Shown here piece by piece: positions 1 through 24,000 of a stretch of DNA of 24,000 bases. The translations under genes were made by a program, and so were the position numbers. How positions within the stretch are numbered: position 1 is the stretch's first letter; every line of letters starts with the position of its first letter. Below the pieces are notes generated by a model, which saw nothing but the letters and a program-made list of their open reading frames with translations, did no database searches and was not told the DNA's origin. The stretch comes from Candidatus Hodarchaeota archaeon (GTDB lineage Archaea; Asgardarchaeota; Heimdallarchaeia; Hodarchaeales; Hodarchaeaceae): the NCBI GenBank assembly GCA_016839625.1, contig JAEOTY010000021.1:2263-26262 (forward strand), in the 5' to 3' direction.

Positions 1-3000
1 TGAATCATTGGCATTGTCTTCTCCTGGGGTAATTTCTCCATATGGGATATTAGTATCATTAATTAAAAGTGCTGGGCCTCCTGGTGTATGATCTAACCCA
101 AAGGCAACCCAAGCTTGGCTAGTGAAATTTCCCACGTTTTGCACGGTGACCTCAATTTCCCATGGATCCTCATCAGTCATAATTGAATGGCATTCATATG
201 AAGCTAGTTCAAAACGCTCATCACCGCCATCGACTCGCTCACCAGATTGATAAGTAACATTTAGGAGCCAATAGAAAATGTTCATAGCCAATTGCGAATT
301 ATTATAGCGTCCTGGATTCAGGTTTGTTGGAAATGGATTGTCCCACAGGTCGTCATTAAAGACATCTTCATCAGCAACGAAGACTGCTCTTCCATTATTT
401 TGGTCATAGTACATTATTGTGGGTTTTCCGCTCTCCTGAACGAGAGGTGCTGCAGATCCGCTAAAGTAAGCATAGGGGGCATCTATGAGTACTTCCTCAA
501 TTTCAAATGGGGTAGTTGTCAGAGGATGTGTCACAAAATCTGTTGTAGGACCACCACCACCTCCATAGTTCCAGGTTACGCCCAAAGAATTTGTTGCATA
601 ATTATAAAACTGATGCTCATAATCCCCAATGAATAGTACTCGCCCGCCAGCGTTGAGATAATTGGTTAGATTGCCGCTTAACCACTGATAATATGCTTCT
701 TCAGAAGGAATATTAAAGGAATCATTGTAGAAGGCAGCAAGTGGTTGTCCAAGTATATAGGCATCATAATATTCTAGGATTATATCCGTAGGTGGTGTGT
801 GGGCTGAGGCGGGATACCAATATTCGATCGTTGCTCCGAGACCAAAGAGTTGGGTGACAAGATCGTCAAATTCAAATTCGAAGACATCTTCAGCTGGTTT
901 ATTGGGTTGTTGTGTTGTATGTAATCCCAATTCTATTCTTCCATAAACCCCAAACACTGGATAACCTGTCGTATTATCAATGCCATCACTAATAAATGCA
1001 AAGAATATATTGTCAAACCCAGGATCTGATGTACGTGTTATAGTTGAGGAAATGTTGCCAATCCAAGAAGAACCTAGTACAGATAACTCTAGTTGTATTG
1101 GGTTTGGGTCTTGGGGATCAGTCGATTGATAAATTGTAAAATTATCTCCAGTCGCAATGGTTAAATTATCGATATATATTAATACTTCAGAGGCGCCTTC
1201 AAAGCTTACATTATACCAATACGCTCCTGCAACAGTATCATTATAGGGGTGCTGCCATTTGGGAGTGGAAGCCACTCCTAATGCAGAGAGGTTCCCATTA
1301 GTCTGTTTACTCCAATCATGATAATCAATACCAGTAGTATCTTCTGACCACGATCCATCTACCAGAATGGTTTTTCCTTCGAAATCTTCGTACATCTCTG
1401 GTAGTATTGTATACTGTTCTGTGAATGGAGTGCCTACACGATTATTTGCCTGTTTTGGAGCATTGTCTAAAATTGTCTTTGCGCCTGTGAAACTGACTTT
1501 TCCTTTTCCTTGGGCCATTTCATTAAACCCAAGATTGGTCGCCCCTTGTCTAAGAGCAATTTTAATCGCCGTTGGAGACGCTCCAGGATGAGATTCGATT
1601 AAATTGGCACTCACTCCAGCTGCAACGGCTGCAGATACTGCAGTTCCTGTAAAAATATCGAAATATAGCGTATCATTATTATCCGCACCTTTCCATCCAT
1701 AACCAGGGTCGTCGTTTCGTTCTTCATTGGTAGCAAAAGAATGACTTGCTCCTAGCATGTACACTCCAGGAGCTACCACATCAGGTTTGGAATGTTCAGT
1801 GTCGGGGACTGGTCCTCGTTTAGATTGGAGCCACATTGCATTTGTCTCTGTTGTCGCCCCAACTGTTAGCGCGGCTGGGGCTGTTGCGGGAGCATTGATA
1901 GTATAGTATGGTGCTATGTCATCGTCATCATATCCTTCAGGTGAATTAAAATCACCAGCCGGAACTATTACGAGCGCTCCACGAGAAGTAGCTGCTTCAA
2001 TTGCTGCAAGGATCGTGGATGGTGTTGTGACTGAAAAATCATCCAAAAGGATGACATCAGCTCCGTGGTCAACTGCCCATTCAATCCCTAAAATTATTGC
2101 AGCATCAGAGTATTCGGATCCATCATCACTAGTTACCTTAACATCAAAAAGAGAAGCGCCTGGTGCGAGTCCCATTTGAGTTCCAATATTGATTGAAAAA
2201 TTCATTTCTTGAATTTCATAAGTAGGATTAGTTACGCGCGGAAATGGGTAAGAGAATGGTACAGAGGCCTTATATTTCCCTCCACAGGTTGGTGTACCTG
2301 CAACAACGGATGCAAGTGCGGTTCCTCTACCATTGCGATCTATAGTATCACCATCGCCATAAGCATCATATGAATCGATCACTTTAGAATCATTAGTTGT
2401 TATCCAATCATCATCTTGATCATCAAGCATGGGGTGATTCTCGTTTATCCCTGTGCTTAGAATCGCAACTATTACTCCACTACCAGATGTATTGTCATAA
2501 TCAGCTTCAACTAGATTGTGGGTTTCGTTTAATAGAAGGGGGAAATCACCTACATAGGGATTATCGTTTTGAGTAAAACTCGATAGCTTTGCCAGAACTC
2601 CTTCTGCTACTGGGATTATATCATCCACATGGCGGATGTCTTCAAGATTAGGAATGTCTTGGATAGTACAACTTACTTGAACCACTGGAATCAATGAGAA
2701 GACCCTTTGAACCTCTACCCACTCTGGGAAATCAGGTACGCGATCCGACCAATAAATAAATGTACTCTCTGTTGCATTGGGATCTTCTCCCGAATTAAGA
2801 CGTCTTCTGATGTCTTCGAGGAAGATCTGCGATTGAACATCTAAACTCGACTCTATATTGTCTATATTGTCTAGGGTTTCACTCAAGGATGAAACATTGG
2901 CCGTAGGATCATTCTTTAACGTTTTGATCCTTGGTTCTTTCGGTGTGCTATTGAATATTGTCAGATTTGTCATAAAGGGAGTCAAGAGTAATACAAGAGA

Positions 3001-3036
3001 GAAAATTAATAGAAAATTCCTTTTAATGATTTGCAT
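1..3036 (-). CDS. Secreted subtilisin-like (peptidase S8 fold) protein, predicted catalytically dead. Partial: the C-terminus lies beyond the left window edge.
   Basis: The ORF is absent from the supplied track because it runs off the edge. My manual minus-strand translation from the ATG at 3036..3034 stays open down to position 1 (1012 codons). The N-terminus MQIIKRNFLLIFSLVLLLTPFMTNL looks like a signal peptide or anchor. Subtilase blocks are GSGVIVAILSTGINENHPML, DRNGRGTALASVVAGT, GLAPGASLFDVKV, GIEWAVDHGADVILL, GALVIVPAGDFN, KPDVVAPGV and GTAVSAAVAAGVSANLIESHPGASP. The C-terminal half is non-protease (e.g. NAGGRVLFIGDYEH, GRAVFVADEDVFND). Confidence 0.8.
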   Translation of the reverse strand, partial: MQIIKRNFLLIFSLVLLLTPFMTNLTIFNSTPKEPRIKTLKNDPTANVSSLSETLDNIDNIESSLDVQSQIFLEDIRRRLNSGEDPNATESTFIYWSDRVPDFPEWVEVQRVFSLIPVVQVSCTIQDIPNLEDIRHVDDIIPVAEGVLAKLSSFTQNDNPYVGDFPLLLNETHNLVEADYDNTSGSGVIVAILSTGINENHPMLDDQDDDWITTNDSKVIDSYDAYGDGDTIDRNGRGTALASVVAGTPTCGGKYKASVPFSYPFPRVTNPTYEIQEMNFSINIGTQMGLAPGASLFDVKVTSDDGSEYSDAAIILGIEWAVDHGADVILLDDFSVTTPSTILAAIEAATSRGALVIVPAGDFNSPEGYDDDDIAPYYTINAPATAPAALTVGATTETNAMWLQSKRGPVPDTEHSKPDVVAPGVYMLGASHSFATNEERNDDPGYGWKGADNNDTLYFDIFTGTAVSAAVAAGVSANLIESHPGASPTAIKIALRQGATNLGFNEMAQGKGKVSFTGAKTILDNAPKQANNRVGTPFTEQYTILPEMYEDFEGKTILVDGSWSEDTTGIDYHDWSKQTNGNLSALGVASTPKWQHPYNDTVAGAYWYNVSFEGASEVLIYIDNLTIATGDNFTIYQSTDPQDPNPIQLELSVLGSSWIGNISSTITRTSDPGFDNIFFAFISDGIDNTTGYPVFGVYGRIELGLHTTQQPNKPAEDVFEFEFDDLVTQLFGLGATIEYWYPASAHTPPTDIILEYYDAYILGQPLAAFYNDSFNIPSEEAYYQWLSGNLTNYLNAGGRVLFIGDYEHQFYNYATNSLGVTWNYGGGGGPTTDFVTHPLTTTPFEIEEVLIDAPYAYFSGSAAPLVQESGKPTIMYYDQNNGRAVFVADEDVFNDDLWDNPFPTNLNPGRYNNSQLAMNIFYWLLNVTYQSGERVDGGDERFELASYECHSIMTDEDPWEIEVTVQNVGNFTSQAWVAFGLDHTPGGPALLINDTNIPYGEITPGEDNANDS

Positions 3037-3225
3037 ATTTTTTGCCTCGTCTCCTGAGAATCAAATTATCTATAATAATTATGAAAAGTCCTTGCTTATA
3101 AAAATAAGTTATCACATTTAAGCAAGTATGCTTTGTCAGCTACGATGTCATTGAAAAATAAGTGAGTAAATGTCCTCAAAAGCTTTTCTTACTTTGATTC
3201 AAGGATTTTAGAGGTCGTATAACAA

Positions 3226-3792
3226 ATGCCATTAAAGAAAGGAGTTTTTTCCAGATTAAAGAAAAAGATTGGTATAACGACTAATTATTCCCAATTAGTT
3301 GTTGAATATGATAAACAATTAACATTACGACCTGATGATATTGATACTCTTCTTCTTCGAGCTCAGGCGTATGTTGAGCTGCAAGAATTTCAAAAGGCGA
3401 TTACTGACTATACCAATATTTTGCAGTTGAAATCTGAGTCTCCTGAGGTATTACATAAACGAGGAGAAGCATATAGTTATTTGGGTAACTACCAACAAAG
3501 TATTGTGGATTATTCAAAAGCCATCGAATTGGACCCTACGAATGCTACTCATTTTCACTTCCGTGCTGTCGCATATTTTTTGAATGGTCAACATCAAAAA
3601 TCGATTAAAGATTATTCTAAGGCTCTTAAATTGAATCCTTTTGTTGCTCGGAGTTATTATGGTCGTGGTAATAGTTATTTTGCTCTGAAAGATTACCAAC
3701 GGGCAATTCAAGACTATACAAGTGCTCTTAAGTTAATAGACAAATATCCCAAACAAGCTCAAAAAGAAGATCCAACGAGAATTGATGCTTAA
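3226..3792 (+). CDS. Tetratricopeptide (TPR) repeat protein, N-terminal segment ending at an in-frame TAA
   Basis: The track ORF has repeated 34-aa TPR units, e.g. AYVELQEFQKAITDYTNILQL, GEAYSYLGNYQQSIVDYSKAIELDP and GNSYFALKDYQRAIQDYTSALKL. It starts with ATG and ends at TAA 3790-3792. Confidence 0.8.
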   Translation: MPLKKGVFSRLKKKIGITTNYSQLVVEYDKQLTLRPDDIDTLLLRAQAYVELQEFQKAITDYTNILQLKSESPEVLHKRGEAYSYLGNYQQSIVDYSKAIELDPTNATHFHFRAVAYFLNGQHQKSIKDYSKALKLNPFVARSYYGRGNSYFALKDYQRAIQDYTSALKLIDKYPKQAQKEDPTRIDA

Positions 3793-4980
3793 TTGAAAAG
3801 AGGAGAAGCCTTTGAACGTATCAACGATTTTTCCAGAGCTAATAGAGACTATTCTAGTGTCATTGAATCAGACACAACACGAGTATACGCCTGGGGAAGA
3901 AGGGGGATGACGTATTTAAGTGTAGGAAAACTTGATGAAGCATATCACGATTTTAATAAGAGTATTGAATTAGCTCCGAATGATTTTCTGGGATATTTTA
4001 ATCGTGGGAATGTTTTTTTCTACTCCAGACGGTTTCGTGAGGCCATAACCGATTTTTCTAAAACTATTGAATTACATGCGGATGATTTTCAAGCTCATCT
4101 GAACCGGGGTAATTGTTGGAGGGAGCTTCAAGAGTACGAAAAAGCTCTTTCTGATTATTCTGTGGCAATTTCAATTGATATAAACTATGTAAATGCCTAT
4201 TTAAATCGTGGTAGCGTTTTTCTCAATTTAAAGGACTATGACAAAGCGATAACGGATTTTAACAAAGTCCTCGAATTAGACCCAGTTAATGCATCAGCTT
4301 ACGCCAACCGTGCAATTGCTTATGAAGGAATGCAAGAATATGACAAGGCTTTGGAAGATTCTACAAAAGCAATCAGTTTGAATCCTAGTTTCCATCAAGC
4401 TTATTTTAATCGGGGAATGGTTTACTTATTGATACAAGAACATTCTCAAGCTCTTACTGATTTCACGAAAAGTATTGAATTATTTGCCAACCCAGACGCT
4501 TATTATTGGAGAGCAGAAGCAGCCGCGAAGTTACACAAATTTGAACGAGCTATTCGTGATTGGAAGACCAGTGGTTTTCTGTATATGCGCTACAGGAACT
4601 ATGATGTATCTGTAAAATCATTTAAGTCAGCATATGATGTCCATGTCCAAAATAATGTTATTACTGATGACGGTCTAGTCTCCACCTTAATGTATTATGC
4701 TGTAAGTTCAGATTCCCAGGTAGAACAAAGCCTAACACAAATGTACGAGGAATATAAGACTCAAATTCAAGAAAAAATTCTATTGAAATTTTTGGACATA
4801 ATAGTAGAAAAAATTTCCAGTCAAAAAGTATCGCCTAAGATTGCTGAAAGATTAAATGTCTTGAGTGAGGCAATTAATTCAGCAAATGATCTAAATAAGG
4901 AAACAAAGCAGGAATTTTTAAGGCTTTCGATAATCATTAAACAGAAATATCTTGACGAGTTAAAAGGAGTCCCTCCCTAA
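3793..4980 (+). CDS. TPR repeat protein, continuation segment in the same frame as 3226-3792, with a non-TPR helical C-terminal tail
   Basis: At least 7 further TPR units are present (RGNVFFYSRRFREAITDFSKTIEL, RGNCWRELQEYEKALSDYSVAISID, RGSVFLNLKDYDKAITDFNKVLELDP and others). The track start is a TTG directly abutting the preceding stop. The first in-frame ATG is at 3907. Confidence 0.75.
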   Translation: MKRGEAFERINDFSRANRDYSSVIESDTTRVYAWGRRGMTYLSVGKLDEAYHDFNKSIELAPNDFLGYFNRGNVFFYSRRFREAITDFSKTIELHADDFQAHLNRGNCWRELQEYEKALSDYSVAISIDINYVNAYLNRGSVFLNLKDYDKAITDFNKVLELDPVNASAYANRAIAYEGMQEYDKALEDSTKAISLNPSFHQAYFNRGMVYLLIQEHSQALTDFTKSIELFANPDAYYWRAEAAAKLHKFERAIRDWKTSGFLYMRYRNYDVSVKSFKSAYDVHVQNNVITDDGLVSTLMYYAVSSDSQVEQSLTQMYEEYKTQIQEKILLKFLDIIVEKISSQKVSPKIAERLNVLSEAINSANDLNKETKQEFLRLSIIIKQKYLDELKGVPP

Positions 4981-5136
4981 GAATTTACCCTTTTTCCTAG
5001 TTCTGAGGATTTGATCTTACGATAGCTTCCTGATCCCTTATTCTTAAAATTGAGAATAGGGAGAAAACAACCCTCCTGACTTTGATGACGAATAGAATTC
5101 TCTTTCCAAGCTTGATGATTTTTTAATGTTTCTTGC

Positions 5137-5913
5137 CTAGATATAATATCCTGGTTCAGCGTCTTTTCCTTCGTCTTCCTCTTTCTCTAGGACTTCCCGT
5201 GCCAGGCTTGTGATTCTGTCATTCTTTTGGATTGCCTCTTCTATTGTAAGATCTAGATCTTTTAGTTCTAGTTTTAGGGAGTAGAGATCGGATATTTTCT
5301 TCAACAGGGCTTTACTTGCTTGAGGATCGGTTCCAGCTAGGGTTAATTTTCCGAGTAATCCGAAACTCTTCATTTTTCGTTCTGCAGCTAGTGCTGACAG
5401 TACTCCTACCGCTCCTGTCACTTCTCCTCCTTTTAGTAGTACTACGTCGTGTTTTTCTAGCCATTTGAGTGTTTCTTTATCGTACCCAAATCCTGCGACT
5501 TCTGGTCCTTCTTCGTGGACTCGTAATCCACCCAAGCAGATCATTGTGTCTGCTTTGTATTCTAACACATAATCAAGGACGTTGTTTAGAACTTGGATAA
5601 TTCCGATATCGTGTGGTTGGGCGTCTCCTGTCAGGATTAACAAGTTTGGCTTTGTGGAGGTGATTGCATAAATTTCCATTCTAGCTAGTCGTCCCATGCT
5701 TGTTTCACTGTCCACTTGTACTACTGGTGGGAAAAATGAGCTATAAATTCGAGCTATTTCCGTTGCTTTATAGTGTTTAATCAAAAAACTTGCAGCTATT
5801 TTTCCTATGAGCCCCATTCCTGGTAATCCTTGGATTACCACTGCTGGGGAGGTGATATTCACGTCTGCTTGTCTTTGCAGTAGGGTAAAGGTATTGCCAT
5901 TTGGTTCGTTCAC
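5137..5913 (-). CDS. PAC2-family proteasome assembly chaperone (PbaB-like) with a C-terminal HbYX motif
   Basis: The N-terminal block AVVIQGLPGMGLIGKIAASFLIKHY...IYSSFFPP is typical of the PAC2/COG1938 family. The acidic tail ends in ...EPGYYI, which fits the hydrophobic-Tyr-X motif used to dock on 20S alpha rings. Confidence 0.7.
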   Translation of the reverse strand: MNEPNGNTFTLLQRQADVNITSPAVVIQGLPGMGLIGKIAASFLIKHYKATEIARIYSSFFPPVVQVDSETSMGRLARMEIYAITSTKPNLLILTGDAQPHDIGIIQVLNNVLDYVLEYKADTMICLGGLRVHEEGPEVAGFGYDKETLKWLEKHDVVLLKGGEVTGAVGVLSALAAERKMKSFGLLGKLTLAGTDPQASKALLKKISDLYSLKLELKDLDLTIEEAIQKNDRITSLAREVLEKEEDEGKDAEPGYYI

Positions 5914-6144
5914 TAATAACTCCTCGATTCACCGAAGTTTCTTTTTATTTTATTGACTAGCTTTTTTCAAATCGTAGTTTGTTTATCTTCCATAAATATC
6001 TACCCCATTTCTTAGGCATTTTGTTAATCAATTGGTTACCAAGGTATTAGATAGTCCCTTAACTCCCTGATTGTGGATTTATTTCTATGTGGTATGTAAT
6101 CACTAAAGGATCATGTAATTCTTCTACCGATATTCATTTAAGCT

Positions 6145-7126
6145 TCAAATTTTAATTTCTTTAGCAATTTCTTTCACAGTATGAATAAAATTGTCAAAAT
6201 CTACCGATCTACTCCTGTGATTAGTGATTGCTACTCTAATCGCAAATTCTCCTCGTAATATTGTATAGGAGGGTACTGCAATACCGCGTTCATGTAGTTG
6301 ATGAATAATTTCCTCATTTAATCTAGTCAGCTTTTCTTGATCCATACCTTCTTTCTGGTATCTAAAACATACGTTATTCATGGATGTGGGTGCAAGGAGT
6401 TCCAAATTCTCTTCTTTCTCTATTAACCCTGTCAGATATTCTGCTTGTTGAATATTCTGTTCTACTAATCGTCCGTATTTTTTTATTCCATGCTCTTTTA
6501 GGCTCATCCAAATTTTTAATGTTTTGAATTCGTCTGACATTTCAAAACCATAATCAGTGAACCATATCTTCCCTCCTGTTACCCCCGTATCCCCTGTGAA
6601 CAATAAGCTGGGCTAAGAGCGAATGTACGGTAGTGATCTTTTGCGCTTTTTACAAGAACGCAACCAGCTGCATAGTTCACATACATCCACTTATGAAAAT
6701 CAAAAGCAATGGAGTCTGCTTGTGTTATCCCATCCGCTAGGTGATTTGACTTTGGAGCTATTTTGGTTAATGCACCAAACGCGCCATCGATATGGAACCA
6801 CATGTTTTGTTGTTTAGCAATATTTGCTAGAGCATTAAGATCATCTACAGCTCCTGTATTGACTGTCCCAAGATTTCCAATGATACAAATCGGTTTGTAA
6901 TTATTCTCCCTATCACTTTCTCTCTTATTTCCTCGTATATTGAGTGTATGTCCTGTCCCTCCGTAGGTAGAAGTTGTTGAAACTTCTCCTTTACTTCCTC
7001 TGGGATTGGCCGCCATACTGGTTGTTCTCAGATACTCTTTAGATAATCAACCATATTATCGATGATTCGATGTCCTAATTTTCTCGTTTCTTCCCAACTT
7101 TCAAGATCTAAAGTCTCTTCTATCAT
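6145..7126 (-). pseudogene. Decayed group II PLP-dependent amino-acid decarboxylase
   Basis: Three pieces lie in three different frames. (1) ATG at 7126 gives MIEETLDLESWEETRKLGHRIIDNMVDYLKSI, then TGA (7028-7030), then EQPVWRPIPEEVKEKFQQLLPTEGQDIHSIYEEIREKV. (2) The track ORF 6579-7016 contains GTVNTGAVDDL...WFHIDGAFG...DSIAFDFHKW, the PLP-lysine motif. (3) The track ORF 6145-6603 contains the C-terminal small domain (FKTLKIWMSLKEHG...). About 150 codons between the N-terminal region and the GT..TGA.D block are missing. Confidence 0.75.
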
Positions 7127-7199
7127 TGAAATCTCCTTAGCTTTTGTATAAATCTATTAATAATTGGATTTTTTCATTATTATAATAAGCCATCAGACG

Positions 7200-7955
7200 A
7201 TGCAAGGTTCAGACATGTCATTTCAAAAACTGGTCAAAGAGGAGTTAAATCTAGATGATTTAAAGATTTTATTTTATTTAACAGCTTTTTTTATACTCCA
7301 GACTGGTATTAATGTTCCATTTTACTTCATTTCCCTTCTTCCTAATTCTGCTCATTTCACCAGTTGGTCCAATATCGTTGTCTGGACTGTTTCTTTTTCT
7401 GGCGACTTTCTATTGCCGATTCTCGTTACTGTATTCGTCCAGCTCTTAGTTAATTTCTCTCTCGTTAAATTTTGGAAATTGAAGAAGATTACTAGACCCT
7501 CTCACAAGCACTGGATTCTTAGTTACGCTGTATTCATTTCAATTATTGCTGGAGGGACTCTTTTCCTTTCCTTGATCTTCCCTGAAATTTATGAATTGTT
7601 TCTTTGGCCCTGGATTGGATTATTTTTATCAAGTTTGGGGTTGTATGGTTTTCTTTATGGCTTCTCTGTTACTTTTCTGATAATTTTTGCTCTTATTTTC
7701 TTTCCTGCAGGAGATTACCTTCTTCATTACATTATTTTTGTCATCTTTGTAACTTTCGCTCTTTCTTCTCCTTTTCTCTTTCTTTATCCAGGGTTTACTT
7801 TCTATTTCTTTTTTCGTTTGTTAGAAAAGAATCAAATCAAGTATTTTTTCCTATTAGCTGTAATTCTTTTTTGGATAATTTTTCAAATTCTTTTTCTGTC
7901 TTTTCTTCTCAATTCGCCTCTCGAAACATTCTGGTTACTCAAACTGTTGGAATGA
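7200..7955 (+). CDS. Polytopic integral membrane protein of unknown function
   Basis: The track ORF 7164-7955 is extremely hydrophobic and Phe/Leu/Ile-rich, with about 7-8 predicted TM stretches. The track start is TTG at 7164; ATG at 7200 or 7215 is more plausible. I recognised no family motif. Confidence 0.6.
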   Translation: MQGSDMSFQKLVKEELNLDDLKILFYLTAFFILQTGINVPFYFISLLPNSAHFTSWSNIVVWTVSFSGDFLLPILVTVFVQLLVNFSLVKFWKLKKITRPSHKHWILSYAVFISIIAGGTLFLSLIFPEIYELFLWPWIGLFLSSLGLYGFLYGFSVTFLIIFALIFFPAGDYLLHYIIFVIFVTFALSSPFLFLYPGFTFYFFFRLLEKNQIKYFFLLAVILFWIIFQILFLSFLLNSPLETFWLLKLLE

Positions 7956-8002
7956 GAGACTATCCAACCTATATAATTCTTTCCAGATAGAATAAGGAAC
8001 AT

Positions 8003-8320
8003 TTAATGAGCCCAGGGACACGATTGGCCGCTTTCACCATGACATGGTGGTTTATTGGTGTAGTAAAAGTTACACCAAAACTCTTCCTCATCATTTGCAT
8101 TTTTTAGTCTGGTAAATTGAATACAATCTAAGATATATCGCTCACTTTCAATTTCTTCTAAAGTTCCTGGTTTTCCAGGTTGTAAATAGGGACACCGAGT
8201 GGGACAAGGTTCATTCCAGATTTTTAGCTTCAGACAATAATAGTTCTTGTCATTTTCAGAATGAACCAGAAATAGGCAATTATGATAGATTGTGATCCTC
8301 TCCTCGATAATAGGGCTTAA
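8003..8320 (-). other. Stop-to-stop Cys/His-rich ORF (about 105 codons) with no ATG/GTG/TTG start. It is either a metal-binding small protein gene with an unusual start or a start-less relic.
   Basis: Manual translation gives LSPIIEERITIYHNCLFLVHSENDKNYYCLKLKIWNEPCPTRCPYLQPGKPGTLEEIESERYILDCIQFTRLKNANDEEEFWCNFYYTNKPPCHGESGQSCPWAH, ending at TAA (8003-8005). It contains 8 Cys. It is not in the supplied track because it lacks a canonical start. Confidence 0.35.
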
Positions 8321-8329
8321 TTATGAGAA

Positions 8330-8854
8330 TTATTGATTTTTGAAATATTCTATTGCTTCTTTTATTATTTCAATTGCTGTTTCTCGATCCGCCCACCCAA
8401 CTATGTGTGTTGTTTTCCCACGTTCTAGATGCTTGTAAGTGTCAAAAAATTCTTCAATCTCACGTAATGAATGTTTAGGTACAGATTCCAATGATTGTAT
8501 TTCTTCCATCCTTGGATCATCTATAGAGACAGCGACAATCTTGTCGTCTTCGCCCTTTTCATCGTCCATTCGTAATACAGCTACTGGCCGTGCTAGAACA
8601 ATACATCCTGGGATCAGTTCAATTCCCGCACTGAGAAGGAGCAAAACGTCTAGTGGATCTCCATCCTTACAGAGTGTTCTTGGGATGTAACCATAAGCAC
8701 TAGGATATACAACTGACGAATGAAGAATTCTATCAACAAATATTGTGTTATATTCTTTATTAAATTCGTATTTCACCTTAGAACCTAAGGGAATTTCAAT
8801 TCTCACATAAATGTCCTCGGGTGGGTTTGGTCCTGGAGGAATTTCTTCTTTCAC
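8330..8854 (-). CDS. ppa: Inorganic pyrophosphatase, family I
   Basis: The 174-aa product carries YPSAYGYIPRTLCKDGDPLDVLLL and DEKGEDDKIVAV, the classic soluble PPase active-site blocks. Confidence 0.92.
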   Translation of the reverse strand: MKEEIPPGPNPPEDIYVRIEIPLGSKVKYEFNKEYNTIFVDRILHSSVVYPSAYGYIPRTLCKDGDPLDVLLLLSAGIELIPGCIVLARPVAVLRMDDEKGEDDKIVAVSIDDPRMEEIQSLESVPKHSLREIEEFFDTYKHLERGKTTHIVGWADRETAIEIIKEAIEYFKNQ

Positions 8855-8879
8855 ATTCCTTCTTCCTTAGACACAGATC

Positions 8880-9842
8880 TTAATAATCTAGTGGTGGTCC
8901 ATCTCTTATTCCTTGTGGTGTTATATGAAAGACGGCTTCTCTTTCTGCCAATTCGGGTGAATCAAATATTCGGGCTATTCGTGTTGTTCCACGAGATTTC
9001 CTTAGGAGGATCCTATGTGTTGGCCTATGTCCCCAAGCGAATCCTAGTGCTGGTTCTAGGCTACTTGTTCCCGTGAAAATGCTATCTGGATTGCTTAGTA
9101 TCTGATTCGTTGTATATACTGCTAGTTCGTATGATTCGGTTAACCGTTGGAGTGTTTCTGCATGAGCCATCAACATTTGTTGTCTTCGTGGTAGGTTATC
9201 CTTCCCAGGAAATTCTGCCCGAAAATGTGAGGCCATTGAATCGACGATTACTAAGCGTACATTGTTCTTTTGGATTATTTTATCTGCTTTTTCGACAATT
9301 TGGATTTGATGATCCGCATTATACGCTCGGCTCACATAGATATTTTGGAGGAATGCTTTGGGATCATCTGTAAATGAATAGCTCATTTCAGCTACTCTCG
9401 ATGGCGCGAAAGTATTCTCTGTATCAATAAACAGAGCTTTTCCGTCCAGTCCCCCCATTTCTTGAGGTTGTTGGACATTTATGCAAAGTTGGAATGCTAA
9501 TTGTGTTTTTCCAGTAGCGAATGCTCCACTAAATTCTGTTATTGCCCCTACTGTTATTCCTCCCCCAAGAATTTCATCCAGTTGTTGTGAAGATGTTGTT
9601 ATTCGTGGTTTTGCCAGTTTTCTCTCAAATAGTTCTGCTGCTGTAATAGGTTCTGCCATTCCGATCAATTTTCGTGCTTGATTTACCGCTCTTGCAGCGG
9701 ATGTACTACTGATTTCGCATCGGCGAACCACTTCCTCAGGTGGGGTTGTAGCTAATGCCATAATGGTCGGATATTGTTCTTGTAGTCGTGCTGTCGTTTC
9801 TTTTGAGATATTCAAAGAGGAAAAGTCATCTTTCTTCGACAT
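8880..9842 (-). CDS. radA: DNA repair and recombination protein RadA (Rad51/RecA family)
   Basis: The 320-aa product has an N-terminal HhH-type domain followed by an ATPase core. Walker A is GAFATGKTQLAFQL, Walker B is RLVIVDSMASHFR, and LDEILGGGITVGAITEF is also present. Confidence 0.92.
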   Translation of the reverse strand: MSKKDDFSSLNISKETTARLQEQYPTIMALATTPPEEVVRRCEISSTSAARAVNQARKLIGMAEPITAAELFERKLAKPRITTSSQQLDEILGGGITVGAITEFSGAFATGKTQLAFQLCINVQQPQEMGGLDGKALFIDTENTFAPSRVAEMSYSFTDDPKAFLQNIYVSRAYNADHQIQIVEKADKIIQKNNVRLVIVDSMASHFRAEFPGKDNLPRRQQMLMAHAETLQRLTESYELAVYTTNQILSNPDSIFTGTSSLEPALGFAWGHRPTHRILLRKSRGTTRIARIFDSPELAEREAVFHITPQGIRDGPPLDY

Positions 9843-9944
9843 TATTATTTCACTATTTCTCGTGCTGTGTTCTCAACATCTGATACCGATATTTATTAGA
9901 ACTCACTTTTAAAGATTTATTATGTTTTTGTGATGACATATGTT

Positions 9945-10847
9945 TTATTGACGAATCTTTGTAATAATATAATCGACTATACTTTTTGCCACCCGGATTT
10001 TTGGATGAGCGATTTCGAAAGCTTTCCAACCTGGGCACGCATTAACCTCTAGCAAATAAAGGCCCTTGTGAGTTGGGTATAAATCAATTCCTGCAACTTC
10101 TATTTTAACTCTCTCAATAATACGTAAAACCAGTTCTTGGTCTTCTTCGGATAGCTTATGAGGGATACAAGTAGCTCCTTGTGCATAATTCGTCCGCCAT
10201 TCACCTTTTGGTGCTATTCTACGCATGGATCCGAGTATCGTGTTTCCAACTACTAATACTCGAATATCCTCAATTTGATCGGGTGTGTCTTGTGAAGATC
10301 CCCTTAGGTACTCTTGCACCATAACGGGTGTGTCGTACCGTAAAAAAAGGGCATCAATTATTTCTTTGGCTCCGTGTCTACTAGGAGCAAGTATTGTTCC
10401 CGCTCCTTGTGTAGCATTAGGTAATTTAATCACGATTGGAAACTTAAATGACGTCATCAACTTGTCAAACATATAAGAATTGTTAATCAACATTGTTTTT
10501 GGCAGTAGAATACCTGGTATGTCACTTAGAGCCTGGTAACATCGAAATTTATCTCGTACCAAGAACAGGGCTTTGGAAGAAATTGTTGTGGGAATATTCA
10601 TTAATTCAAATTGCTGAAGAATTATTAAACCAATATCGGTTTGCGACCGACCGATTCTTGGGATGATTCCTGCTAAAGCTTTCAGTGTCTGGTTACCTAA
10701 GAATGCATCGATATCAGAAGAATCTATTAAAGGAGAGATAAATCGAGTGGATAGAAACACTCCGTTGATATCTCGTTGATCCATCTCAGCTAAGAGTTGG
10801 GTTGTTGGAAAATACTCACGATTCTTGCTTAGAACACCCAAATTCAT
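9945..10847 (-). CDS. RimK/LysX-family ATP-grasp ligase (alpha-L-glutamate ligase-like)
   Basis: The 300-aa product has ATP-grasp blocks FPIVIKLPNATQGAGTIL, VMVQEYL, DIRVLVVGNTILGSMRRIAPKGEWRTNYAQGA and YLLEVNACPGW. The substrate cannot be inferred from sequence. Confidence 0.8.
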   Translation of the reverse strand: MNLGVLSKNREYFPTTQLLAEMDQRDINGVFLSTRFISPLIDSSDIDAFLGNQTLKALAGIIPRIGRSQTDIGLIILQQFELMNIPTTISSKALFLVRDKFRCYQALSDIPGILLPKTMLINNSYMFDKLMTSFKFPIVIKLPNATQGAGTILAPSRHGAKEIIDALFLRYDTPVMVQEYLRGSSQDTPDQIEDIRVLVVGNTILGSMRRIAPKGEWRTNYAQGATCIPHKLSEEDQELVLRIIERVKIEVAGIDLYPTHKGLYLLEVNACPGWKAFEIAHPKIRVAKSIVDYIITKIRQ

Positions 10848-10954
10848 GGAAATCTCCCGTTTTCAACCTCAGTTAGCTCTATTCATTTTCTAATCTTACT
10901 TTTCCAATAAAAATGTTTTCGGTAATCTCGTAAAGTTTCCTAAGAAAATGATAA

Positions 10955-11062
10955 TGGCCCCGCCCAGATTCGAACTGGGGTCAGAGAATTACACCACGTG
11001 TTTCTATTTTGCTAGGAACACGTTCCAGAGTCCTCTATGATTGACCGCTACACCACGGGGCT
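10955..11062 (-). tRNA. tRNA-Gln (anticodon CUG) with an intron of about 35 nt at the canonical 37/38 position; CCA is not encoded
   Basis: The minus-strand sequence reads AGCCCCG-TG-GTGT-AGCGGTCAA-TCAT-A-GAGGA-CTCTGG-[AACGTGTTCCTAGCAAAATAGAAACACGTGGTGTA]-A-TTCTC-TGAC-CCCAG-TTCGAAT-CTGGG-CGGGGCC-A. The anticodon stem is GAGGA/TTCTC. U33 is present and the T-loop is TTCGAAT. The intron lies at about 10990-11024. Confidence 0.8.
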
Positions 11063-11066
11063 AGTG

Positions 11067-11279
11067 TTATCGAGTAGGACTAGAAAAAGTAAGGATGTCA
11101 TCAATCAATTCAACGTGAGTTATTAACATCCGTCGACAACAATAACGTTGTAGCTCAAAAGAATCAAGAAGTTCATTTGGGTCTTTTCCTTCCTTTACTC
11201 CTTGTTTAAACTCCTCATATAAGTGAGCTATTACCTTACCACAGGTATAGCAACGGATAGGGATCATCATTGCTCTCAT
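11067..11279 (-). CDS. rpoN: DNA-directed RNA polymerase subunit N (Rpo10/Rpb10 homolog)
   Basis: The motifs [13 protein letters not shown]...[16 protein letters not shown] are the diagnostic Zn-binding CxxC...CC signature of RpoN. The true start is probably the Met at 11270 or 11267 (MMIPIRC). Confidence 0.9.
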
Positions 11280-11294
11280 ACACCTCGGATTTGA

Positions 11295-11948
11295 TCACAT
11301 TTCCCCTGCTGGCATCGGTCTACGACCGCGTGGGGCCCTGAAATGTTCCACTCTCAGTTGAGCATCCTTTTCTGGTGTTAATTCTCCCCGTTCTTTTAAA
11401 ACTTCCTTTGTAAGAAGCCAAAAGATCATGGCGAGAGAATTACGGCCTTTGTTATTACAGGGAATTGCCACATCAACATTACTTGTAACGTTGTCAGTGT
11501 CTACCAGTGATACAACAGGGATCCCTACTCGTGCTGCTTCTTTAAGTGCTTGTCTATCAAAATGAGGATCAGTTATTAGCACGGTGGAAGGTTGTAGATA
11601 ATGGTATCGTCCATAAATATTAGGATTAGTAAAGATACCAGGGATAAAACGACCTGTGATTGGAATTGCACCTGCAACTTTGCTAAACATTTCAACGGGG
11701 TAAATCCCATATGCTCGTACGCTACAAGCCACCACCCTGTTTATATTCTGTCGAGCAAGGAATTGAGCAGCAACACGAATACGTTCATCGGTTTTATGGA
11801 CATCCAACACATATAAGCCATCGCTTCGTGTGCGATAAATCGCCCATTCCATGCTTTTCATCCCAGAAGAGGTTCCAATGTGGACGCCAGCTTTCAAATA
11901 ATCTTCTAGGGGGGCAAGTAGCTCTCCTTCTTGCTCAGGGGATAACAT
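11295..11948 (-). CDS. rps2: 30S ribosomal protein uS2 (archaeal/eukaryotic SA type)
   Basis: The 217-aa product contains LEDYLKAGVHIGTSSGMKSMEWAIYRTRSDGLYVLDVHKTDERIRVAAQFL and PVVSLVDTDNVTSNVDVAIPCNNKGRNSLAMIFWLL. Confidence 0.92.
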   Translation of the reverse strand: MLSPEQEGELLAPLEDYLKAGVHIGTSSGMKSMEWAIYRTRSDGLYVLDVHKTDERIRVAAQFLARQNINRVVACSVRAYGIYPVEMFSKVAGAIPITGRFIPGIFTNPNIYGRYHYLQPSTVLITDPHFDRQALKEAARVGIPVVSLVDTDNVTSNVDVAIPCNNKGRNSLAMIFWLLTKEVLKERGELTPEKDAQLRVEHFRAPRGRRPMPAGEM

Positions 11949-12071
11949 TTAATATTAATTCCTTGGGATAATTAGCTATTCCTACTTTAAGTATCAATGA
12001 GGGTTCTTAAAAGTAAGGTTAAGAAGTTTTGGAGTATTTCAATGTCTTTGATGTTAGAAAAGAAAGAATAC

Positions 12072-12845
12072 CTAATCATAAATAAATTGAATAGTCTTCC
12101 GTTCAGAGTCAGCCCAAGAGGCTCGTTCGGATTCTACCATTAGTTTCATGAGCATACGAACATCTGGCGGCGGGAGAGACGACCAAGATTGCTTCATTTT
12201 AACAATATCAAAAGCTGTGACCATATCATAACCGTGTTGAAAGGCATACTGGTATAACTCATCAGTATGGGACTTTAGGGTTTTCCAGTACACCCGAAGT
12301 CGTGTTTGTTCAGAATCCCACCATTTAGCTTTATCAATTTCAACCAAATACTCAGAAATCATAACTAGTTGGGGAAGAGTTAATTTTTTCTTCAGAATAG
12401 AATTTTGGAAAGGATAAACTAGCGCTACTTCTTGTAAATCAAGAATGTGGAAATTTAATACTCGGGCAAAATCAAGTATAAATTCGCCCCACGTAATGAG
12501 CCATTGTTGCTTGAGCTGTGGGTCATCAGGTACCATCCAGCGCCAAGGTTTTTTTACCCACGCAGGCAGAACTGGTTTTACTCGGGGATCAACGACTCCT
12601 GGTTGAAGTGTTGTAGTAAGAGAAGGTTTTACAGTTGATTCAACTGCTGTACGAATCTCAGGTATTGTCTTGTGTTGAAAAGATGGAGTTGTTGAAGGTC
12701 GTGACATTTCAGTGCTTATTTGTGTTAAATCTGGAGATTCTATCTCCGTCTTTTCCTTCGCAACCTCATCTAAGACTGATCCGAGAATATCTATTGATTC
12801 AGTTTTTTTCTTCTCTTTGTCTCTTTTTCGTTGCATTTCAGCCAT
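12072..12845 (-). CDS. vps25: ESCRT-II subunit Vps25-like protein with an N-terminal low-complexity extension of about 100 aa
   Basis: Residues from about 100 to 257 follow the tandem winged-helix pattern of eukaryotic VPS25: PWRWMVPDDPQLKQQWLITWGEFILDFARVLNFHILDLQE...PFQNSILKKKLTLPQLVMISEYLVEIDKAKWWDSEQTRLRVYWKTLKSHTDELYQYAFQHG. Compare human FPPFFTLQPN..TRQKQLAAW..LVL.FCR...LFNN..L.RKL...I..VL..L...GN.EW.D... Confidence 0.75.
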   Translation of the reverse strand: MAEMQRKRDKEKKKTESIDILGSVLDEVAKEKTEIESPDLTQISTEMSRPSTTPSFQHKTIPEIRTAVESTVKPSLTTTLQPGVVDPRVKPVLPAWVKKPWRWMVPDDPQLKQQWLITWGEFILDFARVLNFHILDLQEVALVYPFQNSILKKKLTLPQLVMISEYLVEIDKAKWWDSEQTRLRVYWKTLKSHTDELYQYAFQHGYDMVTAFDIVKMKQSWSSLPPPDVRMLMKLMVESERASWADSERKTIQFIYD

Positions 12846-12887
12846 GAAATCCCAACTTACTTTTCAAAAACAAATAAAAGGGTCAGA

Positions 12888-14036
12888 TTAACCCCCAAAT
12901 TGGTCTTTCCACTCTTCAAAACGCGTCAATTCTTTGGGTGACACTGAGGGTTTGATACTTTCCATACCTACAAGAAAATCCTTTGAACTTGGGGCTCGAG
13001 GTTGAATGGTTGTATCTTTTAGGGCTCCATCAGCGTCGAGCTCCCTGATCGGAGACATCAATGCTTCACGACAGAGTAGAGCAATATCTGCAGCTGTGTA
13101 TCCAGCAGTATACTTTGATAATTCCTCAAAACTCACATCAGGATCTAGATTCACGCCACGAGTATGAATCTGAAACATTTTTTCTCGGGCTCCTGTTGTT
13201 GGCAACGTTACATATACCCGTCTTTCAAATCGTCGGCGCATTGCTGCATCTATATCCCAGGGTGTGTTTGTTGCCCCAACTGTCACCAGTAGTTCATCTC
13301 CTGTACCAAATCCCTCAACTGCTTGTAATAATTGTGTTTTTACACGACGCATTGCTTCTCCTTCAGAACTGCCTCCTCTTGCTCCTGCTAGTGAGTCAAT
13401 TTCGTCAAAAAATATTATAGAAGGTGCTTCTTCAGTCGCCCGCTCATATAATTCCTGTACTAACTTTTCTGATTCTCCTAACCATTTGCTAATCAAGTTC
13501 GCTGCGCTGACAGAAAAAAATGTTGAGTCTACTTCTGATGCAACGGCCTTGCAGAGATAGGTTTTTCCACATCCAGGGGGGCCGTACATTAAAATTCCCT
13601 TCCATGGTTTCCGAGCACCTTTGAATAAATCGGGCCTAGACATAGGGAGGATGATGGCTTCTCGTAAGGCGCGTTTTGCACCTTCCATACCTGCGACATC
13701 TTCCCATTTAACATTGGGTTTTTCACGAACAATTACACTTGATATTGCTCCAGATATTTCATCTTCTGCTTCCGGTGATGCTGAGGCTGAAGAGCTTGTC
13801 TTACCTTCAGAAGAACCTGGTATACCACGAATTTCTTTTACACGAAGAATATATTCCATGGCTTTTTGATAGTACATATTCTTCATATTTGGGTCTTCAG
13901 TAAAATTAATCAGCTTTTGTAACTGTTCTGCAGCACTTACATAATAGCGTACAGCTTGTTGAGCTTGGCCACCTTGATCGAGTTTATATGCCATGGCTGC
14001 ATTCTTTTTGGCAGCATCAAACAATGGTGAACTCAT
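12888..14036 (-). CDS. vps4: Vps4/CdvC-type AAA+ ATPase with an N-terminal MIT domain
   Basis: The MIT-like three-helix N-terminus is AMAYKLDQGGQAQQAVRYYVSAAEQLQKL...YYQKAMEYILRVKEIR. Walker A is ILMYGPPGCGKTYL and Walker B is IIFFDEIDSL. The second region of homology is TNTPWDIDAAMRRRFERR. The product is 382 aa. Confidence 0.92.
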   Translation of the reverse strand: MSSPLFDAAKKNAAMAYKLDQGGQAQQAVRYYVSAAEQLQKLINFTEDPNMKNMYYQKAMEYILRVKEIRGIPGSSEGKTSSSASASPEAEDEISGAISSVIVREKPNVKWEDVAGMEGAKRALREAIILPMSRPDLFKGARKPWKGILMYGPPGCGKTYLCKAVASEVDSTFFSVSAANLISKWLGESEKLVQELYERATEEAPSIIFFDEIDSLAGARGGSSEGEAMRRVKTQLLQAVEGFGTGDELLVTVGATNTPWDIDAAMRRRFERRVYVTLPTTGAREKMFQIHTRGVNLDPDVSFEELSKYTAGYTAADIALLCREALMSPIRELDADGALKDTTIQPRAPSSKDFLVGMESIKPSVSPKELTRFEEWKDQFGG

Positions 14037-14104
14037 GTTTTAATCTCCAGAAAATACCTAATAATCAATGATAGAGAAAACCGAAGGGGGAGCTGCGCGT
14101 CCAT

Positions 14105-14719
14105 CTACCCTTTCTTGATTTTCTCCAATTCTTTTTGTAGTTCTTGGGATCGAATGTCAGGTGAAGGTAGTCCAAAATCAGCCGCAGCTGCCTTAGAAGC
14201 ACTTAATTCTCCTATTATCTTGTCTACCATTTCATCTTCCTCAATATCGGAGGTCATCATCTCAAACCCTTCATCCATGGCTTCAGTAGCCATGTCAACC
14301 CTTTCGGTTTCGATCTCCATCTGTTCAAGGACACCTTCTAGTTGAGGAATCTTAAGCTGTCTATTCATGGCGTGAAGTGTTTTCACTAGTCCCTTAAGAT
14401 CCTGACCTATGGCTTGAGTGGCTGCAGCTTGTTCTAGCTTGAATTTAATTCCTTTTACTCGACTCGCCATTTGTTGACATCCACGGGCCATGGTTCGATT
14501 TTTAGCTACATCTTTCGCTAATAGTCTTGCGGTCGACATATCGCCTTGTTCGATGGATCTCTCGACTTCCTTGAGCATCCGTTTTTCTTCTTTAATGAGT
14601 TTTCTCCGCTGACGATCCATTCGTCTTTCTACCATGCGAAGTCGACTAATCCATCTTCGTGTGGATTTTGCTCCACTACCTCCGCCTTTCAACCATTGTC
14701 CGAATTTATCGAAAACCAT
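14105..14719 (-). CDS. ESCRT-III (Snf7 family) protein, Vps2/24/46 (CHMP2/3/1)-like
   Basis: The 204-aa product has a basic N-terminal helical hairpin (RRMDRQRRKLIKEEKRMLKEVERSIEQGDMSTARLLAKDVAKNR), an acidic C-terminal half, and a terminal amphipathic helix SQELQKELEKIKKG that fits the MIM1 pattern L-x3-L-x2-[LI]-K. Confidence 0.85.
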   Translation of the reverse strand: MVFDKFGQWLKGGGSGAKSTRRWISRLRMVERRMDRQRRKLIKEEKRMLKEVERSIEQGDMSTARLLAKDVAKNRTMARGCQQMASRVKGIKFKLEQAAATQAIGQDLKGLVKTLHAMNRQLKIPQLEGVLEQMEIETERVDMATEAMDEGFEMMTSDIEEDEMVDKIIGELSASKAAAADFGLPSPDIRSQELQKELEKIKKG

Positions 14720-14721
14720 GT

Positions 14722-15396
14722 CTAGGACCTCAATCCTTCTTCAATCTGTCGTCTCATTTCATCTAGCTTCTTTTTATCAGCTTCACGCTTGGCAGGAGCT
14801 GCTGTTTCAGTCACAGTAGTGGTAGGAGTGGATGTTTCGATATTTGCTGCTGGTAATGAGCCTGACATTTCAGCTTCCAGCTCAGCCATTTGCATAGAGA
14901 TACGATCATCTGCCTCGACATCCATACCAATTTCTGTAATTGAGGTATCAGTCAAGGCTTCATCCATATCTGAAACCATCTCTATGGACTCTTCCAAAGA
15001 CATCATGACTTCTTCTGTTTTTTCAGGAGAAGCAGCTTCAACGTTAGCATCAATAGCCGTTTGGGCATGCGATAAGGTGTCTGTAAGAGTGACGTTATCC
15101 GCAGAGATGTCTAACGTATCAATCGTTCTTTGAAGGTTTGCAATTTTATTGTAAGTGTTTGTAACCTGAGTTAAATAGAGTTCACGGCGTTTTAATGCCT
15201 GTTGAGCTCCTAGTTTATTTCCAGCTTTCAACAGAGTTCGAGCAAGCTCATATTGTTCATTCGATTGTCTTTGATAGTTTTTAATTTTGACTTCCATTTG
15301 ATTGATGGTTCTCTTTAATTTGGCTTTCGTTTCAGTCGAACTACTAGGTTTTTTTCCGGTTAAAAAACCTCTAAATCTTTTCAAGGGTAAATTCAT
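14722..15396 (-). CDS. ESCRT-III (Snf7 family) protein, Vps20/32/60 (CHMP6/4/5)-like
   Basis: The 224-aa product has a basic N-terminal half with the Snf7-like block ARTLLKAGNKLGAQQALKRRELYLTQVTNTYNKIANLQRTIDTLD, a strongly acidic C-terminal half, and a C-terminal helix KKKLDEMRRQIEEGLRS. Its stop lies 2 nt before the start of the next ESCRT-III gene. Confidence 0.8.
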   Translation of the reverse strand: MNLPLKRFRGFLTGKKPSSSTETKAKLKRTINQMEVKIKNYQRQSNEQYELARTLLKAGNKLGAQQALKRRELYLTQVTNTYNKIANLQRTIDTLDISADNVTLTDTLSHAQTAIDANVEAASPEKTEEVMMSLEESIEMVSDMDEALTDTSITEIGMDVEADDRISMQMAELEAEMSGSLPAANIETSTPTTTVTETAAPAKREADKKKLDEMRRQIEEGLRS

Positions 15397-15600
15397 CTCA
15401 CTAAATTATTAATAAATAATTATTATTCTTATTAATTTAAAGTCTTTACTTGTTCTTCAGATTTGTTATTTAAAAAAACTTCCCATCCAAAACTCTAAAA
15501 GTCCCTTTATGAGTTTAAAAAATTGAATACTTATCTATTCACACCTAGAATGTTTCGCTATCAGAATAGAAGGGAGTGTACCAACGTTTTAATGAGGTGA

Positions 15601-16317
15601 TCAAACCCCTGGAAAAGAAATGACCATTCCATCTAGAGTTTCAGTTTTAATTGCAATTTTCTGTTGGATTAGTTTTGTCAGAGCTTGATTCACACGTTCT
15701 AATGTCCATGATGTCTCTTGAACCAACTCGGTTAAACCAATTTCTCCTTGAAATCGAGCTGCTAGTTCCAGTATAACTTGGTGGTCTTTGGTTAGATTTG
15801 GATCTACAAAAACAACCACTTTCATGCCAGCTAATTGACGGATTTCATGAATCATACCATTTTTTTCTAATAAACTTAGAGCAGTTGTGATATCAGCGAT
15901 TGACGTTGTAATGCCTCGACTCTCATCTGTTAATTTTAACACTAATTCAGATACACTTAGAAGACCACCAGTTTGATTTCTCACTTGTTTTCCAATTTCA
16001 AGTATCCTGATTGCCAAAAAATTGTGATATTCATCCGTTCCCTTCAAACGCTGAATGAAACCTGATTTTTTACCGACTTCATAAATCCCGAGTGCACGTG
16101 GAAGACCGACTTCTTCCCTAAGATTCATTAAACGTTTTGAGAGTTCGGGATTTTTCTTTATATCAGCTTGATACTTTTTTTCTAACGTTTGTAACTCAGT
16201 GTGAAGCTCTTGGACTTTCTTGCTCATAGTATCTAAGGATTTCAGTGCCATTTCTGCACCTTTCCGCTTCATTTCAGCTTCCCTGGTGAGCTTCTCTTCA
16301 ATTCGTCGTAATCCCAT
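15601..16317 (-). CDS. vps22: ESCRT-II subunit Vps22/36-like protein (EAP30 domain)
   Basis: The 238-aa product is collinear with human SNF8/EAP30. Matching blocks are KYQADIKKNPELSKRLMNLREEVGLPRALG (vs KHKQEIRKNPEFRVQFQDMCATIGVDPLASG), YHNFLAIRILEIGKQVRNQTGGLLSVSEL (vs [28 protein letters not shown]) and DHQVILELAA (vs DHTVVLQLAE). Confidence 0.85.
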   Translation of the reverse strand: MGLRRIEEKLTREAEMKRKGAEMALKSLDTMSKKVQELHTELQTLEKKYQADIKKNPELSKRLMNLREEVGLPRALGIYEVGKKSGFIQRLKGTDEYHNFLAIRILEIGKQVRNQTGGLLSVSELVLKLTDESRGITTSIADITTALSLLEKNGMIHEIRQLAGMKVVVFVDPNLTKDHQVILELAARFQGEIGLTELVQETSWTLERVNQALTKLIQQKIAIKTETLDGMVISFPGV

Positions 16318-16555
16318 GAGAATTCCTATCTTTTCTTCTTTGATGTCAAGATTAATTGGATTTACTTTATTTATAATTTTATATTTTCCGATACCGGATA
16401 ATCATGCTAAGGCTAATAATGCTGCTTACAAGGATGAATAATGATTCTACTTAACACATTCTGGAAAACAGATGAAATCTAATAATACCATATTATGTCC
16501 AGATTTTGTATGCTTATAAACATCAAACTGAATTACGTACCTACTGGGATTATAC
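16318..16555. promoter_or_regulatory. AT-rich divergent intergenic region, probably holding promoters for the Vps22/36-like gene (-) and the Zn-finger gene (+)
   Basis: The 238-nt non-coding gap lies between divergent starts. TATA-like TTATAAA at 16514-16520 sits 36-42 nt upstream of the + ATG. An A/T block at 16366-16386 (minus-strand reading ATATAAAATTATAAATAAA) sits 50-70 nt upstream of the minus ATG. There is no experimental support. Confidence 0.35.
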
Positions 16556-17893
16556 ATGGTGCTCGAGCCGGCTTCCGGGAGATCAAACCTGTTTTGTTCA
16601 TTTTGTGGTACTATGGTTCGTGAATTAGAATCCCAGAAATGTTTAGACTGTGGTGCAGCATTCTGCCAGCAATGCGCCTCCCGCTTACAAATCAATGGAA
16701 TCCAACTTAAATGTCCATGTGGTTCAGCCAATATCGAATCTGGATCTCCAGAACAAAATTCACAGACTCAAACTTTGGAACATATTTTTAGTTTGAAACG
16801 CTCTTTAAAACAAGTAGGTTATCGTCCCGTAATTATGCTTAAACGAACTGGCCATCTTGAATCAAGATTGAGAGCTTTTCGAAAACAATTTCTTATCCCA
16901 GGAAATCAGATTGATAAAATATTCCTCGACACCAAAAAGATTGAAAATTTTATACTATCAGAGTTTCAGGAATATTCTTCCAAATTAAGTCGACTATATC
17001 GTAGTGTAATGGGCCTAGATTCCTCATTCATCGATCATCGCAATCTTTCTCTTCAACTAACGCTTTTTCATAAGCAGGTTGATAGTTTTGATCAAACAGT
17101 TCAAGACAAACTTCAACCAATTTTTAGTTTAATTGAGCAATTAGAGGATAAGTGCGATCAGTTTGACGAGATGTCACGACATCTTGGACGGTGCTTTGAT
17201 GCTTTTGTTTTTGTACCTGGTGAACTTGCTATTGGTTTTTTCTCTAATGTTGAATTAAGGAACAATCGGATAAGAAAGTTTACAATAGACTTGTTAATTA
17301 CTACTGACCGAATTGTAATGTTTTGTAAAAAGAGGACCAAAATAATTGGTCAAAAAACAATAATTTATGATGAATTTCCTCCTGAAGATCTGATTGATGT
17401 TCAAAAGACAAATGCGGGTTTCTTAAAACGTGATAAGCTTCAAATAACAACCATTAAGCATGATTATGAATTACGTGCGAATTTCGAGACTTTAATGCGT
17501 ATCTTTGATGCTCTCCAATTGAGTTACTACGGCCGTCCAAGTGAAATCTATATTCATGAACCTTTTCGAGATTGGTCTTCAGAGATTTATCAAGAAAAAA
17601 TACTCTCTTACCTTAATTTCCAAACTAAAGTTAGTGGGTCTTCCAATCCAACCAATGACCATGAAAGAGAACCTGATTTTGTAACAGGGGTTCTCGACGA
17701 CCGTCTTCGTGATCTGCGTCTTCGCAAACTAGCAAATGAAAAGGCATTGCAAGAACTTAAGGAGGGGCGGAAAAAAGTAGCTAGTCGAGATTATTTCGAC
17801 CTAGTTAGACAATTCGAATTAGAACTAGCCAAAATAAATGAAGCGATGACAGAATTACTAGTCCGAACAGGAAAAACAAATCTTTTGAATTAA
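16556..17893 (+). CDS. Uncharacterised ESCRT-cluster protein with an N-terminal 8-Cys RING-like zinc finger, a central PH/GRAM(GLUE)-like region, and a C-terminal coiled coil with a steadiness-box-like motif
   Basis: The product is 445 aa. Cys spacing is C14-x2-C17-x11-C29-x2-C32-x4-C37-x2-C40-x12-C53-x-C55. Residues about 218-321 (GELAIGFFSNVELRNNRIRKFTIDLLITTDRIVMFCKK...DLIDVQKTNAGFLKRDKLQITTIKHDYELRANFETLMRIFDAL) follow the PH/GRAM strand pattern. Residues 378-435 have coiled-coil heptads ending in KKVASRDYFDLVRQFELELAKI. Confidence 0.7.
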   Translation: MVLEPASGRSNLFCSFCGTMVRELESQKCLDCGAAFCQQCASRLQINGIQLKCPCGSANIESGSPEQNSQTQTLEHIFSLKRSLKQVGYRPVIMLKRTGHLESRLRAFRKQFLIPGNQIDKIFLDTKKIENFILSEFQEYSSKLSRLYRSVMGLDSSFIDHRNLSLQLTLFHKQVDSFDQTVQDKLQPIFSLIEQLEDKCDQFDEMSRHLGRCFDAFVFVPGELAIGFFSNVELRNNRIRKFTIDLLITTDRIVMFCKKRTKIIGQKTIIYDEFPPEDLIDVQKTNAGFLKRDKLQITTIKHDYELRANFETLMRIFDALQLSYYGRPSEIYIHEPFRDWSSEIYQEKILSYLNFQTKVSGSSNPTNDHEREPDFVTGVLDDRLRDLRLRKLANEKALQELKEGRKKVASRDYFDLVRQFELELAKINEAMTELLVRTGKTNLLN

Positions 17894-17906
17894 ATCAATG
17901 ATATAT

Positions 17907-18536
17907 TCAGAGATTCGCCAACTCTCTACGAAAATCTGAAAGCCATCGTGCTGTTTGTAATTCTAGCTTTTTCAATTCATCTTGTCTTAATAGCTGGCCT
18001 GGTTTCTGTCTATCCATCCACTTAATCCACTCATCGATATCTCTTGTTACCCAATGATTAGACCCATAGACATGAGCTTCAGTTAAAATTGCATGGAGCT
18101 CATCTAAATATGGTAGAATCCGATCTACGGTAGCAATGGCTTCTAACCGAAGAAGGTCCAATACCTCGATGGCGTTGGCAACAAACTCGGCAGCAATCTT
18201 TGGTAATTTTTTAATTTGACTATAATCAATACGGTTTCGAGCATTATCATCTGTTCCCTCTGTTATCCGGAGTTTTTCAAGACCGTGGGGATATTGTTGA
18301 TCGATTTTTTCTTCCCGAATGAAATCATCTAAATCAAATTGGTAGGTTTCTAGCTTTGCTCGGATTGCAACAATGGTCGTTAAGAGATTTTTATGCTGTT
18401 TATGAAAGATATTCGGATCTAACTCGCCTTTTTCGTATGTCCGAGATAAAAGATCAAGAGTCCCAATAGTCGCAAATAATTGCCCTTCCAATTCCCAACG
18501 TTTTGTTAGATTTGGAGGAAAAGTCATTAATTTCAT
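17907..18536 (-). CDS. vps28: ESCRT-I subunit Vps28-like protein
   Basis: The 209-aa product has an N-terminal core LFATIGTLDLLSRTYEKGELDPNIFHKQHKNLL. Its C-terminal four-helix-bundle block AAEFVANAIEVLDLLRLEAIATVDRILPYLDELHAIL...EWIKWMDRQKPGQLLRQDELKKLELQTARWLSDFRREL is collinear with eukaryotic VPS28 (...FIT.MD.LKL......I.P.L.DL...L....WL..L..M.ASDEL.E.Q.RQL.FDLE.AY..F...L). Confidence 0.85.
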   Translation of the reverse strand: MKLMTFPPNLTKRWELEGQLFATIGTLDLLSRTYEKGELDPNIFHKQHKNLLTTIVAIRAKLETYQFDLDDFIREEKIDQQYPHGLEKLRITEGTDDNARNRIDYSQIKKLPKIAAEFVANAIEVLDLLRLEAIATVDRILPYLDELHAILTEAHVYGSNHWVTRDIDEWIKWMDRQKPGQLLRQDELKKLELQTARWLSDFRRELANL

Positions 18537-18537
18537 C

Positions 18538-19329
18538 CTATCCCAAGTATTCCGTTTGTTTTCGAGCTATATAGAGTTCCTTGGAGTACTTTTTATATAA
18601 ACGTGAGTATTCGAAAATTGAGATCTCACCAGAGGCATAACGGTCTTCAAGTGCCGCTAATAGCTCTGAGATAGCAATACGTTCTGATTCGATGCTATCT
18701 TGGGTTGAAAGCCTTTTGCCCTCATCACTATCTGAGGGTTGTGCTTGAGTCATTTGTTGTGCATGAAATCGAGCCAATTCTTCATCTTTTTCTTGTATTT
18801 GTTTAGTTAATGAGGATAACTCTGTTCTTAGCGCTGTTGTTTCTGCAAATACTGTCTTATTTGGAGACACTGGAGGTGTTTCTATTATACGTGCTACTGT
18901 ATCGCGAACAGATTTAGCAGTTTCTCCTTTAGGAGTGGGAGGCACTCTAGACATCAGATTTTTTAGTGCAATGATCACTTGATAGAGATGAAACTCAGCA
19001 CGCCAATTATCCAAGATTCGTAATTGAACAAAACCATCATCATCAATGTTAGGGTGATCCATCCATCCCACTGCTGTTACTACAGGAGGAACGTTAGGAA
19101 AGTATTCTGGAAGAAATATTTCAAATGTAAACATGTTACGGCCACGATTGGTGGTATATGTCAAGGTTCCTTTCCATCTAGCCAAGGAATCTCCCACAGG
19201 ATTAAAACCAAAAGCTGCTGAATTAGAATATACCAGTTGTGCCTCTCGAGCTAAAATAAAATCTTTATCCATATTTGTGGCTCCTTTCTTCAAATTAAAT
19301 ACTGAATCATTAATGTATTTAAATTTCAC
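18538..19329 (-). CDS. ESCRT-I Vps23/Tsg101-like protein: UEV (inactive E2 variant) domain, coiled-coil stalk and C-terminal steadiness box
   Basis: The UBC-fold blocks are WKGTLTYTTNRGRNMFTFEIFLPEYFPNVPPVV and DHPNIDDDGFVQLRILDNW. The position of the E2 catalytic Cys (HPN...G.IC.DIL) is Gln102 (codon 19024-19026). The tail LLAALEDRYASGEISIFEYSRLYKKYSKELYIARK resembles the Tsg101 steadiness box (L..AL..G.I.L..FLK.VR.LSR.QF). An alternative start is Met20 (19272). The stop lies 1 nt from the Vps28-like start. Confidence 0.8.
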   Translation of the reverse strand: MKFKYINDSVFNLKKGATNMDKDFILAREAQLVYSNSAAFGFNPVGDSLARWKGTLTYTTNRGRNMFTFEIFLPEYFPNVPPVVTAVGWMDHPNIDDDGFVQLRILDNWRAEFHLYQVIIALKNLMSRVPPTPKGETAKSVRDTVARIIETPPVSPNKTVFAETTALRTELSSLTKQIQEKDEELARFHAQQMTQAQPSDSDEGKRLSTQDSIESERIAISELLAALEDRYASGEISIFEYSRLYKKYSKELYIARKQTEYLG

Positions 19330-19490
19330 CTAGAGAAGTGTTTCTTTCAGGTCAAGTAAACCTCTTTGGAACCTATTAAAAAAGCCTCACAATAAGGAAC
19401 ATTAAAAAGCTGCTCTCTTCTGTAAATCTATCTTAAAGGTTTCAGGGGTAACCTCTGTTTGATATTGATAATCTAAATCCTTGAAAAGAG

Positions 19491-20711
19491 TTATTTTTTC
19501 CCCCTAGGTTTTTTCACAGTAGTTAAAAAATCTATAATAGCTTCTCCTAACAACTCGAATGCTTGTTCAACATTCTGGCCTGTTTTGGCACTTGTAGATA
19601 GAAAGTAAATCTTGAAACCTCGGTATTGTTCAGCAATTTGAGACAGTCTTTCAACAAATACTTTCGCTTTATTTTCAGACACACAAGGGATTCCCGAGCT
19701 AGATAAGTCTACTTTGTTTCCCAAAACAACTAACGGGACAGGACCATGCCCATTGTTCCGCCAAAGCTCATTCAGCCATTTGGGTATGTTTTGAAAGCTT
19801 TCTGGACGAGTTACATCAAAAACAAGTAATGCACCTACACTGGCAGAATAATAAGCTTTCCGAACGTTATTAAAACGAGGTTGACCTGCCAGATCCCAGA
19901 TCAAGTATTTGATTTGTTTACCACCACTATATACTATATCAGATGTTTTAGCAGCAAGATCGGCTCCTATTGTCATTTGATAGTCATCACGAAATCCTTC
20001 GCCTAAGTAACGTCTCCTAATGGACGTTTTACCAACTGCACCATCTCCAATTAAAATAACCTTTAACGTATGATGTTCTTGAACAAAAGTTGCTTTTACT
20101 GACGTGATAGCTTCATCAATGGCTGCACGTAATTCTGGATTGGTCTTAATATTTTGATCAGTATGATAATTCAGGATTTGTACAATTTGAACGGCTAACG
20201 TACCCACCATATCTCGTGATGTTCCCTTAGATGTCACTATGGCGATAACCAACTCTCCAATGACGAAGAAATGAATTGTTTGAGATTCGAGAGTAAGAAC
20301 CTCCAACAATTCGCCAAGATTGTAGCGGACATAACTTTTTATTGCATAAAAAATGAAGTTCATAGATTCCTTATAGTCAATTTTATCGGAGAGCTGATAA
20401 TTAAACAATAATTGCCCATTGTTCATAAAACATGAAATTAAGAAAATTTCTTCAGTCTTTTTTGCTCGTTCTAATCCAAATTTTTTGAAATCCGCTATCT
20501 GATCCTCTTCAGTTTTTTCAGCTTGAGCATAAGCTTCTTCAATGATGTTCAAATAATCGCCCCGTCCCGATAATGCCTTTTCAAGATCTACTCGAACTTT
20601 CAGTTCGAACTCCTCCATTTCGTCAGGGCGTTGATCATTTGTGATCTTGGTTTCAAGTGTTTTTGGCTCTTTCTTTTCGTTTGTCTCGAAAGAAGAGTCT
20701 TTTTCTTCCAT
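19491..20711 (-). CDS. Fusion protein with an acidic N-terminal region, a roadblock/LC7(longin-like) domain and a Rab/Ras-like small GTPase domain
   Basis: The GTPase motifs are G1 GDGAVGKTS, switch I YQMTIGADL, G3 WDLAGQ, G4 GNKVDL and G5 STSAKTG (aa about 215-400). Residues about 88-182 (IFLISCFMNNGQLLFNY...HFFVIGELVIAIVTSKGTSRDMVGTLAVQIVQIL) show a roadblock/MglB-like alpha-beta pattern. Confidence 0.85.
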   Translation of the reverse strand: MEEKDSSFETNEKKEPKTLETKITNDQRPDEMEEFELKVRVDLEKALSGRGDYLNIIEEAYAQAEKTEEDQIADFKKFGLERAKKTEEIFLISCFMNNGQLLFNYQLSDKIDYKESMNFIFYAIKSYVRYNLGELLEVLTLESQTIHFFVIGELVIAIVTSKGTSRDMVGTLAVQIVQILNYHTDQNIKTNPELRAAIDEAITSVKATFVQEHHTLKVILIGDGAVGKTSIRRRYLGEGFRDDYQMTIGADLAAKTSDIVYSGGKQIKYLIWDLAGQPRFNNVRKAYYSASVGALLVFDVTRPESFQNIPKWLNELWRNNGHGPVPLVVLGNKVDLSSSGIPCVSENKAKVFVERLSQIAEQYRGFKIYFLSTSAKTGQNVEQAFELLGEAIIDFLTTVKKPRGKK

Positions 20712-20976
20712 GTGAATATCTTACTCCAATTTTTGTCCAGCGAAGAGGTGTTTACTGCATTGTGTCTAAGAAATAAATAGCCTTCATCCTCTAAAAGTGT
20801 TTGTCTTTTAGCTTAAAATGATGATGTGTTTTACCATATAATTGTAAAAAAATAATTATAAGATACCCATATTATGTAATGACACAAAATTAAAGTAGAT
20901 TTGTACAACAAATAGTCGAAGAAAAGATAATTTAAAACCATGAGAAGGAAAGATGTAATTATTAGGATGTGAAAAG

Positions 20977-21954
20977 ATGGGTGAATTATTAGGACCTTTA
21001 GATGATCAAATCATTATTTTATTGCAAACATTCAGTCCACTCCTTGATCTAATTTTTGGATTAATCACTTTTTTTGGAGATGAACTATTTATAATCGCAA
21101 TTATAGTTATTATTTTCTTCTGTATCGATAAGGAGATAGCAATTCGATCAGCTTTTTTGGTTGTTTTTACAGGTTTCATAACGACTTCAGCAAAAGGAGT
21201 ATTTGGTCTTAAGAGACCATACATCGTTAATGATGCAGAGATACAAGGAATCCCTGATATTATAGGACAACTTCCAGAAGATTATACTTTTCCAAGTGGT
21301 CATTCATCCAATGCGGGATCATTCTGGACATATTTAGCCACACGTTGGCGTAATCCTAGTTTTTGGGCCATTGCCATATTCATGATTGTAATTATCCCTC
21401 TTTCACGTAGCTATCTAGGTGTACATTGGCCAACTGATATAATTGTGGGAGCTTTGCTAGGAATTTCAGTTGCTTTACTGTTTACTTATTTTTTACCCAA
21501 GATAGAAGTTTTTGTTAATAAAACCTCACCCAGAACTCTTGGAATATTTGCTATAGTTATTCCTATTTTAGGGGTTATTATTTCTTACATGCTTACAATC
21601 GGAATGGGTAATGAAATAGAACACGCTGATCCTAGTTCATTAGGGGGGCTTTTTCTTGGCTTAGCTGTTGGTTATATCCTTGAAAATCGTTATGTAAATT
21701 TGAAAGTGAAAGAATTTCGATCGAACAAGAAAATACTTGTCTATCGGGGAATTGCAGGGGTTATTATTATCCTAGCATTGTACTTTGGTATGAGTGCTAT
21801 TTTTAAAATTCTTTTTGAAGGTTTTCCCCTTGAATATATCTCACGATTCATCAGATATGCAATTCTAGCATTTTTTGGTATCTTTTGTCTCCCATGGTTA
21901 TTTTCTACAATTGAACAAAAATTATTATTGGAGCCTGGAGGTTTAGCGGAATAG
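20977..21954 (+). CDS. PAP2-superfamily membrane phosphatase (phosphatidic acid or polyprenyl-diphosphate phosphatase type)
   Basis: All three PAP2 signature motifs are present: KGVFGLKRPY (KxxxxxxRP), FPSGHSSNAG (PSGH) and SRSYLGVHWPTDIIVGALLG (SRxxxxxHxxxD). There are multiple TM helices, and extra C-terminal TMs follow. Confidence 0.85.
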   Translation: MGELLGPLDDQIIILLQTFSPLLDLIFGLITFFGDELFIIAIIVIIFFCIDKEIAIRSAFLVVFTGFITTSAKGVFGLKRPYIVNDAEIQGIPDIIGQLPEDYTFPSGHSSNAGSFWTYLATRWRNPSFWAIAIFMIVIIPLSRSYLGVHWPTDIIVGALLGISVALLFTYFLPKIEVFVNKTSPRTLGIFAIVIPILGVIISYMLTIGMGNEIEHADPSSLGGLFLGLAVGYILENRYVNLKVKEFRSNKKILVYRGIAGVIIILALYFGMSAIFKILFEGFPLEYISRFIRYAILAFFGIFCLPWLFSTIEQKLLLEPGGLAE

Positions 21955-22156
21955 TAAAGTTAATCTAATTTCTGATACACTTATATTCAATCCTAGCATC
22001 CTTTCAATTATATTATTTACTTTGATAAGTTGGCATTAATCTGTTGAAAAAATAACAGGATTACTCACTATTCATAAATACAGTCACAAATATGGTCAAT
22101 GTTGATATACTTATGTGAGAAAAGAATTTCTCTCTAAAACATATGATGTGAAGAAT

Positions 22157-22930
22157 ATGTCTGAGTCAGAATCCCTTATCTGTCCCAATTGTAGTGAAAG
22201 AAGCCCAGGAGGTTATATTCTTTGTCCATATTGTGGTTTCGATTTGACAAAAATTGTACGGGCAAGAGAACGTGTACGTGTTAATTTTAGAGAAAGATTT
22301 TCACGGATTTGGAGGAGTCTTTTTGACCCGAGACAGAGTCAAAGGCTTTTTAGGGAGATCGGAGTCAATCCTGATCGCACAGGAGCACTATTAGTTTTAT
22401 TTCTTCTTTCAGTAGCTTATGGCTTACGACTTGGCGCACTAGTACTAAAAGCTGGCTTTGATACTGGTGCTTCGTGGCATGATTTGCATTTTTGGTATTT
22501 ATTGATTTCTCCTTGGTTTCTAGCGATTGGTTTTGTTTTTCTGGCACTATTTGGATGGTTTATCAGTAGTTGCGTTGTTTGGTTTATCGCAACCCGACTT
22601 GGTGGCAAAGCGAGTTTTAGAGACACTCAAGGAATTGTTGGTTATTCGTTCGGGCCTTTGATTACTGCTTCACTAATAATTAATCTAATTCTGGCCAGTC
22701 AAGCCCTGATACCAATTCTAGGAATCAATCTAAGTTCTATCACCCCCACAACCGTGGATCAGTTAGTAATTCTTGAGCTAATCAATATTCCCTTTATGGG
22801 ACTTGTTGCTTACCATTGCGGAAACGGTATTCGTTCGGCTCATCTACTCAATAATTATTTCTCATATGGTATTAGCGGCGGTGTAACCCTCTTATATCTC
22901 GTAATTTTCTTTTTACCAGTCATTTTTTAG
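22157..22930 (+). CDS. Membrane protein with an N-terminal zinc ribbon and a Yip1-like multi-TM domain
   Basis: The track ORF begins at GTG 22115, but ATG at 22157 (MSESESLICPNC...) is the likelier start. The zinc ribbon is CPNC-x12-CPYC. About 5 TM helices follow, with a loop and TM layout reminiscent of Yip1-domain proteins. That family call is tentative. Confidence 0.55.
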   Translation: MSESESLICPNCSERSPGGYILCPYCGFDLTKIVRARERVRVNFRERFSRIWRSLFDPRQSQRLFREIGVNPDRTGALLVLFLLSVAYGLRLGALVLKAGFDTGASWHDLHFWYLLISPWFLAIGFVFLALFGWFISSCVVWFIATRLGGKASFRDTQGIVGYSFGPLITASLIINLILASQALIPILGINLSSITPTTVDQLVILELINIPFMGLVAYHCGNGIRSAHLLNNYFSYGISGGVTLLYLVIFFLPVIF

Positions 22931-23004
22931 CGTGTTCCAAATAAAATTAATTGTTCATTCTACTTTAATTATTTCCTAATAATCCCCGTAATATTACAAG
23001 ATTT

Positions 23005-24000
23005 TTAATCAAAAATAATCTCGAATTTCAAGGGGGATGATAAAGTCGGATCAACCACGCGAAAAATAGCCCCTGATGTAAAGATTTTTCCAACTCTCTC
23101 GCTTGTAATCGCTAATTTTTGAGTTTGAAACAGGATTGCCATTTCAGGTCCTAGATTGAATGAATATTGGAGCTGTATAACAAAGTCCTTTAGCTGTTGA
23201 TCACTAGGAGAACGGATTGGAATTGCTTTGAGTTGGTAGCGAGGTGAGCACACAATGCAATCTTCTCGACGTTCAAGAGGAACAGAAGTAAATATTCCCG
23301 CCTTCCCATCCCAAAAAAGATATTCTTTCAAAGGTGGAAGGCCAAGAATGATTTTAAGAGCCTCCTGAACCATTAATCCACCAATAACGAAGGAAACACT
23401 CGATACATAAGGAATGAATTCTTCCTCCTTCTCCTCAGGATGGATTTCTTTTCTTACTTCCCCAAAGGGGGTACAGGCTTTTTGAAGCTCTTCTTCAGGA
23501 ATTAAAGATTGACATTCCAAACAGGGGCTTTTCTGAGGAATAACTACTTGGAGGTTTCCAAGAAAACTATAAATACCTCCAGATACCAATGGAATGTGTG
23601 ATCCAATGGCAAAGGAGTTGATCCAACGTCGTGTTTGGAATGTATCTAAACCATCGAGAATAACTGTCGATGTCTCTAAAGTATGTCTTGGGGCTTTTTC
23701 AATGGGCATGTTCAATTTGTTTATGTGAATTTCGGGGTTTATTTCATGGAGGATCTGAGCAGAAATGTCCACTTTAGCCTTTCCAACATCTGTTGGCCTA
23801 AAAAATAATTGTCTATTCAAATTACTCATTTCAATTGTATCAAAATCAACTAGAATAAGCGTTCCAACTCCTGTCATTGCTAATGAGGCAGCAGCAACCG
23901 TACCCAATGCCCCAAGACCAACTAGTGTTACAGTACTTTGCAGGAGCTTTTCTTGATCCCAATTTTCAATCAACAGTTGGCGATTATACCGATCACTCAT
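23005..24000 (-). CDS. E1-like ubiquitin/Ubl-activating enzyme (ThiF/MoeB/UBA adenylation fold) with a C-terminal extension of about 78 aa
   Basis: The product starts MSDRYNRQLLI...VTLVGLGALGTVAA (GxGxxG) and contains VDFDTIEMSNLNRQ. Two CxxC pairs (C160LEC, C248IVC) form the structural Zn site. A crossover-loop Cys is at KAC176TPFG. The ATG sits exactly at the window edge (23998-24000). An extra C-terminal region spans aa 254-331. Confidence 0.85.
   Translation of the reverse strand: MSDRYNRQLLIENWDQEKLLQSTVTLVGLGALGTVAAASLAMTGVGTLILVDFDTIEMSNLNRQLFFRPTDVGKAKVDISAQILHEINPEIHINKLNMPIEKAPRHTLETSTVILDGLDTFQTRRWINSFAIGSHIPLVSGGIYSFLGNLQVVIPQKSPCLECQSLIPEEELQKACTPFGEVRKEIHPEEKEEEFIPYVSSVSFVIGGLMVQEALKIILGLPPLKEYLFWDGKAGIFTSVPLERREDCIVCSPRYQLKAIPIRSPSDQQLKDFVIQLQYSFNLGPEMAILFQTQKLAITSERVGKIFTSGAIFRVVDPTLSSPLKFEIIFD

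Follow-up and report, generated by a model that had tools for sequence, protein, structure and literature searches.

A probable ubiquitin-linked ESCRT locus with an opposite-strand eighth gene in a Hodarchaeales genome

Results

An eight-gene ESCRT cluster

We analysed a 24,000-nucleotide stretch of DNA from a Hodarchaeales genome (the window). Within it, positions 12072 to 19329 very probably form a native, ubiquitin-linked ESCRT membrane-remodelling locus of a Hodarchaeales (Heimdallarchaeia, Asgard) chromosome, working by the ESCRT mechanism proposed in the Discussion. Eight genes are co-located there (Table 1). They encode a UEV-Vps23-like protein, Vps28, a zinc-ribbon/coiled-coil/PH/hairpin protein, Vps22-like and Vps25-like proteins, Vps4, and one ESCRT-III of each major group, ESCRT-IIIA and ESCRT-IIIB. 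This type of locus is already published, and the sole addition made here is the eighth gene, which lies on the opposite strand and had been overlooked.

The first-pass annotation, made from the sequence of the window, had described a near-complete, eukaryote-type ESCRT-I, -II and -III plus Vps4 cluster. Profile matches and synteny both support this description, with the cluster native to an Asgard chromosome. All seven of the minus-strand ESCRT ORFs are present at the coordinates given there, and the four encoding neither ESCRT-III nor Vps4 all gave significant Pfam matches. Gene spacing was also as described, with 2 nt between the ESCRT-III genes, 1 nt between the UEV and Vps28 genes (10 nt if Vps28 begins at its second Met, the choice of other gene callers), and 68 and 42 nt around vps4. 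The seven genes do lie within 7.3 kb, but this span is not made only of them, as the 445-aa plus-strand gene is inserted between the EAP30 and Vps28 genes.

Table 1. Features of the ESCRT locus and its flanks (positions in the window).
Feature	Position	Strand	Description
RadA	8880-9842		archaeal flank
RimK	9945-10847		flank
tRNA-Lys(CTT)	10954-11063	-	flank marker; 35-nt intron; ARAGORN, introns allowed
RpoN	11067-11279		archaeal flank
uS2	11295-11948		archaeal flank
Vps25-like ESCRT-II subunit	12072-12845	-	257 aa; tandem winged-helix core ~98-255
Vps4 ATPase	12888-14036	-	382 aa; MIT domain, one AAA+ module, Vps4 C-terminal helix
ESCRT-IIIA, Vps2/24/46-group Snf7 family	14105-14719	-	204 aa; Pfam Snf7 2.7e-18
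ESCRT-IIIB, Vps20/32/60-group Snf7 family	14722-15396	-	224 aa; Pfam Snf7 2e-11
Vps22-like EAP30 ESCRT-II subunit	15601-16317	-	238 aa; N-terminal helical region and two winged helices
Eighth conserved gene	16556-17893	+	445 aa; between EAP30 and Vps28
Vps28 (full-length), ESCRT-I subunit	17907-18536	-	209 aa, or 206 aa from second Met
UEV-Vps23-like ESCRT-I subunit	18538-19272	-	244 aa; UBC fold, coiled-coil stalk, C-terminal steadiness-box-like hairpin
406-aa conserved neighbour	19491-20711	-	~200-aa N-terminal domain, Ras/Rab-like GTPase domain (Pfam Ras 1.3e-41, residues 217-392); syntenic in Hodarchaeales loci
PAP2-family membrane phosphatase	20977-21954	+	Pfam PAP2 2.7e-22
Yip1-domain membrane protein	22115-22930	+	conserved neighbour; N-terminal zinc ribbon; Pfam Yip1 6.6e-12; synteny
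ThiF-family E1-like ubiquitin-activating enzyme	23005-24000	-	conserved neighbour; Pfam ThiF 1.8e-59

Identity of the seven minus-strand genes

The UEV gene, taken as the ORF 18538-19329, matched Pfam UQ_con at 9.7e-14 and UEV at 3.3e-4, the latter below the curated cut-off. When the protein was aligned to E2 enzymes, Gln was found in place of the catalytic Cys (HPN...GFVQLRIL versus GNICLDIL), and we therefore read this UBC-fold protein as a UEV. None of 13 homologs has a Cys at that position. Vps23_core (PF09454) matched the C-termini of 8 of the 13 family members, 1.2e-5 being the best value, and the match of the window protein itself was weak (E 0.12). The gene had been annotated from a GTG at 19329 (263 aa), a codon that sits within a TATA-like box. 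Homolog starts and other gene callers favour ATG 19272, which is most likely the start. The Vps28 protein covered profile positions 3-177 of 188 of Pfam VPS28 (1.7e-12), and a single-sequence PDB search with it returned spurious repeat-protein matches only. UEV-Vps23 and Vps28 are separate genes in the window, whereas they are fused in Heimdall AB_125.

For ESCRT-II, the EAP30 protein matched Pfam EAP30 at 6.5e-17 (profile positions 2-213 of 219) and, in the PDB, human SNF8/Vps22 (6.3e-18) and yeast Vps22 (7.8e-8); no Vps36 chain was among its PDB matches. Because it has no PH/GLUE domain, it was ruled out as a Vps36 ortholog. The Vps25-like protein matched Pfam ESCRT-II (PF05871, 3.4e-14). 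Its best PDB match was 7PB9, “Tandem WH domains of Vps25” (2e-15), and human Vps25 (3CUQ_C) was matched at 1.1e-3. In the family alignment, the core is preceded by an extension of about 100 aa, in which a basic motif at the N-terminus is conserved and a P/S/T-rich linker is variable.

The two Snf7 paralogs had been assigned to the Vps2/24/46 and Vps20/32/60 groups, in agreement with their best PDB matches. These were CHMP2A (1.8e-18) for ESCRT-IIIA, with CHMP1B, CHMP3 and Vps24 also matched, and Heimdallarchaeota AB_125 ESCRT-IIIB (9FTL, 8.3e-29) for ESCRT-IIIB, with yeast Snf7 at 4e-4. The C-terminal helix of ESCRT-IIIA, ...SQELQKELEKIKK, is invariant and is a candidate MIT-interacting motif; the C-terminus of ESCRT-IIIB, ...KKKLDEMRRQIEEGLRS, is conserved. 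Vps4 matched Pfam AAA (1.7e-39), MIT (2.4e-08), Vps4_C (1.9e-07) and AAA_lid_3, all above cut-off, and its match to yeast Vps4 was near full-length (residues 16-344, 7e-90).

Gene spacing and TATA-like boxes suggest, if weakly, that the likely transcription units are UEV-Vps28, the plus-strand gene alone, EAP30, and ESCRT-IIIB-ESCRT-IIIA-Vps4-Vps25. TATA-like boxes lie 42-66 nt upstream of the UEV (ATG 19272), ESCRT-IIIB, EAP30 and plus-strand genes, and none was found in the 68- and 42-nt gaps around vps4.

Neighbouring genes and cargo sorting

The 406-aa neighbour of the UEV gene is a Ras/Rab-like GTPase, with an N-terminal part for which no family match was obtained. The PAP2 gene is found in most loci, in varying orientation, and four loci had no match. 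That Yip1 and a Rab-like GTPase accompany the Hodarchaeia cluster was noted before (bioRxiv 10.1101/2023.07.25.550441). In three syntenic loci, ThiF is followed by ubiquitin (PF00240); the corresponding place lies beyond the end of the window.

The cluster could instead serve mainly in cell division, like the Cdv machinery of TACK archaea, rather than in ubiquitin-directed sorting or vesicle scission, but we consider this unlikely. ESCRT-III and Vps4 are homologs of CdvB and CdvC, and this core, with its MIT-ESCRT-III logic, is shared with the TACK CdvA/CdvB/CdvC system. The best named NCBIfam model for Vps4 was CdvC, ESCRT-IIIA matched CdvB weakly, and weak CdvA-like coiled-coil matches were seen in the C-termini of 3 of the 13 UEV proteins. 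However, the CdvC score of 294 bits is far under the equivalog cut-off of 650, so that Vps4 was rejected as a CdvC equivalog, and there is no CdvA gene at the locus. Unlike the TACK system, the locus has ESCRT-I and ESCRT-II genes, including a UEV of the ubiquitin-binding type, and a link to ubiquitin. These features, together with the linked E1, Rab-like GTPase and Yip1 genes, speak for cargo sorting. Division and sorting are compatible roles, and the locus could serve vesicle budding, division or repair.

The plus-strand gene

The Vps36 GLUE domain and Vps37/Mvb12 had been described as missing, a view that overlooked the conserved plus-strand gene. Its product combines zinc ribbons and a coiled coil with a GLUE-like PH domain and a hairpin, and it matched none of the Pfam or NCBIfam families. 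It begins with a Cys8 zinc-ribbon module (C14/17, C29/32, C37/40, C53/55; two zinc sites), which in AF2 models is followed by three long helices (69-212) and a PH domain (~225-325), then by a disordered linker and a helical hairpin at the C-terminus (374-438).

The top Foldseek match of the PH model in the PDB was the yeast Vps36 GLUE domain (2CAY, E 7e-5, TM 0.66), by a small margin over other PH domains (1.6e-4 for Exo84), and the human EAP45 GLUE domain came at rank 15. With these GLUE domains (2CAY; human EAP45, 2HTH) it shares the PH fold of seven strands and a C-terminal helix, and both types of protein combine an ESCRT context with zinc-binding modules. Sequence identity is about 12%, however. 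Unlike Vps36, the window protein is not fused to a winged-helix ESCRT-II core, and its zinc ribbons are N-terminal rather than NZF fingers inserted into the PH domain.

The architecture of the window protein matches that of Znr_CC_PH_SB (asCOG cog.011556), a predicted Asgard ESCRT-I component (Makarova et al. 2024, PMC10936438), in which zinc ribbons at the N-terminus are likewise joined to a coiled coil, a PH domain and a terminal helical hairpin, and which is also encoded among ESCRT genes. Znr_CC_PH_SB is described with three zinc ribbons, versus eight Cys (two sites) in the window protein, and its listed Lokiarchaeum member has about 650 aa, versus 445. Profile searches from the plus-strand family reached Heimdall-group proteins only, and the LC_3 relative bears no cog.011556 label in the available part of Table S2. 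As modelled, the plus-strand protein is a candidate ESCRT-I-associated membrane/ubiquitin adaptor of Znr_CC_PH_SB architecture. For the GLUE and Vps37/Mvb12 roles that had seemed “missing”, it is the obvious candidate, and it may supply the membrane-binding and bridging parts thought to be absent.

It seems quite improbable that this protein is not an ESCRT component, but a DH-PH-like exchange factor for the neighbouring small GTPase or an unrelated passenger. The Rab-like GTPase and Yip1 genes are its conserved neighbours, and DH-PH RhoGEF tandems were the top Foldseek matches of the whole model. With TM values of 0.19-0.27 and rmsd of 15-23 A, these matches reflect “long helices followed by a PH domain” and not a DH fold, whereas the isolated PH domain best matches Vps36 GLUE. 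The steadiness-box identity of the hairpin is unproven: it had no Pfam match and no PDB match to Vps23/37/28, and a profile-profile comparison with the C-terminus of the UEV protein was insignificant. The gene family is set apart from the ESCRT-I genes in two relatives, LC_3 and a Logan contig. However, wherever a Hodarchaeales locus spans both EAP30 and Vps28, the gene lies between them, with constant position and orientation in all loci spanning that part of the cluster. Relatives at 23-34% identity are still convergent with Vps28-UEV, even where the remaining cluster is rearranged, and an ESCRT-I assignment has been put forward independently for this architecture (PMC10936438). The window protein is 92% identical to that of the nearest NCBI genome.

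Gene order and flanks

The archaeal flanks reported before (RadA, RpoN and uS2) were confirmed. The intron tRNA is real as well, being recovered by ARAGORN with introns allowed; default-mode ARAGORN and Rfam gave no match. A 16-gene order, RadA-RimK-RpoN-uS2-Vps25-Vps4-IIIA-IIIB followed by EAP30-(plus-strand gene)-Vps28-UEV-GTPase-PAP2-Yip1-ThiF, is strictly kept in 20 loci, from about 20 Hodarchaeales-type genomes; two of these, CP070695.1 and CP070760.1, are closed chromosomes. The block is conserved across the order. The locus is thus native chromosome, as the first-pass annotation had it. There is practically no chance that the ESCRT genes stem from eukaryotic contamination, a chimeric assembly or a mobile island, and this reading is already refuted by the synteny: no support was found for it, G+C drifting only between 0.33 and 0.43 across the window, the genes are intron-less and tightly spaced, and, as claimed earlier, none of the ORFs scanned had a match to a transposase or integrase family.

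Discussion

From homology and published Asgard biochemistry, we infer the following mechanism for the ESCRT locus. The Cys-less UEV domain would bind ubiquitin on cargo, and the C-terminal hairpin of the UEV protein would pair with the Vps28 N-terminus to make an ESCRT-I-like headpiece, which the hairpin of the plus-strand protein probably joins. The coiled coil of the latter could give a stalk, and its GLUE-like PH domain and zinc ribbons could make membrane, ubiquitin or Vps28-CTD contacts, one subunit thereby covering the eukaryotic Vps36-GLUE and Vps37/Mvb12 roles. A Vps22 homodimer with Vps25 would be linked to Vps28. Vps25 would nucleate ESCRT-IIIB, with which ESCRT-IIIA would co-assemble. 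Finally, the Vps4 MIT domain would bind the conserved C-terminal helices of ESCRT-III, and Vps4 would disassemble the polymer, leading to membrane scission.

Asgard ubiquitin-ESCRT clusters were reportedly first noted by Spang and colleagues in 2015 and by Zaremba-Niedzwiedzka and colleagues in 2017. Analyses of such clusters have been published, and their biochemistry has been characterised in part (PMC9192718, PMC10936438, bioRxiv 10.1101/2023.07.25.550441). The earlier statement that ESCRT-I and ESCRT-II homologs are restricted to Asgard archaea is outdated, structurally similar proteins being reported from other archaea (Makarova et al. 2024, PMC10936438). The component set of the window is the same as in the published Asgard clusters, with linkage to E1/ubiquitin (Hatano et al. 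2022, PMC9192718; Makarova et al. 2024, PMC10936438). Strand use, too, is as published: vps25 runs in the direction of vps4 and ESCRT-III, and vps22 in that of vps23 and vps28. Nothing of substance differs from those clusters, and the window represents another Hodarchaeales species. One of the syntenic loci is that of B3_Heim, a genome in the synteny figure of Hatano et al. 2022 (PMC9192718).

Inventory of the ESCRT cluster

All seven minus-strand ESCRT genes read at 12072-19329 in the first-pass annotation are present at their assigned positions, separated by gaps equal to those it gave, and each of the seven proteins has a significant Pfam match. This includes the four genes assigned to ESCRT-I and ESCRT-II, for which the ESCRT-II, EAP30, VPS28 and UQ_con profiles were all significant. 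The reading as a eukaryote-type ESCRT-I/-II/-III plus Vps4 cluster is supported by these family matches and by synteny. The inventory had nevertheless missed an eighth gene, located on the plus strand between the EAP30 and Vps28 genes.

Features of the ESCRT locus and its flanks, in window positions
Feature	Position	Strand	Evidence or remark
Subtilase ORF, >1020 aa	1-3060	-	Crosses window start; N-terminal hydrophobic segment, Peptidase_S8 domain
Two TPR-repeat proteins	3226-4980	+
PAC2-RadA interval	5913-8880		Variable between loci
Pyridoxal-dependent decarboxylase, two overlapping ORFs	6145-7016	-	Profile positions 190-297 and 308-374
263-aa ORF	7164-7955	+	No Pfam match; hydrophobic C-terminal part
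tRNA-Lys(CTT)	10954-11063	-	35-nt intron
Vps25-like ESCRT-II subunit	12072-12845	-	Pfam ESCRT-II/Vps25 3.4e-14
N-terminus of Vps25-like protein	12543-12845	-	Basic motif and linker
Vps4	12888-14036	-	Pfam MIT, AAA, AAA_lid_3, Vps4_C, each over cut-off
ESCRT-IIIA, 204 aa	14105-14719	-	Pfam Snf7 2.7e-18
ESCRT-IIIB, 224 aa	14722-15396	-	Pfam Snf7 2e-11
EAP30/Vps22-like	15601-16317	-	Pfam EAP30 6.5e-17
Plus-strand gene, 445 aa	16556-17893	+	No Pfam or NCBIfam match
Rfam SNORD65 match, judged chance	17905-17985	-	22.5 bits, gathering 41, E 0.9
Vps28	17907-18536	-	Pfam VPS28 1.7e-12
UEV-Vps23-like	18538-19329 as first read	-	UQ_con 9.7e-14; UEV 3.3e-4, below UEV cut-off
GTPase-fusion protein, 406 aa	19491-20711	-	N-terminal domain of ~200 aa without Pfam match, Ras/Rab-like GTPase
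ThiF/E1-like	23005-24000

In Vps4, Pfam identifies an MIT domain at the N-terminus, one AAA+ module and the Vps4 C-terminal helix, and against the PDB the protein was aligned with yeast Vps4 over residues 16-344 (7e-90). Compared with the Cdv system, it scores 294 bits on CdvC, for an equivalog cut-off of 650, and none of the ORFs scanned matched the CdvA family. The nearest PDB relatives of ESCRT-IIIA are CHMP2A, CHMP1B, CHMP3 and Vps24, which places this Snf7 protein in the Vps2/24/46 group. Those of ESCRT-IIIB are the solved Heimdallarchaeota AB_125 ESCRT-IIIB and yeast Snf7, which places it in the Vps20/32/60 group. The C-terminal helices of both paralogs are near-invariant among homologs and, judging from sequence, are candidate MIT-interacting motifs.

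On the ESCRT-II side, the EAP30 protein matched human and yeast Vps22 in the PDB (human SNF8, 6.3e-18), and no Vps36 chain was among its matches. This Vps22-type gene is the only member of the EAP30 family in the window, where Vps36, that is GLUE/PH fused to winged helices, was not found. The Vps25-like protein matched 7PB9 ("Tandem WH domains of Vps25", 2e-15) as well as human Vps25. Ahead of its winged-helix core it carries an N-terminal extension of about 100 aa. This extension comprises a conserved basic motif, MAEMQRKR.K.EKKK..S(I/V)D.L..VL.EV, and, between motif and core, a P/S/T-rich linker that varies among homologs. The motif could form a membrane- or partner-binding helix.

For ESCRT-I, the Vps28 protein covers positions 3-177 of the 188 in the Pfam VPS28 profile. 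A single-sequence PDB search with it returned TALE-repeat proteins as sole matches, which were judged spurious. Its neighbour had been described as a UEV plus steadiness-box Vps23-like protein, and the UEV part of this description holds: the position of the E2 catalytic Cys is occupied by Gln in the window and by Cys in none of 13 homologs, so that the UBC-fold protein is a UEV. For the steadiness box, the signal is clearer in relatives than in the window protein itself. The C-terminal hairpin matches Vps23_core (PF09454) in 8 of the 13 family sequences, with 1.2e-5 as the best value, and in the window protein the match is weak (E 0.12, 12.8 bits for a cut-off of 26.8). A profile search of the PDB with this C-terminus returned no Vps23 chain. 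The start codon also had to be revised. The gene probably begins at ATG 19272 (244 aa) rather than at GTG 19329, since homologs begin at the equivalent Met and other gene callers concur. The conserved ATG lies about 50 nt downstream of a TATA-like AAATTTAAATA element that contains the GTG, so that 19273-19329 is more likely promoter than coding.

A conserved locus of the Hodarchaeales chromosome

The archaeal flanks noted initially (RadA, RpoN and uS2) were confirmed, together with a RimK-type ATP-grasp protein. The intron-containing tRNA was recovered by intron-aware ARAGORN as tRNA-Lys(CTT); default ARAGORN and Rfam (gathering, E ≤ 1) gave no tRNA. The only Rfam candidate, SNORD65, overlaps the 3' end of Vps28 and was put down to chance. 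Among the ORFs scanned there was no match to transposase or integrase families, in line with the first reading.

Homologs of the cluster proteins were found in MAGs that bear the labels Hodarchaeota, Hodarchaeales or Heimdallarchaeota, apart from a handful that are evidently mislabelled. A scan of species-representative genomes recovered 20 loci, including the closed chromosomes CP070695.1 and CP070760.1. Every locus that was long enough shared the order RadA-RimK-RpoN-uS2-Vps25-Vps4-ESCRT-IIIA-ESCRT-IIIB-EAP30-(plus-strand gene)-Vps28-UEV-GTPase-PAP2-Yip1-ThiF. The single variable position was PAP2, inverted in some loci and unmatched in four. In three of the other loci (L001, L004 and L007) a ubiquitin gene comes next after ThiF, and the corresponding position lies just past the window end. 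As this order recurs with its archaeal flanks, also on closed chromosomes, the locus is native to the Hodarchaeales chromosome, as first proposed, and synteny excludes a contaminant, a chimera or a mobile island.

Gene spacing, together with TATA-like boxes in AT-rich DNA, weakly suggests four transcription units: UEV-Vps28, the plus-strand gene, EAP30, and ESCRT-IIIB-ESCRT-IIIA-Vps4-Vps25. This division agrees with the strand pattern in the literature.

A predicted GLUE-like PH domain in the plus-strand protein

Homologs of the plus-strand protein are named "hypothetical" or "zinc ribbon domain-containing" in public records. Its full-length structure was predicted with AlphaFold2 from an alignment of 21 sequences (pLDDT 76.6). 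The N-terminal module holds Cys pairs 14/17, 29/32, 37/40 and 53/55, conserved among homologs. In the model, three long helices follow (69-108, 117-151 and 161-212), then a seven-strand sandwich with a helix cap (225-325), a disordered linker, and a terminal helical hairpin (374-438).

Modelled separately from an alignment of 12 rows, the sandwich forms a confident PH domain (pLDDT 85.8, pTM 0.79), the sole PH domain found in the cluster, and one that is separate from the EAP30 protein. Its top Foldseek match in the PDB is the GLUE domain of yeast Vps36 (2CAY, E 7e-5, TM 0.66), and human EAP45 GLUE is also among the matches listed. Save for one uncharacterised Leishmania domain, all PDB matches listed at E ≤ 0.001 are PH, PH-like or PH-containing. 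Because other PH domains follow by a small margin, homology to GLUE is to be taken as a lead, drawn from a predicted fold. Structure comparison alone succeeded here, as a profile of the region found nothing significant among PDB sequences. Foldseek with the whole model pointed to DH-PH RhoGEFs, at TM 0.19-0.27, and these matches were read as helices plus a PH domain; a GEF identity was rejected on account of the low TM-scores.

Steadiness-box support for the terminal hairpin was found neither by profile comparison with the PDB nor in a Pfam scan of 14 members, and a profile-profile comparison with the C-terminus of the UEV-Vps23 protein gave a probability of about 1%. The first-pass annotation had listed Vps36 GLUE and Vps37/Mvb12 as missing. 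This is correct as far as family genes go, since Pfam gave no Mod_r, Vps37 or Mvb12 match among the cluster ORFs, but a candidate with a GLUE-like PH domain, a coiled coil and a hairpin had been overlooked. The Vps37/Mvb12 role could be taken only by the coiled coil and hairpin of the plus-strand protein.

Distribution of the plus-strand family

The family is small, with only 21 representatives among 1.84 billion clusters, and within reach of sequence searches its members all belong to the Heimdall group. Profile searches from the family did not reach the Lokiarchaeial proteins, and word-indexed protein searches with two family alignments added hardly any further distant relatives. The broad family alignment was too divergent to serve as a genome-scan query. 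A short contig from the assembly of run SRR14699982 encodes the exact protein, and the nearest NCBI genome encodes one 92% identical.

In every Hodarchaeales locus spanning both genes, the plus-strand gene lies between EAP30 and Vps28. Among relatives 23-34% identical to the window protein, the gene is still convergent with Vps28-UEV, including in one rearranged cluster. The relative does not adjoin the ESCRT-I genes in two genomes, one of them Heimdall LC_3. The LC_3 relative, P0060 (MDVS01000006.1), is about 36 kb from an EAP30-Vps20-Vps24-Vps4-Vps25 cluster on the same contig.

Makarova et al. (2024) described an Asgard-specific family, Znr_CC_PH_SB (cog.011556), that combines zinc ribbons with a coiled coil, a PH domain and a steadiness box; they predicted that it belongs to ESCRT-I and that its PH domain would bind membranes, by analogy with Vps36 (PMC10936438). 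The plus-strand protein has the same architecture of zinc ribbons, coiled coil, PH domain and hairpin, and is likened to this family by architecture only; it differs in having two zinc sites, whereas three ribbons were described. In the part of Table S2 of PMC10936438 covered here, P0060 carries no cog.011556 label, so that the Heimdall-group family may be one not merged with this published asCOG.

Proposed role of the eighth gene

Several of the relevant contacts have been demonstrated in other Asgard lineages, namely UEV-ubiquitin, Vps23-Vps28, Vps25-ESCRT-IIIB and Vps4-ESCRT-III binding and Vps22 homodimer formation, and the same authors pointed out that ESCRT-I must be bridged to ESCRT-II by some factor yet to be determined (Hatano et al. 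2022, PMC9192718). By extension, the UEV domain would recognise ubiquitinated cargo in Hodarchaeales. An ESCRT-I-like headpiece would be formed from the hairpin of UEV-Vps23, the N-terminus of Vps28 and probably the plus-strand hairpin. The plus-strand protein would further contribute a stalk, its GLUE-like PH domain and its zinc ribbons. Vps28 would couple to Vps22/Vps25, Vps25 would nucleate ESCRT-IIIB, ESCRT-IIIA would then join, and the polymer would be recycled by Vps4.

Hodarchaeales are nearest to eukaryotes in some phylogenomic analyses. It is conceivable, although we consider it rather unlikely, that in these closest archaeal relatives of eukaryotes the GLUE module, which would bind membranes and ubiquitin, the stalk and the headpiece hairpin have stayed united in one ESCRT-I-associated subunit, and that eukaryotes later split them. 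If so, GLUE would have moved in eukaryotes onto a Vps22 paralog, giving Vps36, and the stalk and hairpin would have gone into Vps37/Mvb12.

Central evidence that eukaryotic ubiquitin-dependent membrane remodelling predates eukaryotes comes from the ESCRT-I/II/III-Vps4 clusters of Asgard archaea. This point is already published, and the window is one further Hodarchaeales example of a known cluster. Hatano et al. plotted the B3_Heim cluster (PMC9192718), which is one of the syntenic loci recovered here, and a 2023 preprint included Yip1 and a Rab-like GTPase in the Hodarchaeia cluster (10.1101/2023.07.25.550441). The claim that ESCRT-I and ESCRT-II are restricted to Asgard archaea is outdated, as Makarova et al. 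reported ESCRT-I/II-like proteins outside Asgard too (PMC10936438). The sole increment is the eighth gene as a candidate for GLUE and Vps37/Mvb12 functions, itself foreseen at the level of architecture. In Hodarchaeales the complete set, of which the little-studied zinc-ribbon/PH/hairpin protein is one member, occupies a single compact and strictly conserved locus beside E1, ubiquitin, a Rab-like GTPase and Yip1. The locus offers a clean parts list for studying by reconstitution how ESCRT-I is coupled both to membranes and to ESCRT-II in a system that has neither Vps36 nor Vps37.

Other genes of the flanks

The GTPase-fusion gene is found directly upstream of UEV in the Hodarchaeales loci reaching that far. 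At the other end of the window, the two TPR-repeat proteins come after the subtilase ORF. The decarboxylase lacks its N-terminal half and, from its split reading frame, is probably a frameshifted, truncated pseudogene. No counterpart of the 263-aa ORF was seen among the called genes of two other loci (L001 and L029). In these loci, the interval between PAC2 and RadA holds a TPR protein (L001) or a penicillin amidase (L029).

Follow-up and report, generated by a model that had tools for sequence, protein, structure and literature searches.

The window, i.e. the whole 24,000-nt stretch of Candidatus Hodarchaeota DNA that was analysed (contig JAEOTY010000021.1), carries a cluster of ESCRT genes. 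The gene studied here (hereafter the target) lies within this cluster, in the following arrangement.

12072-12845, minus strand: Vps25 gene (Pfam ESCRT-II match)
12888-14036, minus strand: Vps4 gene (from its translation; related loci keep the gene and its order, with Pfam labels)
14105-14719 and 14722-15396, minus strand: two ESCRT-III genes (from their translations; related loci keep the genes and their order, with Pfam labels)
15601-16317, minus strand: ESCRT-II gene of the EAP30/Vps22 family, the divergent neighbour of the target (Pfam EAP30, E = 6.5e-17, residues 2-220 of 238)
16318-16555, no strand: intergenic spacer of 238 nt between the divergent target and EAP30 genes (sequence reading)
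16556-17893, plus strand: target gene, encoding a Zn–helical bundle–PH–SB protein of 445 aa (ORF list, homologues and AF2 model)
17907-18536, minus strand: Vps28 gene, the convergent neighbour of the target (Pfam VPS28, E = 1.7e-12)
18538-19329, minus strand: UEV and steadiness-box (SB), i.e. Vps23-like, gene (Pfam UQ_con, E = 9.7e-14; UEV, E = 3e-4)

The target reading frame begins with ATG and ends with TAA, and is the sole gene on the plus strand between Vps25 (12072) and a GTPase gene (20711). EAP30 lies divergently on one side of the target and Vps28 convergently on the other, the gap to the latter being 13 nt (17894-17906, with the Vps28 stop codon at 17907-17909). The ORF coordinates thus agree with the layout given in an earlier note on this DNA, which had also remarked that the short EAP30 protein is without a GLUE domain; the EAP30 family indeed fills almost the whole of that protein, which has no PH/GLUE domain. 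Candidate TATA-like A/T-rich elements can be read at both ends of the spacer, e.g. TTATAAA at 16513-16519. The real start of the UEV-SB gene is probably the ATG at 19272, giving a protein of 244 aa, and most of its homologues are 244-258 aa in length.

The target gene is genuine and conserved. It has 52 close homologues with 49-92% identity, together with more distant ones. Comparison of loci, as the note had proposed, bears out the linkage to ESCRT genes. Vps28 adjoins the target in 25 of 28 distinct loci, including subfamilies of only 17-29% identity. Among the close loci it is the immediate neighbour in 21 out of 21, with the UEV-SB gene beside it in 20; the contig of the remaining one stops after Vps28. 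Four divergent subfamilies (L026, L028, L029 and L030; 17-29% identical) also keep the adjacency to Vps28. The two genes are convergent in L026, L029 and L030, while the gene order in L028 is UEV→Vps28→target, and genes for ESCRT-II and ESCRT-III are absent within 10 kb. In the LC_3-type subfamily the target homologue is found away from Vps28 and UEV, 7-36 kb from the ESCRT-II/III genes (EAP30/ESCRT-III/Vps4).

On the other side of the gene, wherever the contig of a close locus extends far enough (20 loci, without exception), EAP30 adjoins the target divergently across the 238-nt spacer. This pairing speaks for a role of the target as a GLUE surrogate for ESCRT-II or as a bridge between ESCRT-I and ESCRT-II, providing a Vps36-type PH and zinc module in trans that binds EAP30 or the C-terminal domain of Vps28. 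The lack of an N-terminal PH domain in the EAP30 protein here points the same way, as does the position of the LC_3-type homologues. By contrast, the L028 target is accompanied by UEV and Vps28 only. We regard this role as unlikely, and note that it overlaps in part with that of an ESCRT-I subunit.

Scans of the target against Pfam and NCBIfam gave nothing over threshold, and a HMMER comparison of the whole protein with the sequences of the PDB gave weak zinc-finger matches only. The AF2 model of the protein (mean pLDDT 79.6) and the conservation among its relatives divide it into the following parts, all on the plus strand.

16586-16735, plus strand: N-terminal zinc module, residues 11-60 (conserved Cys, domain model, Foldseek and sub-threshold HMMER matches)
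16760-17191, plus strand: three long helices, residues 69-106, 116-151 and 162-212, the 'coiled-coil' region (AF2)
17213-17533, plus strand: PH-fold domain, residues 220-326 (AF2 secondary structure, Foldseek)
17552-17617, plus strand: conserved post-PH segment, residues 333-354, EPFRDWSSEIYQEKILSYLNF (conservation, AF2 helix)
17627-17674, plus strand: linker of variable length and low confidence, residues 358-373 (pLDDT <50 for 358-377)
17675-17869, plus strand: C-terminal helical hairpin, residues 374-402 and 410-438 (AF2 helices, hhalign)

The zinc module has eight cysteines spaced C14-x2-C17-x11-C29-x2-C32-x4-C37-x2-C40-x12-C53-x-C55, exactly as first read from the sequence, when either a cross-brace-compatible RING-like finger or a double zinc ribbon was suggested. 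The full set of eight can be aligned in 28 of 32 relatives; each cysteine is at least 80% conserved in 12 representatives with mutual identity <60%. The spacing conforms to that of the cross-brace fingers (RING, B-box1 and FYVE), i.e. C-x2-C-x(9-14)-C-x2-C-x4-C-x2-C-x(8-35)-C-x(1-2)-C. A model of the domain (pLDDT 70.6) has RING domains as its best Foldseek matches (E = 0.008-0.1, TMq 0.45-0.52), while the top weak sequence matches by HMMER are to MID1 B-box1 and FYVE; those to B-box1, FYVE and RING recur among members of the family, though every score is below the curated threshold. In the LC_3 homologue Cys pairs 2 and 4 are lost and pairs 1 and 3 are kept, and this joint loss fits a cross-brace. 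The module is predicted to be a RING-like two-zinc cross-brace (RING/B-box/FYVE-like).

A finger of this type might be that of a RING-type ubiquitin ligase or regulator, recruiting an Asgard E2 to ubiquitylate ESCRT cargo or the SB of UEV-Vps23, with the PH domain and SB serving only to target it. Tal/LRSAM1, which acts on Tsg101, provides a parallel. The RING domains of E3 ligases (Ring1b/Bmi1, TRAF6 and TRIM32) are the top Foldseek matches of the N-terminal model at E = 0.008-0.03, an E1-like gene is present in the window, and ubiquitin and E1 genes share the locus of the target in its relatives. In Asgard UEV-Vps23, moreover, the SB has been reported to be a ubiquitylation target of a cascade of E1, E2 and RING E3 (Lu et al. 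2024). Against this, RING_2 scores 11 bits compared with a cut-off of 27.3, there is no Foldseek match at E ≤0.001, the final ligand pair of C-x-C is atypical for RING, and the LC_3 homologue is without one of the zinc sites. The option is weakened further because 16 related loci encode, some 9-10 kb from the target, another small protein that is canonically RING-H2-like and has no sequence similarity to the zinc module of the target. Overall we consider a ligase to be improbable.

Binding of phosphatidylinositol 3-phosphate in the manner of FYVE domains depends on the motifs WxxD, R(R/K)HHCR and RVC. Inspection of the target finds ELESQKCLDCGAAFC (ESQKCLDCG) where R(R/K)HHCRxCG would be expected, and neither WxxD nor RVC; the FYVE HMM matches to members are sub-threshold only (best E = 0.003). 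PI3P binding of this type was rejected.

The helical block is well defined in the model (pLDDT mostly 85-97, falling to 64-79 at the loop of residues 152-161), and its three helices likely form an intramolecular bundle that packs on the PH domain. P91, V92, F132 and F178 are conserved between the subfamilies. The top Foldseek matches of the whole model are the DH-PH tandems of Vav1, P-Rex1, Dbs and Trio (E = 7e-6 to 1e-4), and a Ras-family GTPase gene that is conserved at the locus lies two genes from the target. These two observations favour a DH-PH-like GEF or BAR-PH-like regulator of the nearby Ras/Rab-like GTPase, or else a function outside ESCRT for a gene that is merely syntenic. But the helical part comprises three helices in ~145 residues compared with ~200 residues for a DH domain, no RhoGEF or BAR signal is found by Pfam at E ≤5 in 18 members, and the target of L028 is found with UEV and Vps28 and has no adjacent GTPase gene. 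We think this explanation very improbable. The identity with DH-PH (RhoGEF) proteins was itself rejected; the folds do not superpose, since the TM-scores are 0.19-0.27 by query and 0.12-0.36 by target, with rmsd mostly 15-23 Å over ~265-395 columns.

The PH domain is predicted to be a sandwich of seven strands (residues 225-236, 239-249, 253-261, 265-274, 279-287, 292-299 and 303-307) followed by a helix (310-325). The strands coincide with the segments from which a PH/GRAM(GLUE) pattern had been proposed in the earlier note. The best match to a single domain in the PDB is the GLUE domain of Vps36 (2cay; Foldseek E = 1.4e-4, TMt 0.58, rmsd 4.3 Å over 116 columns), and others are the PH domains of DH-PH proteins and GRK2. 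The domain is basic, with a median net charge of +3 and pI 9.3, and at least 80% of relatives have a basic residue at each of R240, R252, R260, K267, K291 and R292. In the segment that follows, W340 is near-invariant, both it and L353 show conservation of at least 80% across divergent representatives, and residues 343-353 form a short helix in the model.

The target thus resembles Vps36/EAP45 GLUE at the level of the fold, in its association with a zinc finger and in the GRAM/GLUE-like strand motif LLITTDRIV, and its basic loops are compatible with binding lipid. It nevertheless differs from Vps36 in several ways. In yeast Vps36 an NZF insertion in the GLUE domain mediates binding to Vps28. 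The target PH is contiguous, not divided by NZF fingers, and its zinc module is N-terminal and RING-like. There is no winged-helix or EAP30 domain in the model, and no EAP30 match by Pfam at E ≤5 in 18 members. HMMER scans reveal no sequence-level similarity to Vps36. The match of the PH domain to GLUE therefore favours the surrogate or bridge, while the contiguous PH and the missing winged-helix or EAP30 domain count against it. Also against it, the sole homology to a neighbour that can be detected is to an ESCRT-I SB; a profile comparison of the helical bundle and PH domain with every neighbour family gave no signal (E ≥0.09 with EAP30). Hatano et al. (2022) found Asgard archaea to be without Vps37 and Vps36, and postulated a probable bridge between ESCRT-I and -II by factors yet to be determined, and this adds to the case for a bridge.

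The PH domain is connected to the C-terminal hairpin by a linker that is far longer in L028, where the member P0059 has 565 aa as called, or 594 aa once its start is corrected, and carries a long low-complexity insert at the alignment position of the linker. HMMER scans found no SB, Vps37 or PH family for the target, and comparison of the PH and C-terminal regions with PDB sequences gave no match to PH, GLUE, Vps23, Vps37 or Vps28. HMMER is too insensitive for SB hairpins, however, because the profile of the accepted UEV SB likewise misses eukaryotic Vps23. Using hhalign, residues 381-431 of the target align with residues 207-259 of UEV-SB over 51 columns with E = 1.9e-4, and a second, independent run gave E = 5.5e-4. 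The score against UEV-Vps23 rises with the diversity of the alignment (16.7, 23.2 and 29.6) and is the best obtained, with 28 real and reversed control profiles all at or below 17.7; reversed and unrelated control profiles have E ≥0.04. The accepted pairing of the UEV C-terminal SB with the N-terminus of Vps28 is weaker than this (E = 0.009), while a direct alignment of the target C-terminus with the Vps28 SB by hhalign shows no signal (E = 0.27). The probability that hhalign assigns to the SB match is 30-48%, the link being solely one of profile with profile. At that level, and judged from sequence, the hairpin is homologous to the steadiness box of UEV-Vps23.

In both Vps23 and Vps37 a stalk helix runs into the SB hairpin. 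The suggestion in the earlier note that the target might be Vps37-like is not upheld in this respect, as a disordered linker (358-377, pLDDT <50), rather than a stalk helix, abuts the hairpin, and Pfam finds no match to Mod_r (PF07200); the target also has zinc, helical-bundle and PH domains that are absent from Vps37. There are nonetheless likenesses to eukaryotic Vps37. The target has an SB-type hairpin at its C-terminus, and so is a possible third subunit of the headpiece beside Vps23 and Vps28. In yeast Vps37 a basic N-terminal helix binds membrane, and the target too has a putative membrane-binding element elsewhere in the chain. The steadiness-box motif that had been noticed in the target and the UEV protein does occur in both as written, and the profile alignments lend it support above the level of chance. 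The target and Asgard UEV-Vps23 (Lu et al. 2024; Hatano et al. 2022) have hairpins that share [IV]-x3-[DE]-[YF]-x2-L-x-[KR]-x-[FY], and the UEV-Vps23 gene lies in the same cluster two genes from the target. They differ in that the target has no UEV domain, and its N-terminal architecture is wholly different.

On balance, and with moderate confidence, we consider the target most likely to be an accessory, third SB-bearing subunit of the archaeal ESCRT-I. The hairpin of residues 374-438 would pack with the SB hairpins of UEV-Vps23 and Vps28, occupying the third position in the headpiece, i.e. that of Vps37 in eukaryotes, and the flexible linker of residues 358-373 would tether the rigid body formed by the three-helix bundle and PH domain to the headpiece. 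Basic loops of the PH domain could then anchor the complex on acidic membrane lipids. The PH domain might also contact ubiquitin, as does Vps36 GLUE, and the N-terminal two-zinc cross-brace finger may be a further site of contact with protein or ubiquitin. The analysis itself establishes the gene with its conservation and synteny, the predicted folds and the SB homology at profile level. Membership of the complex is what we infer from these data, and with it the stoichiometry, the binding of lipid or ubiquitin and the part that the zinc module plays. In favour of an ESCRT-I subunit are the PH domain and hairpin of the AF2 model, the GLUE match, the SB homology, the synteny and the basic character of the PH domain, and Makarova et al. 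(2024; PMC10936438) place the same architecture in ESCRT-I. The findings of Hatano et al. (2022) on Vps37, Vps36 and bridging factors count on this side too. On the other side are the profile-profile nature of the SB link, the failure to align with the Vps28 SB, a linker instead of a stalk helix of the Vps23/Vps37 type, and the position of the LC_3-type gene away from Vps28 and UEV. Furthermore the Odinarchaeotal ESCRT-I has been reported as a Vps23 dimer with Vps28 and no third protein (Hatano et al. 2022).

The protein is the obvious candidate for two questions, i.e. what completes the headpiece of archaeal ESCRT-I, and how the early ESCRT complexes locate membranes. We would suggest only speculatively that one chain here joins the third SB hairpin and membrane anchor of Vps37 (ESCRT-I) to the PH and zinc-finger 'GLUE' module of Vps36 (ESCRT-II). 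On that reading ESCRT-I itself would perform the recognition of membrane and ubiquitin in the archaea that are most closely related to eukaryotes, and eukaryotic Vps36 GLUE and Vps37 would have arisen by redistribution or replacement of such modules.

The earlier note recognised no named family, but Makarova et al. (2024, mBio, PMC10936438) had already described the Asgard family Znr_CC_PH_SB (cog.011556) with the same order of zinc module, coiled-coil or helical region, PH domain and C-terminal steadiness box. It too has an ESCRT gene neighbourhood, and was likewise suggested to be a probable part of ESCRT-I, its PH domain associating with membranes. Matched by architecture and neighbourhood, the target is most likely the Hodarchaeales form of this Asgard Zn–coiled-coil–PH–steadiness-box protein. 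An exhaustive profile search returned only 20 relatives and no Lokiarchaeal protein; those relatives that carried a name were mostly assigned to Hodarchaeota, Hodarchaeales or Heimdallarchaeota LC_3, and direct homology to cog.011556 is therefore putative. Two word-indexed profile searches were likewise without any Lokiarchaeal sequence, and these negatives are weak because several members of their own query alignment were not returned. The LC_3 homologue does not appear in the part of the LC_3 neighbourhood table of Makarova et al. (PMC10936438) that was available to us. No experimental work on the target protein was found in the literature searched.

The hypothesis has therefore already been published from comparative genomics; what this analysis adds is its confirmation in another lineage, backed by measurements on the individual domains and the synteny. 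The published description of the family has three Zn ribbons, compared with eight cysteines, two predicted zinc sites and a RING-like model for the target, and its example from Lokiarchaeum GC14_75 (As_004-p_01543) has 650 aa compared with 445 aa. Our modelling would thus refine the published description, in that the zinc module is predicted to be RING-like rather than a set of ribbons.

The plus-strand gene in this contig of an Asgard archaeon of the Hodarchaeales encodes a protein of 445 amino acids between an ATG start and a TAA stop codon. It is the only plus-strand gene of the ESCRT block, and its stop codon is 13 nt from that of Vps28; in these points the earlier note was accurate. A spacer of 238 nt separates the gene from EAP30, with A/T-rich TATA-like elements on either side. 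The genes are:

minus strand: Vps25, Vps4, two ESCRT-III genes and EAP30/Vps22
16556-17893, plus strand: the gene studied here
17907-18536, minus strand: Vps28
18538-19329, minus strand: UEV plus steadiness box (UEV-SB, Vps23-like)
19491-20711, minus strand: Ras/Rab-like GTPase
20977-21954, plus strand: PAP2-family membrane protein
beyond these: Yip1 (plus strand), then E1-like ThiF (minus strand)

The gene is real and conserved. We found 52 homologous proteins with 49-92% identity, the closest of which are labeled Hodarchaeota, Hodarchaeales or Heimdallarchaeota. The submitter labels Thor-, Prometh- and Hermod- are unreliable, because they are attached to orthologues of 76-77% identity in identical loci. 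Searched exhaustively with an HMM, 1.84 billion representatives gave 20 matches in total. Several are full-length relatives of 17-34% identity; in these a Cys-rich N-terminus is followed, as in our protein, by a helical region, a strand with the TTxR motif, W340 and, at the C-terminus, [DE]-[YF]-[YF]-x-L. When queried with an alignment, the word-indexed protein search missed several of that alignment's own rows (e.g. P0056 and P0060), and its negatives should be taken with caution. Two public gene calls, P0059 (9914-11698 in locus L028) and P0064 (9860-11230 in L029), are truncated by a start placed too far downstream; extension of the ORF upstream restores the eight-Cys finger in both.

The earlier note assigned the protein to no named family, but the same hypothesis had already been published, and the note thus re-derives it. 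Makarova et al. 2024 (PMC10936438) describe a 'Znr_CC_PH_SB / Znr_PH_CC_SB' family, cog.011556, exemplified by a Lokiarchaeum protein of 650 amino acids, as 'a likely ESCRT-I component' whose PH domain 'is expected to be membrane associated'. Lu et al. counted cog.011556 with the steadiness/Vps23-box asCOGs, and Hatano et al. 2022 describe Asgard archaea as without Vps37 and full-length Vps36. Judged by the description of its architecture, we class our protein as a member, possibly a variant, of this kind; no cog.011556 member was among its sequence-search matches. We found no experimental characterization of it in the literature searched.

The protein was modeled by AlphaFold2 from an alignment of 24 sequences, with a mean pLDDT of 79.6. 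Its parts, by residue, are:

11-60: small N-terminal domain, pLDDT about 55-78
69-106, 116-151 and 162-212: three long helices, pLDDT mostly 85-97
225-325: seven-stranded sandwich with capping helix, pLDDT 75-94
343-353: short conserved helix, pLDDT about 70-89
358-377: linker, pLDDT below 50
374-402 and 410-438: helical hairpin, pLDDT about 51-88

In the AlphaFold2 model the sandwich confirms a PH domain at the level of the fold, the class predicted by the earlier note. The top single-domain match in the PDB is the N-terminal PH (GLUE) domain of Vps36 (2cay; E 1.4e-4, TMt 0.58), which superimposes with an rmsd of 4.3 Å over 116 columns. By sequence, HMMER searches against Pfam and PDB sequences connected our protein with no PH, GRAM or GLUE domain. 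DH-PH tandems lead the Foldseek list for the whole model against the PDB (E 7e-6 to 1e-4), but their TM-scores are 0.19-0.27 and their rmsd is mostly 15-23 Å; what is alike is the combination of helices with a PH domain, not the fold. Neither the TM-scores nor Pfam support the reading of a GEF- or BAR-like protein that regulates the nearby GTPase. With a median net charge of +3 and a pI of 9.3 the PH domain is basic, and it keeps basic residues at positions 240, 252, 260, 267, 291 and 292.

The eight N-terminal cysteines are spaced C14-x2-C17-x11-C29-x2-C32-x4-C37-x2-C40-x12-C53-x-C55, exactly as first read. In 28 of 32 relatives all eight align, and across 12 representatives less than 60% identical few other positions are likewise conserved to at least 80%. 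Sequence matches in the PDB (MID1 B-box1, E 0.011; a FYVE-RING protein, E 0.03) and sub-threshold Pfam matches (of 18 members, 11 match FYVE, 10 the ANCHR-type B-box and 9 RING_2) are weak but consistently suggest cross-brace fingers. Modeled separately, residues 1-70 (pLDDT 70.6) best match the RING domains of Ring1b/Bmi1, TRAF6 and TRIM32 (E 0.008-0.03, TMq 0.45-0.52), with no Foldseek match at E 0.001 or better. In the Heimdallarchaeota LC_3 homologue Cys pairs 1 and 3 are intact, but pair 2 is lost and pair 4 is halved; in a cross-brace this would remove one zinc site, whereas in tandem ribbons both would be destroyed. Motif inspection found none of the PI3P-binding motifs of FYVE domains. 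With moderate confidence, as in the model itself, the module is a two-zinc RING/B-box-like cross-brace; here the protein departs from the published description of cog.011556. A role as a RING-type E3 becomes less likely because 16 related loci encode a canonical small RING protein besides ours. Its gene lies about 9-10 kb downstream, near ubiquitin and E1 genes and past the right end of the window (L007 19854-20183, L026 17400-17777, L030 20614-20919 and 13 other loci), and the protein is RING-H2-like (CxxC…CxxC…H…H…W…CPxCR).

Our protein and the UEV protein do have the steadiness-box motif in common, in the form given by the earlier note. HMMER finds no steadiness box at the C-terminus, but it also fails to link the accepted Asgard UEV box with eukaryotic Vps23, so this negative has little weight. 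In profile-profile alignment with UEV-SB the close family scored 16.7-19.1 (E 0.02), 14 diverse sequences 23.2 (E 0.0028), and 32 sequences against 25 UEV sequences, divergent subfamilies included, 29.6 (E 1.9e-4, 51 columns). The last aligns residues 381-431 with UEV 207-259 across both hairpin helices, in the register that the earlier note had proposed. Such a rise with alignment diversity is expected of true remote homology. A second hhalign run with the tool's own version gave 22.5 (E 5.5e-4). The accepted pair of UEV-SB C-terminus and Vps28 N-terminus scored 20.0 (E 0.009), and 14 neighbor families, forward and reversed, at most 17.7 (E 0.04 or worse). In the 14-sequence run UEV-SB tops 28 real and reversed profiles, the runner-up scoring 16.4. 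The helical bundle and PH regions scored at most 16.5 against all neighbor families, and the C-terminus gave no direct alignment with the Vps28 box (E 0.27). We assign the steadiness box on the strength of these profile-profile comparisons, which give it a probability of 30-48%. The Asgard motif GEISxxE[FY]xRL also occurs in phycobilisome linker ApcE repeats (E 0.023, UEV profile against the PDB), probably by chance or as a convergent helical motif.

The strongest and most persistent linkage of the gene is with ESCRT-I. Vps28 is its immediate convergent neighbor in all 21 distinct close-family loci, with UEV-SB beyond in 20; the remaining contig stops before it. Among the divergent subfamilies, the Vps28/UEV neighbors are retained in L026 (29% identity) and in L029 and L030 (each about 21%). 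In L028 UEV, Vps28 and our gene follow one another in that order and in the same direction, and no gene for ESCRT-II or ESCRT-III lies within 10 kb. The exception is the LC_3-type subfamily (L024, L027, L031), where Vps28 is not adjacent and EAP30/ESCRT-III/Vps4 lie at 7-36 kb. The LC_3 homologue itself (HeimC3_02860, L024 10001-11407) is separated from Vps28/UEV; its contig also carries E1/Yip1/ubiquitin/RING genes about 13 kb off and an EAP30–Vps25 block about 35 kb off. EAP30 is the divergent neighbor in 20 of 20 close loci with sufficient contig, and in a rival reading the protein would act in trans for EAP30, which has no PH domain, as a substitute GLUE domain or as a bridge.

All that we say of function is inferred. 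As an ESCRT-I component, the protein would contribute its hairpin as a third steadiness-box element in the headpiece, with those of UEV-Vps23 and Vps28, in the place of eukaryotic Vps37. In Vps23 and Vps37 a stalk helix enters the hairpin, whereas here a disordered linker leads into it, which varies in length and is far longer in one subfamily. The head, made up of zinc finger, helical bundle and PH domain, would therefore be tethered flexibly. The basic loops of the PH domain suggest that it binds acidic lipid, and by analogy with the EAP45 GLUE domain ubiquitin might be bound.

We note some features of other genes. The UEV-SB ORF is called from GTG (263 amino acids), while most orthologues have 244-258; the true start is likely the ATG at 19272 (MDKDFILAREAQ...). 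The position of the E2 catalytic cysteine reads HPNIDDDGFVQLRIL, without Cys, as fits a UEV. The GTPase domain occupies residues 217-392, following an N-terminal extension of about 200 residues with no Pfam match, and its gene stands beside those of ESCRT-I in every close locus of the Hodarchaeales. The PAP2 gene lies on the plus strand both in the window and in its closest relatives (63-67% identity); in the other Hodarchaeales loci L002, L003, L012-L014 and L017-L020 it is on the minus strand and only 30-35% identical, which suggests replacement or inversion at this site. Overlapping ORFs of 152 and 145 amino acids at 6145-7016 (minus strand) match pyridoxal-dependent decarboxylase profile positions 308-374 and 190-297, with the first ~190 absent; this looks like a frameshifted, truncated remnant or an assembly error. 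At 3226-4980 (plus strand) TPR-repeat ORFs of 188 and 395 amino acids, in frame with a single TAA (3790-3792) between them, may be a single gene for ~580 amino acids that is interrupted by an in-frame stop, or two genes that abut.

Follow-up and report, generated by a model that had tools for sequence, protein, structure and literature searches.

A probable ESCRT-I core in a Hodarchaeales ESCRT cluster, with a cysteine-free, E2-like UEV-Vps23 encoded next to Vps28

The gene pair and its neighbourhood

The window, by which we mean the whole stretch of 24,000 nucleotides analysed here, carries two adjacent reading frames on the minus strand, one of 263 aa opening with GTG (18538-19329) and one of 209 aa opening with ATG 18536 (17907-18536), in both cases as delimited by the initial annotation. 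They encode a UBC-fold protein, UEV-Vps23, and Vps28. The features of the pair and of the gene that converges on it, with the starts preferred below, are the following:

18538..19272 (-), UEV-Vps23 gene, 244 aa from ATG 19272; UQ_con E 8e-14; homologues 244 aa
19281..19285 (-), AGGAG, Shine-Dalgarno-like, 9-13 nt ahead of ATG 19272
18937..19272 (-), UBC-fold (UEV) domain, residues 1-112, from the AF2 model (pLDDT ~90 here)
19048..19056 (-), HPN motif, His73-Pro74-Asn75, read from the sequence
19024..19026 (-), CAA codon, Gln83 (Gln102 in GTG numbering), at the E2 thioester-Cys position, aligned to solved E2s
18859..18936 (-), Pro-rich flexible linker, residues 113-138 (PPTP, PPVSP); pLDDT < 50 at 118-138
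18745..18858 (-), stalk helix, residues 139-176, a predicted coiled-coil segment (AF2 helix H139-176)
18541..18714 (-), C-terminal helical hairpin, residues 187-244, predicted steadiness-box/Vps23-core homologue, from AF2 and relatives
18528..18540 (-), gene junction, with the TAG stop (18540-18538), an ATG that is not conserved (18536-18534) and an SD-like AGGA
17907..18527 (-), Vps28 gene, 206 aa from the conserved ATG 18527; PF03997; homologues 206 aa
18342..18515 (-), Vps28 N-terminal helical hairpin, residues 5-62, the putative headpiece-forming part, from Foldseek
17913..18224 (-), Vps28 C-terminal four-helix bundle, residues 102-205, from Foldseek and profile; the ESCRT-II-facing domain in eukaryotes
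16556..17893 (+), convergent 445-aa protein with a cross-brace zinc finger at its N-terminus, a long helical region in the middle and a C-terminus that resembles a steadiness box

The genes around them were assigned with Pfam (downstream) or with Pfam and NCBIfam (upstream context, 19491..24000):

12072-12845 (-), Vps25
12888-14036 (-), Vps4
14105-14719 (-), Snf7
14722-15396 (-), Snf7
15601-16317 (-), Vps22/EAP30
19491-20711 (-), Rab/Ras-like GTPase
20977-21954 (+), PAP2
22115-22930 (+), Yip1
23005-24000 (-), ThiF/E1-like

The downstream ESCRT genes thus span 12072..16317 (-), a full ESCRT-II/III/Vps4 set on the same strand as UEV-Vps23. The Vps23-like, Vps28 and Vps22 genes are co-directed, those for Vps25, Vps4 and ESCRT-III lie together, and Yip1 and the Rab-like GTPase stand beside UEV-Vps23, the features of a Hodarchaeia-type cluster; the window is a complete Hodarchaeales-type Asgard ESCRT cluster. 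A matching Hodarchaeia cluster, with Yip1 and the Rab-like GTPase, has been described by Lu et al. 2023 (10.1101/2023.07.25.550441). In each of the 19 Hodarchaeales-type loci the two genes of the pair lie side by side, at most 10 nt apart, the convergent 445-aa gene is a conserved neighbour of Vps28 in the same proportion (19/19), and the order UEV-Vps23, Vps28, Vps22 is present in Atabeyarchaeia too. A crude scan of the window for a ubiquitin-like protein (reading frames of 55-130 aa that carry GG close to their end) gave no credible candidate, Rfam had no match in the window, and in NCBIfam neither UEV-Vps23 nor Vps28 nor the 445-aa protein had a meaningful model.

The true start of UEV-Vps23 is most likely ATG 19272-19270 and not GTG 19329. 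Nearly all its homologues measure 242-246 aa, the database entry for the window's own protein (P0001) has 244 aa, and the 19-codon GTG extension is not conserved in the related loci, where a GGAG/GGTG motif is kept at the same place upstream of the start. With ATG 19272, the Gln of the catalytic column becomes residue 83.

The UEV domain and the C-terminal part of UEV-Vps23

The AF2 model of the whole UEV-Vps23 has a pLDDT of 80.8. Its N-terminal domain comprises helix a1, a meander of four strands whose b2-b3 hairpin is long, the loop that bears HPN, and a crossover helix (H96-109), after which the chain is disordered; in this model, the only source for the point, both C-terminal helices of E2s are absent. 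Against Pfam UQ_con (PF00179) the protein scores 51.8 bits (cut-off 27, E 8e-14), far beyond chance. The Tsg101/Vps23-type UEV model PF05743 reaches only 21.2 bits, under its cut-off of 27 (E 2.8e-4), and is matched by 25 of 28 relatives at E <= 0.1 (best 1.3e-5). The best Foldseek matches of the domain are UbcH5-type E2s, with TM 0.55-0.62 over ~110 columns and E 6e-7. In both sequence and predicted fold, the domain is nearer to genuine E2s than to UEVs of the Tsg101 family. The initial annotation had called it a UEV like that of Tsg101/Vps23 and not an enzyme, which fits the missing Cys, the stalk and hairpin and the position beside Vps28, but describes less well a domain that is closer to E2s and leaves PF05743 below its cut-off.

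The HPN motif had been reported as kept, and it is highly conserved among 108 family members (His in 108, Pro in 99 and Asn in 103). Equally well founded was the placement of Gln102 (GTG numbering), which lies in the stretch GWMDHPNIDDDGFVQLRILDNW, at the thioester position. Alignments to solved E2s by phmmer place this residue over their catalytic Cys ('gfvQlril' in the query against 'gniCldil' and 'gviCldil'), and it replaces the Cys expected ten residues past the HPN His in active E2s. A profile alignment had been proposed as the check for a conserved catalytic Cys; across the 108 members the column reads Q65 N17 K10 S6 H4 A4 R1 T1, with Cys in 0/108. The window protein has no Cys anywhere, as is the case for 105/108 proteins of the family. 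With neither a Cys in the protein nor one in the column of its relatives, UEV-Vps23 cannot form an E2 thioester, and the free variation of the column among relatives indicates that the position is not catalytic.

Beyond the domain comes the linker, whose length differs across the family, followed by the 38-residue stalk helix of the AF2 model, a region with only weak coiled-coil-type matches in Pfam and PDB. The C-terminal hairpin consists of helices H187-214 and H219-243, predicted with pLDDT 84-90. A stalk coiled coil and a steadiness box had both been claimed for this protein. The predicted helix and hairpin agree with the claim, although a search of Pfam PF09454 (Vps23_core) with the window protein gave no match; 15 of 28 relatives do match it (best E 1.6e-5) and align gap-free to the window C-terminus. 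The steadiness-box assignment accordingly comes from those relatives and from the predicted hairpin, not from a Pfam match of the window protein itself. When the profile of the Vps23 C-terminus was compared with the PDB, generic coiled coils came on top and the yeast Vps23 core (2p22_A) appeared as a weak, collinear match (E 0.33).

An atypical E2, still an enzyme but loaded with ubiquitin at some residue besides the canonical Cys, could be imagined from the retention of HPN (the His invariant, the Asn nearly so), from the active E2s that are the best sequence and fold matches of the UBC domain and from the E1-like gene nearby, but it is extremely improbable for a protein with zero Cys, a catalytic column that accepts Q, N, K, S, H, A, R or T, and a model lacking the two C-terminal E2 helices; on sequence grounds it is already strongly disfavoured. 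Very unlikely too is a Mms2/Uev1-type UEV, that is, a cofactor of a Ubc13-like E2 for ubiquitin chains and not an ESCRT subunit. In favour of this, the window protein does have a Cys-less UBC domain nearer to E2s than to Tsg101. Mms2-type UEVs are, however, single-domain proteins, and the one described here has a stalk and a steadiness-box hairpin, is fixed beside Vps28 within the ESCRT cluster in every related locus, and is accompanied by no second UQ_con protein or Cys-bearing E2 gene that we could see among the window ORFs.

Vps28, the gene junction and a convergent zinc-finger protein

Vps28 matches PF03997 with E 1.7e-12 (48 bits, cut-off 24.5). In Foldseek comparisons of the AF2 model, its N-terminal hairpin resembles human VPS28 in the ESCRT-I headpiece 6vme (TM 0.75, rmsd 1.6) and yeast 2f6m_D (TM 0.72), and its C-terminal bundle resembles 2j9w (TM 0.87) and also 2j9v and 2g3k (TM 0.76-0.79); the Vps28 profile finds 2j9w at E 2.6e-4. 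No Vps23-Vps28 fusion proteins appeared in the Vps28 homologue search, at its sensitivity.

The initial annotation had placed the Vps28 start at ATG 18536-18534 and deduced coupled translation from its distance to the preceding stop. One base does separate this ATG from the TAG (18540-18538), but the ATG is found in only 8 of 20 related loci and absent in the other 12. All 20 have instead a start at +6 to +10 nt, which in the window is ATG 18527-18525 (M-T-F-P...), and the database gene calls for Vps28 are overwhelmingly of 206 aa. Judging from this conservation, the conserved Vps28 start is ATG 18527, 10 nt past the UEV-Vps23 stop. An SD-like AGGA lies within TAGGATGA, its first A 12 nt upstream of that start, and the 6-10 nt gap with an SD-like AGGA/AGGT overlapping the stop codon is the conserved layout. 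This arrangement points to co-transcription and possibly, though not demonstrably, to coupled translation. We see an even chance that the tight spacing is just ordinary operon packing, with Vps28 initiated independently at its own Shine-Dalgarno site: the conserved start is 6-10 nt past the stop, the distance from AGGA/AGGT to it equals that in other window genes and the +1 ATG is missing from most loci, but a Shine-Dalgarno sequence inside the last codons of the upstream gene is the classic layout of coupling as well. Scans for sigma-70 promoters and terminators, with models ill-suited to archaea, gave nothing above the shuffle background.

The convergent 445-aa protein has a zinc finger similar to that of PDB 6ra0 (E 0.0015). 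We compared its C-terminus and the Vps28 hairpin with the Vps23 hairpin by hhalign in local mode, with column-shuffle controls. For the 445-aa C-terminus against the Vps23 hairpin, the low-diversity profile made of Hodarchaeales only revealed no similarity (score 12.6, with 11.5 ± 2.2 for the shuffles); the score reached 21.6 (P 0.0018, 0/100 shuffles, hhalign probability 15%) only once distant relatives from the representative search had been added. The Vps28 hairpin showed a weak collinear similarity to that of Vps23 (P 0.0055), with a score reached by 4/100 shuffles. On these sequence comparisons the 445-aa protein is a candidate extra subunit of ESCRT-I.

This bears on the composition of the complex, for which a Vps23:Vps28 heterodimer had been supposed. 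There is a little under an even chance that the core is instead a headpiece of three hairpins, either (Vps23)2:Vps28 or Vps23:Vps28 with the 445-aa protein in the Vps37 position. The former would agree with Odinarchaeota, where Vps23 binds Vps28 and SEC-MALS gave a Vps23 dimer with one Vps28, 2:1 (PMC9192718). The latter is suggested by the fixed position of the 445-aa gene next to Vps28 and by the collinear match of its C-terminus, but the similarity is weak, vanishes with the low-diversity profile, and the gene is on the opposite strand. A more specific and rather doubtful version is that the 445-aa protein, and not a second Vps23, completes the Hodarchaeales headpiece with its steadiness-box-like hairpin, its zinc finger and middle adding contacts to cargo or membrane. 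In eukaryotes such contacts come from ESCRT-0 or from the GLUE domain of Vps36. If true, the ESCRT-I module would comprise three genes and lack a one-to-one counterpart in eukaryotes, a reading only partly new since Makarova et al. 2024 suggest something similar, putting forward a 'Znr_CC_PH_SB' protein as part of Asgard ESCRT-I.

A proposed inactivated-E2 ubiquitin receptor and its known relatives

Taken together, we consider it probable (roughly 0.85) that the pair is a Hodarchaeales-type ESCRT-I core, formed by UEV-Vps23 as an inactivated-E2 ubiquitin receptor and by Vps28, co-transcribed and passing to ESCRT-II, ESCRT-III and Vps4. The folds, the absence of Cys, the domain order, and the gene order with its conservation are shown by the analysis. 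The ubiquitin binding, the Vps23-Vps28 contact, the stoichiometry and the translational coupling of this pair are inferred; for the contact there is indirect support in the conserved neighbourhood of the two genes, in the fusion published for Heimdall AB_125 and in the binding measured with the Odin and Hel proteins. The inactivated UBC domain would act as a non-covalent ubiquitin receptor, tied by the flexible Pro-rich linker to the stalk helix and steadiness-box hairpin, on which the N-terminal hairpin of Vps28 would pack to give the ESCRT-I headpiece. The C-terminal four-helix bundle of Vps28 would then lead to ESCRT-II (Vps22, Vps25), and from there to ESCRT-III (the two Snf7) and Vps4. 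Both subunits would be made together from one transcript, in which Vps28 begins 10 nt past the UEV-Vps23 stop and behind the stop-overlapping AGGA.

Among the archaea most closely related to eukaryotes, Asgard ESCRT-I couples the recognition of ubiquitin to the remodelling of membranes, and therefore bears on the origin of eukaryotic cargo sorting. Earlier work has argued this, with biochemical data, from orthologues of these genes, whose family, ubiquitin binding and Vps28 binding are published (Hatano et al. 2022; Lu et al. 2023; Makarova et al. 2024). As the orthologues have been described as Asgard Vps23 and Vps28, the reading in the initial annotation was right but not new. What the window adds is a clean Hodarchaeales case of a very E2-like UEV, one that has lost just the Cys and retains HPN, as fits the proposed origin of UEVs from E2s; revised start codons together with the conserved layout of the junction, useful for expression constructs; and, as a modest lead, the steadiness-box-like hairpin of the neighbouring zinc-finger protein.

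Active E2s of the UbcH5/Ubc4 type share with UEV-Vps23 the HPN motif and are the best sequence and structural matches to residues 1-112, but differ in having the catalytic Cys and the two C-terminal helices, and in lacking the fused ESCRT-I stalk and hairpin. UEV-Vps23 and eukaryotic Vps23/Tsg101 both have an inactive N-terminal UBC fold devoid of those two helices, and both continue with a linker rich in Pro, a coiled-coil stalk and a steadiness-box hairpin, which in the eukaryotic protein pairs with the Vps28 N-terminus. The window domain, in contrast, keeps HPN and scores far higher with the E2 model (51.8 bits) than with the Tsg101 UEV model (21.2), and the protein is much shorter (244 aa) and, in the model, without the extra N-terminal helix. 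Vps28 has both domains of its eukaryotic counterpart, the headpiece hairpin at the N-terminus and the four-helix bundle at the C-terminus, with ~20-23% identity in structural alignments. Unlike in eukaryotes, the window has no recognisable Vps37 or Mvb12 partners of ESCRT-I, nor an equivalent of the partner of the Vps28 C-terminal domain (the zinc-finger/GLUE insert of Vps36), Vps22 being its sole EAP30-type protein.

The closest comparison is with the Asgard UEV-Vps23 family, which Lu et al. 2023 list as asCOG005829/asCOG007313 and Hatano et al. 2022 call 'Vps23/Tsg101 homologue'. UEV domains of the Heimdall, Odin, Loki and Hel orthologues bind ubiquitin (PMC9192718; 10.1101/2023.07.25.550441), and the Helarchaeia UEV-Vps23 binds both ubiquitin and Vps28 by SPR (10.1101/2023.07.25.550441). 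The experimentally tested orthologues (Odin, Hel and Heimdall AB_125) are only ~31-47% identical to the window protein, and in Heimdall AB_125 both genes, separate here, are fused into one UEV-Vps23-Vps28 protein. Much nearer is a locus (L016) of the Heimdallarchaeote B3_Heim, with an identical gene order and a UEV-Vps23 that is 73% identical to that of the window. The family shares with the window the whole architecture (Cys-less UBC domain, linker, stalk and steadiness-box hairpin), the adjacency to Vps28, the co-direction of Vps22 and the Yip1/Rab-like GTPase context; there is no difference of substance, and the window pair is another member of it.

The ESCRT cluster and its surroundings

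The window holds a full Asgard ESCRT cluster, in which the two ESCRT-I genes, UEV-Vps23 and Vps28, lie between the following neighbours:

12072-12845, minus strand, Vps25
12888-14036, minus strand, Vps4
14105-14719, minus strand, Snf7
14722-15396, minus strand, Snf7
15601-16317, minus strand, Vps22/EAP30
16556-17893, plus strand, gene for a 445-aa protein, convergent with Vps28
17907-18536, minus strand, Vps28 (longest ORF, 209 aa)
18538-19329, minus strand, UEV-Vps23 (longest ORF, 263 aa from GTG)
19491-20711, minus strand, Ras/Rab-like GTPase
beyond the GTPase gene, plus strand, PAP2 and Yip1
23005-24000, minus strand, ThiF/E1-like gene

The two ESCRT-III genes of the Snf7 type form another tightly packed pair of the cluster, with only a 2-nt gap (14719-14722, minus strand). 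The GTPase gene is located directly 5' of UEV-Vps23, as Lu et al. (2023) noted for Hodarchaeia, and encodes 406 aa, of which only residues 205-392 form the Ras/Rab-like domain, while Pfam matches nothing in the N-terminal 200 residues. No Cys-bearing E2 turned up in the Pfam scan of window ORFs, nor any ubiquitin-like gene in a crude ORF scan of the window; both genes presumably lie outside it.

Elsewhere in the window, two overlapping ORFs (6145-7016, minus strand) share a pyridoxal-dependent decarboxylase between them, one (6579-7016) covering profile positions 190-297 and the other (6145-6603) positions 308-374, with the N-terminal ~190 profile positions missing; this probably reflects either an assembly error or a pseudogene that has been frameshifted or truncated. 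An open frame of >1020 codons (1-3060, minus strand) runs off the window start, and its N-terminus (~3040) resembles a signal peptide or membrane anchor. Next to the ribosomal protein S2 gene, a 70-aa ORF (11067-11279, minus strand) with a CxxC...CC pattern looks, by eye, like a putative RNA polymerase subunit N (Rpo10).

A Cys-free UBC domain and its putative Vps28 partner

Within the UEV-Vps23/Vps28 stretch we read GWMDHPNIDDDGFVQLRILDNW, matching the description in the initial annotation. The UEV-Vps23 protein scores 51.8 bits with Pfam UQ_con (E 8e-14, cut-off 27) and, more weakly, 21.2 bits with the Tsg101-type UEV model (E 2.8e-4, under the cut-off of 27). Aligned by phmmer to solved E2 enzymes, it shows Gln at the thioester Cys ('gfvQlril' vs 'gniCldil' and 'gviCldil'), 10 residues past the His of HPN. 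In an alignment of 108 full-length relatives this column contained Q (65), N (17), K (10), S (6), H (4), A (4), R (1), and T (1), and Cys in 0/108, whereas in the HPN motif the His was invariant, and 99/108 had the Pro and 103/108 the Asn. Moreover, 105 of the 108 proteins, that of the window among them, are Cys-free throughout. Since the catalytic residue varies freely and the protein has no Cys, the sequence evidence rules out thioester chemistry, and no conserved Cys stands in the profile column to contradict the proposal of a Gln replacing the catalytic Cys next to a retained HPN. Many of the closest homologues, from sources named Candidatus Hodarchaeales, Hodarchaeota, or Heimdallarchaeota, are called 'ubiquitin-conjugating enzyme E2 variant' by NCBI.

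The AlphaFold2 model (28 sequences in the input alignment, mean pLDDT 80.8) predicts a UBC core of ~112 residues with helix a1, four strands, of which b2 and b3 form a long hairpin, and then the crossover helix. The core lacks the pair of C-terminal helices that real E2s have, as is characteristic of Tsg101-type UEV domains. The first PDB matches are active E2s of the UbcH5 family (Foldseek; TM ~0.55-0.62, ~110 columns). Past the core, the model places these segments:

residues 118-138, disordered Pro-rich linker
residues 139-176, 38-residue helix
residues 187-214 and 219-243, helical hairpin

Pfam Vps23_core does not match the window protein itself; it matches 15 of 28 family members (best E 1.6e-5), which align gap-free to its C-terminus, and the yeast Vps23 ESCRT-I core (2p22_A) aligns weakly but collinearly over the full length of the C-terminal 110-residue profile (E 0.33). 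The stalk and C-terminal steadiness box that had been proposed are therefore supported through the predicted helix and hairpin and through transitive homology, rather than through any direct match of significance.

Vps28 scores 48 bits against Pfam VPS28 (cut-off 24.5, E 1.7e-12), and its model (pLDDT 83.2) consists of an N-terminal hairpin (5-32, 38-62) and a C-terminal helical bundle. The best Foldseek matches are Vps28 without exception: 2j9w (TM 0.87), 2j9v, and 2g3k for the C-terminal domain, the human ESCRT-I headpiece 6vme (TM 0.75, rmsd 1.6) for the N-terminal one, and yeast 2f6m_D and 2caz_E (TM 0.72). The family profile also matches 2j9w (E 2.6e-4). The N-terminal hairpin is weakly but collinearly similar to that of Vps23 (hhalign P 0.0055, a score reached by 4/100 column shuffles), in line with published work that treats both as hairpins of the steadiness-box type.

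Start codons and the gene junction

On the minus strand, the stop TAG (18540-18538) is followed by one base and then ATG (18536-18534), as described initially; the 1-nt spacing had been over-read. Comparing 20 loci (the window and 19 Hodarchaeales-type genomes from GTDB), an ATG 1 nt past the stop is found in only 8, the others having a non-start triplet such as ATA, TTA, or TAA, while a start at +6 to +10 nt followed by M-[TS]-F-P is present in 20/20. Database gene calls for Vps28 are overwhelmingly 206 aa. The element TAGGATGA overlaps the UEV-Vps23 stop, with its AGGA 12 nt 5' of ATG 18527, and comparable elements at comparable distances precede Vps4, Snf7, EAP30, and UEV-Vps23 in the window.

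For UEV-Vps23, the ORF 18538-19329 from GTG does exist; the likely start, however, is ATG 19272. Nearly all homologues have 242-246 aa (244 in the window's own database entry), AGGAG lies 9-13 nt 5' of this ATG, with GGAG/GGTG kept there in related loci, and the 19 extra codons from GTG 19329 show no conservation. The Gln is therefore residue 83, not 102.

What is kept across loci is the adjacency of the two genes, a gap of ≤10 nt, and a Shine-Dalgarno-like element within the 3' end of UEV-Vps23. Such an arrangement indicates a single transcript and co-production of both subunits; strict termination-reinitiation coupling of Vps28 is possible.

A candidate third subunit and comparison with known Asgard ESCRT-I

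The 445-aa gene lies beside Vps28 in 19/19 related loci. Pfam recognizes no domain in its product, whose family is very small (21 clusters at E ≤1e-3 among 1.84 billion representatives). At the N-terminus there is an eight-Cys cross-brace zinc finger, best matched in the PDB by a C1 domain (E 0.0015), with weaker matches to B-box, RING, and FYVE. With distant relatives added to the profile, the last ~60 residues are collinear with the Vps23 hairpin profile (hhalign 21.6, P 0.0018), a score reached by 0/100 column shuffles (mean 11.4, sd 2.3; reversed 13.0). These similarities suggest, weakly to moderately, a possible third headpiece subunit or hairpin of ESCRT-I, and the protein resembles the 'Znr_CC_PH_SB' family proposed as an Asgard ESCRT-I component by Makarova et al. 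(2024), its PH domain being presumed. In Atabeyarchaeum, a distant Asgard lineage (locus L020, 6001-8605), UEV-Vps23 (262 aa), Vps28 (303 aa, with a ~100-aa N-terminal extension), and Vps22/EAP30 follow each other directly, with no equivalent of the 445-aa protein between them.

Judging from tested orthologues (~31-47% identity), the Cys-free UBC domain would bind cargo ubiquitin non-covalently. The stalk helix and hairpin would join the Vps28 N-terminal hairpin as a headpiece, as conserved adjacency, a natural fusion, and published binding suggest, both subunits probably being expressed from one mRNA given the gene layout. By analogy with the eukaryotic pathway, whose genes are present here, the Vps28 C-terminal bundle would contact ESCRT-II (Vps22/Vps25), which would nucleate ESCRT-III (the Snf7 pair) for remodeling by Vps4.

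The observation is thus confirmed with corrected start codons, and the initial interpretation is supported save for the 1-nt spacing and an assumed 1:1 stoichiometry; the stable Odinarchaeota Vps23-Vps28-ubiquitin complex is, by SEC-MALS, a Vps23 dimer with one Vps28 (Hatano et al., 2022; PMC9192718). Given prior papers on Asgard Vps23/Vps28, the finding is a correct rediscovery of a system already in the literature. Hatano et al. (2022) described Asgard Vps23 homologues whose UEV domains have no Cys, ubiquitin binding that depends on the hydrophobic patch, Vps23-Vps28 contacts by two-hybrid, and, in Heimdall AB_125, a natural UEV-Vps23-Vps28 fusion. Heimdallarchaeote B3_Heim, which is included in their gene-cluster figure, has a locus with an identical gene order and 73% identity to the window UEV-Vps23. 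Lu et al. (2023; bioRxiv 10.1101/2023.07.25.550441) named the family UEV-Vps23, measured micromolar ubiquitin binding, found that Vps28 binds the Vps23 domain, and reported that the Hodarchaeia cluster additionally contains Yip1 and a Rab-like GTPase, which the window matches exactly in holding both.

Follow-up and report, generated by a model that had tools for sequence, protein, structure and literature searches.

The window analysed here, a stretch of 24,000 nucleotides of a Hodarchaeales contig, was found to end in a complete gene for an E1-like protein of 331 amino acids (23005..24000, minus strand), identified from its ORF, its sequence and a Pfam ThiF match. Very probably its product is the enzyme that activates ubiquitin in an Asgard (Hodarchaeales/Heimdall-group) ubiquitin system, acting by the mechanism proposed below. 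This reading builds on the architecture of the protein, its conserved residues, the folds predicted for it and the genes around it, all of which are shown here. Archaeal E1-like enzymes bearing a ubiquitin-fold domain (UFD), and their linkage to ESCRT genes, are already in the literature and are not new here: C-terminal ubiquitin-like domains in E1-like proteins of Heimdall- and Lokiarchaeota were described by Hennell James et al. 2017 (PMC5654768, Suppl. Note 4, Suppl. Table 2B) and ubiquitin-ESCRT synteny by Hatano et al. 2022 (PMC9192718).

Adenylation domain, predicted zinc site and crossover loop

The ORF starts with an ATG at 24000-23998, the last bases of the window, and ends with a TAA at 23007-23005, and homologues of the protein begin at the same MSDRY... 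position. Residues 1-252 (23245..24000, minus strand) were identified as a ThiF/MoeB/E1-type adenylation domain, using Pfam and a comparison of the family profile to the PDB. The Pfam ThiF match (PF00899, residues 5-248, E=1.8e-59) is far beyond chance, as its score of 201 bits compares with a cut-off of 28.1, and the AF2 model of the full-length protein had a pLDDT of 87.1 and a pTM of 0.83. With a match above the curated threshold and a Rossmann-type GxGxxG loop, the enzyme belongs to the PF00899 superfamily. In this nucleotide-binding loop, GLGALG (residues 28-33; 23902..23919, minus strand), A31 and G33 are invariant among 66 family sequences, with G28 and G30 at least 90% conserved, while in the SNLNRQ motif (residues 59-64; 23809..23826, minus strand) the same holds for N60 and Q64 (invariant) and for S59, L61 and R63 (at least 90%). 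These motifs had been named in the initial annotation along with five further segments, KDFVIQLQYSF (residues 271-281), EVRKEIHPEEKEEEF (181-195), MAILFQTQKLAI (287-298), AIFRVVD (311-317) and LKFEIIFD (324-331), and all were recovered at these positions.

The pseudo-dimer trait of canonical E1s is absent, the protein being a single chain with one ThiF domain, and no second PF00899 gene was found within 10 kb in an orthologue locus that is 90% identical (L002), in the complete genome CP070695.1 (L004) or in loci L006 and L007. Comparison of the family profile to the PDB placed the active adenylation domain of Uba1 first (2.3e-54; 188 bits), followed by UBA3 (177 bits), ThiF (168 bits) and MoeB (158 bits), with UBA5 also among the sequence matches of the protein and of its family profile. 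It may be considered whether the gene product instead activates a sulfur carrier, as enzymes of the MoeB/ThiF/UbaA kind do, and acts in thiocarboxylate formation, alone or besides protein conjugation, in which case the adenylated beta-grasp protein would serve molybdopterin, thiamine or tRNA thiolation. The best PDB match of the single sequence was E. coli ThiF (2.7e-33), narrowly ahead of MoeB, and orthologues are publicly annotated as 'HesA/MoeB/ThiF family' or 'sulfur carrier protein...', both of which favour such a role; however, the family profile favours Uba1 and UBA3 over ThiF and MoeB. Archaeal UbaA/SAMP and Urm1/Uba4 systems carry out both sulfur transfer and protein conjugation, which also counts for a sulfur-carrier role.

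Exactly five cysteines are present in the protein (160, 163, 176, 248 and 251), all of them invariant in 66 family members. The first CxxC pair (C160, C163; 23512..23523, minus strand) aligns with a CxxC of ThiF and the second (C248, C251; 23248..23259, minus strand) with its C-terminal CxxC. From this alignment of ThiF ligands, the four residues are predicted to form a structural zinc site, as had been proposed earlier. C176 (codon 23473-23475), the sole non-zinc cysteine, is located on the crossover loop (residues 164-199; 23404..23511, minus strand) and is followed by the acidic insertion at residues 181-195, in agreement with the initial annotation; E. coli ThiF lacks 17 residues at positions 181-197. 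There is no dedicated catalytic-cysteine domain, with approximately 36 residues from the first CxxC to the next core helix. Low pLDDT at residues 171-178 and 191-194 of the full-length model suggests that the loop around C176 is mobile.

The same annotation took C176 to be compatible with thioester formation as in true E1s. C176 is invariant across the 66 sequences. The argument is weakened by ThiF also carrying a cysteine in the aligned column, so that C176 alone cannot distinguish a true E1 from ThiF, and the shared residue is a further point for the sulfur-carrier role. E. coli ThiF/MoeB are alike to the enzyme in their single adenylation domain, an RYxRQ N-terminus, the two CxxC pairs, the crossover-loop cysteine (from the ThiF alignment) and probably a homodimeric state, but they end after the second CxxC, lack both the UFD and the 17-residue insertion and have ThiS/MoaD as partners.

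The predicted C-terminal ubiquitin-fold domain

Alignments with E. coli ThiF (251 aa) and MoeB (249 aa) stop at approximately residue 252. As ThiF also lacks residues 181-197, both the 78-residue C-terminal extension, which had been proposed to be missing from MoeB/ThiF, and the acidic insertion can be regarded as real. The extension corresponds to a predicted UFD at residues 254-331 (23008..23241, minus strand), assigned using AF2, Foldseek and a sequence profile. The earlier suggestion of a UFD-like beta-grasp fold was supported by the AF2 model of the last 79 residues, which was ordered (pLDDT 92.7) with a beta-alpha-beta-beta-helix-beta-beta layout, rather than disordered or of a non-beta-grasp fold. 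In a Foldseek search of the PDB, the best 13 matches of this domain were all E1 UFDs (TM, query, 0.67-0.77), among them those of UBA3 (3fn1_A, 2lq7, 1y8x_B), Uba2/SAE2 (3ong, 5fq2_B, 4w5v_B) and an Arabidopsis E1 (6gum_B), with E-values that are modest (3e-4) for a query that is itself a predicted model. The UFDs in these 13 are E2-binding domains of eukaryotic NEDD8, SUMO and ubiquitin E1s, and the first ubiquitin variant appeared only at rank 32. Several of the matched UFD structures were solved in complex with their own E2, and in UBA3-Ubc12 (1y8x) and Uba2-Ubc9 (3ong) helix 1 of the E2 lies against the UFD sheet.

At the sequence level, a profile of the domain searched against the PDB matched ubiquitin and the UBL domains of Rad23 and BAG6 and none of the E1 UFDs, so the sequence backs a 'ubiquitin-like' assignment and only the structure backs 'UFD'. 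The C-terminal 79 residues of the window's protein matched no Pfam family (PF08825, PF09358 E1_UFD and PF14732 included) even at E<=10. C-terminal domains of relatives matched PF00240 in eight of 30 cases, PF08825 (E2_bind) in two of 30 (best 0.0016) and PF14732 (UAE_UbL) in one of 30 (0.0063). Given that matches are absent here and few among relatives, the resemblance to UFDs is a structural one with a faint sequence signal. Eukaryotic UFDs are 92-114 aa, whereas that of this enzyme is approximately 75 aa and is missed by the Pfam UFD models; the length of the domain is constant across the family, in which its residues D317 and K325 are at least 90% conserved. The possibility that this domain is the modifier part of an E1-Ubl fusion with a terminal GG was also considered and rejected, as the C-termini of the family are variable and none end in GG. 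As modelled, the domain has the UFD fold of canonical eukaryotic E1s and is predicted to bind an E2.

A different role for this domain was weighed, in which ubiquitin is activated but the beta-grasp domain at the C-terminus does not serve to dock an E2 and conjugation proceeds independently of an E2, as in SAMPylation; the domain may then bind another partner, for instance the UEV of ESCRT-I, or regulate the enzyme as an internal ubiquitin mimic. The weak match of the UFD profile to ubiquitin itself agrees with this, but the closest folds are specifically E2-binding UFDs and not ubiquitin.

Ubiquitin, E2 and ESCRT genes around the E1-like gene

No ubiquitin gene was found within the 24,000-nt window, and no active E2 either, the sole UBC-fold protein being the cysteine-less UEV at 18538-19329; the initial annotation had noted the same and placed both genes possibly just past position 24000. 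A 3.1-kb Logan contig, obtained by an exact-protein look-up and reaching 71 nt past position 24000, was found to be 99.8% identical to the window (6 mismatches in 3032 nt). Past the edge, the 3' end of a ubiquitin gene, encoding ...ITRTTGGLS*, lies 39 nt before the E1 ATG. In L002 and L004, a PF00240 ubiquitin gene occupies the place directly upstream of E1 (E=3e-15 in L002), and the neighbour past the right edge is consequently ubiquitin and not MoaD/ThiS. The expectation regarding ubiquitin was accordingly upheld, while that regarding E2 was not, as in relatives the E2 gene lies about 5.5-6 kb upstream. An active E2 with the motif HVNIF[KR]EKVC was found 5.5-6.2 kb upstream of E1 in 14 of 17 close relatives, and the E2 gene of the present genome is probably located beyond this contig. 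E2 was told apart from UEV by the catalytic-cysteine motif and not by HMM, because iterated E2, UEV and Vps28 HMMs were cross-contaminated through UEV-Vps28 fusions.

Farther out past the ubiquitin gene, syntenic relatives encode the active E2 and a RING-like protein, the latter being 109 aa in L004 and scoring 25.3 bits, under the Pfam cut-off of 27.3; on the present contig neither the E2 nor the RING gene is visible. Using Pfam, a search for JAMM/DUB genes over 10 kb in L004 recognised none; among its unannotated neighbours, proteins of 97, 148 and 338 aa had no match and one of 134 aa gave coiled-coil noise only. Of 77 species-representative genomes that had sufficient flanking sequence, 66 had ubiquitin upstream of E1 on the same strand and 35 had ESCRT genes within 8 kb of E1, and in 21 loci the E2 gene was placed between those of ubiquitin and E1 within a single operon.

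These neighbours bear on both alternatives introduced above. A sulfur-carrier role is opposed by a partner that is a PF00240 ubiquitin with a tail after the Gly-Gly and not MoaD/ThiS, by a UFD that is missing from ThiF and MoeB, by the syntenic E2 and RING genes and by the absence of Moco, thiamine and rhodanese genes within 10 kb (window, L002, L004, L006 and L007), so that the traits of the MoeB/ThiF sulfur-carrier class are lacking here; we consider such a role very improbable. With regard to E2-independent conjugation, Heimdallarchaeaceae-type loci, ordered ubiquitin - E1 - UEV-Vps28 fusion, lack a free active E2 in the surrounding 8 kb, and the E1 of Caldiarchaeum subterraneum auto-ubiquitylates without an E2. 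Against this, the same C. subterraneum E1 forms a stable complex with its E2, an active E2 is kept nearby in the window's close relatives and 21 loci hold the E2 within the ubiquitin and E1 operon, making a C-terminal domain that is not an E2 dock very improbable. Activation of ubiquitin followed by transfer to an E2 is thus the reading retained here.

On the other side of the E1-like gene, an ESCRT cluster was identified. A UEV-Vps23-like ESCRT-I protein (18538..19329, minus strand; PF00179 9.7e-14, PF05743 3.3e-4) has a UBC fold that keeps HPN and lacks the cysteine, with orthologues carrying HPNID..GF[VI]QLRIL, and is presumed to be the reader of the ubiquitin mark. The remaining cluster spans 12072..18536, mostly on the minus strand, and was identified by Pfam matches. 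It comprises Vps28 (17907-18536, minus), a zinc-ribbon gene of 445 aa on the plus strand (16556-17893), EAP30 (Vps22/36; 15601-16317, minus), two Snf7 genes (14105-15396, minus), Vps4 (12888-14036, minus) and an ESCRT-II (Vps25-like) gene (12072-12845, minus), the names Snf7 and Vps4 being taken from Pfam matches of orthologues of equal length at the syntenic positions in L002 and L004. The UEV-Vps23 and Vps28 genes are 3.7 kb from the E1 gene, in the order ubiquitin-E1-Yip1-PAP2-GTPase-UEV-Vps28, which is neither ubiquitin-E1-UEV-Vps28 nor ubiquitin-E2-E1.

Across Asgard lineages, the E1 gene has a fixed place beside ESCRT genes. This, together with the absence of adjacent JAB or defence genes, argues against a bacterial-type Ubl/E1/E2/JAB anti-virus conflict system (Bil, 6E/CEHH operons) in place of a housekeeping ubiquitin-ESCRT pathway, even though prokaryotic E1/E2/Ubl operons often are defence systems (PMC10557695). 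The E1 of the anti-phage Bil system, BilD, is likewise a prokaryotic E1 whose partners are a true E2 and a ubiquitin-like protein, and contains a four-cysteine zinc site (PMC10557695), but it consists of inactive (IAD) and active (AAD) adenylation domains with a CYS domain and no UFD, the opposite of the architecture described here. A defence system was rejected on architecture and conserved context, its likelihood being minimal.

Proposed mechanism and relation to known E1 enzymes

From these observations we infer the chemical steps, the dimeric state, the docking of E2 by the UFD and the functional link to ESCRT as follows. With only one adenylation domain, the enzyme would probably form a homodimer, as ThiF/MoeB do, and would bind MgATP. 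It would also bind the ubiquitin whose gene lies 39 nt upstream, once a protease had trimmed LS, the two residues that follow the ubiquitin Gly-Gly. The C-terminal glycine of ubiquitin would be adenylated and the ubiquitin passed to C176 as a thioester. The UFD would then dock a UBC-type E2 of approximately 150 aa, encoded in relatives about 5.5-6 kb upstream and followed by the gene for the small RING-like protein, and the E2 would receive the thioester. Ubiquitylated targets may be recognised by the ESCRT-I proteins UEV-Vps23 and Vps28, feeding the ESCRT machinery.

The published Asgard E1-like proteins likewise combine a ThiF domain with a beta-grasp domain at the C-terminus, which threads onto NEDD8/SUMO E1 UFDs (PMC5654768), and their loci have the same neighbours, namely ubiquitin, UEV, Vps28, EAP30, Snf7 and Vps4 (PMC9192718). 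Heimdallarchaeota AB_125 was among the loci recovered here (L066), and the present enzyme shares the traits of Clusters I/II of Hennell James 2017, a C-terminal beta-grasp domain and an adjacent Gly-Gly ubiquitin gene. It differs from the published Asgard E1s in lineage alone, being of Hodarchaeales type with at most 81% identity to any species-representative genome.

[quoted passage not shown] Judged by homology, the enzyme described here is the likely Asgard counterpart of that protein. Caldarchaeales E1-like proteins are homologous over the full length, a UFD-only profile matches their C-terminus (E=1.6e-8) and the C. subterraneum protein is approximately 34-36% identical to that of the window. 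Their neighbouring ubiquitin ends in VLITRTVGG, as in C. subterraneum, so that ...TRTxGG is common to both systems, and CSubE2 shares an N-terminal helix and a PTF motif with the E2 of the window's close relatives. However, the proteins from Caldarchaeales have a length of 386-388 aa and an insert approximately 55-60 residues larger (the 'cysteine domain') where only an acidic insertion of 15-17 residues is present here, and their genes form a compact ubiquitin-E2-E1 operon without ESCRT-I/II neighbours.

Among eukaryotic E1s, UBA3, Uba2/SAE2 and Uba1 have a similar active adenylation domain (profile E down to 2e-54), the zinc site and the structurally closest UFDs. In contrast to them, the present enzyme has no inactive adenylation domain, partner subunit or FCCH/SCCH cysteine domain, and its presumed catalytic cysteine is on a 36-residue loop. 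UBA5 and ATG7 are homodimeric E1s with a single adenylation domain, the catalytic cysteine on the crossover loop and no large cysteine domain, and recruit E2s by C-terminal peptides or other domains rather than a UFD. By this analogy, they may be taken as the closest guide to mechanism.

The protein is 331 aa, with one adenylation domain, five cysteines, a 36-residue loop and no cysteine domain. That the Hodarchaeales/Heimdall-type enzyme is the smallest natural E1 already with an E2-docking UFD is doubtful; if true, UFD recruitment of E2 would predate the cysteine-domain insertion and the pseudo-dimer duplication of eukaryotic E1s. More speculatively, in lineages where a UEV-Vps28 fusion directly follows E1 and no free E2 is nearby, the docking partner of the UFD might be the UBC-fold UEV of ESCRT-I, in which case ubiquitin activation would be physically coupled to ESCRT. 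As the enzyme is very compact with one candidate catalytic cysteine, it is convenient for in vitro reconstitution of an Asgard E1-E2 step. The main practical value is for annotation, since public records describe such proteins as 'ThiF/MoeB family adenylyltransferase' or 'sulfur carrier protein adenylyltransferase'. Phylogenomic work is reported to count the Hodarchaeales among the archaea most closely related to eukaryotes. Asgard ubiquitin-ESCRT clusters are a central line of evidence that ubiquitin-directed membrane remodelling arose before eukaryotes, and this locus adds a well-supported Hodarchaeales example to them, leaving existing beliefs unchanged.

Adenylation domain and C-terminal extension of the E1-like protein

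The E1-like gene was found to be a complete ORF of 331 codons on the reverse strand (complement(23005..24000)), opening with an ATG that coincides with the last 3 nt of the window and closing with TAA at positions 23005-23007. The motif strings cited in the initial annotation were all present at the residues claimed for them. The Pfam ThiF domain (PF00899) was matched by residues 5-248 (E=1.8e-59), and pairwise alignment with E. coli ThiF stopped at residue 252, with a 17-residue gap in ThiF opposite residues 181-197. The acidic insertion and the C-terminal extension beyond the ThiF/MoeB alignment (residues 254-331, nt 23008-23241, reverse strand) are therefore real relative to these proteins. 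A profile of the family gave Uba1 and UBA3 scores above those of ThiF and MoeB.

Alignment of 66 family members (41-90% identity) showed the RYxRQ N-terminus, N60, Q64, K76, D119 and all five cysteines of the protein (exactly C160, C163, C176, C248 and C251) to be invariant, with G28 and G30 at least 90% conserved and the length and hydrophobic pattern of the C-terminal domain retained. C176 is the sole cysteine not belonging to the zinc site and hence the only candidate catalytic cysteine. It is compatible with thioester formation, as noted in the initial annotation, but is not diagnostic of such chemistry, since a ThiF cysteine aligns opposite this residue. An AlphaFold2 model of the whole protein, based on the 66-sequence alignment, reached a mean pLDDT of 87.1 and a pTM of 0.83 (91-95 for the C-terminal blocks), the only poorly defined internal segments being residues 171-178 and 191-194, the loop around C176.

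The C-terminal domain was also modelled separately (residues 253-331, 30-sequence alignment; pLDDT 92.7), with a predicted order of strand-helix-strand-strand-short helix-strand-strand. Comparison of this model with the PDB using Foldseek returned E1 ubiquitin-fold domains (UFDs) as all 13 best matches (probability 1.00, query TM-scores 0.67-0.78, best E=3e-4), among them UBA3 (3fn1_A, 2lq7, 1y8x_B and the UBA3 chains of 2nvu, 3gzn, 3dbh and 3dbr), yeast/human Uba2/SAE2 (3ong, 3onh, 5fq2_B, 4w5v_B) and Arabidopsis E1 (6gum_B); a free ubiquitin variant first appeared at rank 32. A search of PDB sequences with the domain profile identified polyubiquitin and the UBL domains of Rad23 and BAG6 (E=4e-4 to 1e-2). 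When 30 family C-terminal domains were scanned singly against Pfam, eight matched ubiquitin (PF00240), two matched E2_bind (PF08825, the UBA3 UFD family) and one matched UAE_UbL (PF14732), with no match obtained for the domain of the window protein itself. As modelled, this domain is thus clearly ordered and a beta-grasp, the kind of fold considered possible in the initial annotation, and most resembles E1 UFDs, sequence support for this being faint.

Ubiquitin upstream of the E1 gene, with E2 and RING-like genes in relatives

No ubiquitin gene was found inside the window, and its sole UBC-fold protein, the ESCRT-I UEV (18538-19329, reverse strand), possesses no cysteine, in agreement with the initial annotation that ubiquitin and an active E2 are not encoded within it. 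Orthologues of this UEV retain HPN and have Gln at the catalytic position. The suggestion that ubiquitin lies just past position 24000 was borne out by a 3.1-kb contig obtained by exact-sequence look-up, which shows 6 mismatches with the window over 3032 positions and continues for 71 nt beyond its right edge. These 71 nt encode ...I-T-R-T-T-G-G-L-S-stop, followed by 39 nt and then the E1 ATG. At the matching place, the orthologous locus L002 (90% identical) and the complete genome CP070695.1 (locus L004) each encode an 80-aa ubiquitin (PF00240, E=3e-15), ending in TTGGLS and TTGGFPN, respectively. Genes for an Arf-like small GTPase and a KaiC/RecA-like ATPase (PF06745, E=1.2e-41) are situated directly upstream of ubiquitin on the same strand (L002 61-1455; L004 8206-9570).

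Beyond this pair in L004 are genes for a RING-like protein of 109 aa, whose zf-RING_2 match (E=1.8e-5) falls just short of the Pfam threshold, and for a UBC enzyme of 151 aa (PF00179, E=7e-36) containing HVN...C. An active E2 (HVNIF[KR]EKVC) was identified 5.5-6.2 kb upstream of E1 in 14 of the 17 closest relatives. An E2 is thus to be expected past the right edge as predicted, but not immediately past it. The E2 of close relatives shares an N-terminal helix and a PTF motif with that of Caldiarchaeum subterraneum.

Among the scanned loci, ubiquitin ended exactly in GG in 24 and carried a tail of 1-6 residues in 41, implying a processing protease in most lineages. The residues following Gly-Gly vary widely in L008-L087 (F, L, Y, S, LS, FPN, TNR, YGQFI and others). 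The LS tail encoded next to the window likewise implies a processing step; in C. subterraneum, E1 does not accept C-terminally tailed pro-ubiquitin before Rpn11 has trimmed it (PMC5654768). No enzyme for such processing was found nearby in L004, and the JAMM/deubiquitinase gene that the initial annotation had proposed looking for was not recognised within 10 kb in this locus.

Linkage across genomes and remaining genes of the window

A survey of GTDB with a single genome for each species yielded 80 loci, nearly all from Asgard archaea (Heimdall, Hod, Jord, Frey, Odin, Baldr, Hel, Thor and Kari lineages), with three from Thermoproteota/Nitrososphaerota genomes. HMMs of ubiquitin-system and neighbouring proteins were run on all ORFs of these loci. 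In 66 of the 77 loci with enough flank, a ubiquitin gene precedes E1 on the same strand by no more than 1.5 kb (by no more than 300 nt in 44). An E2 was placed between ubiquitin and E1 in 21 loci, and Vps4, Snf7 or EAP30 lay within 8 kb in 35. That the window protein is purely a sulfur-carrier activating enzyme is unlikely, as its partner is a PF00240 ubiquitin, a cofactor-biosynthesis context is absent within 10 kb in the window and in four related loci, and both the UFD and the E2 linkage speak against it, although it may have a secondary sulfur role.

Heimdallarchaeaceae-type loci (L041-L073; e.g. L007 9611-12496) have the order ubiquitin, E1 and a UEV-Vps28 fusion of 466-489 aa, which retains HPN and has no Cys in its UBC part. 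No free active E2 was found within 8 kb in these loci, unlike in Jord-, Frey-, Odin-, Baldr- and Helarchaeota, which possess ubiquitin-E2-E1 operons. In lineages with such contiguous genes the beta-grasp domain might serve something other than an E2, for example by docking the UBC-fold UEV, but the probability of this is low.

Between the E1 gene and the UEV is a membrane-traffic-flavoured trio (19491-22930), also observed in L002 and L004, encoding a Ras/Rab-like GTPase extended by ~200 aa at its N-terminus (19491-20711), a PAP2 lipid phosphatase (20977-21954) and, at 22115-22930, a membrane protein combining a Yip1 domain with a double zinc ribbon at its N-terminus. A 445-aa protein (16556-17893, forward strand) has a Cys-rich, zinc-ribbon-like N-terminal segment and no significant Pfam match. 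Its gene lies between those of EAP30 and Vps28 but is read in the other direction, and the corresponding slot is occupied by genes for proteins of 449 aa in L002 and 437 aa in L004. This protein is conserved in the Hodarchaeales ESCRT cluster and uncharacterised.

An ORF of more than 1012 aa running off the left edge (1-3036, reverse strand) probably encodes a protease that is secreted or displayed on the cell surface, given its subtilase domain (PF00082, E=1.3e-30) and hydrophobic signal-like N-terminus (MQIIKRNFLLIFSLVLLLTPF...). Forward-strand genes encode adjacent proteins of 188 and 395 aa with the look, by eye, of TPR repeats (3226-4980) and a polytopic membrane protein of 263 aa with no Pfam match (7164-7955). 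Overlapping reverse-strand ORFs (6145-6603, 6579-7016) match consecutive positions (190-297, 308-374) of the PLP-dependent decarboxylase profile PF00282, of which the first ~190 are absent, suggesting a pseudogene that is frameshifted or truncated, or else a fault in the assembly. Flanking reverse-strand housekeeping genes (5137-5913, 8330-11948) encode a PAC2 proteasome-assembly-chaperone-like protein, inorganic pyrophosphatase, RadA/Rad51, a RimK-type ATP-grasp ligase and ribosomal protein S2 (uS2).

Proposed mechanism and relation to known systems

The best-supported reading is that the window protein is probably the E1 of the local ubiquitin system, acting by a mechanism whose chemical steps we wholly infer. 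The enzyme would most likely be a dimer like ThiF and MoeB, given its single adenylation domain and the lack of a second ThiF gene nearby (none was found within 10 kb in relatives). It would adenylate the GG-ended ubiquitin, form a ubiquitin thioester on C176 in the mobile crossover loop, and then charge an E2 docked on the UFD.

The analogy with the reconstituted system of C. subterraneum is based on homology, namely the likeness of the E2, the matching of Caldarchaeales E1-like proteins by both the full-length and the UFD-only profile (E=1.6e-8), and the ubiquitin of those Caldarchaeales, which ends in VLITRTVGG, the exact C. subterraneum peptide. These E1-like proteins (L085-L087, Thermoproteota/Nitrososphaerota MAGs; E1 ~7989-9155) differ in being 386-388 aa long, with an insert of ~55-60 residues exactly at the site of the 15-17-residue acidic insertion of the window protein. 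Their C176-aligned Cys is located before the insert, and the ubiquitin HMM also matches their C-terminal domain. Both the conserved, housekeeping-like surroundings and the architecture speak against a Bil-like defence system, BilD having IAD and CYS domains but no UFD (PMC10557695).

The window protein agrees with archaeal UFD-bearing E1-like enzymes in its predicted C-terminal beta-grasp domain and its adjacent ubiquitin gene, and lacks both the second adenylation domain and the Cys domain of canonical eukaryotic E1s. Hennell James et al. 2017 (PMC5654768, Supplementary Table 2B) reported PHYRE2 matches of the C-terminal domains of E1 homologues from Heimdallarchaeota LC_2, LC_3 and AB_125 and Lokiarchaeum to the NEDD8 and SUMO E1 structures 2nvu, 3kyd and 3gzn. 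In Loki-, Hel-, Odin- and Heimdallarchaeota, genes for ubiquitin, E1, E2 and E3 were described as syntenic with those for ESCRT-I, -II and -III and Vps4 by Hatano et al. 2022 (PMC9192718), who also documented UEV-ubiquitin binding. The E1 gene is therefore a further orthologue of an already known enzyme type in a described context. What is added is modest: high-confidence AlphaFold2 and Foldseek confirmation of the UFD-like C-terminal domain, a count of the ubiquitin/E2/ESCRT linkage over 77-80 genomes, and the recognition of the Hodarchaeales/Heimdall form as the most stripped-down version of the enzyme, with five cysteines and no Cys domain.
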